A stretch of DNA of 49,826 nt, taken from the NCBI GenBank assembly GCA_043755475.1, contig JAYUSX010000439.1, positions 1 to 49,826 on the forward strand, written 5' to 3'. The DNA comes from Actinomycetota bacterium. GTDB taxonomy: Bacteria > Actinomycetota > Acidimicrobiia > Acidimicrobiales > Ilumatobacteraceae. The position numbers and the translations under genes are program-made. This document shows, one piece after another, positions 1-49,826 of this stretch; positions within the stretch are counted from its first letter, which is position 1, and each line of letters opens with the position of its first letter. The notes under the pieces were generated by a model. It ran no database searches, had not been told where the DNA came from, and saw only the letters and a list, made by a program, of their open reading frames with translations.

Positions 1-1
1 C

Positions 2-3000
2 CCGCTCGCAGCGAGCTACAGCGATGTGGCGGCCGCGGTGGATCGCGACCTCGCGACCCACCTCGCGCATTGGCAGCGCCGTTGGCAAGCGCCGGCGACC
101 GACGCGCTCGGACTCCTGCGCCACGACCGCCCTGGCCCCGACGGATTCATCGGTCGCCGCCTTCCCTGGACAGCGACTGATCTCCGCCGTGGGCCCGCCA
201 CGACCGGCTTCGCGCTCGCGCTCGCCGCGCTCGCCGCGACGCTGCGCCGCTACGCGGGTGCCGACCGGTTCACGATCGGGCTCACGACATCGCTACGTGA
301 ACCGGCGGACGAGTCCCTCGTGGGCTACTTCCTGAACGTGTTGCCGGTGCCGATGGAGCTCGAACCGAGCATGACGCTGGCCGACGTGGCCGAGCGCGCC
401 AGCACCGAGGTTGCGCAGGCGCTCGCGCACCGACGCCTTCCAGCCGCGCGCCTGGTGGCCGAAGCACGACACGCAGGTCTCCCGCTCGGTGCCGGGAACG
501 TCATCCTCGCCTACGAGGATCTGGCCACCTCGGTCGGCGGGTCCGTGCACGCCGAACACGAGATCCTGTGGAGCGGTGCAGCGGTCGCCGATGCCACGTT
601 CTTCGTCCAGGTGCGCGACGACGTCGTCGACCTGGGGCTCGAGTATCGCGGCACGATCCTCGACGACCGCGGCGCCCAGCTGCTCCTCGACGACGTACAG
701 CACACGATCGGCCGCCTGTTGGCCGATCCATCACGCACGGTCGCCGACCTCGAACTTCCGTCGCTGCTCGAAGGCCGCCTCGTCGGCGACCCCCTCGTCG
801 GCGAGCCGTCGAACCGACGGGTCGACCGCCTCATCGCAGACATCGCGAGCGCCTCGCCCGACGCTGCTGCCATCCACTGCGCAGGACGGTCCACCACCTA
901 TGCAGACCTGATCCGGGCCGCCGACGACGTCGCCACAACCCTGCGCGCACTCGGCGTGACCGCGGGCAGCCGGGTCACGGTGCTGGCTCCGCGCAGCGAG
1001 GAGACGATCGCCAGGTTCCTCGGAGTCTGGAGGGCTGGATGCTCCTTCGTCCCCATCGATCCCAGTGCACCGCTCGCTCGTCGACAGCTGATCGCGTCGG
1101 AGGCTGGGGCTCACGCCACCATCGACGGGGCCGGGATCGCACTGACGTCCGGCGGGCATGCCGGCCTCCGGCCGAGCGACGTGCCGGACGGCGAGGCATA
1201 CGTCCTGTTCACATCCGGCTCCACGGGAACGCCCCGCGGCGTGTCCGTCGGTCACGATCAGCTCGGAGCTTCCAATCAGGCTCGGCGCCAGTTCTACGGC
1301 AACGACATCGCGTCGTTCCTCGTGGTGTCCAGCTTGGCGTTCGACTCGTCCGTGGCCGGTCTGTACGGCACGCTGACCACGGGCGGCACCGTGGTGCTGC
1401 CCACCGATGCCGAGGCCGGCGATCCGGACGCGCTGCTTCACCTCATCGACGATCGTCGGGTCGAGGCAACGCTGCTGGTGCCCACCCTCTACCGCGCCAT
1501 GCTGCAACGTGGCGCCGATCGCTCACACTGGATGAGCCATGTGATCGTTGCCGGTGAAGCCTGCGCCGCCGACCTCGTGAGCCGTCACGTCGAGCTGCGT
1601 CCCGAGTGCGCGTTGATCAACGAGTACGGCCCGACCGAGACGGCCGTGTGGGCAACCGTCCACCGCTGTTCACCGGGTGACGACCCGGTTCCGATCGGTC
1701 GACCGATCGCCGGAACCATCGTCCGCGCGGTTGATGAAGCGGGCGCGCCGCTCCCAGCGGGCTGCCTCGGCGAGTTGGAGATCAGCGGCTCAGGGGTGAG
1801 CAACGGATACGTGAACGACATCGAATCGATGGCACGGCGATTCGTGGTCAGCGACCTCGGGCGTTCGTACCTCACCGGCGACCGAGCTCGCATCGACGCC
1901 GCCACCGTGTGGTTCGAGGGCCGGGTCGACGATCAGCTCAGCGTCAACGGTCTGCGCATCGAACCGGCCGAGATCGAACGCGTGCTCGTCGGAGTGAGCG
2001 GGGTTCGCGACGCGGTGGTGTCGATGGCCGATCCGCGACGACTCGACGAGGCCCTGGCGGCCCTCCCCGATGTCACCGCCCGTGCGCTTCTCGCCCGGGC
2101 GAGCGCCGCTGACGACCCGGTGACGGCCCTTCGTCGATCGGTCTCCGAGCACAGCGAACGGCTGGTCCTCGTCGCACACATCGAGACCTCTGGCGGTCGC
2201 GTCGAGCTGCAAGACATCGCAGACGCGCTCGCCGTGCTCCCGCCGAAGTTGCGCCCCACCCGGTTCCAGGTGTGGGATCAGCTGCCGCGCAACGTCCATG
2301 GCAAGTTGGATCGAGGTGCGCTCGTCGGCCTGACTCCGACTCGACGGGACGACGGTCTCGACCCCGACGCCGAACCTCAGGGCGCGCCGTCGGGTCGCCG
2401 CGGCGGCTCGACGACACCATCGCCGTCGTCGGCCACCCTGGCGGTCGTGCTCGACGCGATGGCATCGGCGTTGGAACGCGAGATCCTGCCGAACGACGAT
2501 TTCTTCCGTAGTGGTGGCGACTCGCTGGCTGCGCTGCTGACCGTCACGCGAATCGAACGAGACCTGGGCCGCCCGGTGATGGTGACCCGGCTGATCGAAC
2601 ACCCCACGGCCCAGGGGCTGGCGGCGGCGCTCGACGCCTCGGCGGGATCCAACCATCGACAGGCGGCCGGCGATCCTCTGAGTCATCCACTGATCGAGTG
2701 GGAACATGGCGATCCCAACGACCGCAGCCGACCGATGCTGGCGCTGTTCGCCCACGGCGGCAACGGCCACCTCCTCGGTTACTACGACCTGATCGCGGGT
2801 CTGCGCACGCAGCACATCGCCCATCACGTCGTCGGTTTCCGCTTGCCCGGCGCCGATGAGCGCACCGTCGCGAAGGCGACGATCGAACACCAGGTCGACG
2901 CGTTCTTCGAGGGCTTTCAGGACATCGCCGGGCATCGCCCATGCGTGCTGCTCGGCGGCTCGAGCGGTGGGCTGCTGGCGTGGGAGGTGGCCAAGCGCCG

Positions 3001-3520
3001 ACGCGCGCTCGGTCACCTCGCCGACACCGTGGTCTTCATGGACACGGTGCACCCTGATGCACTGCGGGAGTCGCGTGGGTCGCGATTCGGCAAGTACCGC
3101 CGCCTGTTCGCCGACGGTGGCGTCCGGGGCGTGGCGACCGAAGTGAACCGTCGCGTGGCTGCCCGCCGACGTCTGGCCTTGGCGACTCGCCACGGGGAGA
3201 CGGCCGGGGTCGCGGCCGCGCTCGGAGCGGCGCAGACCGCCGCGGTGCTCGTGGAGGAATCGGTCGACCGATCAGCGATGGCCTACCACCCTGTGCGCCT
3301 GCCGACCCGGACGGTTCTCCTGGCAGCATCGGCCACCGATCGTGCCTACACCGAGGCCCGTTGGAGGCCGATCGCAGCCGGCTTGGTGGTCGTGCCGGTG
3401 GAGGGCAGCCACAACGGTCCCGACTCGATCGGTGCCGCCCACCGGGTCCACCAGGTGGTGGCGGCCGCGATCCTCGAGCTCACCCGGCTCGAGCATCACG
3501 ACGACACCCCGAACGAGTGA
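2..3520 (+). CDS. Non-ribosomal peptide synthetase, terminal module (partial C domain - A - PCP - thioesterase); 5' end runs off the window
   Basis: The frame is open to the left edge. A-domain cores: FTSGSTGTPRGV (A3), NEYGPTET (A5), YLTGDRA (A7), GRVDDQLSVNGLRIEPAEIE (A8), HGKLDR (A10). PCP motif FFRSGGDSLAAL. TE motif GGSSGG (GxSxG). Confidence 0.9.
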   Translation, partial: PLAASYSDVAAAVDRDLATHLAHWQRRWQAPATDALGLLRHDRPGPDGFIGRRLPWTATDLRRGPATTGFALALAALAATLRRYAGADRFTIGLTTSLREPADESLVGYFLNVLPVPMELEPSMTLADVAERASTEVAQALAHRRLPAARLVAEARHAGLPLGAGNVILAYEDLATSVGGSVHAEHEILWSGAAVADATFFVQVRDDVVDLGLEYRGTILDDRGAQLLLDDVQHTIGRLLADPSRTVADLELPSLLEGRLVGDPLVGEPSNRRVDRLIADIASASPDAAAIHCAGRSTTYADLIRAADDVATTLRALGVTAGSRVTVLAPRSEETIARFLGVWRAGCSFVPIDPSAPLARRQLIASEAGAHATIDGAGIALTSGGHAGLRPSDVPDGEAYVLFTSGSTGTPRGVSVGHDQLGASNQARRQFYGNDIASFLVVSSLAFDSSVAGLYGTLTTGGTVVLPTDAEAGDPDALLHLIDDRRVEATLLVPTLYRAMLQRGADRSHWMSHVIVAGEACAADLVSRHVELRPECALINEYGPTETAVWATVHRCSPGDDPVPIGRPIAGTIVRAVDEAGAPLPAGCLGELEISGSGVSNGYVNDIESMARRFVVSDLGRSYLTGDRARIDAATVWFEGRVDDQLSVNGLRIEPAEIERVLVGVSGVRDAVVSMADPRRLDEALAALPDVTARALLARASAADDPVTALRRSVSEHSERLVLVAHIETSGGRVELQDIADALAVLPPKLRPTRFQVWDQLPRNVHGKLDRGALVGLTPTRRDDGLDPDAEPQGAPSGRRGGSTTPSPSSATLAVVLDAMASALEREILPNDDFFRSGGDSLAALLTVTRIERDLGRPVMVTRLIEHPTAQGLAAALDASAGSNHRQAAGDPLSHPLIEWEHGDPNDRSRPMLALFAHGGNGHLLGYYDLIAGLRTQHIAHHVVGFRLPGADERTVAKATIEHQVDAFFEGFQDIAGHRPCVLLGGSSGGLLAWEVAKRRRALGHLADTVVFMDTVHPDALRESRGSRFGKYRRLFADGGVRGVATEVNRRVAARRRLALATRHGETAGVAAALGAAQTAAVLVEESVDRSAMAYHPVRLPTRTVLLAASATDRAYTEARWRPIAAGLVVVPVEGSHNGPDSIGAAHRVHQVVAAAILELTRLEHHDDTPNE

Positions 3521-3521
3521 C

Positions 3522-3566
3522 CGCGATGAGAGATGAGGGCGCCAGGGCCACTCATCTCTCATCGCG
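3522..3566. repeat. REP-like perfect palindrome (16-bp arms CGCGATGAGAGATGAG / CTCATCTCTCATCGCG, 13-nt loop) between convergent genes; likely bidirectional terminator hairpin
   Basis: Read directly from the sequence. It lies between the NRPS stop (3520) and the minus-strand gene end (3589). The same arm sequence recurs at 22524-22629. Confidence 0.8.
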
Positions 3567-3588
3567 AGGGTTCGGTGGGTCGGGTCGG

Positions 3589-4320
3589 TCAGGACTCGCG
3601 GGCGGTGGCGTCGATGATCCGACGCAGGTCGGCCGGCACCGGTAGCTGCCTGGCGTTCACGCGCTTCGCCACCTGCTGACCGAGGCCACCCTGGTCGACG
3701 ATCGCCCGGGCCACGGTGGAACCCAGCCGTCCGCCGACGCCGAGTTGCCCCGACGCCACCGCGGCGATGAGCGCGCTCGACACCTGTGCCGCGACCGGTT
3801 GCACTCGGGACCAATCAACCTGATCGGCCATGGCCTTCACCGTTCGGGCGGCATCGCCGGTGCGCTCGGCCGCAGCCGACTTCACCGTCGCCCAGTCGAC
3901 GTTGCGCAGCGCGGCCGCCACCTCGTCGGCGTCGGACGCGAGCATGTCGTCGAGATCGACCACACCGGAGGCGGGGCCCTGCGGCTCGGCGACACCGGAA
4001 CCGCCATCGGTCTCGGTCTCGGTCGCCTGGACGTCGGTCTCGGTCGCCTGGACGGTCGCCATGTCGGTCATGGCCTCCGTTGCCGCCGTCGCTGCGGTGG
4101 CGGATGCTTGGGCCGCCCCGCGCAGCAGGCCGAGAACCGCATCGAGTTGCTCCTTCGGCGAGGCCCAGATCGGCTGGGCAAGGCCTTCGTCGCCCCGTTT
4201 GCCGGCCTGGAACTCGTCGCGGAGCGTCTGCGTCGCATGCTTCACGCGACCTGTCACATCAGCGGCACGCACCGAGCGGGCAAGGCGGCCGGCCATGCCG
4301 GCAGGATCGAATCGGCCCAT
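3589..4320 (-). CDS. Hypothetical protein, Ala/Thr/Asp/Glu-rich with internal repeats
   Basis: This is the only frame here with natural composition; the overlapping plus-strand ORFs are Arg-rich artefacts. Contains an in-frame 21-bp tandem duplication (4014-4055) encoding VQATETD/VQATETE. No recognisable family. Confidence 0.55.
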   Translation of the reverse strand: MGRFDPAGMAGRLARSVRAADVTGRVKHATQTLRDEFQAGKRGDEGLAQPIWASPKEQLDAVLGLLRGAAQASATAATAATEAMTDMATVQATETDVQATETETDGGSGVAEPQGPASGVVDLDDMLASDADEVAAALRNVDWATVKSAAAERTGDAARTVKAMADQVDWSRVQPVAAQVSSALIAAVASGQLGVGGRLGSTVARAIVDQGGLGQQVAKRVNARQLPVPADLRRIIDATARES

Positions 4321-4358
4321 CGACGGTCACGCTAGCGGGGCTGCCAGAATCACGACCG

Positions 4359-5066
4359 ATGAGCACCGATCTGTCCTACCTGCGCGACGCCTACCTTTCC
4401 GAGTTCGAGGCGACGGTGGTCGACGTGCGCGACGGTGCGATCGCGCTCGACCGCACCGCGTTCTATCCCACCGGCGGCGGACAGCCGCACGACACCGGCA
4501 CGCTGGCCGGGCTCGCGGTGACCGATGTCCGCAAGGAGGACGAGGTCGTGTGGCATTCGGTGACCGGCGGCGAGTTGCCGGCCATCGGGTCGTCGGTTCG
4601 CGGCGAACTCGATTGGGACCGGCGACATCGGCTCATGCGCACACACACCGCGCTGCACGTGCTGTGCGGTGTGATCTGGAACGAGTGGCGGGTACCGGTG
4701 ACCGGCGGGAACATGGAGCCGTTGAGCGCACGAATGGATTTCGAGTTCGACCCGTTGCCGGACGGGTTCGGTGCGAGGGTCGAGGATCTCGTCAACGCCG
4801 AGCTCGCAGCCGACCGGGTCATCGAGGTGTCGTTCCTCCCGAGGTCGACGGCGGTGATGGACGAGGACCTGATCCGCACGAAGGTGTCGATGATCCCCTC
4901 GACCGTGACCGAGATACGTGTGGTCGACATCGTCGGCCTCGACAAACAGGCCGACGGCGGCACCCATGTGCGCTCCACCGGTGAAGTCGGCCGGATTCGT
5001 GTGATCAAGTTGGAGAACAAGGGCAAGGGCAACAAGCGCGTTCGGCTCGAGGTGGTCGACGCCTGA
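4359..5066 (+). CDS. alaX: AlaX-type alanyl/threonyl-tRNA editing domain protein (tRNA synthetase second additional domain family)
   Basis: Start chosen at ATG 4359 (MSTDLSYLRDAYL...), in frame within ORF 3786..5066. Motifs: FYPTGGGQPHD, HTALH (HxxxH), DGGTHV (position of the CxxxH motif), NKGKGNKRVRL tail. Confidence 0.85.
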   Translation: MSTDLSYLRDAYLSEFEATVVDVRDGAIALDRTAFYPTGGGQPHDTGTLAGLAVTDVRKEDEVVWHSVTGGELPAIGSSVRGELDWDRRHRLMRTHTALHVLCGVIWNEWRVPVTGGNMEPLSARMDFEFDPLPDGFGARVEDLVNAELAADRVIEVSFLPRSTAVMDEDLIRTKVSMIPSTVTEIRVVDIVGLDKQADGGTHVRSTGEVGRIRVIKLENKGKGNKRVRLEVVDA

Positions 5067-5164
5067 TGCCTTCGAGCGTGCAGGACAGGCCCGCCGCGTC
5101 GGGTTAGCCTTCGCCACCGACACCGGAGCGACCACCAGGATGGGGTCGAGGCTGAGGGGGATGA

Positions 5165-7867
5165 TTGACGCCGGACACGTTCGTGGAGCTCCATGGAGCG
5201 ACGTGCCTGCACTGCGGACATCGCACCGCTGCGGTGCTGTGCCCACGGTGCTCACACGACACCTCCATGGCCGGTCCTGTCCTCGTCCGCCCCGACACGG
5301 TGCGAGTCGGGTACATCGGTCGCGGCGGCACGGCCACGCCCGCGCTCTGGTTGCGAGCCCCTGTGGGGGCTGTCCGCCCGTCTGAGCAGCAGGCACCGAC
5401 GACCGAGGGTCCCGCCGATGCGGTGAGCCCACCCGAGGTGATCCTCGCCGATCCCACCAATCCGGCCGGAGTCGACATCACCGGTCCGACACCGATCGCA
5501 CCGCGCGCTCCGGCACCCGGCTCGCTCGTCGACACCATCGTCACCGCCGACGGACGCACGGTGGATGTGCTGGCCGACGGACCGAACGGTTTCGTGCCGG
5601 TGGGGGGCCTCACCGACATCCGTTGTGGCGTCGCCGCAGCACTGATCGCGTGCACCTGTCCGTCGCTGCTCGGTTGGGGCAACACCGAGATCGAACCCAC
5701 GCTGATCTCGACTCGGCTCGGCGTCGAACACGCCGTCGATCTGCCCCGCGCTCGACGCACCGCGTGCGAGCTCGCCACTGCCGGCCATCCCGAACTCGTG
5801 TCGCGCCTGCCGCTCAGCGCCGGTGAGATCTCGTGGTGGACCGGGCTCGGTCACCTCCGCCTCGGCGATCGGGATCGTGCCGCCGAGCAGTTCGGCCTGT
5901 TGCCGGCAAACGGGTACGCCGTGGTGACCGTCGTCTTGCGATGGGCGGCGCAGCGATGGGTCGGCGATGCCGCTTCGAACGCACGGTTCCTGCTGGGCAA
6001 GCGCTTGCACGGCACCGCGGCGCAACGCTTGACCCAGGTGAGCATCGCGTGCGGCATCACGCCGCTCGCCCGGTTCCTGCTCGACCCCGCAGCGGCACTC
6101 CCCGACTCGCTGCGGCGCCTGTCAGGGGTTGCGCCGAGCGTTGCCCGCGCCCTGGCGCTGAGTGGATCCGTGCTCGACGAACCGCTCGACGTGGGGCCGA
6201 ACGTGAGCTTGTCGGTGCTCGACGACCTGATCGACCTGAGCTCTCCGCTGGCGGCCGAGACCATGTCGGACGAGCAACGTCGCCACGTCACCGCCCGTAC
6301 CCGGCCAGAGGCCCTGAGCGATGACGACGTCGAACAGATCGGGCTCACGTTCGAGCGCGATCGACGACGGCTCGCAGCGGGTCGAATCGACGAGATCGAT
6401 GCCGGGTTCGCCGATGCCCATGTGCGCGGTGTGGTGCATCTCGTCGAACACGGCGAAGTGAGCGACGACCTGCGTCAGGTCGACCCGGAACGAGCCGATC
6501 AACTCGCGGACTTCCTTGCATCACCGTCACCGGCCACACTCACCCCCCGCCTCGTCGCCGATCCATCGCTGTGGCCGCTGTTGGCCCGCCGGCTCGACGT
6601 CGGACTGTGGAACTGGAAGAACGACCTCGATCCGCAGACACAGCGGTTCATCGGCTGGTACGCCCTGAGCGCGACGTTCGACCACCTGGTCGTCGGCGAT
6701 TGGACGAACGCTCTCGAAGCCGGGCACCATGCCCATCGGCTTGCCGCAGGCGACGACCAGCGCAGAGATGCGCTGAACCTGGTCGCGTTCGCGCTGTGGC
6801 AGCGCAACGACGGAGATGCAGCGCGCGACATCCTGTTGAGCGCGATCGGTGGCGCCGACGACGTGCCGTTGCGGGTGAACCTCGCCATCGTCGCGTCGAG
6901 CCTCGATCCCGAGTCGGCCGCACTCGAACTCGCCCGGCTCGTGCGCGACTCGGGTTCGTTGGAACTGCGTTGTGCAGCCGCCATGCGGGCTGTCCATCTG
7001 TGGAGCGATGACGAGCTGCCCTGGACCGTTCGTCGGCAACGTGCTGTGCCGGCGGCGCTCACCGAAGCCCTTCGGGAACTGGTGGTCGCCGACATCGACA
7101 TCGGCGTGTTCCGGTCGATCGCGGGCATGCAGTCGAACGTCGACCGGGAGTGGCTCGCCCGACCTGCGCACCTCGGTTCGTCGCCGCATCGCGCCACGCT
7201 GGAAGCGCGCGTGTACCAAGCGCGTGCAACGGGCCCCCGGGAGTACGTCGATGCGCTCACGTTCGCTCTTCGATCCGGCTCGGTGCCGGACTGGGTCGCA
7301 GCAGAACGCGACCGGGCGGTCGAGATCGCCGCCCGACACGTGTTCGACGACGACGGCTCGTGCGCGCTGTTCGCCCTCTTCGCGGTGCAACGCAAGATGC
7401 CCGTCACGGCCGACCATCGCTCGTTGCTCGCTCCCCTGGCGGTGCTCGCCGTGAGCGAACAGACCGAGCCGGGCAGCGACCCACCACCCGACACGTACCT
7501 GCAGTTGTTGGCCGACGCCGACTCCCACTGGAGCGACCGACGCCCCTCACCCCATCTGCTGCACGTGATGGACGCTGCGTGGGAGCGGCTCGCCACGTGC
7601 CATGTCCGCTTCCTCGAACTGGTCATCGATCGAATGGTCCAGGCGGTCGAAGACCTCGACCGGCGGCTTCGCCGCGACCCGCGCCAGCGACGCAACGTGC
7701 CTGCGCTGCGGGCAGCCTTGGAGCCGATCCTCGATGATGCAATCGCAGCCGACGACGTGCTCAGCGAGTTCCGTCCGCACGTTGCAGGAACACCGATCGC
7801 CCGCGAGATCGACGACCTGCTCCGAACGGTGCGAGACATCCGCCGGGCAACCATGAGGATGCTGTGA
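5165..7867 (+). CDS. Large hypothetical protein (900 aa) with N-terminal CxxC-x8-CxxC zinc-ribbon, Pro-rich linker and large helical body
   Basis: TTG start at 5165, preceded by GAGGGGGA. Zinc-ribbon-like CLHCGHRTAAVLCPRC near the N-terminus. No recognised catalytic motif. The stop overlaps the next gene (GTGA). Confidence 0.6.
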   Translation: MTPDTFVELHGATCLHCGHRTAAVLCPRCSHDTSMAGPVLVRPDTVRVGYIGRGGTATPALWLRAPVGAVRPSEQQAPTTEGPADAVSPPEVILADPTNPAGVDITGPTPIAPRAPAPGSLVDTIVTADGRTVDVLADGPNGFVPVGGLTDIRCGVAAALIACTCPSLLGWGNTEIEPTLISTRLGVEHAVDLPRARRTACELATAGHPELVSRLPLSAGEISWWTGLGHLRLGDRDRAAEQFGLLPANGYAVVTVVLRWAAQRWVGDAASNARFLLGKRLHGTAAQRLTQVSIACGITPLARFLLDPAAALPDSLRRLSGVAPSVARALALSGSVLDEPLDVGPNVSLSVLDDLIDLSSPLAAETMSDEQRRHVTARTRPEALSDDDVEQIGLTFERDRRRLAAGRIDEIDAGFADAHVRGVVHLVEHGEVSDDLRQVDPERADQLADFLASPSPATLTPRLVADPSLWPLLARRLDVGLWNWKNDLDPQTQRFIGWYALSATFDHLVVGDWTNALEAGHHAHRLAAGDDQRRDALNLVAFALWQRNDGDAARDILLSAIGGADDVPLRVNLAIVASSLDPESAALELARLVRDSGSLELRCAAAMRAVHLWSDDELPWTVRRQRAVPAALTEALRELVVADIDIGVFRSIAGMQSNVDREWLARPAHLGSSPHRATLEARVYQARATGPREYVDALTFALRSGSVPDWVAAERDRAVEIAARHVFDDDGSCALFALFAVQRKMPVTADHRSLLAPLAVLAVSEQTEPGSDPPPDTYLQLLADADSHWSDRRPSPHLLHVMDAAWERLATCHVRFLELVIDRMVQAVEDLDRRLRRDPRQRRNVPALRAALEPILDDAIAADDVLSEFRPHVAGTPIAREIDDLLRTVRDIRRATMRML

Positions 7868-8862
7868 GCGCCGCCGGCGACGATCGCCGCAACGCGTACG
7901 TCCTGCTCGGACTGACGTACGGAACATCCCTGGCCGAGGCGCGCCGAGCCTTCACCCGACGTGCCCGCGAGGCCCGCTGGGGAGACGGAACCGGTGCCGA
8001 CATCTCCGACCTCGAGTGGGCGCTCGCCAGAATCGAACTCGAACACAACGAACCAGCGGCGGCGTTCGGCACCTACCGGGTCCCGGCCGATCCGAACGTG
8101 CTTCGTCCGCCTGCCGGCTTCGGACTGCTGGCACCGATCCCCCGCGCCGCGACTCGGCGTTCTCCGATCACGCCTGAAGAGGAACGGGCGGTGGTGTTCG
8201 ACGCGGCGATGCGCGAAGCGGCCCAGCATCTGCTCGATCGGACCTCGGCTGCGGCAGGCCGCAAACTCGATCGGATCTCGGAGCTGCCGCTGCCGGCGGT
8301 GACGGTGCCGAACCTGCCGATTCGCAGACGAGGATGGGCGCCGGTGGTGCTGGTCGGTGTCGCCGCCCTCGCAGTGCTGGCGGTCGCAGGCGTCTCGGCG
8401 CTCACGAGCGACGACGCCGATCCCGACCTGTCGCCCATCGCCACCACACAGGTCGTACCCACCGACGTCGTCACGACATCGCCTGCCTCCACGGCAGCGC
8501 CCGACACCACCGCGGCATTCGGGAGCGAGCCCGGACTGGACGAGACGATCGAGGTGGCCGGCATCGAGATCACGCCCCATGACCCACTCGACGGCTACGG
8601 GCACCTGTGCCTGATCTTCACCCTCGATGGCGACGTGCCGTTGGGGTTCGTGCGCGAGAACGTCACCCTGATCTCGGGCGGCATCGCCTACGACGCCGCC
8701 CTCGGCGTGAACACCGGCCGCGCCCTCGCCACCGATGTGTTCGGCGACCCAGCACCGACCGATCGCGAGATCTGCTTCGCCGTCGAGGGCTGGCGAGATC
8801 GAAACACCGACCTTGTGTATGCGACGCAAGCGGGCAACTACCGCTGGAGGATCGGCACCTGA
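7864..8862 (+). CDS. Membrane protein with degenerate J-like N-terminal domain (no HPD), one TM helix and extracytoplasmic beta-rich domain
   Basis: GTG start overlaps the upstream stop by 4 nt. N-terminus NAYVLLGLTYGTSLAEARRAFTRRAREARWGDG resembles J-domain helices I-II, with WGD in place of HPD. TM helix: GWAPVVLVGVAALAVLAVAGVSAL. Confidence 0.6.
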   Translation: MSAAGDDRRNAYVLLGLTYGTSLAEARRAFTRRAREARWGDGTGADISDLEWALARIELEHNEPAAAFGTYRVPADPNVLRPPAGFGLLAPIPRAATRRSPITPEEERAVVFDAAMREAAQHLLDRTSAAAGRKLDRISELPLPAVTVPNLPIRRRGWAPVVLVGVAALAVLAVAGVSALTSDDADPDLSPIATTQVVPTDVVTTSPASTAAPDTTAAFGSEPGLDETIEVAGIEITPHDPLDGYGHLCLIFTLDGDVPLGFVRENVTLISGGIAYDAALGVNTGRALATDVFGDPAPTDREICFAVEGWRDRNTDLVYATQAGNYRWRIGT

Positions 8863-8976
8863 CGTGACATCCGGTCCACGGCCCGACGATCTCGACGGGC
8901 GTGAGACACTGAGTCGGGCGTGAGACACACGGTCGAGGGTGGCCGGCGTGTCCGACTACTCTGCCGTCACGTCAGG
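8858..8976. promoter_or_regulatory. 11-bp inverted repeat (CCTGACGTGAC / GTCACGTCAGG) enclosing two 14-bp direct repeats (CGGGCGTGAGACAC at 8896-8909 and 8915-8928), upstream of the MFS-cNMP gene
   Basis: Read directly from the sequence. Sits in the 132-nt gap upstream of ATG 8995. Function not established. Confidence 0.35.
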
Positions 8977-8994
8977 GGAAGGTCGAGCGGTGCG

Positions 8995-10635
8995 ATGAAG
9001 GTGGGCAGCGGACAGCTCGCGCTGATCGGACGGGTTGCACGGGCCAAGGAGTTGCGGCGGCTCAACCTCGCATTCGTCGCTTTTGCGATCAGCGAGCACG
9101 CCAGCTGGCTCGCCGTGCTGTTCTATGCGTTGGAGCGAGGCGGTGCCGAAGAGGTCGGCCTCGTCGCCGTCGTCCAGCTCGCGCCGGCCGTGTTGCTGAC
9201 CCCCTTCTCGTCGTTGGCAGGCGACCGCTTCTCTCCACGCACTGCTCTTGCGGCCGGCTACGGCGCACAGTGCGTCGCGATGACCGCGACCGCTGCTGCG
9301 ATGTGGGCGGATGCGCCGGTTCTCGCGTATGTGTGCGCCGCAGGCGCTGCGACGGCCGTGAGCTTCACCCGGCCGGTGATGGGGGCTCTGCTGCCCACGG
9401 TCGCCCGCACGCCGCGCGACCTGGTGGCGGTGAACGTGGTGTCGGGGTTGATCGAGCAGGTGGGGGTGTTCGTCGGCCCGGTGATCGCGGGCGTGACGAT
9501 CGCCGTCTCGTCGCCCGCGGGAGCTTTTGTGATGACGGCAGGGCTCACCGGGGTGGCGTGCATCGCGACGTTGGGGGTGCCTGCCGGCGCCGACGAGCGC
9601 ATCCGCAGCATCCATGCACGCGGCGCCCTCGGGGCCGCGTTCGCCGGATTCACCGTCCTCCGCCACACGCCGCACCTACGTATCCTGCTGATCTTCATCG
9701 CCTGCGCCGGGCTCGCAAAGGGAGTCGGTGACTGGGCGTTCGTGGTCCTCGCCGAGGATCGGCTCGGGTCCGGCGGCGGTGGCGCCGGTCTGCTGGCGGG
9801 CGCAGCCGGCGTCGGTGGATTCGCAGGCGCCATCGCGACAGCGCGGCTCGGGCAGGCCGGCAACGTCATCGGTCAGTTCTCGGTCGCGTCGGCGTGCATC
9901 GTGGTGGCCATCGCCGTCACATCGGTCGTCGACCACCTCGTGCCCGCCCTGCTCGCAATGGGAGCGCTGGGCGCCGGCGGGACCGTCTTGGTGATCACCA
10001 GCGTGGTGTGCGTCCAACGCCAGACCCCGTCGGACGTGCTGGCCAGGGTCTCCGGGATCGTGGAGGGTGCGCTGATGGCCTCGATGGCAGCAGGGTCGTT
10101 CGTGCTCTCCCTCCTGGTCCGCCGAGCGTCGCTCGGCGCGGCGTTCGTGATCGTCGCTGCCGCGATCGCGCTCGTGCTGCTGATCGCCGTCGGGTTGCTG
10201 CGTCGCAACAGCGACGAGTTGGCCCCGGTCGACGAGGCGATCGTCGCCCGGCTGCTCGACGATCCGGTCTTCTCGCCACTGTCGGCACCCACGATCGAGC
10301 GGCTGGCCCGTCACGCCGAACGACTTTCGATCGGCACCGGCGAGTCGATCATCCGGCAGGGCGATCCGGGCGACCGCTACTACGTGGTGCTCGGGGGCAC
10401 GGTCGCGATCGACCAGGACGGCCAGCGGATTCGAGAGCTGTCAGCGGGAGACTCGTTCGGGGAGATCGCCCTCATGCGCGACGTGCCGCGCACGGCAACC
10501 GCAACGGCGACGTCAGTGGTCGAGCTCATCGCCGTGGAGCGGGACGACTTCCTCGCCGCCGTCACCGGCCACTCGCGGGCGCTGGCGACCGCCCATGGCG
10601 TCGTCGACGGCTTCCTCGACCCGCACGATCGTTGA
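8995..10635 (+). CDS. MFS transporter fused to a C-terminal cyclic-nucleotide-binding (CAP-effector) domain
   Basis: About 12 hydrophobic segments. The C-terminus IIRQGDPGDRYYVVLGGTV...LSAGDSFGEIALMRDVPRTATA is a canonical cNMP-binding signature. Start set at ATG 8995. Confidence 0.85.
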   Translation: MKVGSGQLALIGRVARAKELRRLNLAFVAFAISEHASWLAVLFYALERGGAEEVGLVAVVQLAPAVLLTPFSSLAGDRFSPRTALAAGYGAQCVAMTATAAAMWADAPVLAYVCAAGAATAVSFTRPVMGALLPTVARTPRDLVAVNVVSGLIEQVGVFVGPVIAGVTIAVSSPAGAFVMTAGLTGVACIATLGVPAGADERIRSIHARGALGAAFAGFTVLRHTPHLRILLIFIACAGLAKGVGDWAFVVLAEDRLGSGGGGAGLLAGAAGVGGFAGAIATARLGQAGNVIGQFSVASACIVVAIAVTSVVDHLVPALLAMGALGAGGTVLVITSVVCVQRQTPSDVLARVSGIVEGALMASMAAGSFVLSLLVRRASLGAAFVIVAAAIALVLLIAVGLLRRNSDELAPVDEAIVARLLDDPVFSPLSAPTIERLARHAERLSIGTGESIIRQGDPGDRYYVVLGGTVAIDQDGQRIRELSAGDSFGEIALMRDVPRTATATATSVVELIAVERDDFLAAVTGHSRALATAHGVVDGFLDPHDR

Positions 10636-10662
10636 TCTCGCGAGGCGCTCCGCCCTCGAGCT

Positions 10663-11409
10663 GTGGGCCGTAGAGTCACCTTCGTGACCCGTCCCGTGAT
10701 CGCACTCCCCGGTCGCCGCAAGCTCGGCAGACAGATCGCCGACTTCCCCGACAGTCTCGCTGCGATCGATGTCGACCTCTACTTCGCCGACTATGCGCGC
10801 GGCGTGATGCACGCGGGAGGTCTCGCCGTGCACCTACCGTTCGATGCGAACCCAGCGGAGTACATGGGCGTGTTCGACGGCATCCTGCTGCCGGGTGGCG
10901 CCGACGTCGATCCCGTTCACTACGGCGCAGACCCCCTGGACGGTCACCCGATCGAGCCCGAGCGCGACGAACTCGAGCTCGGTCTCCTCGCCTTGGCCGA
11001 AGCCGAGAGTCTTCCGGTCGCGGGTATCTGTCGGGGGCTGCAGCTGTTGAACGTGCACGGTGGTGGCACCCTGCATCAGGACGTGCCCCACCACTCGCAC
11101 TTCGACAAGTCGCCCAACTCGCCGGTCCATCATGTCGAGTTCGAACTCGATTCAGCATGCGCCCGCCTCTACGGCAGGCCGATCGAGGTGAACTCGTTGC
11201 ACCATCAGACGATCGATCGCGTCGCCGCCGGCTTCCGCATCACCGGCACTTCCGAGGACGGGACCATCGAAGCGATCGAGGCGATCGATCGGCCATGGAT
11301 CGCCGTGCAGTGGCACCCCGAGATGATGGACGACGGCCATGACGACCCGCTGTTCCGCTGGCTGGTCGAGCAGGCCGCCGCTCGCCGCAGGCAACGCGTC
11401 AGGATCTGA
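10663..11409 (+). CDS. Gamma-glutamyl-gamma-aminobutyrate hydrolase family protein (peptidase C26, class I glutamine amidotransferase-like; PuuD-like)
   Basis: Motifs LPGGADVDP, GICRGLQLLNV (nucleophile Cys), NSLHHQ, QWHPE. The start may instead be GTG 10684. Confidence 0.85.
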   Translation: MGRRVTFVTRPVIALPGRRKLGRQIADFPDSLAAIDVDLYFADYARGVMHAGGLAVHLPFDANPAEYMGVFDGILLPGGADVDPVHYGADPLDGHPIEPERDELELGLLALAEAESLPVAGICRGLQLLNVHGGGTLHQDVPHHSHFDKSPNSPVHHVEFELDSACARLYGRPIEVNSLHHQTIDRVAAGFRITGTSEDGTIEAIEAIDRPWIAVQWHPEMMDDGHDDPLFRWLVEQAAARRRQRVRI

Positions 11410-11442
11410 CCGTTCGGTCACCGGTGGTGGAGCAAGGATCTC

Positions 11443-12663
11443 TCAGCGATCGGGGCGAGGTCCGGTGACGTAGCCGTCCCGGGTTTGCGGTAGGCGCATG
11501 TCGAGGATGCGGGAAGCCACGACCGTCCGCAGGATCTGAGCCGTTCCTCCACCGATGGTGAACATCCGCACGTCGCGGTACATCCGCTCGAGCGGATTGC
11601 GGCGCGAATACCCGGCGGCGCCGAACACCTGGAGCGCGTCGCTCACGACGCCGATCGACGACTCGGCGGTGAAGATTTTCGCCTGTGCGGCCATCGTCGC
11701 GTCGGGGAAGGGGGAACCTTCACCTCGCGAACATGCAGCTCGATACGTGAGGCTGCGAGCAGCTTCCAGCTTGGTGCTCATGTCGGCGAGCATCCATTGC
11801 ACACCCTGGAACTCGGCGATCGGCCGGTCGAACTGCTGACGTTCCTTCGCGTACTCGATCGCCAGCTCGTAGGCGCCGGTGGCGATGCCGAGAGCCACCG
11901 TGCCGGCGCCCACTCGTTGGGAGTTGTACGCGTTCATGAGATCGGCGAAGCCGCGCGCGAAACCGGAGGGGGGCATCAGGACCATGTCTGCTGCGATCTC
12001 CGTATCGTCGAAGAACAGCTCCATCTCCGGGATGCCGCGCAGACCCAACGTCGGTTCCCGGCGGCCGAGTCGAAGGCCTGGCGTCTCGTCGCGGATGGCG
12101 AGGAACCCGCCGATGCCGAGCTCGATGCCGTCCTCGTCGAACACCCGGGCGAACACGAGGTGCAGCTTTGACACGCCACCGCCGGTGATCCAGTGCTTGG
12201 ACCCGTTGATCACGTATCGGTCACCGCGCCGATCGGCGCGGGTCGTCATCTGTGACGCGGCCGAGCCGGCACCCGGTTCGGTGATGCAGATCGCGGGCTT
12301 GTCGCCAGCGAGCACCATCTCGGCAGCCAGCTGCCTCTGGCGATCGGTTCCGTACTCCATCACGGCAGAGATCGCTCCCATGTTCGCCTCGACCGCGATC
12401 CGCCCAGTCACACCGCAGACGGCGGCCATCTGCTCCACCACCAGCACGGCATCGAACAAGCTGTGGCCGGGGCCACCGAGCTCGACAGGAACGGTCATCC
12501 CGGTGAAGCAGGCATCGCGCAGTGCGGCGACGTTGTCCCACGGGTACTCCTCGCTCCGGTCGACCTCGGCCGCTCGGGGAGCGATCACCGTGCGGGCCAG
12601 CTCTCGAGCGCGGGCCTGCAACGCTCGCTGATCGTCGGTGAGATCCCACGGGTTCGGGCTCAT
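11443..12663 (-). CDS. Acyl-CoA dehydrogenase
   Basis: Start at ATG 12663 (MSPNPWDLTDDQ...) with GGAGGA 8 nt upstream. ACAD-type sequence throughout (GGGTAQILR near the C-terminus). ATGA overlap with the upstream gene. Confidence 0.9.
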   Translation of the reverse strand: MSPNPWDLTDDQRALQARARELARTVIAPRAAEVDRSEEYPWDNVAALRDACFTGMTVPVELGGPGHSLFDAVLVVEQMAAVCGVTGRIAVEANMGAISAVMEYGTDRQRQLAAEMVLAGDKPAICITEPGAGSAASQMTTRADRRGDRYVINGSKHWITGGGVSKLHLVFARVFDEDGIELGIGGFLAIRDETPGLRLGRREPTLGLRGIPEMELFFDDTEIAADMVLMPPSGFARGFADLMNAYNSQRVGAGTVALGIATGAYELAIEYAKERQQFDRPIAEFQGVQWMLADMSTKLEAARSLTYRAACSRGEGSPFPDATMAAQAKIFTAESSIGVVSDALQVFGAAGYSRRNPLERMYRDVRMFTIGGGTAQILRTVVASRILDMRLPQTRDGYVTGPRPDR

Positions 12664-13841
12664 GATCGGTTCCTCCGTCTGCTCCAACGCTCGATCACCT
12701 GTGCGGCGTCGGATTCGCCCAGTGTCGCACCCAGTCGGTCGATCCGACCGGGCGTCTCCATGAGCCGCGGCACCGTTCCGGGAACGACGAGCGACCCGAG
12801 AGCGCCGAAGCGCTCGTCGATGATCCGCAACACCGACTCGCGGGCCATCACCTGTGGGTGGCGCAGGTAGTCGGCCGCCGTGTGCACCGCACCGGCCGGC
12901 ACACCGGCGCGCTCGCAGGTCGCGACGACGTCGTCGCCCGCCCGGTCGGCCACCCACGATGCGACGGCGGCGTTCACCGCAGCTCGATTCGCGATGCGAG
13001 CCTCATTGGTGACGAAGCGCGCATCGTCGAGCAACTCGGGCCGTCCCATCGCCTCGGCGAGCCGGTCGAACATCCTGTCGTTCGTACAGGCGATCGTCAC
13101 CCAACGGCCGTCGGCCGATTCGAAGTTGTTGTGCGGCACCGACCGGTGCGTCTCGCCCGCCATCCGCTCACGGCCCACACCGGTCGCGGCGAAGACCGTC
13201 ATGTACTCGTCGAGGAAGCGGGCAACGCCGTCGTAGAGCGCGATGTCGACGAGTTGTCCCCGGCCGGACGACCGACGCGATTCGAGGGCGAGCATCACGC
13301 CGAAGGCTCCGTACAACCCGGCCACGTAGTCGGCCAGCGCAGAGGAGCCCGACAGACCTGGCGCACGGTCCGGTTCACCGGTGAGGTGGGTCATGCCGGC
13401 GAAGGCCTCGGCGATCCTGGCAACACCTGCGGTCGCCGCCATCGGCCCAGTTCGGCCGAAACCGCTGACGCTCAGCTGCACCAGACCCGGGTTGGCAGCG
13501 CGCAGCGATTCGAAGCCGAGACCCCAGGCATCCATGGTGCCGGTGCGGTAGTTCTCGATCAAGACGTCGGCACCGGCGACCAGCTCGCGGAACTGTGCGG
13601 CCCCGTCGACGCTGCGCAGGTCGATCTCGACGCTGGTCTTGTTGCGGGTGTCGCTCCACCACCAGAAGGTGTCGCCCTCGGGCCCGGCGGTGCCGAGCCG
13701 ACGCATCGGATCGCCGACGCCCGGTTGCTCGACCTTCACCACCTCGGCGCCGAACTCGCCGAGGATCGAGGCGGCAAACGGGCCGGCGAGGATCGTGGCC
13801 GCATCGACGACGCGCAGCCCGTCGAGAGGGCGCGCGGTCAT
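12660..13841 (-). CDS. Family III CoA-transferase (CaiB/BaiF / alpha-methylacyl-CoA racemase family)
   Basis: MTARPLDGLRVVDAATILAGPFAASILGEFGAEVVKVEQPG is a typical N-terminus. ATGA overlaps at both ends. Confidence 0.9.
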   Translation of the reverse strand: MTARPLDGLRVVDAATILAGPFAASILGEFGAEVVKVEQPGVGDPMRRLGTAGPEGDTFWWWSDTRNKTSVEIDLRSVDGAAQFRELVAGADVLIENYRTGTMDAWGLGFESLRAANPGLVQLSVSGFGRTGPMAATAGVARIAEAFAGMTHLTGEPDRAPGLSGSSALADYVAGLYGAFGVMLALESRRSSGRGQLVDIALYDGVARFLDEYMTVFAATGVGRERMAGETHRSVPHNNFESADGRWVTIACTNDRMFDRLAEAMGRPELLDDARFVTNEARIANRAAVNAAVASWVADRAGDDVVATCERAGVPAGAVHTAADYLRHPQVMARESVLRIIDERFGALGSLVVPGTVPRLMETPGRIDRLGATLGESDAAQVIERWSRRRNRS

Positions 13842-15088
13842 GGGCGACGTGCCCGCACCGGGAGCGACTCGATGCCGTTCACGAAGTTCGACTTCACGTG
13901 ACGTGGCTCGCCGATCACCTCGATCGTCGTGTCGCTCCGGACGATCTCGTCGATCAGGATCGCGAGCTCGAGCCGGGCCAGCGAGGCGCCCAGGCAGAAG
14001 TGCACGCCGCCGCCGCCGAATGCCACGTGTGCCGGTGTGCGGGGACGCTGGACATCGAACCGCTGCGGATCGGCGAACACCGCTTCGTCGAAATTGGCTG
14101 AGGCGTACCACATCACCACCTTCTCGCCGGCGGTGATCGGCGTGCCGGAGAGAACGGTGTCGACGGTGGCCGTCCGACGGAAGTACAAGATCGGCGACGA
14201 GAAGCGGATGACCTCGTCGACTGCCTGGTCGAGCAGTGCCGGATTGCGGCGGACCATCGCGAACTGCTCGGGGTGCTCGGTCAGGTGCACCGCGAGATGG
14301 GCCATCGACGATCTTGTCGTCTCGTTGCCGGCGAAGATCATCAGCTGGAAGAAGCGGGCGAAGTCGGTCTCGCTCAGCTGCTCGCCATCGATCTCCACCG
14401 TTGCCAGGAGCGAGAGCAGGTCGTCGGCCGGCGCGTCCAATCGCTGACGGCGGGCGCGACACGCGTAGTCGTAGACGCCGAAGGCAGCAGGGCTGTTGAA
14501 CGGCAGTTCCCTGAGAGGCGTCGTGTTGCCGTACGCGCTGGGGTCGAGTTCTTCGCCCGAGGTGCCGGCAACGAGATGGTCGCTCATCTCGATCATCAGG
14601 TCGTGATCGCCGGCGGGCACGCCCAGGATGTCGCAGATGACACCGATGGGGATCGGCGCGGCGACGTCGGTCACCCAGTCACCCTCTCCCACGGCGACGA
14701 GCCGGTCGAGCAGATCGCGCACCCGCACGCGGATCGCTGCCTCGTGTGCCTGCACGTGCCTCGGCGTGAAGGCGGCGCTGACGAGTCGCCGCAGACGGGT
14801 GTGCACCGGCGGGTCGAGATCGATCATCGACGCACGCACGCGGCGCACGTCTTCGTCCACGTCGTAGATCTGGATGTGCCCCAGCTCGGACGAGTACGTG
14901 GTCGCGTCGCGCGAGACCGCGACGAGGTCGGCCATCCGACCGACCGACCAGAACCCCTTCGTCGTCGAGGTGTCCGGCGTCCACACGAGCCCGGGCTGGG
15001 CGCGCATGGTCGCGAACACGTCGTGCGGAATGCCACGGTCGTACAGCGCAGGATCTGCGAGATCGGCCGGTGCCAAGGGACGGGACAT
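13838..15088 (-). CDS. Cytochrome P450 (CYP124/125/142-like omega-hydroxylase type)
   Basis: Heme loop FGGGGVHFCLGASLARLE, I-helix AGNETTRS, C-terminal SNFVNG. Paralogous to the P450 at 20066..21310. Confidence 0.9.
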   Translation of the reverse strand: MSRPLAPADLADPALYDRGIPHDVFATMRAQPGLVWTPDTSTTKGFWSVGRMADLVAVSRDATTYSSELGHIQIYDVDEDVRRVRASMIDLDPPVHTRLRRLVSAAFTPRHVQAHEAAIRVRVRDLLDRLVAVGEGDWVTDVAAPIPIGVICDILGVPAGDHDLMIEMSDHLVAGTSGEELDPSAYGNTTPLRELPFNSPAAFGVYDYACRARRQRLDAPADDLLSLLATVEIDGEQLSETDFARFFQLMIFAGNETTRSSMAHLAVHLTEHPEQFAMVRRNPALLDQAVDEVIRFSSPILYFRRTATVDTVLSGTPITAGEKVVMWYASANFDEAVFADPQRFDVQRPRTPAHVAFGGGGVHFCLGASLARLELAILIDEIVRSDTTIEVIGEPRHVKSNFVNGIESLPVRARRP

Positions 15089-16323
15089 CAGGTCCGGGCC
15101 TCGACCACATCGCGCGTGCGGGCGACGATGTCGCGCTGCACCACGCTGCCGCCGATCCGGTGCAGCGTGGGAAGAGCCGACGCCAACAGCTGCGTCGCCC
15201 GGTCGTCGTCGAGCTCACCCGCGGCGCGGATGCCCGCCACCAGCGGCACCACGGTGTCGCGGAACGTGATGTCGTTGTAGGTCACTCCCGTCGCATGCGC
15301 GTCGACCACGCCGGTCCAGAACGCCGAAGCTCCGGGGTGGTCGGCCACTGCTGCGAACGCGAACGCGGCATGCATGTCGAGGAACGCACACGTGTGCCGT
15401 TGCCGGTTGGCCGACCAGGAATCGGCGAGCGCGGCCCACCGTTCCATGGTGTCGACCACTCCCCCGCTGGCGAGGTCGATGCGCCACAGCAACGAGGTCG
15501 AGTCGGAGAGCCCGAACGCGGTGGTGGAGTGCAGGTGATCGTCGAAGACCGCCAGCGCCCCGTCGAGATCGCCGTGTTCGAGCAGACGCAGCGCGAGGTG
15601 CCACCACACGTGGTTGCTCAGGAGCGTCTGCTGCTGCCATCGGTCGGTGGACGGCACCAGGAGCTCGATCGCGTCGGCGTGTCGCCCTGCACTCTCGAAG
15701 ACGTGGGCGAGCGCATGTCGCGCCCACAGGTCGTCCGGATCGGCCTCGAGCGCTGCCGAGCCGTGCTCGACGGCCTCGTCATAGCGGCCCACTTCCTCGA
15801 GCGCGAACGCGAACATGCCGGCGGCCAGCCCATGCTCGCGGGAACCGACCGGAAAGGCAGCCGCAGCACGTTCGGCCGAGGGCAGGCGCATCGTGTCGTC
15901 ACCGATGTGCAGGCACACATCGTGCAGGAAGCGGTAGGCGGGGAAGTCGTCAGGATGGTCGAGCGTGATCCCGCGCCACGTGGCCACCGCCTCGAGGAAC
16001 TCGCCTCGGTACAGCTGGATCGCTGCCTCCGCGTGACGACGCTCGCGCTCGTCGGTGCGGGGCGAACGCTCATCCAGTCGCAACCGGTCGAGCGCGACCG
16101 CCGGATCTGATGGGTCGACGCCTCCGAGCACGCGGTACGTGAGGGTGAAGACGGGCCCCATCACGAAGGCCTCGTCGAGCGCGTTCACGCTGTCGAGCGT
16201 GGCGACCGGATCGCCGCGGAAGTGAGCCAGCTGATCGAACGCCGACCACCAGGCATGACGCGAGGCATCGTCGCGAGCGCCCACGCTCGGGCCGAACACG
16301 CCGTTCACCTGATCGTCGGCCAC
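15088..16323 (-). CDS. Tetratricopeptide repeat protein (TTC38-like family)
   Basis: TPR-like helical sequence. TGATG 1-nt overlap with the downstream P450. Start proposed at GTG 16323, which lies 7 nt downstream of a TATCAT -10-like hexamer and would be leaderless. The longer ORF to 17193 is antisense to P450-2. Confidence 0.65.
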   Translation of the reverse strand: MADDQVNGVFGPSVGARDDASRHAWWSAFDQLAHFRGDPVATLDSVNALDEAFVMGPVFTLTYRVLGGVDPSDPAVALDRLRLDERSPRTDERERRHAEAAIQLYRGEFLEAVATWRGITLDHPDDFPAYRFLHDVCLHIGDDTMRLPSAERAAAAFPVGSREHGLAAGMFAFALEEVGRYDEAVEHGSAALEADPDDLWARHALAHVFESAGRHADAIELLVPSTDRWQQQTLLSNHVWWHLALRLLEHGDLDGALAVFDDHLHSTTAFGLSDSTSLLWRIDLASGGVVDTMERWAALADSWSANRQRHTCAFLDMHAAFAFAAVADHPGASAFWTGVVDAHATGVTYNDITFRDTVVPLVAGIRAAGELDDDRATQLLASALPTLHRIGGSVVQRDIVARTRDVVEART

Positions 16324-16326
16324 GGC

Positions 16327-16376
16327 TTGGATGATATTTGATACTTGATAGCGTCCGAACCGTCGTGGGGACGACG
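16327..16376. promoter_or_regulatory. AT-rich divergent promoter island between the TTC38 operon and the P450/ADH/GS operon
   Basis: TTGGATGATATTTGATACTTGATAGCGT stands out in a GC-rich background. Direct TTGATA repeats at 16338-16343 and 16345-16350. Minus-strand TATCAT at 16331-16336. Possible plus-strand TTGGAT-16nt-TAGCGT. Hairpin CGTCGTggggACGACG at 16361-16376. Confidence 0.4.
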
Positions 16377-16410
16377 CCGCGCCGGCACCACGGGCAGGAA
16401 AGGGGGAGCG

Positions 16411-17568
16411 ATGGATGACATGACGAAGCGCCCACGGTACGACTTCGACTTCCACGGAGCCGCCCTCGACACGATCTTCGACGACTACGAGGCGATGCAT
16501 CGCGAGTGCCCCGTGTCGTGGAGCGGCCACTACGGCGGTTTCTGGACGCTCACCCGCTACCACGACGTGCACGCCGCGGAGCACGACTGGGACACGTTCT
16601 CCGTCGCCCCGTCGATGATCCTGCCGTCGTTCGGCACCGATCGCCCCCTCATCCCGCTCGACATCGACCCACCGGCGCTCACTCCGTATCGCCAGATCCT
16701 CCTGCCGTTCTTCACACCCCAGAAGATGGACGACCTCTTGCCGCGCACCCACGCGCTGGCACGAGAGCTCCTCGACGACGTGCAGGACCAAGAGGTCTTC
16801 GACGCAGCCCCGTACTGTCGAATGCTCCCGGCGATGGTCTTCGGCGAGTACTGCGGGTTCCCGATGCACGATGCCGCTCAGTTCGACGTGTGGGTCGATG
16901 CCATCGTGTTCGCTCGCTCCGACGACGAGTCCGTTGCCCGCCAGGCGGCGGTCGAGGTCTACGACTACTTCCGCGATCTGATCGCTCACCGACGTCGCAG
17001 TCCCGGAGCCGATGTGATCTCGTCGCTGATCGCCGCCGATCACGCGGGCCGTCCACTGAGCGACGACGAGATGCTCGACATCTGCTACTTGTTGTTCGTC
17101 GCCGGGCTCGAGACCACCGCGGGAACCATCCGGGCCGGCCTGTGGTACCTCGGCCAGCATCCCGACGAGCTCGCTCGCCTTGCTGCCGACCACAGCCGGA
17201 TCCCTGCGGCGACCGAGGAGTTCCTGCGCGCGCTCTCACCCGTGCAGGCGATGGCACGCACCTTGAAGCAGGACACCGTCATCGACGGCATCGCGATGAG
17301 GGCGGGCGAGCGGGTCGTGCTCGCATTCGGTGCCGCCAACCGCGACCCTGAGCGATTCGAATGCCCGTACGAGGTACAGCTCGATCGGGCATCGAACCCA
17401 CACACCGCCTTCGGAGCCGGTGCTCACCGATGCCTCGGGAGCAACCTCGCCCGCCGAGAGGTGAACGTGGCGCTGGAGGAGATGATCGTGCGCCATCCCA
17501 GGTTCGAACTGGCCGAGGCGGCTCCATGGCATGGCATCGGACCACTGCTGCTGCGACCACTCCCCTGA
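16411..17568 (+). CDS. Cytochrome P450
   Basis: ATG 16411 preceded by AAAGGGGGAG. Heme loop FGAGAHRCLGSNLARRE; I-helix VAGLETTAG. Confidence 0.9.
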   Translation: MDDMTKRPRYDFDFHGAALDTIFDDYEAMHRECPVSWSGHYGGFWTLTRYHDVHAAEHDWDTFSVAPSMILPSFGTDRPLIPLDIDPPALTPYRQILLPFFTPQKMDDLLPRTHALARELLDDVQDQEVFDAAPYCRMLPAMVFGEYCGFPMHDAAQFDVWVDAIVFARSDDESVARQAAVEVYDYFRDLIAHRRRSPGADVISSLIAADHAGRPLSDDEMLDICYLLFVAGLETTAGTIRAGLWYLGQHPDELARLAADHSRIPAATEEFLRALSPVQAMARTLKQDTVIDGIAMRAGERVVLAFGAANRDPERFECPYEVQLDRASNPHTAFGAGAHRCLGSNLARREVNVALEEMIVRHPRFELAEAAPWHGIGPLLLRPLP

Positions 17569-17571
17569 GAC

Positions 17572-17615
17572 GACCGACCATTCACCTGACCGACCATTCA
17601 CCTGACCGACCTACC
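17572..17615 (+). repeat. Tandem 16-nt repeat GACCGACCATTCACCT x2 plus partial third copy in the P450-ADH intergenic leader
   Basis: Read directly from the sequence. G-poor on the sense strand. Confidence 0.8.
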
Positions 17616-17632
17616 GAGAGAAGCAACACACG

Positions 17633-18592
17633 ATGAAAGCCATCGAACTGCAGACGTTCAACAGTCCCCTCGTCGCGGTCGAGCGGCCCATCCCCACGAT
17701 CGCTGCCGGCGAAGAGCTGATCGACGTGACGGCGTGCGGTGTCTGTCACTCCGACATCCACGTGGTCGACGGACTGTTCGGAAGCCCGCTGCCGCTGATC
17801 CCCGGCCATGAGGTCACCGGCGTGCACCATCAGCTCGGACCGGTGATGGTGTACGCCCCGTGGGGGTGCCGCAACTGCTGGATCTGCGAGAGCGGCCACG
17901 AGATGATCTGCCCCGACGGCGCCGAGGCCGGACTCTTCCGAGACGGTGGCTATGCCGAGCAGATGCGGGTCACCCATCGTGAGTACCTGCAGCCGATCGG
18001 CGACCTCGATCCGGTCGCGTCGGCGCCGCTCGCGTGCGGAGGGCTCACCGCATTCCGGGCCACCAAGCACGCCCTCGAGACGCTGCGACGCCGGGGCTCA
18101 GCCGCACGCGCGTTGGTGATCGGCGCCGGTGGCCTCGGCCAGTTCGGCATCCAGTACCTGCGGATGATGAGCGACGCCGAGGTGTGGGTGGCCGACCCTG
18201 CACCTGCAAAGCAGCAACGGGCGCTCGAACTCGGCGCCAGCGGCGCCGTGACCGCCGACGAGCTCGATGGCAGGTTCGACGCGATCATCGACTTCGTCGG
18301 CGCCCAGCCCACGCTCGAGGCTGCCGTGCAGCGAGTGAACCGTCGTGGCATCGTGATCGCCGTCGGCCTGTACGGCGGTCGGGTGCCGTTCGGTGTGGGC
18401 GCGGTGCCGCACGAGGCCCAGTTCATGTCGAGCATCTGGGGTACCGTCGCCGAACTCGGCGAGCTGATCGCCTTCGCCCATCGTCACCCCATCCAATACA
18501 CCGTGGAGTCGGTCGCGCTCCAGGACGCCGAGCTGGCCCACCAGCGCCTGCGTGCCGGCGACGTCGCCGGCCGACTGGTGCTCGTTCCCTGA
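17633..18592 (+). CDS. Zinc-dependent alcohol dehydrogenase (MDR family)
   Basis: GVCHSDIH, PLIPGHEVTG, and GAGGLGQFG Rossmann motif. Confidence 0.9.
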   Translation: MKAIELQTFNSPLVAVERPIPTIAAGEELIDVTACGVCHSDIHVVDGLFGSPLPLIPGHEVTGVHHQLGPVMVYAPWGCRNCWICESGHEMICPDGAEAGLFRDGGYAEQMRVTHREYLQPIGDLDPVASAPLACGGLTAFRATKHALETLRRRGSAARALVIGAGGLGQFGIQYLRMMSDAEVWVADPAPAKQQRALELGASGAVTADELDGRFDAIIDFVGAQPTLEAAVQRVNRRGIVIAVGLYGGRVPFGVGAVPHEAQFMSSIWGTVAELGELIAFAHRHPIQYTVESVALQDAELAHQRLRAGDVAGRLVLVP

Positions 18593-18657
18593 GGTGTCGG
18601 CATCCGATACCCCGACGACCGCCCCTCCCCCACCATCGACTGAACCAAGGAGCCGGG

Positions 18658-20001
18658 ATGCCCTCCCCACGCCTCGACGAGATCGCCGCCCTCATCGCCC
18701 ACGAAGGCGTGCACACGGTCGAGCTCGCCACCATCGACACGTACGGCCACCTTCGCGGCAAGCGGGTGCCGGCCGGCCGCTTCATCCGCACCGTCGCCGA
18801 GCACGGCGCGCACATCGCCGACGCAATCTACGTCATGGACGTGCAGTGTGAGATCGTCGACAGCCCGCTGATCAACATGGGGGCGGGGTTCCTCGACATG
18901 CACCTCGAACCCGACCTGTCGACCTTCCGGCTGCTGAAGCACCGGCCCGGATACGCAACGGTGATGTCGAACAGCATCGACCACGAGCACAAGCCTCATC
19001 CGCTCGACCCGCGCAACGTGTTGCAGGCCCAGGTCGACCGAGTGAACGCCCTCGGCTACGACCCGATCGCGGCGACCGAGCTCGAGTGCTACGTCTGCAA
19101 CGACGACTGGACACCCGTCCAGTCAAACGTGCAGTACTCCTCGCTGATCGACAACTTCCCCCTCGAGCGGTGCGTCGCCGACATGCGCTCCGCGCTGCTC
19201 GACCTCGACATCCCTTTGGAGTCGTCGAACCCCGAGTACGGGCCGGGCCAGCTCGAGATCAACTTCGGCCCGGCCGACCCGATGCGCACCGCCGACAACA
19301 CCATCTTGTTCAAGGCCACGGTGAAAGAGGTGGCTCGCGCCCACGGTTTTCGGGCGACGTTCATGCCCAAGCCGTACGCGGGTCAGTCCGGCAATGGCAT
19401 GCACGTGCACACGAGCCTGTCGAAGGACGGTCGGAACGTGTTCGACGGCGGTGATGGCCACCTCTTGAACGACGTGTTCCGCCACTGGGTGGGTGGCCTG
19501 ATCCACCATGCCCGATCCATCAGCCTGATGGGCATTCCGATGGGCAACGGATACAAGCGGGTGCGGCCCTACACGTTCTGCCCCACTCACGCTCACTGGG
19601 GCGGCGACAACCGCAGTGTGCTGTGCCGCTGCACGGTGGGCCAGGGCCAGGCGAATCGGGTCGAGTTCCGTGGTGCCGGCGCGGACGCCAACCCGTACCT
19701 CATCGTCGCTGCGCTCCTCGCCGCAGGTGCCGACGGCCTCGAGCGCCAACTCGACCCCGGCCCGCAAGCCCTGGGCGACCAGTACGACGATCCGGGGGAT
19801 CACCCGCTGCTGCCGGCGACCTTCGCCGAGGGCGTCAGCGCGTTCGCCGGCAGCTCGCTGGCAGCGTCGTTGGGCGAGGAGTTCGGCGTGAACTTCCTCG
19901 CCCTCACCACCAACGAGCTCGCACGGTACGAGGCGAGCGCCGGCGGCGACATCGACGACGTGACCGAGTGGGAGTTCGCCCGCTACGTCGAGTTCACCTG
20001 A
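18658..20001 (+). CDS. Glutamine synthetase family protein (gamma-glutamyl-amine ligase type, PuuA/GlnA3-4/IpuC-like)
   Basis: ATG 18658 preceded by AAGGAG. Catalytic-domain signature NPEYGPGQLEINF...FMPKPYAGQSGNGMHVHTSL. Confidence 0.88.
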   Translation: MPSPRLDEIAALIAHEGVHTVELATIDTYGHLRGKRVPAGRFIRTVAEHGAHIADAIYVMDVQCEIVDSPLINMGAGFLDMHLEPDLSTFRLLKHRPGYATVMSNSIDHEHKPHPLDPRNVLQAQVDRVNALGYDPIAATELECYVCNDDWTPVQSNVQYSSLIDNFPLERCVADMRSALLDLDIPLESSNPEYGPGQLEINFGPADPMRTADNTILFKATVKEVARAHGFRATFMPKPYAGQSGNGMHVHTSLSKDGRNVFDGGDGHLLNDVFRHWVGGLIHHARSISLMGIPMGNGYKRVRPYTFCPTHAHWGGDNRSVLCRCTVGQGQANRVEFRGAGADANPYLIVAALLAAGADGLERQLDPGPQALGDQYDDPGDHPLLPATFAEGVSAFAGSSLAASLGEEFGVNFLALTTNELARYEASAGGDIDDVTEWEFARYVEFT

Positions 20002-20065
20002 ACCCACCCACCGCGAGACACCCGCACCACCCGCAACCCGCAACTCCTGGAACGAGCACCTGCCC

Positions 20066-21310
20066 ATGGTCGACATCGCCAGCCCCGAGCTCTACGAGCG
20101 CAGCGGCATCCCGCACGACGAGTTCGCCCGGCTGCGCCGGGAAGAACCCGTGGTGTGGCACGACTGGGAGTGCTCGCGCGGCGGGTTCTGGGCGGTCACC
20201 ACTCGAGATGACGTCACGACGGTCACCCGCGACTGGCACACCTACACCTCGGCCGAGTTCACCAACCTGTTCGAGCTGAGCGCCGCAGCAAAGGTCGCCC
20301 GCAAGTCGCTGATCGACACCGACGGCGCCGAGCACACTCGCCTCCGCCGACTGGTCACGCCGCCGTTCACCATGCGTCGCACGGGCGACTACGACGCCGT
20401 TGCCCGCGGCATCACCAATGGTCTGCTCGATGCGATGCTCGAGAGCGGTTCCGGCGGCAGTGGCGTCGATGTGGTGAAGATGTTGTCGGAGCCCTTGCCC
20501 ATCCAAGTGATCGTCAGCATCCTGGGTGTCCCCGCGGCAGACGCCGACTTCATGGTCGAACTCTCGAACCAACTCGTCGAAGGCACCTCGCACCGCGAGG
20601 TCGACCCCCATGCATACGGCAACACCACCCCACTCGAACTCCTGCCGTTCAACAGCCCGGCATCGCATGCGCTGTTCGAGTACGGGCGCGGCCTGCATGC
20701 CGAGCGCTCCACGTGCCCAGCCGACGATCTGGTCGGCAAGTTGGTCACCGCCGAGATCGACGGCGATCGGCTGACCGATCAGGAGTTCTGCAACTTCTTC
20801 CAGTTGCTGGTCTTCGCCGGCAACGAGACCACCCGCACTGCGATCTCGCAGGGCATCCATCACCTCATGATGTACCCCGATCAGCAGGAGCGACTGCATG
20901 CCGATCCGTCGCTCATCCCGACGGCGGTGGAGGAGATCATCCGGTGTGGCGTGCCCGTGCTGCACATGCGCCGCACCGCGACCACCGATGCCACACTGCG
21001 CGACAAGCAGGTGCGTGAGGGCGACTGGGTCGTGCTCTGGTACGCATCGTCGAACTTCGACGAACAGATCTGGCCGGATTCACGCTCGTTCGACGTCGGC
21101 CGCGCACCGAAGCCCGATCACACGTCGTTCGGCGCCTTCGGGCCACACCACTGCCTCGGTGCACCGCTCGCCCGGTTGGAATTGCGCTTGATGCTGGAGG
21201 AGATCGTGCGCCGTGGGGTTCGGTTCGCGCCGGCGGGTGAACCGGTGCGAGTGGCGAGCAACTTCGTCAACGGCATGCTCCACCTACCGGCCACGGTCAC
21301 CGCTGCCTGA
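20066..21310 (+). CDS. Cytochrome P450 (CYP124/125/142-like), paralog of 13838..15088
   Basis: Heme loop FGAFGPHHCLGAPLARLE, AGNETTRT, SNFVNG. Collinear similarity to P450-1 across the full length. Confidence 0.9.
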   Translation: MVDIASPELYERSGIPHDEFARLRREEPVVWHDWECSRGGFWAVTTRDDVTTVTRDWHTYTSAEFTNLFELSAAAKVARKSLIDTDGAEHTRLRRLVTPPFTMRRTGDYDAVARGITNGLLDAMLESGSGGSGVDVVKMLSEPLPIQVIVSILGVPAADADFMVELSNQLVEGTSHREVDPHAYGNTTPLELLPFNSPASHALFEYGRGLHAERSTCPADDLVGKLVTAEIDGDRLTDQEFCNFFQLLVFAGNETTRTAISQGIHHLMMYPDQQERLHADPSLIPTAVEEIIRCGVPVLHMRRTATTDATLRDKQVREGDWVVLWYASSNFDEQIWPDSRSFDVGRAPKPDHTSFGAFGPHHCLGAPLARLELRLMLEEIVRRGVRFAPAGEPVRVASNFVNGMLHLPATVTAA

Positions 21311-21352
21311 CCCGCCGCACGGACGAGTCCGACGAATCACAGCCCGTCGCGC

Positions 21353-21376
21353 GGAGGATGCGCCGACGGATCCTCC
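21353..21376 (+). terminator. Hairpin GGAGGAT-10nt-ATCCTCC downstream of the P450 operon
   Basis: 7-bp stem about 43 nt after the stop at 21310. No clear U-tract. Confidence 0.3.
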
Positions 21377-21614
21377 TTCAGAGGGATGACGCCGTTGGTT
21401 GTCGATGCGACAGTCGACACATGAAGGTCCCTTCGACATCCCTCGAACGCTCGTCGGCCTCGGCATCGATGATCGGCTCGACCGAGCAGCGCCGGTGTCC
21501 GACGAGATCTGGGCAGCGACCGTGTGAGCTCGGGTCCCGTTGGCATGGGTCGAAGGGCCCAAGAAGCTCGACTCGCGGCATCTCCTGGTGCGATCGGTGC
21601 CTACGATCGGTTGC

Positions 21615-22514
21615 ATGAGTCAAAGTCAGACGAGTCAGATGTTGGAGCGTGTGCGTACCGGAGCCGGCTTCATCGCCGCACTCGACCAGAGCGGCGGCAG
21701 CACCCCGAAGGCACTCCGTCTCTACGGCGTGGAGGAGAGCGAGTACTCCACCGAAGAAGAGATGTTCGACCTGATGCACGCGATGCGCTCGCGCATCGTC
21801 ACCAGCCCTGCCTTCACCGGTGAGCGCGTGCTCGGAGCGATCCTGTTCGAGATGACGATGGACCGTCGGATCGAGGGGATGGGGTCGGCCGAGTACCTGT
21901 GGAAGGTCAAGCAGGTCGTGCCGTTCCTGAAGGTCGACAAGGGCCTCAGCGACGAGAGCGACGGTGTGCAGTTGATGAAGCCCATGCCGCAGCTCGACGC
22001 GCTGTGCGAGCGGGCGGTGGCGGCCGGCGTGTTCGGCACGAAGATGCGCTCGGTGATCCTGCATGCCGATGCTTCCGGCATCGACGCGATCGCGGCTCAG
22101 CAATTCGAGGTGGGCAAGCAGATCCTCGGCCACGGGCTCGTCCCGATCATCGAGCCCGAGGTCGACATCAACAGCACCACCAAGGCCGAGGCAGAAGCAC
22201 TGCTCCAGCAGTCGATCCTCGCTCAGCTCGACGCGCTGGACGCCGATCAGCACGTGATGCTGAAGCTCACCCTGCCCACGGTCGACGACTTCTACCAACC
22301 GCTCGCGCGGCACTCTAAGGTGCTGCGGGTGGTGGCGCTGTCCGGCGGCTACAGCCGTGATGATGCGAATGCGAAGCTGGCCCGCAACCACGGCATCATC
22401 GCCAGCTTCTCGCGGGCACTCACCGAGGGCCTCACCGCCCAGATGAGCGATGCAGAGTTCGATGCCGCCCTCGACGCAGCCATCGCCGGCATCTTCGCCG
22501 CATCGACCACCTGA
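21615..22514 (+). CDS. Class I fructose-bisphosphate aldolase
   Basis: MSQSQTSQMLERVRTGAGFIAALDQSGGSTPKALRLYG... and PFLKVDKGL (Schiff-base Lys region) are typical of the bacterial class I FBA family. Confidence 0.88.
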   Translation: MSQSQTSQMLERVRTGAGFIAALDQSGGSTPKALRLYGVEESEYSTEEEMFDLMHAMRSRIVTSPAFTGERVLGAILFEMTMDRRIEGMGSAEYLWKVKQVVPFLKVDKGLSDESDGVQLMKPMPQLDALCERAVAAGVFGTKMRSVILHADASGIDAIAAQQFEVGKQILGHGLVPIIEPEVDINSTTKAEAEALLQQSILAQLDALDADQHVMLKLTLPTVDDFYQPLARHSKVLRVVALSGGYSRDDANAKLARNHGIIASFSRALTEGLTAQMSDAEFDAALDAAIAGIFAASTT

Positions 22515-22523
22515 CCCCAACCC

Positions 22524-22629
22524 CGCGATGAGAGATGAGTGCCGGTGGCACCCCCATCTCTCATCGAGTCCGGGCGGTGCCCAAGAGCGATGAGAGAAGG
22601 GGGCGGCAGCGACACTCATCTCTCATCGC
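22524..22629. repeat. Two tandem/nested copies of the same REP-like palindrome family seen at 3522-3566
   Basis: Arms at 22525-22541, 22555-22566, 22587-22597 and 22613-22629 are all mutually complementary. The outer pair is a perfect 17 bp. Lies between the convergent FBA and GGDEF genes. Confidence 0.8.
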
Positions 22630-22643
22630 CGGGGTTGGTGTGC

Positions 22644-24323
22644 TCAGGAGACGGTGATCGCCTCGACTCGATTGCGCCCTGCCGCCTTGGCGGCGTACAG
22701 AGCCTCGTCTGCCGAACGGACCATCGCGCTGCTGTCGATCGGTGGGGTCGCACTGACTCCCACCGAGACGGTCACGGCGGGGACGGAGGCATAGGCCGGG
22801 CCCGGAAGGGGCGACGCCGCGATCGCCGATCGGACCCGTTCGACGACCTCGATCGCGTCGACCAGCTCGGCATCCGGCAGGAGCACGGCGAACTCCTCAC
22901 CGCCGTATCGGTACACGAGGTCGCCGGCGCGCACATGCGCCGCGATCACTGCAGCCACGTGCCGCAACACCGCATCGCCGGTCTGGTGGCCGTGCGTGTC
23001 GTTGAACAACTTGAAGTGATCGACATCGACCATCGCCAGGGCGACCGGCATGCGTCGATCACCACCGGCGCCGATGAAGCGATCGAGGTCACGATCGAAC
23101 CGTCGACGGTTGCCTACGCCGGTGAGGCCGTCGTCGAATGCGAGGTGTTCGTGCTCGATCCGCGAACGAACTCCCTCGAGGGCTGCGCCCACGAGAGGTG
23201 CGAAGGTGCCCAGCGTCTCTTCGGTCTGCGGCTGCGGTGACCACGAGACCAGCACTCCGAGCACTCGACCGCTGGCGACGATCGGGACCACGGTCGCGCC
23301 ATCGGCTCGCACCGAACGGCCAGTCGCGACTGCGCGATCCAGCACGCCATCGCTGGGCAGATCGCGGTTCGGAGGCGTCCACGAACATCCGTCGACCACG
23401 ACCGCAGCCTCCGCGCCGACGAGTCGAGCGATCTGTTCAGCCACGGCGCGGAGGAACTCGTCGAGCTCGACGGCAGCCATGATCGTCCGGCCGGCATCGA
23501 GCACGTCGTCTCCCAACGTCGCGCGGGCGTGAGTCGAACGGCGACGGCGTCGCGACAGCGCGCTCACGAGTGTCCACACGATCACCACGACCGCGAGCAC
23601 GATGACCAGCACGATCATCAGGCCGGACGTCGCTCCCGTTCCGGTCGAATCGCCCCCGACCCCTTCGGCAGTGCCGACCGCGGAGATCGCGGACGCGACG
23701 GTGGTCGGAACGTTCGACCGAGCGCCCGGCGTGGTGGCGCCCTGCGTGGCGGCAGCCGGCACGAGAGTCGTCGGCCTTGTCGGCTCGATCGATGTCAGCA
23801 CCGTGGCACTCGGCGCGCCCGTTGGTGCTGGTCCGGTGGCGGGAAGCCCCATCAGGGCCGACCACGGAATCAACAGCTGGTCGTACGCCTTCACGTAGAT
23901 CGCGGTGCCGATCTGAGGGACACCGGGCTGATCCAGCGGAACGTTGCGTGAGAGCACGAGGTCGATCGCAGGCGTGATCGGCTCGCCGATCGCCTCGAGG
24001 CGAGCCAACGCCTGAGGTCCGGACTGACCGTCGAGAGAGCGCAGTTCGTCGATCATCACCGACTCCTGGGAGCGTTCGATGCCAATTGCACCCGGCATCT
24101 CGCGTGCAGCGGTGGGAACGGGCTCCTCACCCCAACCCAGCAGCACGATGTACGCAAGCTCCTGCGTCAGGGCAGACAGCGCTTCGTTGTACGCGGCCAG
24201 GCGTTGCTGGTCGGTCGCTGGCGCCGGCGACGGTCGCACCAGGGAGACAGCTCGCTCGGCGCCGACCCCCGGCGCGCCGACCAGCAGAGCGAACGCGATC
24301 GCGCCGACACAGGTGGAGACCAT
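22644..24323 (-). CDS. Diguanylate cyclase (GGDEF) with signal peptide, extracytoplasmic domain, TM helix and GAF-like sensor region
   Basis: Active site GGEEF with the I-site RAGD five residues upstream. TM helix LMIVLVIVLAVVVIVWTLV. Start set at ATG 24323 (GTG 24326 or 24341 also possible). Confidence 0.85.
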   Translation of the reverse strand: MVSTCVGAIAFALLVGAPGVGAERAVSLVRPSPAPATDQQRLAAYNEALSALTQELAYIVLLGWGEEPVPTAAREMPGAIGIERSQESVMIDELRSLDGQSGPQALARLEAIGEPITPAIDLVLSRNVPLDQPGVPQIGTAIYVKAYDQLLIPWSALMGLPATGPAPTGAPSATVLTSIEPTRPTTLVPAAATQGATTPGARSNVPTTVASAISAVGTAEGVGGDSTGTGATSGLMIVLVIVLAVVVIVWTLVSALSRRRRRSTHARATLGDDVLDAGRTIMAAVELDEFLRAVAEQIARLVGAEAAVVVDGCSWTPPNRDLPSDGVLDRAVATGRSVRADGATVVPIVASGRVLGVLVSWSPQPQTEETLGTFAPLVGAALEGVRSRIEHEHLAFDDGLTGVGNRRRFDRDLDRFIGAGGDRRMPVALAMVDVDHFKLFNDTHGHQTGDAVLRHVAAVIAAHVRAGDLVYRYGGEEFAVLLPDAELVDAIEVVERVRSAIAASPLPGPAYASVPAVTVSVGVSATPPIDSSAMVRSADEALYAAKAAGRNRVEAITVS

Positions 24324-24429
24324 CACGCGAGCCGACCGCACCCTGTCGATCGTCCGGTCGTCTCGTCCCGGCGCACGCCAGCGCACGCATCCTGTCACCT
24401 CACTCCGTGGCGGCGCTCGGTTGCAGTCG

Positions 24430-25092
24430 TCAGACCAGACCTGCGACGACGTTGATCGTGAACGCGATCGTCGCGATGCTGAACACGTAGGCGAGCAGGG
24501 CATGACGCAGCACGGTGGATCGAAAGGCACGGTCGACCGCCGGCGTGTCCGATACCTGGAACGCCATTCCGATCGTGAACGACAGGTAGGCGAAGTCGCG
24601 ATAGCTCGGGGCCTCGTCGCCGGGGAACTCAATGCCGCCCACGGCATCGCCTCCGTAGTACAGATGTGCGTAGCGGAGCATGAACACGGTGTTCACCATC
24701 AGCCACGAGACGACCACGCTGACCAGCGCCGCGACGGTGAGCGAGACCTCCAGCGGCACCGGAGCCCGAGCCGCACGGTGCAGAGCGCTCACGATCGCAG
24801 CAAGGCTCAACACGCTCGATGAAACGACCATTGCTCGCGAGGCTGCCCTGCTGTCGTCTTCACGAGTGGCGACGCGAGCGGTGGTCGCAGCATCGAGCTG
24901 ACCGACCTCGCTCCAGATCCAGGCGAGCAGGATGACCGTCATCACGATCCACCCGACGAGCACGGCCAGCTCCCATGCCGTCCAGAGCGCCGTCACCAGG
25001 GCTGCGACGAGCCCGACCAGCGCACACGCGCCGACACGACGAAGCTCTGAGCTCGAAAACGTGCTCGAGCGTGCGCGCGACGACTGGTTCAC
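24430..25092 (-). CDS. DUF1345 family membrane protein
   Basis: Several TM helices and the C-terminal FAYLSFTIGMAFQVSDT signature. GTG start at 25092 or 25101 is uncertain. Confidence 0.65.
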   Translation of the reverse strand: MNQSSRARSSTFSSSELRRVGACALVGLVAALVTALWTAWELAVLVGWIVMTVILLAWIWSEVGQLDAATTARVATREDDSRAASRAMVVSSSVLSLAAIVSALHRAARAPVPLEVSLTVAALVSVVVSWLMVNTVFMLRYAHLYYGGDAVGGIEFPGDEAPSYRDFAYLSFTIGMAFQVSDTPAVDRAFRSTVLRHALLAYVFSIATIAFTINVVAGLV

Positions 25093-25102
25093 ATCACACA
25101 CT

Positions 25103-25133
25103 CTGGTCGATCGAGACCCCTCCGATCGACCAG
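25103..25133 (-). terminator. Perfect 11-bp stem hairpin (CTGGTCGATCG-9nt-CGATCGACCAG) just downstream of the MFS gene
   Basis: Read directly from the sequence. It lies 12 nt after the stop at 25145 and just upstream of the DUF1345 start. Confidence 0.45.
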
Positions 25134-25144
25134 CGCGCTCGTGT

Positions 25145-26395
25145 TCAGGAGGCAGCGAGTTGCAGGTCGGCGACCGCTGCGCGGCCGTCGATCGCGGCAC
25201 GCCAGTTGCGAGCGCGGATCGTCAGCAGCCAGAATCCGACCAGGCCGATCACCGCACCCGTCGCGAACGCGACGTGGAGGTTGATCAGGTCGCCGATCGC
25301 TCCGATGAACAGGAGGCCGAGACCGTAGGTGATGCCGAACGTGGCCTGCATCAGCGACATCACCCTGCCGCGGCTGGCCGGTGGTGCATCGCGCTGGATC
25401 ACCGCTGAGAGGGTGATGAACAAGCTCGACCATGCGCCACCGAGCACGAAGATCACCGCGATCAACCACGTCAGGGTCGGGGCGAATGCGTAGGCGACGA
25501 GGAGGGTGCATACGGCGAGAACGGCGCCGACGACCAGGGTCGAACGGGCGAATCGCTGGGCCAGGAACGAGATCAGGATGCCGCCGATGATGGCGCCGAC
25601 CCCCTGGGCAGAGGCGACGAGGCCGACCATCCCGGTGCCGCCGTCGTAGTTGCCCTGCACGTAGATCGGCACCAGGCCCATGAACGGGACGAGCATGCAG
25701 TTCAAGAGGGCGAGCATCACGAGCGCGTGCCAGCAACCGGGCGTGGCACGCAACGCTTGTGTGCCAGCGCCGAGCCGCTCACGCACGGTTCCGGAGTCCC
25801 CATGTGGCGTGAAGGAGCGACGGACGGCCACCACGGCGCCGGCCATCACCACGAACGACACGGCGTTGAACGCGATCGTCCACGCCGGGCCGACGACGAG
25901 GACGAGCAACGACCCCAGGATCGGACCCAGCACTCGACCGCTGTTCCACGAGTAGACGCCGAGCGACACCATCTGCATCAGCTCGCGCGGCGGCACGAGG
26001 TCGGGCTGCATCGCTGCGTACGATGGAGCGCCGATGGCGCCTGCGGCGCTCCCGATCAGGATCAACAGCGTCAGCACCCAAGGAGTTCGCACCCCGGTGC
26101 CGATGACGACCGCCAGCACGGAGGTGACCGTTGCCTGTGCCATCAATGCCGATGCGAACACGCGACGACGGTCGAAGCGGTCAGCGAGCAGCCCGCCGAT
26201 TGGTGAGGCGATGCCCTGAGGCATGAACGTGGCGAGCGCGACGAGGCCGGTCTGCAGGGCGCTGCCGGTGCCGGATGCAACCAGGCTGCCGACCACGATC
26301 AACTGCACCCAGGTGCCGATGTCGCTCACCACGGCGGCACCCCACAGCAGGCGCACCGCACGGTGGCGCAGGGGGACGAACGGGTGGTTGCTCAC
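25145..26395 (-). CDS. MFS transporter (MFS_3 / enterobactin-exporter-like)
   Basis: 12 predicted TM segments. N-terminus PLRHRAVRLLWGAAVVSDIGTWVQ is typical of this family. Confidence 0.85.
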   Translation of the reverse strand: MSNHPFVPLRHRAVRLLWGAAVVSDIGTWVQLIVVGSLVASGTGSALQTGLVALATFMPQGIASPIGGLLADRFDRRRVFASALMAQATVTSVLAVVIGTGVRTPWVLTLLILIGSAAGAIGAPSYAAMQPDLVPPRELMQMVSLGVYSWNSGRVLGPILGSLLVLVVGPAWTIAFNAVSFVVMAGAVVAVRRSFTPHGDSGTVRERLGAGTQALRATPGCWHALVMLALLNCMLVPFMGLVPIYVQGNYDGGTGMVGLVASAQGVGAIIGGILISFLAQRFARSTLVVGAVLAVCTLLVAYAFAPTLTWLIAVIFVLGGAWSSLFITLSAVIQRDAPPASRGRVMSLMQATFGITYGLGLLFIGAIGDLINLHVAFATGAVIGLVGFWLLTIRARNWRAAIDGRAAVADLQLAAS

Positions 26396-26551
26396 GACGC
26401 TCCGACGATACCGAGCGGTCCAGGCGCCACTCGGGTTGGTTGCCGCGCGTCACACCGCGCCGCGCCGAACGCTCGCGTGAACCGCCGCGCAATCCGTGAA
26501 CGTAGGCTCCACCCGGGTGCGGGGGCACCCGACGAGCTCCTTGGGGGAACG

Positions 26552-28792
26552 ATGAGCGATGGTCAGGCGCGTCGGCTGGGTCGCACCATGGTGGAGAGCG
26601 ATCCGTTCTGGGATCTGGAGCCGACGCCCCCGGCGGGCACCCCCAACGTCATCTACTGCGTGTTCGACGACGTCGGGTACTCCGACTTCGGCTGCTACGG
26701 CTCCGAGATCGCGACACCGAACATCGATGGTCTCGCGGCCGGCGGCCTCCGATACACGAACTTCCACACCACCTCGCTCTGCTCGCCGACCCGAGCTTCG
26801 TTGCTCACCGGCCGCAACCATCACGCCGTCGGCATGGGCACGTTGGCGAACTACGACCTCGGCTTCGACGGCTACCGAGGCGCCATCTCACGCGAGGCGG
26901 CAATGCTGCCGGAGATCTTGCGCGAGCAGGGTTGGAACAGCTTCGCCGTGGGCAAGTGGCACCTGACGCCGATGCATCACACGGGTCCTGCGGGCCCGTT
27001 CTACCAATGGCCGACCCAACGTGGCTTCGACCGCTTCTACGGGTTCATGGACGGGGCGATGAACCACTGGGAGCCCTTCCTCACCGAGGACAACCACCAC
27101 ATCCCCACTCCCGACACGCCGGGCTACCACCTCACCACCGACTTGATGGATCGGGCGATCCGGCTCGTTCGCGATCAACGGTCGGTGGCACCCGAGAAGC
27201 CGTTCTTCCTGTACCTCGCCTTTGGCGCCGGCCATTCGCCGCACCACGTCCCGAGGGAGATGATCGACGCGTACGTGCCGGTGTTCGAGCAGGGGTGGGA
27301 CGTCACCCGTCGCGACCGTCTCGAGCGACAGAAGTCGCTCGGTCTCGTCCCGCAGACGACGGAGCTGCCGCCGCGCAACCCGGGCGTGCCCGTGTGGGAC
27401 GAGCTGTCCGAGCGCGAACAGCGTCTGTTCGTCCGATTCCAGGCGGCGTTCGCAGCGATGGTCACGCACTCCGATCGCGAGATCGGCCGCATGATCCAGA
27501 TGCTCGAAGCGGTCGGCGCGCTCAGCAACACGGTCTTCGTGGTGATGAGCGACAACGGCGCATCGCAGGAGGGCAGTCACGCAGGCACCCTGCACCAGGG
27601 CCGCTACTTCGAGCGGGCGCCGATGACGCTCGACCAGTCGATCGACTTGATCGACGAGATCGGCGAGACGCAGTGGTTCAACAACTACCCGCTCGGCTGG
27701 GCGATGGCCGGCAACACGCCGTGCAAGTTCTACAAGCAGAACACCCACGGCGGCGGCGTGCGCGACCCGCTCGTGATCCACTGGCCGGCAGGGCTGCCGT
27801 CCGCAGCGGCGGGCACGATGCGGCACCAGTTCCACCACGTGAGCGACCTCACGCCGACGGTGCTCGACATGGTCGGTGCGGTGCTGCCGCCCACCGTGAA
27901 CGGCATCGCCCAGATGCCGCTGCACGGCACACCGATGACCTACACGTTCGCCGCACCCGAGGCGCCGACGCGCAAACCGGTGCAGCACTTCGAGATGCTC
28001 GGCCATCGCGGGATCGTGGCCGACGGCTGGAAGGCCGTCACCATGCACGATGCGCGCTCGTCGCTCGACGAGGACCGCTGGGAGCTGTACCACCTCGACG
28101 AGGACTTCTCCGAGACGGTCGATCTCGCCGAGCAGCATCCCGAGGTGCTGGCGGCGCTCGTCGATCGTTGGTGGGAGGAGGCGGCCAAGTACAACGTGCT
28201 GCCGGTCGACGACCGGGCCGGCGGCGGCATGCGCAAGCGGCGGCCGGTGCGCACGTCGTGGACATTGTGGCCGGGGCTCGAACGCGTGCCATCGGATGCT
28301 GCGCCGCGACTGCAGAACACCAGCCACACGATCTCGGCGTACATCACCGTGCCTGCCGGTGGGTGCGCGGGTGCGCTGATCACCGATGGCGATCGTTGGG
28401 GCGGCTACGCGATGTTCGTGCAGGACGGCAAGCCCTGCTTCCACTACCACTTCCCTCTGGAGCGACACGAGATCCGTGGTGCGGACGCGTTGACCCCTGG
28501 GGATCACACCATCACGTGGACGCTCACCAAGATCGACCGCGCCAGTGGGTACGGCGACCTGTGGGTCGACGGTGTGAGCGTCGGATCCGTCGAGATTCCG
28601 CGGATCATCCGCGGCTGGATGCCCTTCGGGGGCATGAACGTCGGCTGTGACAACACTGCACCGGTCGGCACGACATACGAGTCACCGTTCCCCTTCACCG
28701 GTGTGCTGCACCGCGTCGAGGTAGAGCTCCTCGGCGACGACCCCGGCCCCGACCGCACATCCGAGCACCGTTCCGAGATGGGCAAGCAGTGA
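26552..28792 (+). CDS. Arylsulfatase (formylglycine-dependent, AtsA-like, with C-terminal extra domain)
   Basis: ATG 26552. Sulfatase signature LCSPTRASLLTGRNHH (CxPxR). No signal peptide seen. Confidence 0.9.
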   Translation: MSDGQARRLGRTMVESDPFWDLEPTPPAGTPNVIYCVFDDVGYSDFGCYGSEIATPNIDGLAAGGLRYTNFHTTSLCSPTRASLLTGRNHHAVGMGTLANYDLGFDGYRGAISREAAMLPEILREQGWNSFAVGKWHLTPMHHTGPAGPFYQWPTQRGFDRFYGFMDGAMNHWEPFLTEDNHHIPTPDTPGYHLTTDLMDRAIRLVRDQRSVAPEKPFFLYLAFGAGHSPHHVPREMIDAYVPVFEQGWDVTRRDRLERQKSLGLVPQTTELPPRNPGVPVWDELSEREQRLFVRFQAAFAAMVTHSDREIGRMIQMLEAVGALSNTVFVVMSDNGASQEGSHAGTLHQGRYFERAPMTLDQSIDLIDEIGETQWFNNYPLGWAMAGNTPCKFYKQNTHGGGVRDPLVIHWPAGLPSAAAGTMRHQFHHVSDLTPTVLDMVGAVLPPTVNGIAQMPLHGTPMTYTFAAPEAPTRKPVQHFEMLGHRGIVADGWKAVTMHDARSSLDEDRWELYHLDEDFSETVDLAEQHPEVLAALVDRWWEEAAKYNVLPVDDRAGGGMRKRRPVRTSWTLWPGLERVPSDAAPRLQNTSHTISAYITVPAGGCAGALITDGDRWGGYAMFVQDGKPCFHYHFPLERHEIRGADALTPGDHTITWTLTKIDRASGYGDLWVDGVSVGSVEIPRIIRGWMPFGGMNVGCDNTAPVGTTYESPFPFTGVLHRVEVELLGDDPGPDRTSEHRSEMGKQ

Positions 28793-28819
28793 CCACTCGC
28801 CCACGGCCCCTCGCATCGT

Positions 28820-29587
28820 TCAGGGTGTGCCGCTGACCACCAGCACCTGACCGGTCACCCACGAGGCGCCGTCGGACACGAGGTACACCGCCGCCGCGGC
28901 GTAGTCCTCGTCGCGGCCGAGGCGACCGAGCGGCTGCTTGGAGGCGAGCTTCTCGAACTTGGCGTCGTCGAAGCCGGAGGCCCGGTAGTAGTCGGCCGTC
29001 GCTGTGTGACCGGGAGCGATCGCGTTCACCCGGATGCGGCGCGGCGCGCACTCGAGCGCGAGCGTCTGGGTGAGGTGGTTCACCGCAGTCTTCGCCGCGG
29101 AGTACACCCCATGCCCCGGTGATCCCTTGGTGAGCCCGCCCGTTGACGACACGTTGATGATCGACCCGCCGTCAGTCAGCACGCGTTGCGCGGCCACGCT
29201 GGCCAGCCACACCGACATCAGGTTGCGATCCATGATCGTGTGCCAGGACTCCTCGGTCACGGTGGTGAGATTCCCCATCGGTTCGCCCTGCAGGCCGCCT
29301 GCATTGTTGACCCAGATCGAGATCGGGCCGAGCTCGTCGGTCGCTCGCCGGCCGAGGCGGGCGAGGTCATCGGCGCTCGTGACATCAGTGGGGATGGCGA
29401 CGGCGCGGCGACCGGACGCGATGATCTCGTCCGCCACGGCACGTAGCGGTTCGAACCGCCGACCTGCCAACGCCACGTCGGCGCCGGCGCCCGCAAGACC
29501 GAGTGCGATGCCGCGTCCGATCCCCGTGCCACCTCCTGTGACCACGGCGACGCGCCCATCCAGTCGAAACAGCTCCAGAACGTTCAC
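28820..29587 (-). CDS. SDR family oxidoreductase
   Basis: TGGGTGIGRG cofactor motif and YSAAK catalytic motif. Confidence 0.9.
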   Translation of the reverse strand: MNVLELFRLDGRVAVVTGGGTGIGRGIALGLAGAGADVALAGRRFEPLRAVADEIIASGRRAVAIPTDVTSADDLARLGRRATDELGPISIWVNNAGGLQGEPMGNLTTVTEESWHTIMDRNLMSVWLASVAAQRVLTDGGSIINVSSTGGLTKGSPGHGVYSAAKTAVNHLTQTLALECAPRRIRVNAIAPGHTATADYYRASGFDDAKFEKLASKQPLGRLGRDEDYAAAAVYLVSDGASWVTGQVLVVSGTP

Positions 29588-29686
29588 GAGCCGAGTGTGT
29601 CACGAGGCGTCTCGTCCCGCCGGATCGGTCTCGAACCCGTCACAGCGGCCGGAGTGCGAGCCGTTGCGCTCCGGTCGTGTCGTCGC

Positions 29687-31132
29687 TCAGCCCCAGGAGC
29701 CGGTTGCCCAGCTGGAGCCGGACCACAACGTGCCCGACCACGACGACCCGGACCACGACGACCCGGACCAGCTCGAGCCGTTCCACATCCCACCGGACCA
29801 GCTGGATCCGGCGGTGCCGGGCAGAAACGGCCGCCCGAAGATGTCGACTTCGCCTGAGAGAGCAACGCCGTCACGGATGATGCGGTCGTTTCCTCGGGCG
29901 GCTTCCACGCTGCCGGTGCCCGTCGAGGCCGGGTAGATCTGTGGCTGGGTTGCGGCGGGTGTGATGGTCGCCAGCGACCGGAAGTCGATGGCACCTCTGC
30001 CCTGGGTGTTGGCGTGGACGTTGGCGATCTGGTCGGCCGTACTCCTCATGAATCGCTTCACCTGATCCGGGAGCATCGAGGGGTACTTCTGGAGCAGCAA
30101 CGCGACCGCACCGGAGGTGACTGCAGCGGCCTGGGAGGTGCCACTGCCACGGAAGAACCGCGAGCCGAGGACACCCTCGGCGTGACGGCTGTCGAGGAAC
30201 GAGTTCGACACCCTCAGACCCTGGAGACGGGAGCCGGCGGCGATGACGTCGGGCTTGCGGTCCGTGATGCTGGTCGAGCTGGCCGAGTACGTCCCGATCA
30301 CGTCGTCGAGGGTGGTGGCGGTGCCTTTGGTGTCGAACCCGCCGACGGCGATGATCGACGGATTGAACGCCGGGTTCGCGAGGCCGGGCGCTCCCGCACC
30401 CTGCTGGAAGCCGGAGTTCCCGGCGGCGGCGACCACGACGATGCCCGCCTTCCAGGCCCGCTCGACAGCGAACGACAGCGGGTCGATCAGCGACGACTGG
30501 GTCGAGTTCGTCCCGTAGGAGATGTTGAGGACCCGGATGTTCATCCCATTGTCGGTCTTGTGGTCGACCACCCAGTTGATGGCCGCGATCATCTGCGTCA
30601 CATCGACACCGCCATCGGCGGTCGCGACCTTGATCGACACGATCCGGGCGTCCGGCGCGATCCCACGGTACGTGGATGCAGGTGCGTTCTTGTACGGGGC
30701 CGTCAGCGTCGAGTCCTTGCCCGCGATCAGACCGGCCATGAACGTCCCGTGGCCATTGGTATCGCGCTGGGCGAAGTTCGGCGACTGCGACTCCAACGAC
30801 AGATCGGGTCCGTAGATGATCTTGCCCGGCGTTGCCAGCCCTTCGACCGGCACGACCCCGGTGTCGATCACAGCAACATCGATCCCGGCGCCGGTGTAGC
30901 CCTGGTCCCAGAACGCGGTAACGCCCGAGATCGCGGTCAACGACTTCATCGAGTACCCATCGGTCGCCGGGTCGTACGCTGCGGCGGCAACAGGTGTCGC
31001 GCCGAGCGCCGGCACAGCGGTCGCACACAACACGAGCGCCGCTGCAGATTTCGCCGCGAGTGACCGCAGACCCCGAGCAGAGGTCCTGCCCCACGAAGCC
31101 CCTCGCATGACCTTGTTTGTGATCCGTGCCAT
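29687..31132 (-). CDS. Secreted S8 (subtilisin-like) serine peptidase with C-terminal Trp-rich SSWSG repeat tail
   Basis: Catalytic triad contexts VIDTGV, HGTFMAG and GTSQAAA. Signal peptide. C-terminus SSWSGGMWNGSSWSGSSWSGSSWSGTLWSGSSWATGSWG. Start is ATG 31132 or 31108. Confidence 0.9.
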   Translation of the reverse strand: MARITNKVMRGASWGRTSARGLRSLAAKSAAALVLCATAVPALGATPVAAAAYDPATDGYSMKSLTAISGVTAFWDQGYTGAGIDVAVIDTGVVPVEGLATPGKIIYGPDLSLESQSPNFAQRDTNGHGTFMAGLIAGKDSTLTAPYKNAPASTYRGIAPDARIVSIKVATADGGVDVTQMIAAINWVVDHKTDNGMNIRVLNISYGTNSTQSSLIDPLSFAVERAWKAGIVVVAAAGNSGFQQGAGAPGLANPAFNPSIIAVGGFDTKGTATTLDDVIGTYSASSTSITDRKPDVIAAGSRLQGLRVSNSFLDSRHAEGVLGSRFFRGSGTSQAAAVTSGAVALLLQKYPSMLPDQVKRFMRSTADQIANVHANTQGRGAIDFRSLATITPAATQPQIYPASTGTGSVEAARGNDRIIRDGVALSGEVDIFGRPFLPGTAGSSWSGGMWNGSSWSGSSWSGSSWSGTLWSGSSWATGSWG

Positions 31133-31416
31133 CAGTTCGCGCCTCTTCCGTGATCCCGTCGACCCGCCCTGGTGTGCGGAGCGGCAGGAGGCATTCAAGA
31201 ACACCACGTCAGAAAAGGCCACAGCTCGGAGCGAACCTTGCGCAACCTGTGAGGTTCTTGACCCGGCCCACACAAACCACCCACCGACGGTCCGCCCGAG
31301 CCGACGAGATCCCACGCAGCGAGACCACCTGCGCTCCTCTCGACGGGTGTCACCCGACGGGCCTGCTGGCCTCGAACCGGGTGTCGTGCATCAGTTGCGC
31401 ATCGGCGATCCGGTGC

Positions 31417-32049
31417 TCACGAACTGGCGTCGGTGAGCATCTCGTCGAGCGTCGCTTCGTCGACGGCGCCCAACATCACGTTTGCCGCACCATCGGGGCC
31501 GACGACGACGAGCGCCGGTTGGCCGGGCACGCCGAACCGCTGGAACACCTCGCCGGGATCGTCGCTGATCTGCGGGAACGTCAGGCCGTGCTTGTCGATG
31601 AACCCCTGGAAGGACTCCTCGTCACCCGTCCACGCGACGCCGATGAAGTCCACTGTGCCGGCCCACCTCTGTGCTGCGCCCTCGACCGAAGGCGCTTCTC
31701 GATTGCACGTGCTTCAAGTGGGCGCCCAGAACCAGAAGGCGGTCGTCCGTCCCGCCGCAGCCGCGCCGCTGAACTCGCCACCTCCGACGAGGGGAGCCGT
31801 GAAGTTCAACAGCTCCGGAACAGCGGCAGGCGCCGCTGATGTGGCGGCCGGTTGCCCCGGCGCCGCAGTGCCGGCCACCTGATCCGGCGTCGTCGAGCCC
31901 GACACCTCGGGCACGGGAGCGGGCGCTGTCGCCGCTGCTGGCGAGTCGGCCTGGGCATCGACGGTCGATTCGCTGGACGACCCACACGAAGCGAGGAGCG
32001 AAATCGACGCCACGAGGGCGAGACCGCACATGACACGACGGTTCCTCAT
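31417..32049 (-). CDS. TlpA/ResA-like thioredoxin-fold lipoprotein interrupted by a single in-frame TGA (31714-31716) at the first Cys of CxxC: candidate selenoprotein (UxxC) or nonsense pseudogene
   Basis: ORFs 31714..32067 and 31417..31653 share one frame. Read-through gives FWFWAPT-TGA-STCNREAP... followed by a typical Trx-fold C-terminal half. Lipobox LLASC. Confidence 0.6.
31676..31695 (-). promoter_or_regulatory. SECIS-like hairpin 19-38 nt downstream of the in-frame UGA
   Basis: In the mRNA sense: GCGCCUUC-GGUC-GAGGGCGC, an 8 bp stem including one G.U, closed by a GGUC tetraloop as in the E. coli fdhF SECIS apex. Confidence 0.45.
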
Positions 32050-32120
32050 TCGAACAGGTTCACACACTCAGGCGCCCGACGACCTGCACGAGGCAAGAGT
32101 TTCGCGATCGTTTCGATCTT

Positions 32121-32228
32121 CACAGCTGGAACTCCACAGCCAGAACTCCACAGCCAGAACTCGACAGAACTCGACAGCCAGAACTCGACAGCTGGAACTC
32201 CACAGCTGGAACCCCTGAGCTGGAACTC
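32121..32228. repeat. Array of eight tandem 14-bp units (CACAGCTGGAACTC / CACAGCCAGAACTC variants, one 10-bp unit) in a divergent intergenic region
   Basis: Unit boundaries were counted directly: 32121, 32135, 32149, 32163, 32173, 32187, 32201, 32215. Confidence 0.85.
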
Positions 32229-32277
32229 GCAGGACGAAACCGACATAGCCTGCGAGCAACGAACCGAGGAGTGCGGG

Positions 32278-33228
32278 GTGAACGTGCGATTGGCGAGGCG
32301 ACGGCCGTGGGTGATCGCGGGTGCGATCGCGGCGACGATCGCATTGGCGGTGTCCGCATGGATGGTGCGTCGCGCCGACACGACCGTGGCCCGGGCACCG
32401 ATTCCTCCGCGTCAGGTCGTCGACGGGGCGAACCCGTTCCGCACGGGTCGCACGCTGGTGATCCCCCACGGTGGAGGCGACGGTCTCTTCCCCGAGAACA
32501 CCATGTTCGCGTTCGACCAGACGATGGCCATGGGGGCCGACGTGGTCGACGTCGACCTGCGGATCAACGCCGATGGGGTGGTGATCGCCTTCCACGACTC
32601 GACGGTCGATCGCATCACCGGCGCGACCGGCAGCGTGAAGGGGTTGACCGCTGCGGAGCTGGCAACGCTAGATGCCGGGTGGGGTTTCTCGCCAGAAGAC
32701 GATGGCGGCGACCATCCGTATCGGGGTCAGGGCCTGACCATCCCGACCCTCGAGTCGATCCTCGACCGGTTCCCGACCACGTTGCTGTCGCTCGATCTGA
32801 AGGACGAGTCGCTCGACATGGTGCAGCCCGTGTGCGACCTCCTGCGTGACCACGCGCGATACGACGACGTGTTCGTCGGGTCGAACAGCGATCCGCAGAT
32901 CATCGAGTTCCGCGCCTCGTGTCCCGGCGTCCGCACGAGCGCGATCATGAACGACGTGTACGCGTCTCGCGATGCTCGAGCCGCGGGGGACACCGACTTC
33001 GTCCCTGCCGTGACCGTCGACCAGCCGCCGTTCCGCATCGACGGCCGCGAGTTGGTCGACCCGGAGTCGCTCGCCTGGGCTCACGATCACGGGGTGGCGA
33101 TCCTGACGGGGGTGGTGAACGACGAAGACGACATGCGCCACCTGATCGAGCTCGGCGTCGACGGCATCTACACCTCGTACCCCGATCGGCTGCTGCGACT
33201 GCTCGGCCGCTGCTCGTCGGCCTGCTGA
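32278..33228 (+). CDS. Glycerophosphodiester phosphodiesterase family protein with N-terminal TM anchor
   Basis: GTG 32278 preceded by GAGGAG. GDPD signature PHGGGDGLFPENTMFAF...DVDLRINADGVVIAFHD. Confidence 0.85.
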   Translation: MNVRLARRRPWVIAGAIAATIALAVSAWMVRRADTTVARAPIPPRQVVDGANPFRTGRTLVIPHGGGDGLFPENTMFAFDQTMAMGADVVDVDLRINADGVVIAFHDSTVDRITGATGSVKGLTAAELATLDAGWGFSPEDDGGDHPYRGQGLTIPTLESILDRFPTTLLSLDLKDESLDMVQPVCDLLRDHARYDDVFVGSNSDPQIIEFRASCPGVRTSAIMNDVYASRDARAAGDTDFVPAVTVDQPPFRIDGRELVDPESLAWAHDHGVAILTGVVNDEDDMRHLIELGVDGIYTSYPDRLLRLLGRCSSAC

Positions 33229-33244
33229 ACGTGGTCGAAACGGT

Positions 33245-33772
33245 TCAGCCGACACTCGGCGCGGCGACCGGTCGGCCATCGACGACCACCGGGAACTGAC
33301 GAACGGGGTCATCGGCGGCCGCGGTCGCCGTCGGTGGCCCGCTGGTGTCGCCCCTCAGTATCCGAGCGCCGTCGGGCGCGTACTGCAAGATGTACGCCTT
33401 TCGGACGGAATCGGCGGTGTTCGGGCCGGTGAGGTGGGGCGACAGCGACGAGAACACCACGATGCCACCCTTGCGCACCGGCGCCGGAACGGCGTCGGGG
33501 TGGTTCTCGAAGATCTCCCAGCCGAGCGGGTCGTTGTAGTGGTGCAGCAGCGTGCCCATGCGATGGAGCCCCGGCACCACGTGCGGGCAACCGTTGTCGA
33601 GCGTTGCGTCGGTGAGCGCGACCCAGCACGTGAGGTACTGCTGCGGCTCGACGAACGTGTACCCGTTGTCCTGGTGCCACGGGAATCGGCGCGGTTTCTC
33701 GGGCTTCTTGTACACCGCCTGGTGGGCGCGCCAGTTCCGCAACGTCGGGATGACGACGACCACGATCTCCAC
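33245..33772 (-). pseudogene. N-terminally truncated phytanoyl-CoA dioxygenase (PhyH) family Fe(II)/2OG oxygenase remnant
   Basis: PWHQDNGY (HxD) occurs about 33 residues from the first possible start, whereas this family normally has about 100 residues upstream of it. An in-frame TGA lies at about 33797, and the neighbouring gene ends at 33847. Confidence 0.5.
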
Positions 33773-33846
33773 CTTCGCCGAACGCCACTCGGCGTATCAC
33801 TGGCTGGCGGGGTTGTCCTCATCGCCCGTGCACCACGGGACGGGAC

Positions 33847-34995
33847 TCAGCTCAACCTGGGTTGTTGTTGCGTGGCGCAGTGGATGCCACCGCCGCCAGC
33901 GGCAAGCGCGTCGATGTCGAGCATCACGATCTCGCGGTCGGGGAACAGCTGGGCCAACACCGCTCGGGCTGCCTCGTCTGCAGCCCCGTCCCCGAACTCG
34001 GGCGCGATGACGGCGCCATTGCACACGTAGTAGTTCATGTAGGTGGACAGGAAGTCGTTGCCAGTCCAGCGGACGTCCATCGGTTGCGTCATCTCGACGA
34101 TGTCGTACGGCTGGCCGTCGATGGTGGTCGCTGCGGTCACGATCGACTTCGTCCTCGCCGCGACGGCGACCCATGGGTCGGCAGGGTCGTCGAAGGCGGG
34201 CGTGTCGACCACGATCGTGGAGGGATCGGCGAACCGGGCGAGGGTGTCGATGTGGCGGTCGGTGATGTCGGCGCCGGCCAGCCCGTCCACCCAGATCATC
34301 CGGTCGGCGCCGAGCATGTCCAGGATCGCAGCCTCGATGTCGCCGCGGGTCATGCCCGGGTTGCGGTTGTCGTTCACCCAGCAACTCTCGGCCAACAGCA
34401 CCGTGCCGCGGCCATCGACCTCGACGGCTCCGATTTCGCCGACCAGTCCGAACGCGAGCAGCGGGACGCCGAGCTGATCGGCGACCAAGGCGGCGAGCTG
34501 CGTATCACCGTCGTGGACCTGCTTGCCGCCCCAACCGTTGAACGTTGCATGTGCGGCCGCCATTTCGAGCGCCCCTGCCTCATTGGAACGCACGACGAAG
34601 TTGGGCAGGGTGTCGCGCGCCCACAGGTCGTCGACCGGAGCTTCGAGCACCTCGACACCGAACTCGAGGATCTCTCCGAGCGCCTCGATCTCCTCTGGCC
34701 TGGCGAGCATGGTCACCGGCTCGAAACGAGCGATCGCCGTGGCGATGCGGATGATCGCATCCTGGACGTCGACGAGATCGGGACCCCAGATCTGCTCGCT
34801 CGACGGCCAGCACATCCAGGTCTGCTGGTGTGGTTCCTCCTCGGCGGGCATCGACCACTGGTCCGCGCGCCCCGGATCGCTGACCGTCGCACGTGTCGCC
34901 TGGCCGGACGCGCCATTGGAGGTGCCAGTGGAGGTGCCGGCGGGGTCGGCCTCGCCGCAGCCGACCAGCAGCCCGCTGGCGACGAACAGCGGCAC
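33847..34995 (-). CDS. Exported agmatine deiminase / Porphyromonas-type peptidyl-arginine deiminase family lipoprotein
   Basis: WMCWP, DLWARDT and GGGGIHCATQQQP (catalytic Cys). N-terminus has lipobox LLVGC. A Tat-type signal (MSSLSRREFLVGV, ATG 35045) lies just upstream in another frame. Confidence 0.85.
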   Translation of the reverse strand: MPLFVASGLLVGCGEADPAGTSTGTSNGASGQATRATVSDPGRADQWSMPAEEEPHQQTWMCWPSSEQIWGPDLVDVQDAIIRIATAIARFEPVTMLARPEEIEALGEILEFGVEVLEAPVDDLWARDTLPNFVVRSNEAGALEMAAAHATFNGWGGKQVHDGDTQLAALVADQLGVPLLAFGLVGEIGAVEVDGRGTVLLAESCWVNDNRNPGMTRGDIEAAILDMLGADRMIWVDGLAGADITDRHIDTLARFADPSTIVVDTPAFDDPADPWVAVAARTKSIVTAATTIDGQPYDIVEMTQPMDVRWTGNDFLSTYMNYYVCNGAVIAPEFGDGAADEAARAVLAQLFPDREIVMLDIDALAAGGGGIHCATQQQPRLS

Positions 34996-35102
34996 GGCGA
35001 CCGAGGGACGCCGACGAGGAACTCACGGCGGGACAACGAACTCATGACGTGCCAACCCTTCGGCGCCTTGACTGAAAATTCAGTCAGTGGCACGATACCC
35101 CC

Positions 35103-36140
35103 ATGACCGAACCGCGAACAACCACCCCGACGTCTGCCGGCTTCGCGATGCCGGCAGAGTGGGAGCCTCACGCAGGCTGCCTGATGGCGTGGCCATCGCG
35201 AGCCGAGCTGTGGGGAGATCGGTTGGCCGATGCCACGCGTGACTACGCCGCGGTCGCCGACGCGATCGCAGCATTCGAACCCGTGCTGATGGTCTGCAGC
35301 CCTGGCCACGCGGGCGAGGTGGCCGATCGGTGCGGCGACGGCGTGACGCCGGTCGAGATCCCGATCAACGACTCATGGGCCCGCGACAGCGGCCCCGCAT
35401 TCGTGCGCAACGCCGCGGGCGAGGCGGCCGTCGTCGGGTTCGGGTTCAACGCGTGGGGCAACCGATGGCACCCGCACGACGACGACGCGCGCCTGTCGCG
35501 ACGGTTAGCCGACATCCTCGGACTGCCGTTCTTCGAGGCGCCGTTCGTCCTCGAAGGTGGGTCGTTCTTCGTCGATGGCGCCGGCACCGTCATCACCACC
35601 GAACAGTGCCTGCTCAACCCGAACCGCAACCCGCACCTGAACAAGCACCAGCTCGAGCAGGGCCTGTGCGACTTCCTCGGTGCCACAACCGTCATCTGGC
35701 TGCCGTTCGGTCACAGCCTCGACACCGGGCCGGCGGGCACCGACGGCCACGTCGATGGCGTCCTCCAGTACATCGCACCGGGCCGCGTGCTGCTCGAGGC
35801 GGTCTCGGATGACTCGTCACCGGAGTTCCGACGCGGTCAGGCGAACGTGGCTGCGCTCCAGGCGTCCGTCGATGCCGCCGGGCGCAACTTCGAGATCGTC
35901 ACCCTCGACCCCGGCCCCACCGCGACGGTGTCGTACGCCAACTACTACCTCGCGAACGGTGCGGTCATCGTCCCTGTGGGCGGTGACGATGCTGACGGTC
36001 CGGCGCTCAACCGGTTGCGGGCGGCGCATCCCGAACGCGTCGTCGTGGGCGTACCGGGCGAAACGCTCGCGTTCGGAGGAGGCGGGCCGCACTGCATCAC
36101 CCAGCAGATCCCGATCGGTGTCGAACTCCCCTCTCGATGA
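35103..36140 (+). CDS. aguA: Agmatine deiminase (cytoplasmic)
   Basis: FAMPAEWEPHAGCLMAWP, NDSWARDSGP and GGGGPHCITQQIP. Confidence 0.9.
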   Translation: MTEPRTTTPTSAGFAMPAEWEPHAGCLMAWPSRAELWGDRLADATRDYAAVADAIAAFEPVLMVCSPGHAGEVADRCGDGVTPVEIPINDSWARDSGPAFVRNAAGEAAVVGFGFNAWGNRWHPHDDDARLSRRLADILGLPFFEAPFVLEGGSFFVDGAGTVITTEQCLLNPNRNPHLNKHQLEQGLCDFLGATTVIWLPFGHSLDTGPAGTDGHVDGVLQYIAPGRVLLEAVSDDSSPEFRRGQANVAALQASVDAAGRNFEIVTLDPGPTATVSYANYYLANGAVIVPVGGDDADGPALNRLRAAHPERVVVGVPGETLAFGGGGPHCITQQIPIGVELPSR

Positions 36141-36769
36141 GCCGCAGCCCGAACACCGCGACGTCGACGGATCGCCGGAGCGCGCTGCTGATCGCAGCCG
36201 TCGAAGAGATCGCGCGTGCGGGCACCAGGGGCCTACGGGTGGAAGAGGTCGCCAAGCGCGCCGGCGTCTCCACGGCGTTGATCTACCACCACTTCGGTGA
36301 CCGGTCCGCTCTCCTGCAATCGGCGCTCGAACACATCGGCGCACAGGCGACCGTCTACACCGAACGCGGTCACGGATCAGCCTCTGGCCGCGACACCCTC
36401 GTCGCCGTCCTGACCGACGAGATCCAGGACGACCACTCGGTGCGCACGAACTCGGCCGCGTGGGGAGAGTTGCGTGACTCCGCGGTGTTCGACACCGATC
36501 TGCGGCCGATGCTGGCGGCGATGACGCAACGATGGATCGACGACATCGCCGATCTGGTCCGAGACGGGCACCGCGACGGTTCGATCGACGCATCGGTCGA
36601 CCCGGCCGAGGCCGGTGTTCGCCTGTCTGCGGTGGTCGAGGGCATCAGCATGCGGTGGCTGACGGGCCTGCTGACGACCGATCAGGCACGGTGGCACCTT
36701 GCCGCGATGGCGAACGCTGCGCTCGGATCGCGGCCGCCGTTCGACGGGGGCCCGACGCCGACGCGGTGA
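36137..36769 (+). CDS. TetR family transcriptional regulator
   Basis: HTH region LRVEEVAKRAGVSTALIYHHFGDRSALL. ATGA overlap with aguA. Confidence 0.9.
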   Translation: MSRSPNTATSTDRRSALLIAAVEEIARAGTRGLRVEEVAKRAGVSTALIYHHFGDRSALLQSALEHIGAQATVYTERGHGSASGRDTLVAVLTDEIQDDHSVRTNSAAWGELRDSAVFDTDLRPMLAAMTQRWIDDIADLVRDGHRDGSIDASVDPAEAGVRLSAVVEGISMRWLTGLLTTDQARWHLAAMANAALGSRPPFDGGPTPTR

Positions 36770-36971
36770 GCGTTCACGCTGCGCAGGTCGGCGGCTGTGC
36801 TGAAATCTGGGTGGCGGACTCGAGTGTCACACCGGCGCGGCAGGATCGCCTGGCACGCTGTCACCGGGCGTCGGGCCAACCGGTCCTTCGACTCGTCGTC
36901 CACCTCGGCCTCCAATACCCCACCCAGCCCACCCGACCCTCCCGGCGCCGCCCGGCCCGCCAAGGAACTGC

Positions 36972-38960
36972 ATGTCAAACGCCACCGCCTACGACGCGTC
37001 GTCCATCCAAGCGCTCAGCGGGCTCGCCCACGTTCGGCACCGCCCGCTCATGTACCTCGGTTCCGCTGGGATGGGCGTGGCGGGCCTGCATCACCTCATC
37101 TGGGAGATCGTCGACAACTCCGTCGACGAGGCCATGGGCGGTCACGGCGACCGGATCGTCGTCGTGCTCCATGCCGACGGCTCGGTCGAGGTGCGCGACG
37201 CCGGACGAGGCATCCCGGTCGATCCGTTCAAGGACGGCCCGCACGCAGGCAGATCGGCACTCGAGGTGGTGCTCACCGAGACCAACGCCGGTGGCAAGTT
37301 CGATGGAGGCTCGTACAAGGTCTCGGGAGGCCTCCACGGCGTCGGTGCATCGGTGGTCACGGGCCTGTCCACCCGGCTCGATGCCGAGGTGTGGCGAGGC
37401 GGTCGGCGCCACGCGATCTCGCTGCGGCTGGTGAAGAACCGCGACGGTTCGCTCACGCCTGGCGTTGCCACCGAGGGCCTGCGCGACGTGGGCCCAGCCA
37501 AGAGCAAGGCCACCACTGGCACCATCATCAGGTTCTGGCCCGACCTGTCGCTCTTCAGCGACGAACACGGTGTGCCGTTCACGAAGCCGCAATGGTCCAC
37601 TCGATTGATCGGCGAACGGTTCCGGCACAAGAGCTTCGTGCACCCGGGCCTGGCGTTCGAGTTCCGCGACGAGCGCGATCCCGCCAACCCGCAGGTCACC
37701 GAATGGTGCTCCCAGGGCGGCGTCGCCGACCTCGTGGCCGAGCTCACCTCCGAGTCCGACTCGGTCTCGCCCGTGCTCAGCTTCATCGGCGAGGTCGACG
37801 ACACCAGCGTGCACGCGGCGATGGCCTGGACCGTCGATGGCCGCGACACCTCCATCGGATATGCCAACGGCGTGTCCACTCCCGAGGGCGGCATGCACAT
37901 CGCCGGCTTCCGGAACGCGATCACCGAATCGGTGCAGCGGTTCATCACCGATCGGGGCCTGCTGAAGGACAAAGAGCAGTTGCCCACCACACGAGACATC
38001 TTCGGCGCGGCGATGACGGTCGTCTCGATCATGATCCCGGGTCCGCAGTTCGCCGGAAACTCGAAGTCGAAGCTGATGAACACCGAGGCCAGCGCCCGCA
38101 CGCGCGCCATCGTGCTGCCGATCATGAGCCGGTGGTTGGAAGAGAACCCGGCCGACGCCAAGCGCGTCGCCGACCTCGCCGTGTCGGCCATGCGGTCCCG
38201 CACCAAGTCGAACGCCGAGCAGCAGGCAGCGCGAGCACTCCTGTCGAAGGGCTCGAAGTCGCGCAACGGCCTGCCCCCCAAGCTGCGCGACTGCACCGGC
38301 AAGTCAGCACGCCCCAAGGAACTGTTGTTGGTCGAAGGCGACAGCGCCGGAGGTACCGCACTCGACGCCCGCGATCCGTCGTTCCAGGCCATCTTGCCGT
38401 TGCGCGGCAAACCGCTGAACACCTACAAAGAGACCGTCGACAGGGTGGTGAAGTCGCTCGCCGATCTCATCTTGTCGATGGGGTGCGGCATCGGCGACGA
38501 CTTCGACCTCGACAAGTTCCGCTACGACCGCATCGTCTGCGTGGCCGACGCCGACAACGACGGCCTGCACATCCGGTCGCTCATCGAAGCGTTCCTCTAC
38601 ACCTGGTGCCCGGGGTTCATCGAGTCGGGTCGACTGTTCTACGCGCTGCCCCCGCTGTGGTCCACCATGCTGCGCGGTGAACGCGTGTACCTGGCCGACG
38701 ATGCTGCGCTCGCGGCCTTCCGGGCCGAGCACGCCGATCACCGTGCGCACGTCAGCCGGATGAAGGGTCTCGGCGAGATGGACCATCAGGAGCTGCGGCT
38801 GGTGATCGGTTCGGGCCGCACCATCGGCCGCGTCGTCGTCGACGATCCGGCAGGCCTGGCGAAGCTGACCGAGCGCCTGTTCGGTCCCAAGTCCGAAGGC
38901 CGCAAGGCGTGGTTCCTGGAGCGCACCGGCGAGACACTCGACATCGTGAGGAGCAACTGA
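36972..38960 (+). CDS. Type IIA DNA topoisomerase subunit B (GyrB/ParE family)
   Basis: GHKL ATPase motifs EIVDNSVDEA, DAGRGIPVD and GGLHGVGASVV. Toprim motifs LVEGDSAGG, PLRGK and DADNDGLHI. Also KGLGEM. Confidence 0.92.
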   Translation: MSNATAYDASSIQALSGLAHVRHRPLMYLGSAGMGVAGLHHLIWEIVDNSVDEAMGGHGDRIVVVLHADGSVEVRDAGRGIPVDPFKDGPHAGRSALEVVLTETNAGGKFDGGSYKVSGGLHGVGASVVTGLSTRLDAEVWRGGRRHAISLRLVKNRDGSLTPGVATEGLRDVGPAKSKATTGTIIRFWPDLSLFSDEHGVPFTKPQWSTRLIGERFRHKSFVHPGLAFEFRDERDPANPQVTEWCSQGGVADLVAELTSESDSVSPVLSFIGEVDDTSVHAAMAWTVDGRDTSIGYANGVSTPEGGMHIAGFRNAITESVQRFITDRGLLKDKEQLPTTRDIFGAAMTVVSIMIPGPQFAGNSKSKLMNTEASARTRAIVLPIMSRWLEENPADAKRVADLAVSAMRSRTKSNAEQQAARALLSKGSKSRNGLPPKLRDCTGKSARPKELLLVEGDSAGGTALDARDPSFQAILPLRGKPLNTYKETVDRVVKSLADLILSMGCGIGDDFDLDKFRYDRIVCVADADNDGLHIRSLIEAFLYTWCPGFIESGRLFYALPPLWSTMLRGERVYLADDAALAAFRAEHADHRAHVSRMKGLGEMDHQELRLVIGSGRTIGRVVVDDPAGLAKLTERLFGPKSEGRKAWFLERTGETLDIVRSN

Positions 38961-41386
38961 TGGCCGCCAGCAAGAGCAAGGGCGCTCGACAGACGCGAGT
39001 CGTCGCCGAGGCCGACTTCACCGAGACGATCGTCGATCTGCCCGCCGTCGAGCAGCTCGACAAGGACTACTTCGCGTACGGCCAGCAGGTCATCGAAGAC
39101 CGAGCGGTCCCCTCGGCTGCCGACGGGTTGAAGCCAGTGCATCGCCGGATCCTCTGGGACATGCACATCCAACGCCTGTTCCCCGACCGACCGTTCGTGA
39201 AGACTGCCCGTGTCGTCGGCGACACCATGGCCCTGTTCCACCCCCACGGCGACCAGTCGATCGGCGATGCCCTCACCCGACTGGCCCAGCCCTTCGCGAA
39301 CCTGGTGCCACTGCTCGACTTCCACGGGAACTACGGCAGCCCCGACTTCTCGGCCGCCGCGTCCCGGTACACCGAGACGCGTCTGGGGTTCGCAGGCATG
39401 CTGATGCTCGACGACATCGACCAGCGCACCGTGCCCATGGTCGAGAACTACGAGGGGTCCAACGAAGAACCGGTCGTCTTGCCGGCCGCCTTTCCCAACC
39501 TGCTCGTCAACGGTGCCAACGGCATCGCCGTCGGCCTGTCGTCGTACCTGCCACCGCACGACCCACGCGAAGTGTGCGCGGCCACGCTGCACCTGATCGC
39601 CAATCCGAAAGCCACGGTCGACGAACTGATGGTGTTCATGCCGGGGCCATCGTTCCCGCGGGAGTGCACGATCACCAACGGTGACGAGATGACCGACATC
39701 TACCGCGCCGGCGTGGGCCGAGTGGTGGTGCGCGGCGCCTGGACCGTCGAGGAGCTCGGCCGGGGTCGCCAACAACTGGTGATCACCTCGTTGCCGTACG
39801 CCGACACCACCACCGGTTCCACCGAGAAGTTCATCGCAGCCGTCGGCGACGCGATCGACGAGGGGAACCTCGCCGGCATCGTCGACTACAACGACGAGTC
39901 GTCCGATGGCGCCACCCGCATCACCATCGCGCTCACCACCGGTGTCGCGGCCGAGCAGATCATCCCGGCCCTGCTGCGCTGGACCAACCTGCAGGTCACC
40001 AACAAGGTGCAGATGCACTTCCTCGACGAGCACGGCTCGGTCCGTCTCTACAACCTGCGGTCGTGCATCCAGGCGTGGATCGATCACCGCGTCCGTGTGG
40101 TGATCCGCCGGTCCGAGAACCGACTGGCCAAGATCGCCGATCGCTTGCATCGACTGAACGGCTTCCTGTTGGTCTTGCTCGACATCGATCGCACGATCGC
40201 GATCGTGCGCAGCTCGAAGACCCGTGCCATCGCTCGCACTGCCCTCATGGCCGAGTTCGGAATCGACGAGGGACAGGCCAACGCTGTGCTCGACCTCAAC
40301 CTCGGTCAGCTCACCGAAGACGCGGTCATCGAGTTCAAGAAGGAGGCCGCCGAACTCGAAAAGGAGCAGGCCAAGCTGCAGCGCTTGCTCGGGTCACCGA
40401 CGGCGTTGCGCCGTCAGGTGGGTACCGAGCTCGAACAGGTGATCCCGCAGTTCGACGGTGTCGCGCCCCGTGTCACCACGATCACCACCGAGCTGGCACA
40501 GCGCGTGTCCAAAGCAGCGATGGTGCTCGACGAGCCAGTCAGCGTCATGATCGACGCTGCCGGCTACCTGCAGGCGCAGCGCTCGGGGTCGAAGGCCAAA
40601 CCGAAGCTCGACCCGCTGCGATCGTTCGACACCACCACGTCGCAGAACCTGGTCGTGGTCACCACGGCCGGTCAGTTGCACCGAACGCTCGCTGCATCGA
40701 TTCCGACCGACAAGCCCACCGCGGCGGTGAACGTGTTCCCCGGACTCGATCCGACCGACCGGATCATCGGCTGGTGGGTCGACCAGACCGTGCCCACCGA
40801 CATGATGCTCGTCACTTCTGACGGCCAAGTGAAGCGGATCGGGGGCGACGACCTCGCCGGAGGCGACCGGAAAGGTGGCATCTCTCTGGTGAAGCTGTCA
40901 CCCGGCGCGCGCGTGGTGCAGGTCCTGGCGTTCGAACCGACCGAAGCGGTGCTGATCGTCACCCAGGCCGGCCAAGCGGTGCGATTCCTCCCGAGCGACG
41001 TGCGCCCGATGGGCCGAACTGCGTCGGGCGTGCGGGGCATCAAGCTCATCCCAGGCGACTCGGTCGCGGGTGCCACCCATCCTGCGCAGGAGGACGGACG
41101 GTTCCTGATCGTGCAGGCCAAAGGCGCTGCCAAGCGGGTGAACACGAGCGAGATCCCCATCCAAGGGCGCGGGAGCAAAGGCGTGAAGTGCGCCGTCGTC
41201 ACGCCGAAGGCCGGGCCCGTTGCCGCGATCTGCTCGACGACTGACACCGCCGTCGTCACCGTCCGCGACGTCGATGGTGCGGTGACAGAGCTGTCAGCCG
41301 GCGCATTCCCGGCTGCCGCCCGTGATGCCAGCAGCGGCAAGATCCGCGGCTTCGACGGCATCATCGTCGGATTCGAGACCACCTGA
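38960..41386 (+). CDS. Type IIA DNA topoisomerase subunit A (GyrA/ParC family)
   Basis: ATG 38960 overlaps the subunit B stop (TGATG), with GAGGAG upstream. Motifs DGLKPVHRRIL, HPHGD and the catalytic Tyr context AASRYTETRL. C-terminal beta-pinwheel-like repeats. Confidence 0.92.
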   Translation: MAASKSKGARQTRVVAEADFTETIVDLPAVEQLDKDYFAYGQQVIEDRAVPSAADGLKPVHRRILWDMHIQRLFPDRPFVKTARVVGDTMALFHPHGDQSIGDALTRLAQPFANLVPLLDFHGNYGSPDFSAAASRYTETRLGFAGMLMLDDIDQRTVPMVENYEGSNEEPVVLPAAFPNLLVNGANGIAVGLSSYLPPHDPREVCAATLHLIANPKATVDELMVFMPGPSFPRECTITNGDEMTDIYRAGVGRVVVRGAWTVEELGRGRQQLVITSLPYADTTTGSTEKFIAAVGDAIDEGNLAGIVDYNDESSDGATRITIALTTGVAAEQIIPALLRWTNLQVTNKVQMHFLDEHGSVRLYNLRSCIQAWIDHRVRVVIRRSENRLAKIADRLHRLNGFLLVLLDIDRTIAIVRSSKTRAIARTALMAEFGIDEGQANAVLDLNLGQLTEDAVIEFKKEAAELEKEQAKLQRLLGSPTALRRQVGTELEQVIPQFDGVAPRVTTITTELAQRVSKAAMVLDEPVSVMIDAAGYLQAQRSGSKAKPKLDPLRSFDTTTSQNLVVVTTAGQLHRTLAASIPTDKPTAAVNVFPGLDPTDRIIGWWVDQTVPTDMMLVTSDGQVKRIGGDDLAGGDRKGGISLVKLSPGARVVQVLAFEPTEAVLIVTQAGQAVRFLPSDVRPMGRTASGVRGIKLIPGDSVAGATHPAQEDGRFLIVQAKGAAKRVNTSEIPIQGRGSKGVKCAVVTPKAGPVAAICSTTDTAVVTVRDVDGAVTELSAGAFPAAARDASSGKIRGFDGIIVGFETT

Positions 41387-41428
41387 TCGGTTCCCGACAG
41401 CGACGGCGGGCACGGAGCAGCCTGCGAG

Positions 41429-42382
41429 CTAGTGAGCGGCGGGCGGTGCAGCGCTCTTGCCGAATGGCAGCCGCGCCACGATCGCGACGACGGCGAAGCC
41501 GACAATCAGCCCCACCAGCGCAGAGCCGGCCGTGTCGACCATCCAGCCGAGCACTCCCCCCACCCCGCCGATGTCGTGAACCGGACGCTCCAGACGATGG
41601 AGCAGGTCGTATGGACCGCTCCATCCGAGTTCGTCCGCGCCCACGATCAGGATGTGCCCACCGACCCACACCATCGCTGCGGTGCCGACCGTCGAGAGCA
41701 GGGCGAGCAACTTGGGCATGCCGGCGACGAGCGCTCGGCCCGTCTTGATCGCCGATGGCTTCCCCGACTGCACCATGCGCAAGCCGATATCGTCCATCTT
41801 CACGATGAGCGCAACCACGCCGTAGACGGCGACGGTGATGAGGAGTGCGACGACCATCAGGATGACGGCTCGCGAAACGAAGCCTTCGTCGAGCACGTCC
41901 TTGAGCGCGATCACCATGATCTCGGCCGACAGGATGAAGTCGGTTCGGATCGCGCTGGCGATCGTCTTCTCCTCCTGGTCGACATCGATCGCGACGGCCG
42001 GGAGCTCCGTGTCTCCGTCGTCGTGGTGCGTCAAGCGATGGTGGATCTTGTGGGCGCCCTCGTAGGCGAGGAACGTTCCGCCGCACATGAGGATGATCTC
42101 GACCAGCACCGGAACGAACTCACTGAGCAGCAGCGCCGCCGGCAGGATGAACAGGATCTTGTTCTTGAGCGATCCCATCGCGATGCGCTTGACGATCGGC
42201 AATTCCCGATCCGCCGCAAGGCCATGCACGTAGGCAGGCGTGACGGCGGTGTCGTCGATCACGACACCAGCCGCCTTCACACTGGCGCGACCGGCGGCTG
42301 CACCGACGTCGTCGATCGACGCCGCTGCCAGCTTGGCCAGCGCGGCGACATCATCCAGCAGGCCAACCAGGCCACCAGCCAT
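41429..42382 (-). CDS. DUF808 (YedI-like) inner membrane protein
   Basis: N-terminus GLLDDVAALAKLAAASIDDV...AAGVVIDDTAVTP is typical of DUF808. Confidence 0.8.
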   Translation of the reverse strand: MAGGLVGLLDDVAALAKLAAASIDDVGAAAGRASVKAAGVVIDDTAVTPAYVHGLAADRELPIVKRIAMGSLKNKILFILPAALLLSEFVPVLVEIILMCGGTFLAYEGAHKIHHRLTHHDDGDTELPAVAIDVDQEEKTIASAIRTDFILSAEIMVIALKDVLDEGFVSRAVILMVVALLITVAVYGVVALIVKMDDIGLRMVQSGKPSAIKTGRALVAGMPKLLALLSTVGTAAMVWVGGHILIVGADELGWSGPYDLLHRLERPVHDIGGVGGVLGWMVDTAGSALVGLIVGFAVVAIVARLPFGKSAAPPAAH

Positions 42383-42418
42383 TGATCTTCTCCAGTCGGT
42401 CGGACGACGTGGAGGAGG

Positions 42419-42790
42419 CTACCGGTCGGGCTCGAATGGCCGGTCGTCAGCGGGGGCGAGACCGGTGCTCAGGTCCTCATCGTCGATGACGCGGGTGGGG
42501 ACGCGATGGAACTCGACCGAGAACGTGGTCGGCACCTCGAGTTCCAGATGATGGGGCTCGGTCGGTGGAATCGACAGCGTGTCTCCGGCGGGCACCGTGA
42601 TCCGCTCGTCGGGTCGGTCGTCGAAGACGAAGACGACAGCACCGCTGTGCACCACGAGCCGCCCCCACACGCCGGCCGCGACTCGGTGGGCGCGCAGTAG
42701 TCCGCCGGGCACCGAGGTGTTGTCGAACACGTCGGTCGTGCGTACATGAACGAGGCCCGGAGGCAACTCCCGATCGAATGCGTGATCCAT
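42419..42790 (-). CDS. DUF1971 (YeaR / TehB N-terminal domain-like) protein
   Basis: Small cupin-like protein. LLRAHRVAAGVWGRLVVHSGAVVF fits the DUF1971 pattern. Confidence 0.6.
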   Translation of the reverse strand: MDHAFDRELPPGLVHVRTTDVFDNTSVPGGLLRAHRVAAGVWGRLVVHSGAVVFVFDDRPDERITVPAGDTLSIPPTEPHHLELEVPTTFSVEFHRVPTRVIDDEDLSTGLAPADDRPFEPDR

Positions 42791-42805
42791 GTGTGCCCCC
42801 AGCGT

Positions 42806-43519
42806 TCAGCGGACGAGTACGGCGACGAGGAAGTCGGAGGTCGGTGTGAACGGCCGTAGGTCCCAACTCGAGAGACGGACTTCTTCTCGCAGCCCGGCGG
42901 TCGCGACATCCGCGAGGAACTCGTCGAACTCGTAGCCGCGGCCCGAGCCGAACCCAACGACCAGGCGACCGCGATCGGCAAGATGCACCCCGAGACGCTC
43001 GATCGCCGAACGTCGCGTGGCCGGGTCGAGGAAAGTCATCACGTTCCCGGCGCAGACCACTGCATCGAACTCGTGCGTGCGGCCATCCCCAGCCGGTCCA
43101 GCCCCAGCCAGGCCAGCCCCAGCCAGGTCGAGCGCGGCCAGATCGGTGACCACCCAGTTCACGGCTGGGTACGCCTGCGCTGCGGCGGCGACCAGTTCGG
43201 GATCGATGTCCGCCCCGACCACGTCGTGGCCGAGCTCTGCAAGCTTGCCTCCGACCCTGCCTTGGCCGCAGCCGGCGTCGAGCACCCGTGCCCGTCGCGG
43301 CAGCATCGCATCGATGAACCGGGCCTCACCATCGAGGTCTCGGCCCTCGGCCGCCATCGAACGGAACCGCTCGATGTACCACGCCGAGTGCCCGGGGTTC
43401 TGTTCGATCAGTTGCAGCCAGCCGTTCGCGCTCACCGAGTGGACGGTACCGGCTGTGCACGCGTCGCGTTCGCGGTCGATCGTGACGGGCCCCGCCTGAC
43501 GTGGCATCGTGATGGTCAA
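42806..43519 (-). CDS. Class I SAM-dependent methyltransferase
   Basis: Motif I VLDAGCGQGRVG. Contains an in-frame 15-bp tandem duplication (43098-43127, LAGAG x2). Confidence 0.85.
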   Translation of the reverse strand: MTITMPRQAGPVTIDRERDACTAGTVHSVSANGWLQLIEQNPGHSAWYIERFRSMAAEGRDLDGEARFIDAMLPRRARVLDAGCGQGRVGGKLAELGHDVVGADIDPELVAAAAQAYPAVNWVVTDLAALDLAGAGLAGAGPAGDGRTHEFDAVVCAGNVMTFLDPATRRSAIERLGVHLADRGRLVVGFGSGRGYEFDEFLADVATAGLREEVRLSSWDLRPFTPTSDFLVAVLVR

Positions 43520-43562
43520 CGGGTTTCGTCGACGGGCGAACGGGGATCGACGGAGGACGCTG

Positions 43563-44765
43563 GTGAAGGTGGACGCTGCAGGGGCCGGGCTCGACGAGGC
43601 TCGGCTGGAACGAATCGGACATCACCTCCGCACGCGCTACATCGAGCCGGGCAAGATCGCCGGAGCGCAGGTCGCCGTGGTTCGCGGCGGAGTGGTGGGC
43701 CACTTCGAGAGCTTCGGTCTCCAAGATCGCGAACGCGGCGTGCCGGTTGCCGACGATGCCATCTGGCGCCTCTACTCGATGACCAAACCGATCACCGGTG
43801 TCGCGATGATGACGCTCTACGAGCACGGGCATTTCCAGCTCGACGATCCGGTGCACCGGTGGATCCCCGAGTGGAAGAACATGACCGTGAGCGAACCCGA
43901 CCCTGCGGGTGGGTCGCGGATCGTGCCGGCACATCGGGCACCCACGGTGCGAGACATCCTCACGCACACGTCCGGCATCGGATACGGCGAAGGCAACGGC
44001 GACCTGGTGCTCGGCGAAGGCAACTGGCTGGCCGGGCGCGACCTTGAATCGATGTCGAAGGCGTTCGGTGACTGGCCGTTGCGCTTCCAACCAGGAGAAC
44101 ACTGGCTCTACTCACACGGCATGGACATCGCCGCCAGGTTGGTGGAGATCATGTCGGGTCTTCCGTACGACGAGTACCTGCGCACGGCCATCTTCGAGCC
44201 GTTGGGCATGACCGACACCGACTTCTCGGTCCCCGCCCACAAGGTGGACCGGTTCGCAGCGAACTACGGCCGGAACGGTCGCAAGGAGCTCGTGTTGATG
44301 GACGACCCGACGACGAGCACCTACCTTCGCAAGCCGAGGCTGCTCAACGGCGGCGGCGGGCTGGTGGGCACCACCGCTGACTATGTGCGCTTCTGCGCGA
44401 TGCTCGCCGGCGGTGGCGAGCTGGACGGTCACCGAGTGCTCTCCCGAAAGACCGTCGAGCTGATGGCGAGCAACCATCTCCGCAACGACGCAGAGGTGGC
44501 CGAGCTCGCACTCCCGATGGGGTACGGCGAGGTCGGCTTCGAGGGCAACGGCTTCGGCCTCACGGTCGCCGTGTCGAAGGGCCCGTCCGCCACGGGCGTG
44601 GTGGGATCTCGCGGCGAGTTCATGTGGGGCGGCGCCGCATCGACCACGTTCTGGGTCGACCCCTCCGAAGAGCTGGCCGTGGTGTTCATGACCCAACTGA
44701 TGCCCTCGGGAACGTTCGACTTCCGAAGCCAGCTGAAAGCCATCATCTACGGCGCGCTGATCTGA
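43563..44765 (+). CDS. Serine hydrolase, beta-lactamase/esterase (class C, EstB-like) family
   Basis: SxxK motif YSMTKPITG. Start is uncertain: ATG 43509 would overlap the divergent methyltransferase start, and GTG 43563 or 43569 is more plausible. Confidence 0.85.
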   Translation: MKVDAAGAGLDEARLERIGHHLRTRYIEPGKIAGAQVAVVRGGVVGHFESFGLQDRERGVPVADDAIWRLYSMTKPITGVAMMTLYEHGHFQLDDPVHRWIPEWKNMTVSEPDPAGGSRIVPAHRAPTVRDILTHTSGIGYGEGNGDLVLGEGNWLAGRDLESMSKAFGDWPLRFQPGEHWLYSHGMDIAARLVEIMSGLPYDEYLRTAIFEPLGMTDTDFSVPAHKVDRFAANYGRNGRKELVLMDDPTTSTYLRKPRLLNGGGGLVGTTADYVRFCAMLAGGGELDGHRVLSRKTVELMASNHLRNDAEVAELALPMGYGEVGFEGNGFGLTVAVSKGPSATGVVGSRGEFMWGGAASTTFWVDPSEELAVVFMTQLMPSGTFDFRSQLKAIIYGALI

Positions 44766-44825
44766 ACGCTCGGGGCGAGCACTCCGACCGCAGGCGTCGC
44801 CATCGCCCCTTCTAGGGTGTGGCCC

Positions 44826-45026
44826 ATGAGCGCCCGGAACTACGTCTTTCCGCAGGTGGGCGACGACTTCGCCACCATCGCGACGAGAGAGTTGCCGGGC
44901 GTGGAGGGAGCGGATCAGCAGCTCCTGTCGTGGAACCTGCACCTCGCCGCTCGGGCAGGTCTCGGACGTGCGGTCGGACTCCTGCCCAGCGACATCGTCT
45001 TCATCGAACCGCCGAGGGCTCGATGA
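44826..45026 (+). CDS. Small hypothetical protein (possible LysM-like fold)
   Basis: High third-position GC. Weak resemblance to LysM/gpX-like small proteins (GDDFATIA...LLPSDIVFIEP). Confidence 0.4.
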   Translation: MSARNYVFPQVGDDFATIATRELPGVEGADQQLLSWNLHLAARAGLGRAVGLLPSDIVFIEPPRAR

Positions 45027-45042
45027 GGGGTGCGAGCCTCGG

Positions 45043-45288
45043 ATGACTGCGATCATCTCTCGCGCCTCCGTCGCCGCAGGCCACGACGGACGTGCCGAGA
45101 TCGAGGTGGAGCTCACCTACGACAATGGGGGCACCAGCACGATCTCGCTCGACGAAGAGGCGTGCACCGCGTCGCTCGATCGTGCCGGCATCGGCTCGAT
45201 CGACGAGCTCGTCGGACAGCCGTGGAGCATCGTGCTCCCGGCGCTCGACCGTCGACAAGCGCACCACACGGCCGACCGCCACACATGA
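45043..45288 (+). CDS. Small hypothetical protein
   Basis: High third-position GC and natural composition. No recognised family. Confidence 0.4.
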   Translation: MTAIISRASVAAGHDGRAEIEVELTYDNGGTSTISLDEEACTASLDRAGIGSIDELVGQPWSIVLPALDRRQAHHTADRHT

Positions 45289-45347
45289 ATGCCACACCTG
45301 AATGCCCCACCTGAACGCCAAACCGACCGCCAAACCGAACGCCAAAG
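45274..45347 (+). repeat. Six tandem 11-13-nt units (TGAAYGCCMMACC-like), C/A-rich, in the leader of the D-aminoacylase gene
   Basis: Units start at 45274, 45286, 45299, 45312, 45325 and 45337. The three 13-nt units place TGA in all three frames. Confidence 0.8.
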
Positions 45348-45369
45348 TCTGAACACTGTGAGGGAAACC

Positions 45370-47052
45370 ATGCTCGATCTCGTCATCCGTAACGGCCTCA
45401 TCGTCGACGGGTCGGGTCTGCCCGGCCGCCGTGGCGACGTGTCGGTCCTCGACGGCAAGGTGGTCGCCGTCGGCGGCCGCGCCGGCGCAGCGCGGCGCGA
45501 GATCGATGCGTCCGGCAAGGTGGTCGCGCCGGGCTTCATCGATCCGCACACGCACTACGACGCACAGCTGTGCTTCGACCCGTTCGCGTTCCCGGCAATC
45601 GAACACGGTGTCACCACCGTCGTGCCCGGGAACTGCTCGCTGTCGCTCGCACCGCTGCGCACCGACCAACGCGATGCCTTCAGCCGCATGTTCCGACTGA
45701 TCGAGGAGATGCCCGAGGCAGCATTCGACGCCGGTGTGGACTGGCGATGGGGTGAGGGGTTCGGCGAATGGGTCGACGCGCTCGCAGAGAACATCGCGCT
45801 CAACGTCGCCCCACTGGTCGGACACTCGGTGCTGCGGATGTACGTGATGGGCGCAGAGGCACAGCAACGGATCGCCACGAGCGACGAGATCGCGGCCATG
45901 GCCGACCTGCTGCGCGTGTGTCTCGATGCCGGAGCCGTCGGGATGTCGACCAGCTTCGTCGACATCGACGAGACCTATCGCCCCGTGCCCAGCCGGTGGG
46001 CCGGCCCCGAAGAGCTCGATGCGCTTGCCGCGGTGCTGGGTGAGTACGACCGCGTGCTGCAGATCGTCCACGAGTTCTTCGATGCCGACCTCACCGTTGC
46101 CCGCGTGGAACAGCTTGCCGAGCTGTCGCTGCGCCATGGCATCACCACCACGTTGTCGCCGCTGTTCCAATCCGACGCCAACGGCCACGGCGTCCTCAAG
46201 GTGATGGCGGCTGTGGAGGCCGCTCGTGCGCGCGGTGCGGCGGTGTGGCCCCAGGTGCAGACACGGCCGATCGACATCAGCTTCACGCTCGATCAGCGGA
46301 GCCTCATGCTGCTCACCATGCCGTCGTGGTGGAAGGTCGCCTCGATCGGCAGCCACGCCGAGAAGCTGGCCGCGGTGACCGATCAGCGAGACGCGCTCGT
46401 CGCAGAGATGAACGCCCTCGACCAGCGACCGAACGCTGGTCTCGGTGCCGGGGGTTTCGTGGTTCGCGAGGTGGTGAACGAGCGGAACCGCAGCTTCGTC
46501 GGCCGATCGATCGATGACATCTCCCGACAGCTCGGTACCAGCTACGGCGACACGGTGGTCGACCTCGCCCTCGACGAGGAGCTCGGAACGTGGTTCATCC
46601 GCGAGTCGGTCGGCCACAACAACTCCACCGTCGTCGGCGAGTTGCTGGCGAACCCACTCGTCCACCTCGGCGCATCCGACGGAGGCGCACACGTGGGCTC
46701 GTTCTCGACGTTCGGCGACACCGGCTATCTGTTCTCCGAGTTCGTGCGGAACACGAAGTCGCTCAGCATCGAGGCTGCGGTCAAGAAGATCACGCTCGAT
46801 CCAGCCACCATCTGGGGACTCGCAGGCCGCGGCCTGTTGGCACCCGGGTACGCCGCCGACGTCGTCGTGTTCGACGCCGACCTCATCGGCCGTGGGCCGG
46901 AGGTCGCATCGACCGACTTCCCGGGCAACGGCATCCGCTGGATCCGCCGCCAGGAAGGCATCGACACGGTGATCGTGAACGGCGAGGTCACCTGGACCGC
47001 CGCGGACGGCTACATCGAGAACGCCCGCGCCGGCCAGATCGTCACCCGCTGA
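45370..47052 (+). CDS. N-acyl-D-amino-acid deacylase (D-aminoacylase) family amidohydrolase
   Basis: MLDLVIRNGLIVDGSG...APGFIDPHTHYD is a typical N-terminus of this family. Confidence 0.88.
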   Translation: MLDLVIRNGLIVDGSGLPGRRGDVSVLDGKVVAVGGRAGAARREIDASGKVVAPGFIDPHTHYDAQLCFDPFAFPAIEHGVTTVVPGNCSLSLAPLRTDQRDAFSRMFRLIEEMPEAAFDAGVDWRWGEGFGEWVDALAENIALNVAPLVGHSVLRMYVMGAEAQQRIATSDEIAAMADLLRVCLDAGAVGMSTSFVDIDETYRPVPSRWAGPEELDALAAVLGEYDRVLQIVHEFFDADLTVARVEQLAELSLRHGITTTLSPLFQSDANGHGVLKVMAAVEAARARGAAVWPQVQTRPIDISFTLDQRSLMLLTMPSWWKVASIGSHAEKLAAVTDQRDALVAEMNALDQRPNAGLGAGGFVVREVVNERNRSFVGRSIDDISRQLGTSYGDTVVDLALDEELGTWFIRESVGHNNSTVVGELLANPLVHLGASDGGAHVGSFSTFGDTGYLFSEFVRNTKSLSIEAAVKKITLDPATIWGLAGRGLLAPGYAADVVVFDADLIGRGPEVASTDFPGNGIRWIRRQEGIDTVIVNGEVTWTAADGYIENARAGQIVTR

Positions 47053-47062
47053 CCTGGTACCA

Positions 47063-47091
47063 CCCTTGGGCCGGTCGTCGACGACCGAGGG
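47063..47091. terminator. Palindromic hairpin (CGGTCGTCGACGACCG core, flanked by CCCT/AGGG) between convergent genes
   Basis: Read directly from the sequence. Lies between the stops at 47052 and 47106. Confidence 0.4.
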
Positions 47092-47105
47092 AGAACCTCG
47101 TGTCG

Positions 47106-48476
47106 TCAGGCGCCGATGCGGATGAGCTTCTTGTTGACGAACTCGTCGGCGCCCCACCGGCCGAGCTCGCGACCCGAGCCAGAGCGCTTCACGCCACCGA
47201 AGGGCAACTCGGGGCTGTCGGCGCCGACGATGTTCACGTAGACCATCCCGGCCTGGATCGCATCGGCAACGCGGGCCGCTTGTTCCGGGTCGGTGGTGAA
47301 CAGGTACGAGCCAAGCCCGAACGGCGTGTCGTTGGCCATCTCGATCGCCTCGCTCTCGCTGCTCACCTTGTGGATCATCGCGACAGGGCCGAACAGCTCC
47401 TCGTTGTACGACGGGTTGTCGCGCGTGATGTTGGTGAGCACACCCGGCGGGAAGAAGGCGCCGGAGCGCTCACCGGCCGAGACCAGGGTCGCTCCCCCGG
47501 CCACCGCTGCATCGACCTGCTCGCTCAACCGGTCGGCCGCGGCCAGCGATGACAGCGGCCCGATGGCGATGTCGGCATCGGTGGGCGCACCGACCTTGGT
47601 GGCCAGCAACGCCGCGGTGAACTTCTGGACGAACTCGTCGTAGAGGTGGTCCATCACGATGAACCGCTTGGCGGCGTTGCACGCCTGACCACAGTTGTCG
47701 ACCCTGGCCATCACCGCCGACTCGACGGTGGCGTCGAGATCGTCGGTCGACAGCAGGATGAACGGGTCGGAGCCGCCCAGCTCGAGGACGACCTTCTTCA
47801 GGTGACGGCCGGCGATCTCGGCGACGGCCGCGCCGGCCCGCTCGGAACCGGTGAGCGAGACGCCCTGCAGGATCGGGTTGGCGATGATGTCGGCGACCTG
47901 GTCGTTGGATGCGTAGATGTTGGTGTACGCACCGACGGGGAAACCGGCATCGAGGTAGATCTGCTCGATCGCCGCGGCAGATTCGGGGCACTGGGGGGCG
48001 TGCTTCAGCAACACCGGGTTGCCGATCAGCAGGTTCGGGCCCGCGAATCGAGCGACCTGGTAGTACGGGAAGTTCCAGGGCATGATGCCGAGCAGCACGC
48101 CGAGCGAGCTCTTGCGCACGATCGCCGACCCCTCGCCGCCCATCAAGGTGATCGGTTCGTCGGCGAGGAACTCAGCGGCGTTGTCGGCATAGAACTGGTA
48201 GATCGCGGCGCTGAAGTTGATCTCGCCGATCGCATCTCCGATCGGCTTACCCATCTCGCGGGCGATGATCGCCGCGAGCGCGTCCTGGCGCTCGACGTGC
48301 AGTTCCGCGACGCGAGACACCAACGCTGCCCGCTCGGCCACCGAGGAGGTCCGCGACCATGTGCGATGTGTGTCGTTCGCTCGAACGATGGCCGCAGCGA
48401 GTGCGTCGTTCGCAATGGTCGGGTAGGTCTGGACGGTTTCTCCGGTGGCGGGATCCACCACTGCGTAGCCACTCAC
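47106..48476 (-). CDS. NAD(P)-dependent aldehyde dehydrogenase (succinate-semialdehyde dehydrogenase-like)
   Basis: ALDH motifs LELGGSDP and EELFGPV. Length is typical of the Sad/GabD-like clade. Confidence 0.9.
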   Translation of the reverse strand: MSGYAVVDPATGETVQTYPTIANDALAAAIVRANDTHRTWSRTSSVAERAALVSRVAELHVERQDALAAIIAREMGKPIGDAIGEINFSAAIYQFYADNAAEFLADEPITLMGGEGSAIVRKSSLGVLLGIMPWNFPYYQVARFAGPNLLIGNPVLLKHAPQCPESAAAIEQIYLDAGFPVGAYTNIYASNDQVADIIANPILQGVSLTGSERAGAAVAEIAGRHLKKVVLELGGSDPFILLSTDDLDATVESAVMARVDNCGQACNAAKRFIVMDHLYDEFVQKFTAALLATKVGAPTDADIAIGPLSSLAAADRLSEQVDAAVAGGATLVSAGERSGAFFPPGVLTNITRDNPSYNEELFGPVAMIHKVSSESEAIEMANDTPFGLGSYLFTTDPEQAARVADAIQAGMVYVNIVGADSPELPFGGVKRSGSGRELGRWGADEFVNKKLIRIGA

Positions 48477-48661
48477 GACGGTCTCATCCTTTGATGCTCA
48501 GCGTCCGAGTCGGACGCGCTCGGCACTCACCGTACCGTGCCCAGGACGGCCGTGACGCCGCCCGTGACGACGTCAGCGCTCGACCGACGAACGTGTCGGG
48601 CCGTCATCGAGGATCGGCGCGTGCCGACTCGTCGTCGCCCGTCTGGACTTGTCACGCTGAC

Positions 48662-49657
48662 ATGGTGACAACACATCACCTCCCCGCGGGATCGCACTCA
48701 CATGTCGTGCGCGTCGGCGATCACCGCATCCATTGCGTCGAAGCCGGCGACGGTCCGCTGGTGCTGCTCGTCCACGGCTTTCCCGAGTCGTGGTACTCGT
48801 GGCGGCACCAGATCCCCGCGCTCGCCGCGGCCGGGTACCGAACCGTGGCCATCGACGTGCGGGGCTACGGCCGCTCGTCGAAGCCGCTGGCGGTCGACGA
48901 CTATCGCATGGTTCGCCTGGTTGCCGACAACGTCGGTCTCGTGTCGGCCCTCGGCGCCGAGACAGCGACGATCATCGGTCACGACTGGGGCGCGCCGATC
49001 GCCTGGAACTCGGCGATGTTGCGACCGGACGTGTTCACGGCTGTCGCTGGACTGTCGGTCCCGTTCGCTCCACCGTCGGACGTGCGGCCTCTGGCGGCGA
49101 TGCGCGCGATGGCCGGCGACGAGGAGTTCTACATCGAGTACTTCCAGGAGCCGGGTCGCGCCGAGGCAGAGATCGAGGCAGATGTGCGCGACTGGTTGCT
49201 CGGCTTCATGTTCAGTGGCTCCGGAGATGCCCCGCTCCCCGATCCGTCGAAGGGCACCATCGCCACCATCCCACGCGGTGCGCTGATGAAGGACCGATTC
49301 AGTCGCCCGGACGTACTGCCGCCCTGGCTCACCGAGGAGGATCTCGACGTCTACACCGATGAGTTCGAACACAGCGGTCTTCGCGGTCCGCTCAATCGCT
49401 ATCGGAACGTCGATCGCGACTTCGAGGACCTCGCGGCGTTCCGAGGGGCGCGGATCGACGTCCCGGCGCTGTTCATCGGCGGCGACCGCGATGGTCCCAC
49501 GGTGTGGGGCGCTCCGGCCATCGCCGCGTTCGATCGCACCCTGCCTCGGCTGCACAGGTCGATCGTCCTCGACGGCTGTGGGCACTGGACCCAACAGGAG
49601 CGCCCGGGCCAGGTGAACGAGGCGCTCGTCGACTTCCTCGGCAGCCTGTCGGATTGA
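48662..49657 (+). CDS. Alpha/beta hydrolase, epoxide hydrolase-like
   Basis: HGFPESWYSWRHQ, GHDWGAP (nucleophile Asp) and a C-terminal GHW. Confidence 0.9.
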   Translation: MVTTHHLPAGSHSHVVRVGDHRIHCVEAGDGPLVLLVHGFPESWYSWRHQIPALAAAGYRTVAIDVRGYGRSSKPLAVDDYRMVRLVADNVGLVSALGAETATIIGHDWGAPIAWNSAMLRPDVFTAVAGLSVPFAPPSDVRPLAAMRAMAGDEEFYIEYFQEPGRAEAEIEADVRDWLLGFMFSGSGDAPLPDPSKGTIATIPRGALMKDRFSRPDVLPPWLTEEDLDVYTDEFEHSGLRGPLNRYRNVDRDFEDLAAFRGARIDVPALFIGGDRDGPTVWGAPAIAAFDRTLPRLHRSIVLDGCGHWTQQERPGQVNEALVDFLGSLSD

Positions 49658-49826
49658 CCACACTCGCCACATCAGACGGATCTCGGATCGACGATGCCCA
49701 GAACATCGCGGTCGTCGGCGGCGGCATGGCGGGCATGCTCGCCGCATTGGTGCTGGCCCGCGACGGTCACCGCGTCACGGTCTACGAATGCGACGACACC
49801 GACGTTCCGGAAAGCGCTGACGAAGC
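49654..49826 (+). CDS. FAD-dependent oxidoreductase/monooxygenase, N-terminal fragment (runs off the window)
   Basis: Dinucleotide-binding motif IAVVGGGMAGMLAALVLARDGHRVTVYE. Putative TTG start overlaps the upstream stop (TTGA). Confidence 0.5.
   Translation, partial: MTTLATSDGSRIDDAQNIAVVGGGMAGMLAALVLARDGHRVTVYECDDTDVPESADE

What the first reader, a model, noticed from the sequence alone, without database searches (positions are those of the whole stretch)
5165..8862. Uncharacterised coupled pair: 900-aa zinc-ribbon protein plus J-like (HPD-less) single-pass membrane protein
Gene 1 begins with a CxxC-x8-CxxC ribbon (CLHCGHRTAAVLCPRC), followed by a Pro-rich linker and about 750 residues of helical sequence with no motif I can assign. 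Gene 2 starts at a GTG that overlaps gene 1's stop (GTGA at 7864-7867). Its N-terminus resembles J-domain helices I-II (AYVLLGL...LAEARRAF) but has WGD where HPD should be. That is followed by a TM helix and an extracytoplasmic beta-rich domain. The pairing suggests a transmembrane module that links an outside sensor or binding domain to a large cytoplasmic partner through a degenerate J domain. I cannot match it to a described system.
Basis: inference. Interest (0 to 1): 0.6.

Follow-up and report, generated by a model that had tools for sequence, protein, structure and literature searches.

The report
Orphaned scaffold and J-like membrane pair
These two overlapping genes are real and conserved; they look like the surviving half of a little-studied private Hsp70 chaperone machine, kept in this freshwater actinobacterium after the Hsp70 itself was lost and the J-like partner became a membrane protein.

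Summary
Gene 1 (5165-7867) and gene 2 (7864-8862) overlap by GTGA, evolve under purifying selection (dN/dS 0.06-0.34), and occur together in all 8 genomes that carry either.

Gene 1 is a zinc ribbon, a small beta unit and a TPR-like helical solenoid. Gene 2 has an N-terminal J-like domain: profile-profile probability 95% against real J domains, over helices I-II only, and no HPD in any relative. A TM helix and an MPT63/YjhA-like beta-sandwich follow.

The new result is the context. Distant relatives of gene 1 (Acidimicrobiia, Streptomyces, Actinocorallia, a Gemmatimonas MAG, metagenomes) sit in the operon scaffold, short J-like protein, small GrpE-like protein, divergent Hsp70. At least one of the last two is present in 20 of 21 informative loci. 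Those Hsp70s keep their ATPase motifs but lack DnaK's J-contact arginine.

On the gene 1 tree the window's clade is nested among them. It has no such Hsp70 or exchange factor, and only here does the J-like protein carry the TM helix and ectodomain.

Best reading: a membrane-tethered scaffold derived from a private Hsp70 machine. Whether it still uses an Hsp70 is open.

This scan has noted similar Hsp70 modules on other DNA. I found no published description.

The parts
5153..5160 (+). Shine-Dalgarno-like GAGGGGGA ahead of the TTG start of gene 1
   Evidence: Read directly from the sequence. An in-frame TGA at 5162-5164 excludes a longer ORF.
5165..7867 (+). Gene 1: 900-aa cytoplasmic scaffold (zinc ribbon, small beta unit, TPR-like solenoid, C-terminal long-helix bundle)
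   Evidence: Translation. 25 close homologues and 346 cluster representatives at E<=1e-3. AF2 model with pLDDT 79. dN/dS 0.065-0.22.
5204..5251 (+). Zinc ribbon CxxC-x8-CxxC (residues 14-29)
   Evidence: C17, C26 and C29 invariant and C14 over 90% in alignment A3. Pfam DZR/Zn_Ribbon hits in distant members P0069 and P0130.
5357..5527 (+). Pro-rich, disordered insert (about residues 65-121), specific to this clade
   Evidence: Present only in the window's closest relatives in A1. pLDDT below 50.
6614..7045 (+). TPR-like core (residues 484-627) with invariant N538 and N572 and conserved R608
   Evidence: VIA-align Z 9.5-11.8 to three-repeat TPR domains that bind Hsp70/Hsp90 C-terminal tails (below the tool's caution line for helical folds). 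Column counts. Weak Pfam TPR hits.
7544..7864 (+). C-terminal long-helix bundle (residues 794-900)
   Evidence: AF2 helices 796-837, 845-873 and 877-899. Z 9.9-11.2 to BAG-domain three-helix bundles; a lead only.
7864..7867 (+). GTGA start/stop overlap (translational coupling)
   Evidence: The same 4-nt overlap occurs in L058, L059, L126, L128, L129, L130 and L132.
7864..8862 (+). Gene 2: 332-aa bitopic membrane protein (J-like domain, linker, TM helix, Thr-rich linker, beta-sandwich)
   Evidence: Translation. 24 homologues. AF2 model. dN/dS 0.064-0.34.
7885..8064 (+). J-like domain without HPD (residues 8-67; R38-W39-G40 at the HPD position)
   Evidence: hhalign against 32 real J domains: 95.2% and 95.1% probability, E about 3e-8, controls 0.3-0.6%. 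Predicted helices 11-14, 23-36, 47-62 and 64-67. The Pfam DnaJ model does not detect it.
8074..8163 (+). Conserved linear motif YRVPADP...GFGLL.P.PR (residues 71-100)
   Evidence: Conserved in A2 and in the short J-like proteins of distant operons. pLDDT below 50.
8335..8403 (+). TM helix (about residues 158-180), preceded by RRR, so the N-terminus is cytoplasmic
   Evidence: AF2 helix 159-180. Invariant R154 and R156 (R155 over 90%) ahead of the hydrophobic run. Positive-inside rule (established knowledge).
8530..8859 (+). Extracytoplasmic MPT63/YjhA-like (DUF4352-type) beta-sandwich (residues 223-332) with invariant C249 and C304
   Evidence: VIA-align: YjhA 3cfu_B Z 10.6 (rmsd 2.8, 105 aligned), MPT63 1lmi_A Z 10.0 (rmsd 3.2, 104 aligned), YcdA Z 9.0. 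Foldseek: YxkC, CD630_09570. No Pfam hit.

Best explanation
The two genes encode a coupled pair that most likely forms a complex at the inner face of the membrane. Gene 1 is a cytoplasmic adaptor: an N-terminal zinc ribbon followed by a TPR-like solenoid. Gene 2 is a bitopic membrane protein. Its cytoplasmic N-terminus is a degenerate J domain, and its outside part is an MPT63/YjhA-like beta-sandwich.

Shown here:
- Both proteins descend from the first two components of a conserved operon: scaffold, J-like protein, small GrpE-like protein, divergent Hsp70.
- No such Hsp70 or exchange factor was found next to the pair in the window's lineage, nor anywhere in the five genomes of that lineage searched.
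- The TM helix and ectodomain on the J-like protein are seen only in this lineage.
- Both genes remain under purifying selection.

Inferred:
- The J-like domain acts here as a docking adaptor that tethers the scaffold to the membrane. It does not act as an HPD-type ATPase trigger.
- The ectodomain binds an envelope or external ligand.
- The pair therefore couples something outside the cell to a protein-binding platform inside.
- In the ancestral four-gene machine, the scaffold probably selects or positions clients for the private Hsp70. It may dock that Hsp70's conserved C-terminal tail in its TPR groove.
For: Pairing:
- tblastn finds both genes side by side in 7 of 7 other genomes with a gene 1 hit, including one at 35% / 32% identity.
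- The 4-nt overlap is conserved.

J-like identity:
- hhalign gives 95% probability against J domains, with controls below 1%.
- The predicted helix pattern fits a J domain.

Hsp70 heritage:
- Of 24 distant loci, 21 have informative downstream DNA. 20 of these carry the small protein and/or an Hsp70 paralog right after gene 1's homologue; 17 have the Hsp70 and 13 have a J-like homologue.
- Pfam HSP70 E-values are 1e-62 to 1e-75.
- Fusions link the parts. P0201 is an Hsp70 NBD fused to a scaffold. L136 has a J-like domain inside a scaffold-like ORF.

Remodelled interface: the 15 module Hsp70s keep GIDFGTTNS, NEPTAAA and DxGGGTxD. They replace DnaK's R167 equivalent with A/G/T/V, PAYF(D/N)D with PANSRG, and the VLLLDV linker. 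R167 contacts the Asp of HPD (PMC8215388).

Loss in this lineage:
- The best Hsp70 match in G000, G280, G240, G431 and G238 is housekeeping DnaK at 33%. Module Hsp70s are 41-53% identical to each other.
- The small protein was not found in those five genomes.
- The two-gene clade groups with the Hsp70-linked L057 at 100% SH-aLRT and is nested among Hsp70-linked clades.

Still functional: dN/dS 0.06-0.34.

Ectodomain fold: Z 10.0-10.6.
Against: - No direct evidence of a physical complex. No multimer prediction or experiment was possible.
- The J-like match covers only helices I-II (29-34 columns), and the Pfam DnaJ model does not see it.
- The tree root is a midpoint. A root inside the 8-row clade would reverse the direction (gain instead of loss).
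- G000 is only 75% complete. The empty search for the small protein had no positive control among those genomes.
- The genus carries several other Hsp70-NBD proteins that could serve in trans.
- The TPR-clamp and BAG-like similarities are below the Z 13 caution line for helical folds.
- Several loci are near-duplicates (L133-135, L127/128, L062/063), so independent counts are lower.
Confidence: 0.55

Rival explanations
1. The pair is still an Hsp70 co-chaperone set. It recruits housekeeping DnaK, or one of the genus's other Hsp70-NBD proteins, in trans. The scaffold acts as client selector, the J-like domain as a non-canonical regulator, and the membrane anchor localises the activity.
For: - All distant relatives are Hsp70-linked.
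- The scaffold keeps the residues conserved across Hsp70-linked members: N538, N572, R608.
- Genomes of the genus carry 1-5 extra Hsp70-NBD ORFs.
- The linker after the J-like domain (GFGLLAPIPRAATRR) looks like a DnaK-binding peptide (own knowledge).
Against: - There is no HPD. DnaK of this genus keeps the canonical R167-type patch that needs it.
- DnaK ends in ...EIVDEK, not in the module tail.
- The extra NBD paralogs occur in pair-negative genomes too.
Confidence: 0.22
2. The pair is the sensor part of a conflict (anti-phage or anti-invader) system related to the Hsp70/GrpE theme of GTPase-centred conflict systems. The ectodomain or scaffold detects an invader.
For: - Patchy distribution: 6 of 13 other sampled genomes of the genus, 9 of the 300 other genomes of the family sample, and only one weak partial match (E 2e-4) among the 200 other genomes of the order sample.
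- Flanks vary.
- Some relatives sit next to a vWA, kinase-like, PP2C triad (L059), a vWA gene (L140) or a tubulin-like gene (L134).
- Kaur et al. 2020 describe Hsp70 plus GrpE with DnaJ- or TPR-fused partners in actinobacterial GAP1-N2 systems (PMC7159879).
Against: - No PADLOC hit for any component.
- No effector domain in or next to the pair.
- No neighbour beyond the four core genes is conserved across loci.
- No mobile-element or defence-island marks in the window flanks (AlaX-like gene, MFS transporter).
Confidence: 0.13
3. The pair is a decaying remnant with no function, left over after the Hsp70 and exchange factor were lost.
For: Two of the four core genes are missing.
Against: - dN/dS is 0.06-0.34 in both genes across 7 genomes, with intact frames and conserved coupling.
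- A new TM helix and ectodomain were gained and conserved, down to 32% identity in G238.
Confidence: 0.03

Closest known systems
Unnamed private Hsp70 operon: TPR-like scaffold, HPD-less J-like protein, GrpE-like protein, divergent Hsp70
   Same: Gene 1 and the N-terminal 115 residues of gene 2 are homologous to the first two genes of this operon (HMM E-values 1e-97 to 1e-248 for the scaffold and 1e-13 to 1e-25 for the J-like part). Gene order and the 4-nt overlap are the same.
   Different: The window's clade lacks the Hsp70 and the GrpE-like gene. Its J-like protein carries a TM helix and a beta-sandwich ectodomain that the 135-152 aa relatives do not have. I did not test homology to the five-gene modules in the earlier scan notes; there the zinc ribbon is a separate gene.
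Canonical J-domain proteins (DnaJ/CbpA/DjlA; Pfam PF00226)
   Same: Helices I-II align at profile level (95% probability). The predicted four-helix pattern fits. Relatives are genomically linked to an Hsp70.
   Different: No HPD: R-W-G here, and no HPD in any of about 20 relatives. The Pfam model does not match. The cognate Hsp70s of relatives have lost the Arg that HPD's Asp contacts. HPD is present in about 99% of J domains and needed for ATPase stimulation (PMC13580251, PMC8215388).
E. coli HscC with DjlB/DjlC and the Sel1/TPR-like YbeQ/YbeT (ybeQ to hscC locus)
   Same: A specialised Hsp70 encoded beside dedicated J proteins and TPR-type repeat proteins. DjlC is reported to be membrane-anchored (own knowledge, not checked here).
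   Different: HscC keeps the R167 equivalent and PAYF, and DjlC keeps HPD. Module Hsp70s are only 27-32% identical to HscC, no closer than to DnaK. The E. coli locus has no GrpE-like gene, and the window has no Hsp70 at all.
HSP70/GrpE theme of GAP1-N2 DO-GTPase conflict systems (Kaur, Burroughs, Iyer, Aravind 2020, PMC7159879)
   Same: Occurs in actinobacteria. Hsp70 plus GrpE with DnaJ- or TPR-fused partners, zinc ribbons and membrane proximity. One relative (L134) has a tubulin-like neighbour as in those systems.
   Different: No neighbour beyond the four core genes recurs across the loci I examined, GTPase or otherwise. I had no GAP1 or DO-GTPase profile to test directly.
MPT63 / YjhA / YcdA / YxkC beta-sandwich proteins (DUF4352-type)
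   Same: The ectodomain of gene 2 matches their fold (Z 9.0-10.6, about 103-105 aligned residues). As in those proteins, it is extracytoplasmic.
   Different: 8-13% sequence identity and no Pfam hit. Here the domain is fused to a cytoplasmic J-like domain through one TM helix.

Membership tests
J domain (PF00226) | Four-helix J fold with helices I-II matching the family profile | tested here: met
   hhalign 95.2% and 95.1%, E about 3e-8, 29-34 columns, controls 0.3-0.6%. AF2 helices 11-14, 23-36, 47-62 and 64-67. Helices III-IV are not aligned at sequence level.
J domain (PF00226) | HPD tripeptide between helices II and III | tested here: not met
   R38-W39-G40 aligns to H-P-D. No relative has HPD at that position.
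J domain (PF00226) | Match to the curated Pfam model above its gathering score | tested here: not met
   No PF00226 hit at E<=1 on the protein or at E<=10 on the genome. Two relatives reach E 1e-3 to 1e-4 against a local J-domain HMM.
J domain (PF00226) | Stimulates the ATPase of a partner Hsp70 | not testable with these tools
   Needs an ATPase assay.
Private Hsp70 operon (scaffold, J-like, GrpE-like, Hsp70) | Zinc-ribbon/TPR-like scaffold homologue | tested here: met
   Gene 1 aligns end to end with the scaffolds of Hsp70-linked loci.
Private Hsp70 operon (scaffold, J-like, GrpE-like, Hsp70) | HPD-less J-like protein encoded right after the scaffold | tested here: met
   The N-terminus of gene 2 is homologous to the short J-like proteins.
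Private Hsp70 operon (scaffold, J-like, GrpE-like, Hsp70) | Dedicated divergent Hsp70 with a remodelled J-contact patch | tested here: not met
   None in the window. In G000, G280, G240, G431 and G238 the best match is DnaK at 33%. G000 is 75% complete.
Private Hsp70 operon (scaffold, J-like, GrpE-like, Hsp70) | Small GrpE-like protein | tested here: not met
   The A6 profile found nothing in the five genomes (no positive control among them). The GrpE likeness of this protein is itself only a lead.
TPR carboxylate-clamp co-chaperone domains (HOP TPR1, Sti1 TPR2B, Sgt2, Tah1) | Three-repeat TPR fold with clamp Asn and basic residues that bind a C-terminal tail | tested here: inconclusive
   Z 9.5-11.8 over residues 484-627, below the Z 13 caution line for helical folds. 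N538 35/36, N572 36/36 and R608 28/36 conserved. Module Hsp70s share a [YH][SA][YF]L[LFIW] C-terminus. Binding not tested.
MPT63/YjhA-like beta-sandwich (DUF4352-type) | Fold match over the whole domain | tested here: met
   3cfu_B Z 10.6 (rmsd 2.8, 105 aligned) and 1lmi_A Z 10.0 (rmsd 3.2, 104 aligned), clearly above generic Ig hits at Z about 6.
MPT63/YjhA-like beta-sandwich (DUF4352-type) | Sequence match to the Pfam family model | tested here: not met
   No Pfam hit at E<=1.
HscC/DjlC-type system | HscC-clade Hsp70 and an HPD-bearing DjlB/DjlC-type J protein | tested here: not met
   Module Hsp70s are 27-32% identical to HscC. HscC keeps R167 and PAYF, and DjlC has HPD at residue 196. The window has no Hsp70.
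GAP1-N2 DO-GTPase conflict system | DO-GTPase and GAP1 genes in the neighbourhood | tested here: inconclusive
   No gene beyond the four core genes recurs across 30 loci. I had no GAP1 or DO-GTPase profile to test directly.

The most novel reading that the evidence does not exclude
A J-like domain and its TPR scaffold have been freed from any Hsp70. They now work as a stand-alone transmembrane coupling device, in which an MPT63-like outside domain controls a cytoplasmic protein-binding platform. This would be a natural case of a J-fold serving purely as a docking adaptor. It would also be an evolutionary snapshot of a chaperone machine turning into a signalling or anchoring module.
Probability: 0.3. 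Interest if true: 0.7.

Novelty: new variant of a known kind. Interest (0 to 1): 0.55.

Why it matters
[quoted passage not shown] This locus bears on that gap in three ways.

1. It defines an unannotated scaffold family: 346 cluster representatives and no Pfam or NCBIfam model.
2. In the full operon, the HPD motif of the J partner and the Arg on the Hsp70 that contacts it are both gone. This points to an interface insulated from DnaK/DnaJ, and simple ATPase assays could test it.
3. The window gives the natural 'minus-Hsp70' variant. What the scaffold and J-like pair do alone should show which functions of the machine need the ATPase.

Practical point: several database entries for gene 1 homologues start at an internal Met and so lose the conserved zinc ribbon.

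Tried and rejected
- Pfam, NCBIfam and PADLOC scans of both proteins gave nothing above noise.
Contexts came from the genome search, the fetch from genomes and the search for related loci instead.
- Sampled searches of 200 genomes of the order and 400 of the phylum found almost nothing. The family is rare in representative genomes.
- Foldseek on the whole gene 1 model gave only generic TPR/solenoid giants such as Ski3 and Ctr9, with TM about 0.2.
- A profile of the small protein against PDB sequences gave only coiled-coil noise. hhalign to GrpE reached only 27% probability.
- I looked for a module-type Hsp70 or a presence/absence correlation among the many Hsp70-NBD paralogs of the genus. There is no ortholog and no clear correlation.
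- tblastx appeared to show gene 1 remnants next to AlaX in pair-negative genomes. This was high-GC noise; the HMMs found nothing.
- No C-terminal sliding-clamp motif, which earlier notes reported for other scaffolds, is present here. Gene 1 ends ...RRATMRML.
- No sigma-70-like promoter or intrinsic terminator was found in 4900-9100.
- No RNA holder was listed for the stretch, so expression is untested.
- Literature searches found no description of this operon.


Full report
**What is in the window**

That genome is a 516-contig assembly estimated 75% complete.

Gene 1 (5165-7867, + strand) starts at a TTG. The TTG follows an in-frame TGA and a GAGGGGGA run. Gene 2 (7864-8862) starts at a GTG inside the GTGA that ends gene 1, with AGGA 5 nt upstream.

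Upstream lies an AlaX-type editing protein. Downstream lies an MFS transporter fused to a cNMP-binding domain. Simple scans found no promoter-like or terminator-like site in 4900-9100.

**Are the genes real?**

Yes. Gene 1 has 25 homologues in the 90%-clustered protein collection, 24 of them at 43-97% identity. Gene 2 has 24. All named ones come from Acidimicrobiales or 'Actinobacteria' MAGs.

Pairwise dN/dS against six genomes of the genus is 0.065-0.22 for gene 1 and 0.064-0.34 for gene 2.

Several database entries start gene 1 at Met35 and so cut off the zinc ribbon. Three ribbon cysteines are invariant, and the fourth is over 90% conserved, in a 36-member alignment of 21-61% identity. The TTG start is therefore the right one. 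The Pro-rich stretch (residues 65-121) is a disordered insert found only in this clade.

**Co-occurrence and distribution**

- In the order sample, 1 of the 200 other genomes gave a hit, and it was a weak partial one.
- In the family sample, 9 of the 300 other genomes gave a hit, among them 6 of 13 other genomes of the genus.
- In every genome with a substantial gene 1 match (7 of 7), gene 2 lies directly downstream. This includes G238 at 35% / 32% identity.
- Flanks differ between genomes: MFS, Laminin_G/PKD proteins, a short-chain dehydrogenase, a CoA-transferase.
- Pair-negative genomes of the genus keep AlaX but have no trace of the pair beside it.

The pair is therefore a co-inherited, patchily distributed two-gene unit.

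**Anatomy of gene 2**

The AF2 model (pLDDT 64 overall, 74-88 in the last domain) shows these elements:
- helices 11-14, 23-36, 47-62 and 64-67;
- a disordered conserved linker (YRVPADP...GFGLL.P.PR);
- a helix at 105-131;
- a TM helix at about 158-180, preceded by RRR;
- a Thr-rich linker;
- a beta-sandwich at 223-332.

The sandwich matches YjhA (Z 10.6), MPT63 (Z 10.0), YcdA and related DUF4352-type proteins. Generic Ig folds score about Z 6. Two cysteines in it are invariant, which fits an extracytoplasmic disulfide (inference).

The N-terminus aligns to a profile of 32 real J domains with 95% probability (E about 3e-8). Controls against unrelated profiles gave 0.3-0.6%. The alignment spans helices I-II and places R-W-G on H-P-D. 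The Pfam DnaJ model does not detect the protein.

It is therefore J-like and cannot be filed as a canonical J domain.

**Anatomy of gene 1**

The AF2 model (pLDDT 79) has a zinc ribbon, a few beta strands, and an all-helical body from residue 155 to 900 that ends in very long helices. Whole-model Foldseek gives only large TPR solenoids at low TM-score.

VIA-align matches two parts:
- Residues 484-627 match three-repeat TPR domains that bind Hsp70/Hsp90 C-terminal tails (FKBP38, Tah1, Sec72, Sgt2, HOP TPR1, Sti1 TPR2B; Z 9.5-11.8).
- Residues 794-900 match BAG-type three-helix bundles (Z 9.9-11.2).

These scores are below the tool's caution line for helical folds, so I treat both as leads. N538 and N572, one repeat apart, are conserved in 35 and 36 of 36 sequences across the family.

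**The decisive context**

A profile search of 1.84 billion representatives found 346 family members (291 at E<=1e-10). Most are 800-950 aa and many start with a zinc ribbon. One member (P0201) carries an N-terminal Hsp70 nucleotide-binding domain.

Fetching distant relatives gave 24 loci: 7 from genomes (a Gemmatimonas MAG, two Acidimicrobiia MAGs, three Streptomyces, one Actinocorallia) and 17 from metagenomes. Mapping with local HMMs and Pfam gave this:

| Observation | Count |
|---|---|
| Loci with informative downstream DNA | 21 of 24 |
| Of those, scaffold followed by the conserved small protein (about 160-240 aa) and/or an Hsp70 paralog | 20 of 21 |
| Loci with the Hsp70 (Pfam E 1e-62 to 1e-75 in the four scanned) | 17 |
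| Loci with a short (135-152 aa) homologue of gene 2's N-terminus, usually overlapping the scaffold gene by 4 nt | 13 |

Some loci are near-duplicates, so the independent count is lower. No other neighbour recurs.

The small protein is possibly GrpE-like: Atlas structural TM-score 0.61 to a GrpE cluster, and hhalign 27% probability. In L136 the J-like domain is fused inside a scaffold-like ORF.

**The Hsp70 of the full module**

The 15 module Hsp70s are 41-53% identical to each other where compared. They are about 33% identical to DnaK and 27-32% to E. coli HscC.

They keep the ATPase motifs. Three other elements have changed:
- The equivalent of DnaK R167 is A, G, T or V.
- PAYF(D/N)D reads PANSRG.
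- The VLLLDV linker reads DFFVSTEH or similar.

R167 is the residue that binds the Asp of HPD (PMC8215388). The loss of HPD in the partner is thus mirrored on the Hsp70. E. coli HscC keeps R167 and its J protein DjlC keeps HPD.

Eleven module Hsp70s whose C-termini I printed end in a shared [YH][SA][YF]L[LFIW] tail. That tail could be the ligand of the scaffold's TPR groove (inference).

**What happened in the window's lineage**

No module-type Hsp70 and no small protein were found in five genomes that carry the two-gene form, three of them 94-98% complete.

On a gene 1 tree, the two-gene forms plus the Hsp70-linked L057 make a 100%-supported clade, nested among Hsp70-linked clades under midpoint rooting. 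One loss explains the pattern.

The TM helix and ectodomain occur only in this clade. The L057 protein ends at ...KRRRF, exactly where the window's protein continues into its TM helix.

**Interpretation**

Shown: homology, coupling, co-conservation, purifying selection, the derived Hsp70-less state, and the domain folds.

Inferred: the J-like domain docks the scaffold and tethers it under the membrane, while the ectodomain binds something outside. The pair may still borrow an Hsp70 in trans (rival 1), and it may have a role in conflict (rival 2). Neither can be settled with these tools.

**Comparison with what is known**

No paper I found describes this operon. The nearest published items are:
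- the HscC/DjlB/DjlC locus of E. coli;
- the Hsp70/GrpE theme of GAP1-N2 GTPase systems (PMC7159879).

Earlier AI notes of this scan report similar five-gene modules (TPR scaffold, HPD-less J-like, GrpE-like, Hsp70, zinc-ribbon protein) in other phyla. I did not test homology to those. Here the zinc ribbon is fused to the scaffold. Two relatives (L058, L130) also have a separate zinc-ribbon membrane protein after the Hsp70.

**Data handling**

The unpublished genomes G497 and G514 appeared.

Noticed in passing
L058:7184-8296 and L130:6237-7865: In two related four-gene operons a fifth, translationally coupled gene follows the Hsp70. It encodes a protein with two CxxC...CxxC ribbons, a TM helix and an outside domain (Septum_form in L130). 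The module is thus tied to the membrane in a different way from the window's.
   Followed up: partly
L059:7844-10493; L140:11026-12102: A vWA gene, a kinase-like gene and a PP2C phosphatase gene follow the Hsp70 operon in L059, like a TerY-P-type triad. A vWA gene follows it in L140.
   Followed up: partly
L134:1086-6602: A 1075-aa tubulin-like protein (Pfam Tubulin_2) and a 761-aa unknown protein lie just upstream of a short-scaffold, small protein, Hsp70 set. This resembles the actinobacterial tubulin theme of GAP1-N2 systems.
   Followed up: no
Module Hsp70s, e.g. L058:5451-7184, L126:9707-11395: The 11 module Hsp70s whose ends I printed finish in a conserved hydrophobic tail [YH][SA][YF]L[LFIW]. 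It is reminiscent in position, though not in sequence, of the eukaryotic EEVD tail that TPR co-chaperones bind.
   Followed up: partly
G280:C4:291496-293709; G240:C15; G000:C122:1249-1887: Genomes of this genus carry several very large ORFs (about 700-2070 aa) that contain only an Hsp70 nucleotide-binding domain. In G280 two of them are divergently arranged. They are unrelated to the pair by sequence.
   Followed up: no
G312:C87:4035-4175: An 885-aa ORF with an N-terminal J domain (PF00226, 28.6 bits) in a pair-positive genome. It is not near the pair.
   Followed up: no
L057 (contig labelled Gemmatimonas sp. MAG): Its scaffold is the closest Hsp70-linked relative of the Acidimicrobiia two-gene clade (100% support), and its J-like gene sits after the Hsp70. 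The 8.8-kb contig may be mis-binned, or the operon was transferred.
   Followed up: no
window 3786-5066: The long ORF that contains the AlaX-like gene has an Arg/Pro-rich, spurious-looking N-terminal 190 residues. The conserved part begins near 4359, as another note of this scan already says.
   Followed up: no
L133-L135, L137, L138; L062, L063: Short scaffold forms of 508-576 aa (L137 is cut off by the contig end) cover only part of the family profile: positions 445-869, or 208-525 in the two Streptomyces loci. All loci that extend downstream keep the small protein and the Hsp70, and no J-like gene was detected. This hints that the J-like protein goes with the N-terminal half of the scaffold.
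   Followed up: partly

Follow-up and report, generated by a model that had tools for sequence, protein, structure and literature searches.

Genes of the region

We analyzed a window of 49,826 nucleotides, by which we mean the whole stretch of DNA, from a host that is an uncultured freshwater/sediment member of the Acidimicrobiia (Ilumatobacteraceae/Acidimicrobiaceae-like) and not a mycobacterium-type actinomycete. Its best genome match, at 98% identity, is a MAG. All of the genes named in an earlier, sequence-only reading of this DNA were found by Pfam at or very near the positions it gave, though it missed a TPR-repeat gene that lies between two of its P450 genes. The features are as follows.

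8920..10635, + strand: MFS transporter fused to a C-terminal cyclic-nucleotide-binding domain, MFS-cNMP (Pfam MFS_1 and cNMP_binding)
10663..11409, + strand: C26 hydrolase, Peptidase C26/class-I glutamine-amidotransferase type (Pfam Peptidase_C26, 181.8 bits)
11443..12663, - strand: predicted 3-sulfinopropionyl-CoA desulfinase with a four-domain acyl-CoA dehydrogenase fold (NCBIfam NF042439, Pfam)
12660..13841, - strand: family III CoA-transferase (Pfam CoA_transf_3, 361 bits)
13838..15088, - strand: P450-A, CYP124/125-like (Pfam p450)
15088..16323, - strand: TPR-repeat protein, 411 aa (TPR Pfam matches)
16337..16355, + strand: AT-rich element TTTGATACTTGATAGCGTC in the divergent TPR/P450-B intergenic region (conservation)
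16411..17568, + strand: P450-B, Ipu-type homolog (P450 family by Pfam; identity to an ipu-cluster P450)
17633..18592, + strand: Zn-dependent alcohol dehydrogenase, Zn-ADH (Pfam ADH_N and ADH_zinc_N)
18658..20001, + strand: glutamine synthetase (GS)-like ligase (Pfam Gln-synt_C, 280 bits)
20066..21310, + strand: P450-C, CYP124/125-like (Pfam p450)
26..3520: NRPS module
33847..36140: two agmatine-deiminase-type genes
47106..48476: ALDH

The region comprises three transcription units, not one. On the plus strand, MFS-cNMP is followed after 27 bp by C26. The minus-strand unit runs from TPR through P450-A and the CoA-transferase to the desulfinase with stop/start overlaps of TGATG, ATGA and ATGA, the last joining the CoA-transferase stop to the desulfinase start. 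A second plus-strand unit encodes P450-B, ADH, GS and P450-C with spacers of 64-65 bp. The sole RNA match to the region was fragmentary. The MFS-cNMP gene is kept solely in the closest relatives (L006 and L008), most relatives having a Liv-type ABC transporter instead; its product is possibly an importer, and its membership of the cluster is uncertain.

No ALDH, aminotransferase, ferredoxin or regulator is encoded inside the window's cluster. A TBLASTN search of the window with the relatives' ferredoxins and the Paenarthrobacter ferredoxin and reductase found no ferredoxin or reductase (best E value 0.007, over 21 aa), in agreement with the sequence-only reading, and the redox partners must be encoded elsewhere in the genome. 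In relatives, a ferredoxin of 65-93 aa is encoded inside the cluster. The distant ALDH and agmatine deiminases, which had been taken to fit an amine-catabolism theme, do not sustain it: the ALDH lies 26 kb away and is 27-33% identical to the relatives' in-cluster ALDHs, and the deiminases are not conserved as neighbors of the cluster.

The GS-like ligase and its partners

The GS-like ligase retains all of the metal, ATP and glutamate ligands. Phe stands in place of the flap Glu327 and Ser in place of Asn264, and the Tyr179 loop has been lost; the flap Phe (F307) is invariant across 22 homologs. Loss of the flap Glu is a hallmark of γ-glutamyl organic amide synthetases (PMC11335346). The protein scored below the NCBIfam cutoffs for γ-glutamylputrescine synthetase (PuuA; 234 against 650), type III GS (218 against 470) and GlnA (213 against 429), and it is 32.5% identical to IpuC of strain TC1, 28% to PuuA and 29% to E. 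coli GlnA. The active-site signature, the invariant Phe307 and the scores under all NCBIfam cutoffs support its prediction as a glutamate-amine ligase of the γ-glutamyl organic amide synthetase type, and not as a true glutamine synthetase.

In the Ipu system, a GS-like ligase forms a γ-glutamyl alkylamide, which a P450 hydroxylates and a class-I amidotransferase-type hydrolase frees of its glutamate, with ADH and ALDH next (PMC6776027). We compared the window with ipuABCDEFGHI of Pseudomonas sp. KIE171 and with the clusters on plasmids pTC1 and pTC2 of Paenarthrobacter aurescens TC1. P450-B is 51% identical over 375 aa to AAur_pTC10066, the P450 of the TC1 ipu cluster, whose function is assigned by homology to the KIE171 genes and not by assay in TC1. 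Its ten best plasmid matches share 47-51% identity and come chiefly from soil isolates of Micrococcaceae, atrazine-degrading Paenarthrobacter among them, after which identity falls to 37% or less; to P450-A and P450-C it is only 28-31% identical. For its start we prefer the ATG at 16411 over the TTG at 16345. We predict that P450-B is a homolog of the Ipu-type γ-glutamyl-alkylamide hydroxylases.

The C26 hydrolase shares 32% identity with E. coli PuuD and 36% with the GATase adjoining the pTC1 ipu P450. Its catalytic residues are intact, with the Cys in ICRGLQ and the His-x-Glu in WHPE. At only 82 bits against the PuuD equivalog cutoff of 266, it is not PuuD proper; its earlier designation as a gamma-glutamyl hydrolase agrees with these residues, and we predict a PuuD/IpuF-like γ-glutamyl-amide hydrolase. 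The pTC1 order, GATase-P450-Fdx-FdR-IpuC, shares its hydrolase-then-P450 arrangement with the close relative L001 (C26-P450B-ADH-GS-P450C), and C26 likewise lies immediately upstream of P450-B in L002. The Zn-ADH was called in 42 of the 85 GS-anchored loci, nearly always immediately upstream of GS, and in P0118 (630 aa) ADH and GS form a natural fusion protein.

The window also departs from the described ipu clusters. It lacks their ferredoxin and ferredoxin reductase genes, its ligase is too distant to bear the IpuC name, and it has genes absent from every described ipu cluster, those for two CYP124/125-like P450s, the TPR protein and the CoA-transferase/desulfinase pair; moreover, it lies on the chromosome of an uncultured member of the Acidimicrobiia and not on a xenobiotic-degrading plasmid. 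The pairing of a GS-like ligase with a C26 hydrolase is shared as well with E. coli PuuA/PuuD and with actinobacterial GlnA2, GlnA3 and GlnA4, the latter compared by description only. So is the ADH/ALDH logic acting on a γ-glutamylated intermediate in the use of polyamines and ethanolamine (PMC6529630, PMC8998196). Locus L018, with C26-ADH-GS and no P450, resembles the GlnA4 amino-alcohol scheme. Puu uses a flavin oxidase, however, where the window has P450s.

A probable sulfur-removing pair

The sequence-only reading had taken the products of 11443..12663 and 12660..13841 for beta-oxidation-type enzymes, an acyl-CoA dehydrogenase and a family III CoA-transferase/racemase. The first scored 654.6 bits against the cutoff of 600 for the NCBIfam equivalog NF042439 and aligns end-to-end with the Advenella mimigardefordensis enzyme Acd (PDB 5AF7/5AHS, 522 bits). 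Arg88 and Gln249 correspond to Arg84 and Gln246 of 5AF7, Gly occupies the position of MCAD Glu376 (FTIGGGTAQI), and both possible catalytic glutamates of acyl-CoA dehydrogenases are missing, as the catalytic Glu is from Acd. Close homologs are labeled "3-sulfinopropanoyl-CoA desulfinase" in their source records, and literature supports this enzyme class (PMC9293079). We dropped the acyl-CoA dehydrogenase identity because the desulfinase equivalog was passed and no catalytic Glu is present: by these sequence criteria the protein is a predicted 3-sulfinopropionyl-CoA desulfinase without the dehydrogenase base, with propionyl-CoA and sulfite as its expected products.

For the family III enzyme, the transferase half of the earlier name stands and the racemase half was dropped, since its best PDB matches were CoA-transferases (239 bits, against 112 for racemases) and the catalytic Asp169 of Frc is conserved. 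A CoA-transferase gene adjoins the desulfinase gene in act-acdA of Variovorax paradoxus (PMC6370202), and this adjacency, shared with the 3-sulfinopropionate branch of DTDP/TDP catabolism in Advenella and Variovorax, is the basis of our comparison with Act, rather than sequence; the enzyme is only ~32% identical to its counterpart beside the desulfinase in distant relatives. It is probably a 3-sulfinopropionate CoA-transferase, the substrate being one that we infer.

In Proteobacteria, 3-sulfinopropionate arises from 3-mercaptopropionate through the cupin thiol dioxygenase Mdo. The Acidimicrobiia clusters have no Mdo-like gene, and the desulfinase is accompanied instead by a P450, the TPR protein and γ-glutamyl enzymes. 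A sulfur role for the desulfinase family is indicated by locus L092, where the neighboring genes encode an MBL-rhodanese and members of the TauE and sulfate-transporter (SulP/STAS) families. Neither in the window nor in the GS-anchored loci did we find a TauE-family, SulP, persulfide dioxygenase or thiol dioxygenase gene, leaving the desulfinase as the sole sulfur-handling gene there.

The paralogous P450s, the TPR protein and the intergenic element

P450-A and P450-C are 46% identical and carry both motifs previously noticed in two paralogs, the FAGNETTR I-helix and the C-terminal SNFVNG. Their best matches among solved structures are mycobacterial CYP124, CYP125, CYP142 and CYP268 enzymes (250-359 bits), with the CYP125 ancestor (359 bits), CYP268A2 and CYP124 leading for P450-A. 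No sterol or lipid catabolic genes surround them, their partners being GS, C26 and the desulfinase, and their substrate is probably small and polar, unlike those of mycobacterial CYP124/125. P450s adjoining TPR/desulfinase genes in relatives have a median identity of 65% to P450-A against 45% to P450-C. A P450-C-family gene occurs in 68 of the 85 GS-anchored loci, and the overlap of its start with the GS stop is 4 bp in L086-L088 and 29 bp in L094. P450-A is the paralog that travels with TPR and the desulfinase, and P450-C the one directly downstream of GS.

The TPR protein is a constant partner of P450-A and the desulfinase. Its ~360 homologs at E<=1e-10 bear no functional name, and the few with a taxon label are from Acidimicrobiia or Actinomycetota. 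In an alignment of 34 sequences, His97, 134, 139, 203, 207, 238, 242 and 318, Glu210, and several Asp and Trp residues are invariant. The AF2 model is all-α (pLDDT 92.6), and Foldseek returned generic TPR matches only (TM<=0.5).

The element TTTGATACTTGATAGCGTC is unique in the window, where no chance matches are expected, and is found exactly once upstream of P450-B in L001, L002, L006 and L008-L011, persisting where a different gene lies upstream and the remainder of the spacer has diverged. It is probably a promoter (extended -10 TGATAGCGT) and/or an operator.

Conservation in relatives

We surveyed the gene neighborhoods of relatives, and GS, Zn-ADH, P450s and C26/GATase hydrolases are co-conserved across ~90 Acidimicrobiia loci, often with overlapping reading frames. 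The cluster is more than chance, since these gene families are found repeatedly around the GS homolog, in dozens of independent loci. Together with the ligase signature and the likeness of P450-B to the ipu P450, this co-conservation supports the predicted core of the sequence-only reading, glutamylation followed by P450 oxidation and C26 deglutamylation. That reading had named three ways in which this core might fail (a true ammonium-assimilating GS, no co-conservation, or sterol-specific P450s unconnected with the ligase or hydrolase); all three were examined and none refuted it.

The desulfinase is present in 20 of the 85 loci fetched with GS, in at least four different gene orders, and four of the six loci fetched with the desulfinase alone contain γ-glutamyl enzymes and P450s. 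Between the GS-P450 and P450A-TPR-desulfinase genes, relatives encode an ALDH and an enzyme of the GABA-aminotransferase type, which scored 465 bits with the 4-aminobutyrate transaminase model and missed its cutoff. An ordinary acyl-CoA dehydrogenase, ~30% identical to the desulfinase, lies upstream of ADH-GS in 18 relatives. A catabolic, inducible system is indicated by the Liv-type ABC importers of ~41 loci and by the many loci that encode a GntR or MarR regulator.

Proposed pathway and alternatives

From the family and signature assignments, gene order and co-conservation observed here, we think it somewhat probable that the region is a two-module catabolic island, typical of uncultured freshwater/marine Acidimicrobiia, that works as one pathway; the order of steps, the roles of P450-A, P450-C and the TPR protein, and the substrate are our proposals. 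Module 1 (C26, P450-B, Zn-ADH, the GS-like ligase and P450-C) would be an Ipu-type route. The ligase would consume ATP in coupling a primary amine to glutamate through the γ-carboxyl group, P450-B and probably P450-C would hydroxylate the γ-glutamyl amide, the ADH and an ALDH encoded elsewhere in the genome (in-cluster in relatives) would oxidize the alcohol, and the C26 hydrolase would free the glutamate. Module 2 (TPR, P450-A, CoA-transferase and desulfinase) would complete the carbon-sulfur part by converting 3-sulfinopropionate to its CoA ester and the ester to propionyl-CoA and sulfite. We know of no reaction that would account for formation of 3-sulfinopropionate by P450-A and the TPR protein. 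Because the CoA-transferase and desulfinase look like a sulfur-removing pair, the substrate is probably sulfur-containing. A small amine whose three-carbon skeleton bears sulfur is the most likely, with 3-methylthiopropylamine, homocysteamine, homohypotaurine-type compounds, or natural γ-glutamylated forms of these as candidates.

The TPR, P450-A, desulfinase and CoA-transferase genes of relatives share single operons with GS or C26, which makes one pathway to propionyl-CoA and sulfite likely. Both modules lie in single-strand runs of overlapping genes in L003, L094 and L096 and are tightly packed in L078; C26/GATase genes immediately follow the desulfinase, in the same run as P450s, in L097 and L098; and the association outlasts several rearrangements and GS divergence to 54% identity. 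These observations argue against two independent neighboring pathways, one an Ipu/GlnA4-type module that handles small alkylamines or amino-alcohols without sulfur and the other an organosulfur module for 3-mercaptopropionate- or DMSP-derived acids, an arrangement that we regard as rather unlikely. In its favor, module 1 can work alone, as only about a quarter of the GS-anchored loci have the desulfinase module and L001, L002 and L018 lack it; the desulfinase occurs in L092 and L093, where GS and C26 are absent; the opposite strands in the window would permit separate regulation; and TTTGATACTTGATAGCGTC goes with the P450-B operon regardless of module 2 genes.

Other routes for the glutamylated amine fit less well than the two-module pathway. 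We consider improbable a route for cyclic or secondary amines, as reported for piperidine, pyrrolidine and morpholine and possibly extending to thia-analogs, in which the ring nitrogen is glutamylated, P450 hydroxylation beside it yields a γ-glutamyl-ω-amino aldehyde through ring opening, ADH/ALDH yields the γ-glutamyl-ω-amino acid, a PuuD-like C26 frees it, and the relatives' aminotransferase and ALDH lead to a dicarboxylate analog that is CoA-activated. The PuuD-like C26 and the GABA-aminotransferase-type enzyme and ALDH of relatives suit it, 3-sulfinopropionate is the sulfinic analog of succinate as homohypotaurine is that of GABA, and GS-like genes are reported beside P450s in mycobacterial morpholine/piperidine systems and the Pseudomonas pip operon. 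The nearest relatives of P450-B are nonetheless Ipu-type, acting on a primary-amine amide, and a natural cyclic thia-amine substrate is not obvious. Slightly less probable again is the substrate first suggested, a long-chain or methyl-branched amine or amino-lipid that is glutamylated, omega-hydroxylated by CYP124/125-type P450s, oxidized to the acid, racemized or activated by the family III enzyme, and then shortened by β-oxidation with the acyl-CoA dehydrogenase as its first enzyme. The likeness of P450-A and P450-C to CYP124/125/268 terminal hydroxylases of methyl-branched lipids and sterols speaks for it, as does the ordinary acyl-CoA dehydrogenase of the 18 relatives. Such a substrate is unlikely because β-oxidation genes are missing: no enoyl-CoA hydratase, hydroxyacyl-CoA dehydrogenase or thiolase is found in the window cluster or recurs in relatives. 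The window's dehydrogenase homolog lacks the catalytic glutamates and exceeds the desulfinase cutoff, the family III enzyme is transferase-like, the transporters are of amino-acid (ABC/APC) and not lipid type, and the closest relatives of P450-B with a characterized context use a three-carbon γ-glutamyl amide. We give very little credence to a biosynthetic tailoring cluster, tied for example to the NRPS, or to a second ammonium-assimilating glutamine synthetase. Biosynthetic clusters commonly hold multiple P450s and an NRPS module is present, but that module is 7 kb off and is no conserved neighbor, the ammonium signature residues of GS are lost, and relatives link these genes to ABC importers, GntR/MarR regulators, an aminotransferase and an ALDH.

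Gene organization of the cluster

We mapped the region from 8.9 to 22.5 kb using Pfam scans and a codon-position gene caller, which applied codon-position log-odds with interval scheduling. The window has a G+C content of 66-70%, and GC3 thresholds combined with greedy ORF picking mis-called the region, such that an antisense ORF across one cytochrome P450 gene (P450-B) took its place. The genes on the resulting map are as follows.

8920-10635, plus strand, MFS transporter with a C-terminal cNMP-binding domain
10663-11409, plus strand, Peptidase C26 hydrolase (C26)
11443-12663, minus strand, acyl-CoA-dehydrogenase-fold protein
12660-13841, minus strand, family III CoA-transferase
13838-15088, minus strand, P450-A
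15088-16323, minus strand, TPR protein, 411 aa
16411-17568, plus strand, P450-B
17633-18592, plus strand, Zn-dependent alcohol dehydrogenase (Zn-ADH)
18658-20001, plus strand, glutamine synthetase (GS)-like ligase
20066-21310, plus strand, P450-C
21540-22514, plus strand, class I fructose-bisphosphate aldolase (NCBIfam equivalog, 488 bits; cutoff, 392)

The genes named in the sequence-only reading were present as listed, but it had overlooked the TPR gene and the division of the cluster into three units. On the minus strand, all four genes are linked by translational coupling, with TGATG, ATGA and ATGA at their junctions, and spacers of 64-65 bp lie between plus-strand genes. A scan of positions 8700-22700 for consensus promoters and terminators yielded nothing above shuffled sequence. 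We also considered the aldolase as a pathway member; it passes its equivalog and was taken as a housekeeping gene. The fusion of an MFS transporter to a cyclic-nucleotide-binding domain, encoded directly upstream of C26, is an unusual architecture that is kept only in the closest relatives, loci L006 and L008.

Relatives of the ligase were found in 412 of the 185,579 species-representative genomes scanned. The best 80 of these 412 are all metagenome-assembled genomes (MAGs) whose labels read Acidimicrobiia or, less specifically, Actinomycetota or uncultured bacterium. Homologues of the GS-like ligase come from Acidimicrobiia MAGs, namely those of Ilumatobacteraceae, Acidimicrobiaceae and Candidatus Poriferisodalis. 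L006, the top locus, shares 98% identity and the gene order of the window. DNA of the window is present in sediment and freshwater metagenomes. RNA data provided one possible run containing 5% of the GS words, in which contigs were short and mostly partial and two near-identical pieces fell in the ADH and GS genes.

The ligase is predicted to glutamylate an amine

Alignment of the ligase to E. coli GlnA (E. coli/Salmonella numbering) revealed that the flap residue Glu327 is replaced by Phe, the Tyr179 loop is deleted, and Asn264 is replaced by Ser. The flap Phe is invariant across 22 homologues; the corresponding residue is Tyr in PuuA and Trp in the IpuC of Paenarthrobacter aurescens TC1, and the Tyr179 loop is likewise missing in PuuA and IpuC. 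The ligands of metal, ATP and glutamate that make up the GS core are kept (E129, E131, E212, E220, H269, H271, R321, R339, R344, E357 and R359). Loss of the Glu flap is a hallmark of glutamyl-organic-amide synthetases (PMC11335346), and the combination by which γ-glutamyl organic amide synthetases are recognized, a retained GS core with the flap Glu replaced by a hydrophobic or aromatic residue (PMC11335346), is what we found in the ligase. Against the NCBIfam GlnA model TIGR00653 the protein scored 213.4 bits, below the cutoff of 429, and it reached no NCBIfam equivalog cutoff, that of PuuA included. We consider the prediction that this is an amine-glutamylating enzyme and not a glutamine synthetase to be well supported.

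Its identity to the three reference proteins compared is 29% (E. coli GlnA), 28% (PuuA) and 32.5% (TC1 IpuC), and against PDB sequences it scores about equally with true GS and GS-like proteins, at 165-191 bits. In the plasmid collection no GS-like protein was more than 35.5% identical to it. In comparison with GlnA, PuuA, TC1 IpuC and the plasmid GS-like proteins, the ligase appears to form a deep branch of its own. We note a metagenomic protein of 630 aa, P0118, in which a Zn-ADH domain is fused to a GS-like ligase 57% identical to that of the window; this fusion supports a direct functional link between the ADH and the ligase.

A probable Ipu-type first half

The isopropylamine (ipu) pathway has been described previously (PMC6776027, PMC1713258), and on plasmid pTC1 of P. 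aurescens its genes are ordered SDR, GATase, P450, ferredoxin, reductase, ipuC. The P450 of that cluster (AAur_pTC10066) shares 51% identity with P450-B over 375 aa but only 27-32% with P450-A and P450-C. When the plasmid collection was queried with P450-B, the ten best matches lay at 47-51% identity, followed by a gap to 37% or less; these ten, which include several atrazine degraders, belong to Paenarthrobacter, Arthrobacter, Pseudarthrobacter, Microbacterium, Aminobacter and Agrobacterium. The ligase, a P450 and a hydrolase of the amidotransferase type are encoded together in the window, in L001 and L002 (GS 85% identical), where C26, P450-B, ADH, GS and P450-C form a one-strand run, and in at least 32 of 85 loci found via the ligase (GS-anchored loci), where the hydrolase is of the class-I GATase type. 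The earlier suggestion of an ipu-like route is supported for the first half of the predicted pathway.

C26 retains the catalytic Cys and the His-x-Glu of WHPE that form the Cys/His/Glu triad, and it is 36% identical to the GATase adjoining the pTC1 P450 and 32% identical to E. coli PuuD. Its description as a PuuD-type hydrolase stands as regards the Peptidase_C26 family and the triad, but not as regards the PuuD equivalog NF008471 (82.3 bits; cutoff, 266). As had been stated, the window encodes no ferredoxin or ferredoxin reductase detectable by tblastn or motif scan. Ferredoxins of 65-93 aa are encoded within the clusters of at least 11 GS-anchored loci, and one each in L094 and L096; no ferredoxin reductase was found in these ferredoxin-bearing clusters.

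Upstream of P450-B lies an AT-rich element of 19 nt, TTTGATAYTTGRTAGCGTC (16337-16355), which occurs once in the window and is found upstream of P450-B in all seven of the closest relatives, irrespective of the gene that precedes it. It is probably the promoter or operator of the P450-B operon. The spacer between P450-B and the ADH (17568-17632, plus strand) contains a direct tandem repeat, CCTGACCGACCATTCA, in two copies and a partial third.

A predicted desulfinase and its CoA-transferase

The protein encoded at 11443-12663 had been called an acyl-CoA dehydrogenase. It matches the NCBIfam model for 3-sulfinopropionyl-CoA desulfinase (NF042439, EC 3.13.1.4) at 654.6 bits, above the cutoff of 600 (E = 3.6e-197), with residues 16-395 spanning all 379 profile positions (1-379). 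It aligns end to end with the structure of the Advenella desulfinase (5AF7) at 522 bits, the second-best PDB match scoring 234 bits. Arg84 and Gln246 of 5AF7 correspond to Arg88 and Gln249; the 2015 structure paper on the Advenella enzyme reportedly assigns roles to these two residues. The position of Glu376 in MCAD is occupied by Gly, and there is no catalytic glutamate at either base position of the acyl-CoA dehydrogenases. The desulfinase family, which lacks the catalytic Glu, performs no dehydrogenation (PMC9293079) and converts 3-sulfinopropionyl-CoA to propionyl-CoA and sulfite (PMC6370202). With the catalytic base absent and the desulfinase equivalog passed, we withdraw the dehydrogenase assignment and predict a 3-sulfinopropionyl-CoA desulfinase.

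The adjoining family III enzyme, previously left as a CoA-transferase or racemase, is better described as a transferase: it keeps the catalytic Asp (Asp169 of formyl-CoA transferase) in the motif ALADYVAG, and its PDB scores are 193-239 bits to transferases versus approximately 112 bits to racemases. It reached no NCBIfam equivalog, the best being succinate-glutarate CoA-transferase (263 bits; cutoff, 750). The ATGA coupling of its gene to the desulfinase gene mirrors the act-acdA adjacency in Variovorax (PMC6370202). The two proteins are thus predicted to be an organosulfur pair and not a β-oxidation pair. Enoyl-CoA hydratase, 3-hydroxyacyl-CoA dehydrogenase and thiolase are absent from both the cluster and the recurrent neighbor families, and the proposed involvement of β-oxidation enzymes is not supported.

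Conservation of the cluster in relatives

We clustered all called genes from the 85 usable GS-anchored loci. The survey confirmed that P450s, Zn-ADH and GATase-type hydrolases recur beside the ligase.

Genes recurring beside the ligase in 85 usable GS-anchored loci; many loci are cut by contig ends, and the counts are lower bounds.
P450 of the P450-A/P450-C family: at least 68
Zn-ADH: at least 42
Liv-type ABC transporter: at least 41
Class-I GATase-type hydrolase (either of two families): at least 32
P450-B: at least 26
Desulfinase: at least 20
TPR protein: at least 19
Ordinary acyl-CoA dehydrogenase: at least 18
ALDH: at least 14
Ferredoxin (65-93 aa): at least 11

The desulfinase, the TPR protein and P450-A travel together, the adjoining P450s having a median identity of 65% to P450-A. 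They are found beside the ligase in at least four arrangements, down to 54% ligase identity, and in L003 one tightly packed run comprises TPR, P450-A, desulfinase, P450-B, ADH and GS.

We also examined six contexts found via the desulfinase. In four of these, γ-glutamyl enzymes and P450s are linked to the desulfinase, and one more is an independent sulfur context. L094 and L096 contain a single run of approximately 13 genes with overlapping reading frames, in the order ABC transporter, GntR, acyl-CoA dehydrogenase, ADH, GS, P450, (aminotransferase), ferredoxin, (ALDH), P450-A, TPR, desulfinase and CoA-transferase. In L097 and L098, P450s, TPR (in L098), desulfinase, GATase and C26 stand in a row. 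The desulfinase of L092 lies between P450s and adjoins SulP/STAS, MBL-rhodanese and TauE-family genes, and in L093 an orthologue (80% identical) is beside an amidase gene and those for the α and β subunits of nitrile hydratase. Several types of C3 organosulfur compound, nitriles, amides and amines among them, may share the desulfinase as a common end-point.

The question that these neighborhoods raise is whether the cluster encodes one pathway or two. Counting against a single pathway, L001, L002 and L018 are without the sulfur module, and the GS-anchored loci hold no other sulfur gene; TauE-family, SulP and MBL-rhodanese genes are found neither in those loci nor in the window. On the other side is the repeated association of the desulfinase, TPR and P450-A genes with the ligase, and we consider the predicted sulfur link of the cluster to be well supported at the gene level.

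Two further versions of the cluster are worthy of description. Sponge-symbiont relatives (Candidatus Poriferisodalis and kin; L005 and L038-L059) have a different and very stable version, ordered SDR, α/β-hydrolase, GATase, P450, P450, followed in the divergent direction by GS, another GS-like gene (30% identity) and a Liv-type ABC transporter; ADH, TPR and desulfinase genes are absent from this version, and its substrate is probably a different one. L018 (GS 76% identical) contains C26, ADH, GS and aldolase with zero P450s, resembling the GlnA4-type amino-alcohol scheme, which suggests that the P450s are add-ons bringing alkyl substrates into an amino-alcohol core.

In addition, genes for LLM (luciferase-like) oxidoreductases occur near these clusters or the desulfinase (L064, L070, L080, L082 and L015; L086, L092, L093, L096 and L097), and one such family passes the F420-dependent model TIGR03619 (189 bits; cutoff, 167). 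Because LLM enzymes include sulfone and sulfonate monooxygenases, these recurring genes may be further sulfur-oxidizing feeders.

A possible pathway and its relation to known systems

The observed family and signature assignments, gene order and co-conservation can be read as a series of steps, which we infer as follows. An amine would be imported, possibly by the MFS-cNMP protein (or by ABC or APC systems in relatives), and glutamylated by the ligase. The γ-glutamyl amide would be oxidized by P450-B, and probably also by P450-C, and further by the ADH and an ALDH, after which C26 would remove the glutamate. A C3 sulfinate acid would then be activated to its CoA ester, from which the desulfinase would yield propionyl-CoA and sulfite. 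Some relatives encode a GABA-aminotransferase-type enzyme and an ALDH between the two halves of the cluster, an arrangement that would fit conversion of homohypotaurine via 3-sulfinopropanal to 3-sulfinopropionate, the sulfinic parallel of the conversion of GABA to succinate. A chemically coherent, though speculative, source of the sulfinate would be a methyl thioether oxygenated stepwise at sulfur by P450s; hydroxylation of the methyl group of the resulting sulfone would then release formaldehyde and sulfinate. Because the sulfur module is present, we infer a substrate other than isopropylamine.

Taken to its full extent, this would be an undescribed pathway of Acidimicrobiia, a group abundant in sponges and fresh water, in which a natural sulfur amine is handled as its γ-glutamyl amide, and a CYP125-like P450 together with the His-rich TPR protein forms a new S-oxygenating or C-S-cleaving system that delivers sulfinate and then propionyl-CoA and sulfite; we regard the complete scheme as unlikely, if worth stating. 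Candidate substrates within it are 3-methylthiopropylamine, another C3 thio-, sulfinyl- or sulfonyl-propylamine (methionine- or DMSP-related), or a pre-formed γ-glutamyl conjugate, and the P450 and TPR protein are candidates to stand in for the cupin thiol dioxygenase of Proteobacteria.

The TPR protein contains a dense set of His, Asp, Glu and Trp residues that are invariant in the homologue alignment, including the motif HALAHVYE, and its gene always accompanies those of P450-A and the desulfinase. Searches of PDB sequences, NCBIfam and, with a confident AF2 model, Foldseek returned generic TPR matches only. A role as regulator found no support, there being no DNA-binding domain. The protein resembles an enzyme, or a partner that binds a cofactor, more than it does a scaffold, and the idea that it is a metalloenzyme comes from the invariant His residues; a TPR-fold protein with such a histidine cluster is a candidate new enzyme or P450 partner.

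The cluster would work like the Ipu and Puu systems in its first half and like the 3-sulfinopropionate branch of Advenella and Variovorax in its last two steps, yet by its gene content it is classed as a strict member of neither. The ligase does not reach the equivalog cutoff of PuuA, nor the hydrolase that of PuuD; the ligase is only distantly related to IpuC; the pTC1 cluster encodes a ferredoxin and reductase whereas the window cluster has no redox pair; and the proteobacterial route uses a thiol dioxygenase that is lacking here. The literature searched contained no description of this Acidimicrobiia cluster or gene combination, and a search on γ-glutamyl routes for piperidine and morpholine gave nothing usable.

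Most knowledge of P450-assisted, glutamylation-dependent amine catabolism comes from a small number of xenobiotic degraders. In Acidimicrobiia the predicted route is encoded on the chromosome and is widely conserved within an uncultured lineage frequently met in lakes, streams, sediments and sponges. Its coupling to the desulfinase, which has thousands of metagenomic homologues, leads to a testable idea: amine in, sulfite and propionyl-CoA out. If true, this would connect the cycling of organic nitrogen to that of organic sulfur in a way not recognized before, and would provide a natural role for the desulfinase, on which most work to date has used precursors of synthetic polythioesters.

Other genes in the window

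An ALDH gene and two agmatine deiminase genes elsewhere in the window had been thought to fit an amine-catabolism theme, and we do not retain either connection. The ALDH at 47106-48476 is SSADH-like but below cutoff, is 27-33% identical to the in-cluster ALDHs of relatives, and lies 26 kb away; the agmatine deiminases are unrelated to the cluster by conservation. The stretch 33847-36769 contains the latter, two divergently transcribed agmatine-deiminase-type paralogues that score 231 and 313 bits against the aguA equivalog cutoff of 382, and a TetR regulator gene that overlaps the end of the second.

Nearby, a PhyH-family ORF of 175 aa (33245-33772, minus strand) matches only the C-terminal half of its profile (positions 96-213 of 213) and may be a truncated gene or have a mis-called start. 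The start of the window cuts into an NRPS module (26-3520, plus strand), which comprises a partial condensation domain and adenylation, carrier and thioesterase domains and is not kept beside the cluster in relatives. A gyrB-like and gyrA-like pair (36972-41386, plus strand) falls well below the gyrase and topoisomerase IV equivalog cutoffs (for example gyrB, 510 versus 882 bits; gyrA, 567 versus 877 bits) and may encode an additional topoisomerase of type IIA; in L001 and L002 the pair shows synteny with DUF808 and β-lactamase-family genes.

Follow-up and report, generated by a model that had tools for sequence, protein, structure and literature searches.

A single reading frame runs along the minus strand from position 32049 to position 31417 of the window (the whole 49.8-kb stretch of DNA analysed), and ORF translation gives a TGA at 31716..31714 as its sole interruption. 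The minus-strand ORFs 32067..31714 and 31653..31417 share this frame with only the one TGA between them, as had been claimed in the earlier note. Read-through of the TGA gives a product of the form ...TAFWFWAPT*STCNREAPSVEG...DFIGVAWTG...GVPGQPALVVVGPDG, which is 210 aa long when counted from the ATG at 32049, with the residue specified by the TGA (U) at position 112 and a Cys at position 115. The domain stretch of the read-through protein reads ...TAFWFWAPT-[UGA]-STCNREAPSVEG...DFIGVAWTG...LTFPQISDD...GQPALVVVGPDG, and in it the TGA occupies the position of the first Cys of the CxxC motif of a thioredoxin fold (FWFWAPT-U-STC-NREAP). The sequence is collinear here with Cys homologues, which bears out the proposal that the TGA lies at the nucleophilic Cys of what would be a UxxC motif. 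The features assigned to the locus are as follows.

31417..32049, minus strand: predicted complete selenoprotein coding sequence, from ATG 32049 through in-frame UGA codon 112 to the true stop TGA at 31419..31417, encoding 210 aa, with tblastn matches extending across the TGA.
31984..32049, minus strand: putative signal peptide and lipobox, MRNRRVMCGLALVASISLLAS followed by C, read directly from the sequence; lipidation is predicted at Cys22, which is invariant in alignment A1.
31432..31818, minus strand: thioredoxin-fold (redoxin, DsbE/DsbF-like) domain, residues ~78-206, with the U112-S-T-C115 redox motif, assigned from phmmer against PDB, NCBIfam, and Pfam of homologues.
31714..31716, minus strand: UGA codon predicted to be read as selenocysteine (Sec), residue 112, at the column where Cys homologues have the first Cys of CxxC.
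31705..31707, minus strand: TGC codon of Cys115, the putative resolving Cys of UxxC, a codon that is invariably TGY in 117/117 relatives.
31676..31695, minus strand: candidate SECIS hairpin inside the coding sequence (codons A-P-S-V-E-G-A), with an 8-bp stem (31695..31688 with 31683..31676) and a GGUC apical loop at 31687..31684.

By inspection, the N-terminus reads MRNRR-VMCGLALVASISL-LAS-C and shows a charged n-region, a hydrophobic h-region and a lipobox of the pattern [LVI][ASTVI][GAS]C, and a Pro/Ala/Thr-rich linker follows Cys22 up to about residue 77. The truncated gene calls of orthologues all carry ...A[AST]C[GS] lipoboxes. As judged by these sequence features, the protein is a predicted lipoprotein anchored via Cys22, and the LLAS-C lipobox proposed earlier stands, its Cys being conserved throughout the homologue alignment.

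In a phmmer search against PDB, the best matches of the read-through protein were M. tuberculosis MPT53/DsbE (1LU4, E 3.5e-23) and DsbF (3IOS, E 4.7e-22), and ResA was matched at ~1e-6. The relatives 1LU4 and 3IOS align unbroken through the active site over ~120-130 residues; the alignments span residues 1-130 of the TRX-like domain and include WFWxPWCxxCxxEAP. All matches to NCBIfam models (ResA, StoA, DsbE/CcmG and TlpA) were below threshold, with bit scores of 41.8 vs a cut-off of 170 for ResA, 19.3 vs 230 for TlpA and 23.3 vs 123 for DsbE, and none of the selenoprotein-specific models in NCBIfam matched the read-through protein. Homologues carry PF08534, PF00578 and PF13905, and the protein has the WxW-C/U-xx-C active site of the thioredoxin-fold redoxin or TlpA-DsbE-like superfamily. 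Hence, of the earlier label of a TlpA/ResA-like lipoprotein, the thioredoxin-fold lipoprotein part was retained, but the characterised proteins closest to it are DsbE and DsbF of M. tuberculosis. Assignment as a ResA/TlpA/CcmG equivalog was rejected, given scores far under the NCBIfam cut-offs and no ccdA/resBC context.

The neighbours of the gene in the window encode an S8 peptidase, an SDR, a sulfatase, a GDPD phosphodiesterase and two agmatine-deiminase-like proteins. This context, and that of a 92% relative (L001, from the MAG JANNQK01), differs from the one in most other Ilumatobacteraceae, where a divergent E2-Lpd-small membrane protein block lies upstream and a gene for a YfcH-like epimerase lies downstream. 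No CcdA/DsbD-like partner is encoded adjacent to the gene, and no cytochrome c biogenesis genes (ccdA, resB, ccsA) lie near it, in the window or the related loci. The gene neighbourhood is uninformative as to function.

To collect relatives, a collection of 5.8 billion proteins was searched with the read-through sequence carrying C at the UGA position. Full-length Cys homologues were returned (FWFWAPWCSICNREA...), together with ~35 independent protein clusters, made up of gene calls of 115-210 aa, that end exactly at ...FWFWAPT. The gene calls in these clusters are thus truncated at the same column as the TGA. In a scan of genomes, one per GTDB species, from which the best 80 of 579 relatives were kept, TGA was found at exactly this codon in 37 species-representative genomes, all of them Ilumatobacteraceae or other Acidimicrobiia MAGs, in the codon context WFWAP-[T/W/F/G/Y]-TGA-x-x-TGY. 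The locus that is 92% identical and a complete 4.7-Mb chromosome (L048) are both in this set. A further 45 homologues, actinobacterial and more distant (Mycobacterium, Lentzea, Nonomuraea, Streptomyces and others), have TGC or TGT at the codon, and the Sec and Cys forms are collinear (FWFWAPT-U-STC-NREAP vs FWFWAPW-C-SxC-NREAP). An independent scan of metagenome contigs used search patterns that left the codon unspecified; TGA was present in 80/80 of the best relatives kept, which show 45-75% amino-acid identity. Taken together, the same codon is TGA in 117/117 close relatives (37 genomes and 80 metagenome contigs). The comparison of orthologues proposed in the earlier note thus gives TGA in all of the close relatives and Cys in the distant ones.

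The sequence beyond the TGA is also preserved. The frame after it is open for 97-104 codons in 37/38 genome loci, and tblastn matches in relatives cover query residues 1-210, across the TGA. In the one exception (L037), which comes from what appears to be a long-read assembly MAG, 1 nt is deleted from a C-run within the hairpin. On a 760-bp metagenome contig (L083), TTA replaces TGA, either as a single variant or by error. Two JGI gene calls (one of them P0001) print W at the Sec position, presumably since an alternative genetic code was applied.

These data bear on the competing explanation given in the earlier note, namely that a TGC-to-TGA nonsense mutation has made a pseudogene of an ordinary CxxC DsbE/TlpA-like lipoprotein gene. 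A TGA that is kept across lineages only ~50% identical, together with a downstream half that is preserved both as an intact frame and in its protein sequence, cannot be explained by a nonsense pseudogene, even though TGA is one base from TGC, gene callers truncate the gene and the window is without Sec machinery. The covarying RNA structure described below, which is specific to the TGA forms, also argues against it. A pseudogene is therefore considered highly improbable and was rejected on the comparative data.

Formation of two products, a 111-aa N-terminal lipoprotein ending at the UGA and the product of a separate ORF from GTG 31653, would be in keeping with the presence of both ORFs in the mechanical ORF list. 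However, the break would cut through the active-site motif, midway along the thioredoxin fold, and the 60 nt from the TGA to GTG 31653 encode, in frame, the most conserved peptide of the family (STCNREAPSVE, which follows the TGA). The PDB homologues also align continuously across the position, and such an arrangement is given almost no credence here.

As TGA terminates 22/23 well-defined genes in the window, the genetic code is the standard one and any recoding is site-specific. A screen of the window for further cases in which an in-frame TGA links two coding-like ORFs gave two ordinary gene junctions and nothing else, and a search of related DNA (~1 Mb) for additional in-frame TGA codons followed by a G[GU]-loop hairpin gave noise-like matches only, without redox motifs. 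The base before the UGA is U in 84/91 distinct sequences, and the codons that supply this U are rare in the window: ACT accounts for 5.5% of Thr codons, TTT for 2.7% of Phe codons, TAT for 8% of Tyr codons and GGT for 19% of Gly codons. At the position after the UGA, A is present in 85/91. The use of rare codons to place U before the UGA, and of A after it, suggests that the immediate surroundings of the UGA are under selection. No description of such selection was found in the literature.

Downstream of the UGA, the mRNA can form a stem of GCGCCUUC with GAGGGCGC, closed by a GGUC loop, at 31695..31676, i.e. 19-38 nt after the UGA. All coordinates given for this 8-bp stem and loop in the earlier note hold. 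Folded alone, the hairpin has a free energy of -13.5 kcal/mol. However, the z-score of the local 76-nt fold is only -1.1, which is unexceptional within the window, and the question had therefore to be decided by comparing relatives. The minimum-free-energy fold of the window region also includes a larger lower stem, which is not conserved in relatives and was excluded from the element. No SECIS family in Rfam was matched, either by the whole window at the gathering score or by 31600-31780 at E up to 10; the Rfam SECIS models represent few bacterial SECIS types.

In an ungapped alignment of 37 sequences (A2), the hairpin occupies identical columns in all 37 and is recovered by RNAalifold. Pair counting in this alignment showed that 7/8 stem pairs are never broken, the covariation score was reached by 0/500 shuffles, and controls in which the partner strand was slid by 1-3 columns fell to 36-66% paired. 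The analysis was extended to the pooled genome and metagenome set of 117 sequences, which includes 91 distinct 63-mers and 16 stem haplotypes, and all intact copies keep the hairpin in register. Pairs 1, 2, 3, 5, 6, 7 and 8 have zero non-standard cells among the 91 distinct sequences, with pair 3 occurring as C-G, G-C, U-A, A-U or U-G and pair 6 as C-G, U-A or U-G. At pair 4, a C.A or C.C mismatch (a 1x1 internal loop) is the usual state. This pair is closed as C-G in the window and as U-A or G-C in a few other sequences, and most orthologues have a stem of 7 bp with one mismatch.

Pairs 3 and 6 each connect two third-codon positions, those of Ala and Pro codons in the 5' arm with those of Glu and Glu/Ala/Gly codons in the 3' arm. 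These sites are free of protein-sequence constraint, yet they change together. The GGUC loop is invariant (91/91 distinct sequences), and two of its bases are likewise synonymous third positions; TCG and GTC account for 44% of Ser and 45% of Val codons, respectively, in the window, yet both are used in 91/91 loops. Third positions immediately outside the hairpin vary freely.

In this register, Cys homologues form a mean of 4.1/8 pairs, and they lack a conserved loop. In three loci (L034, L036 and L037), a tandem Cys paralogue lies directly upstream of the Sec gene. These paralogues encode nearly the same peptide (CSVCNREAPTVESAA) with only 3/8 pairs, so that the structure goes with the UGA rather than with the encoded peptide. 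The covariation check proposed in the earlier note therefore shows a hairpin that is conserved, covaries at synonymous sites and is absent from the Cys homologues. As judged by the TGA in every close relative, the open downstream frame and this hairpin, the selenoprotein reading put forward in that note is well supported. The locus very probably carries an intact gene for a Sec-containing extracytoplasmic thiol-disulfide oxidoreductase.

The hairpin also agrees on all four counts with a published model of bacterial SECIS elements (bSECIS; PMC13188914). Its 4-nt loop and the 8-bp stem in the window compare with 3-9 nt and an upper stem of 4-16 bp in the model, and the GGUC loop in 91/91 sequences has G followed by G or U in its first two positions. 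The spacing from the UGA to the apical loop is 26 nt in the window and in all relatives, where 16-37 nt is allowed, and the minimum free energy, for which the model sets a limit of <= -7.5 kcal/mol, ranges from -7.5 to -16.2 kcal/mol in the family.

Like the E. coli fdhF SECIS, the hairpin is embedded in the coding region shortly 3' of the UGA and has GGUC as its apical loop. It differs in that the loop starts 26 nt after the UGA, whereas that of fdhF starts after 18 nt. The upper stem in fdhF includes a bulged U, whereas the hairpin here has none and most orthologues have the C.A/C.C internal loop at pair 4. The base 5' of the UGA is C in fdhF, in contrast to the U that predominates here. Comparison with the E. 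coli fdhF sequence thus confirmed what had been noted earlier, i.e. an identical loop placed about 8 nt further downstream and no bulged U. An fdhF-type SECIS variant was ruled out by the missing bulged U and the spacing of 26 vs 18 nt. By analogy, the hairpin would work like the fdhF element, yet as a different variant.

A search for the genes required for Sec incorporation was made in the window and the related loci. ARAGORN found no tRNA-Sec in the 49.8 kb or in 38 related loci, Pfam identified no sel genes among ~30 ORFs of the window, and tblastn with E. coli queries gave no SelA, SelB or SelD in the window or any of the related loci. Hence, the sel genes are not linked to this gene. Within the lineage, Ilumatobacter coccineus is listed as SelD+, SelA+ and SelB+ with 15 selenoproteins, and I. 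nonamiensis as SelD+, SelA+ and SelB+ with 10 (Peng et al. 2016, PMC5029168 Tables S1, S2). In Actinomarina, another acidimicrobial lineage, selA, selB, selC and selD are reported to be universal (bioRxiv 10.64898/2026.04.03.716425). Lineage-level support for the use of Sec is thus indirect and comes from the cultured Ilumatobacter.

What the data show is conserved recoding and a SelB-type hairpin, and two of the gene calls print W at the position. The UGA might be recoded to a residue other than Sec, either to Cys by SelB and a tRNA(Sec)-like tRNA or to Trp or Cys by near-cognate read-through. A tRNA(Sec)-like tRNA with Cys identity that is delivered by SelB reportedly exists in some bacteria. 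However, selA and selD accompany selB in cultured members of the lineage, and the UGA lies at the nucleophilic position of a redox motif, which is classic for Sec. Cys could moreover be encoded by TGC, as it is in the tandem paralogues, and for near-cognate read-through the conserved GGUC hairpin would be unnecessary. Insertion of a residue other than Sec is thus regarded as very unlikely, and Sec remains the preferred assignment for residue 112.

A scheme for the expression and action of the Sec-containing protein can be proposed. During translation, the hairpin 19-38 nt past UGA-112 would act as a bacterial SECIS, as suggested by its conservation as an RNA element. Its GGUC loop would be bound by SelB with GTP and Sec-tRNA(Sec), and delivery of selenocysteine would compete with release factor 2; UGA codons elsewhere in the genome would be read as ordinary stops. 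The 210-aa product would be exported, lipidated at Cys22 and tethered to the outer face of the membrane via the Pro/Ala/Thr linker, as predicted from its sequence. By homology, catalysis would involve interconversion of a Sec112-Cys115 selenenylsulfide and the selenol/thiol form, with exchange of disulfides with exported proteins. Sec112 would be the attacking nucleophile in place of the N-terminal Cys of CxxC, and Cys115 would be the resolving residue.

Recoding by this mechanism and proteins of this type are both already established. UxxC thioredoxin-fold proteins are among the commonest predicted bacterial selenoproteins, and UxxC redoxin/TlpA-like selenoproteins have been catalogued (PMC13188914 Table 1, PMC2398784, PMC1088965, PMC1794560). 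The gene described here shares with the catalogued families the thioredoxin fold, replacement of the first CxxC Cys by Sec, numerous Cys homologues, a bSECIS immediately downstream, and members in marine, aquatic and soil metagenomes. As judged by its description, the family is likely one of those catalogued, with the representatives HEU0032618.1 ('Redoxin family protein') and MGB1650493.1 ('Thiol-disulfide isomerase-like protein'). The additions made here are modest and include the DsbE/DsbF lineage assignment, the predicted lipoprotein anchoring, fixation across Ilumatobacteraceae and details of the SECIS context.

Among characterised proteins, M. tuberculosis DsbE (MPT53, Rv2878c, 1LU4) and DsbF (Rv1677, 3IOS) are likewise actinobacterial, exported or membrane-tethered, and built of a single TRX-like domain, but they use CxxC, whereas the protein here has UxxC. 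In vitro, they are oxidants that carry out oxidative folding of hirudin and have no insulin-reductase activity, and DsbD/Rv2877c has been proposed as their membrane partner (PMC3853704). TlpA, ResA and CcmG/DsbE, which are reductive and act in cytochrome c maturation, share with the protein here a membrane-anchored extracytoplasmic thioredoxin fold with WxWCxxC, but it scores far below the cut-offs of these families and is encoded without ccdA, resB or ccsA neighbours.

It is possible, though doubtful, that the clade represents an uncatalogued Sec form of the mycobacterial DsbE/DsbF-type oxidants, which is fixed in aerobic Ilumatobacteraceae, lipid-anchored and often located beside a Cys paralogue. 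Its SECIS would then follow rules of its own, with rare codons placing U 5' of the UGA, a spacing of 26 nt, and a 1x1 internal loop taking the place of the bulged U. If this is true, the clade would offer a natural system for examining the preference for Sec over Cys in oxidative folding in an oxic extracellular compartment.

The gene does not overturn current understanding, but it has consequences for annotation. Public genomes and metagenome contigs in which standard gene callers split or truncate it number well over a hundred, and the ~35 truncated clusters are mostly labelled 'hypothetical protein', where the full 210-aa product merits annotation as a selenoprotein. The set of 117 sequences is a clean example of a SECIS embedded in a coding sequence, with covariation confined to wobble positions and a strictly conserved UGA context, and it could be used to train predictors of bacterial SECIS elements and selenoproteins. 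In some genomes, the Cys paralogue beside the Sec gene provides a natural comparison of Sec and Cys. For the organisms themselves, the finding would mean that a widespread family of aerobic actinobacteria from soil, freshwater and marine habitats keeps Sec in a predicted cell-surface thiol-disulfide oxidoreductase that is related to the oxidants DsbE and DsbF of M. tuberculosis.

The surroundings of the UGA in the selenoprotein gene are strictly conserved (window 31717-31719 and 31711-31713; columns 1-3 and 7 of A2, the ungapped 37-sequence alignment of the UGA and hairpin region). A U directly precedes the UGA in 84 of the 91 distinct sequences pooled from genomes and metagenomes, and an A directly follows it in 85. 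The codons that supply this U are rare in the genome, with ACT accounting for 5.5% of Thr codons; TTT, TAT and GGT are the other rare codons used. In the codons directly ahead of the stem, Arg is mostly encoded by CGT and Glu by GAA, although elsewhere the genome favours CGC and GAG. This pattern suggests that the recoding context is under selection and not the hairpin alone.

A few copies and gene calls among the relatives deviate. In L083, a 760-bp metagenome contig, TTA (Leu) at 407-409 replaces the TGA found in all other relatives, and the hairpin is intact. The related locus L037, apparently from a long-read MAG, lacks one nucleotide at ~7340 within the hairpin's CCCCC run, and its reading frame is shifted as a result. 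Each of these two cases resembles a sequencing error or a single variant. The JGI metagenome gene calls P0001 and P0002 give the orthologue at full length and show W in place of Sec (FWFWAPTWSTCNREAP). The short contigs were presumably called with a genetic code other than the standard one, with TGA standing for Trp.

In most Ilumatobacteraceae (L002-L037), the Sec gene lies inside a conserved block that, counted from the TGA, runs from roughly -4000 to +1300 and includes the following genes:

Upstream, opposite strand: dihydrolipoamide acyltransferase (E2)
Upstream, opposite strand: pyridine-nucleotide-disulfide oxidoreductase (Lpd-like)
Upstream, opposite strand: 140-aa membrane-anchored protein without a Pfam match
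Downstream: YfcH-like epimerase (PF01370 and DUF1731)

This E2/Lpd-like/YfcH-like context is absent from the window and from its 92%-identical relative L001. Downstream of the selenoprotein gene, the window carries two genes more than L001, in which SDR and MFS genes come directly. The S8 subtilase of the window has an SSWSG repeat at its C-terminal end. On the other side, a 14-nt tandem repeat (window 32121-32228; consensus CACAGCTGGAACTC, ~8 copies, 81% matches) is located between the selenoprotein gene and a divergently oriented GDPD phosphodiesterase gene. The window also includes an adjoining, divergently oriented pair of paralogues from family PF04371 (Porphyromonas-type peptidyl-arginine/agmatine deiminase), both of which match one and the same stretch of L001.

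29687-31315 and 26363-28792: S8 subtilase and sulfatase, extra genes relative to L001 7070-9356
33847-34995, minus strand: first PF04371 deiminase paralogue, only 35% match to the L001 stretch
35103-36140, plus strand: second PF04371 deiminase paralogue, 92% match in L001

The left part of the window (26-3520 and 13838-21310 region) encodes a partial NRPS module with condensation, adenylation, PCP and thioesterase domains, and three cytochromes P450; a long ORF with a glutamine-synthetase catalytic domain (PF00120, Gln-synt_C) and an alcohol dehydrogenase are also found in the left part. Taken together, these genes could form a secondary-metabolite locus. This region has no relation to the selenoprotein finding.

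In three genomes, represented by L034, L036 and L037, a Cys-containing paralogue (WFWAPWCSVCNREAP) is located directly upstream of the Sec-containing gene, on the same strand and at a distance of ~750 nt:

L034 ~1628-2400: Cys/Sec paralogue pair
L036 ~9364-10100: Cys/Sec paralogue pair
L037 ~6550-7320: Cys/Sec paralogue pair

The GGUC hairpin is absent from the Cys paralogues of these three loci. The tandem arrangement in L034, L036 and L037 represents a natural Sec/Cys paralogue pair.
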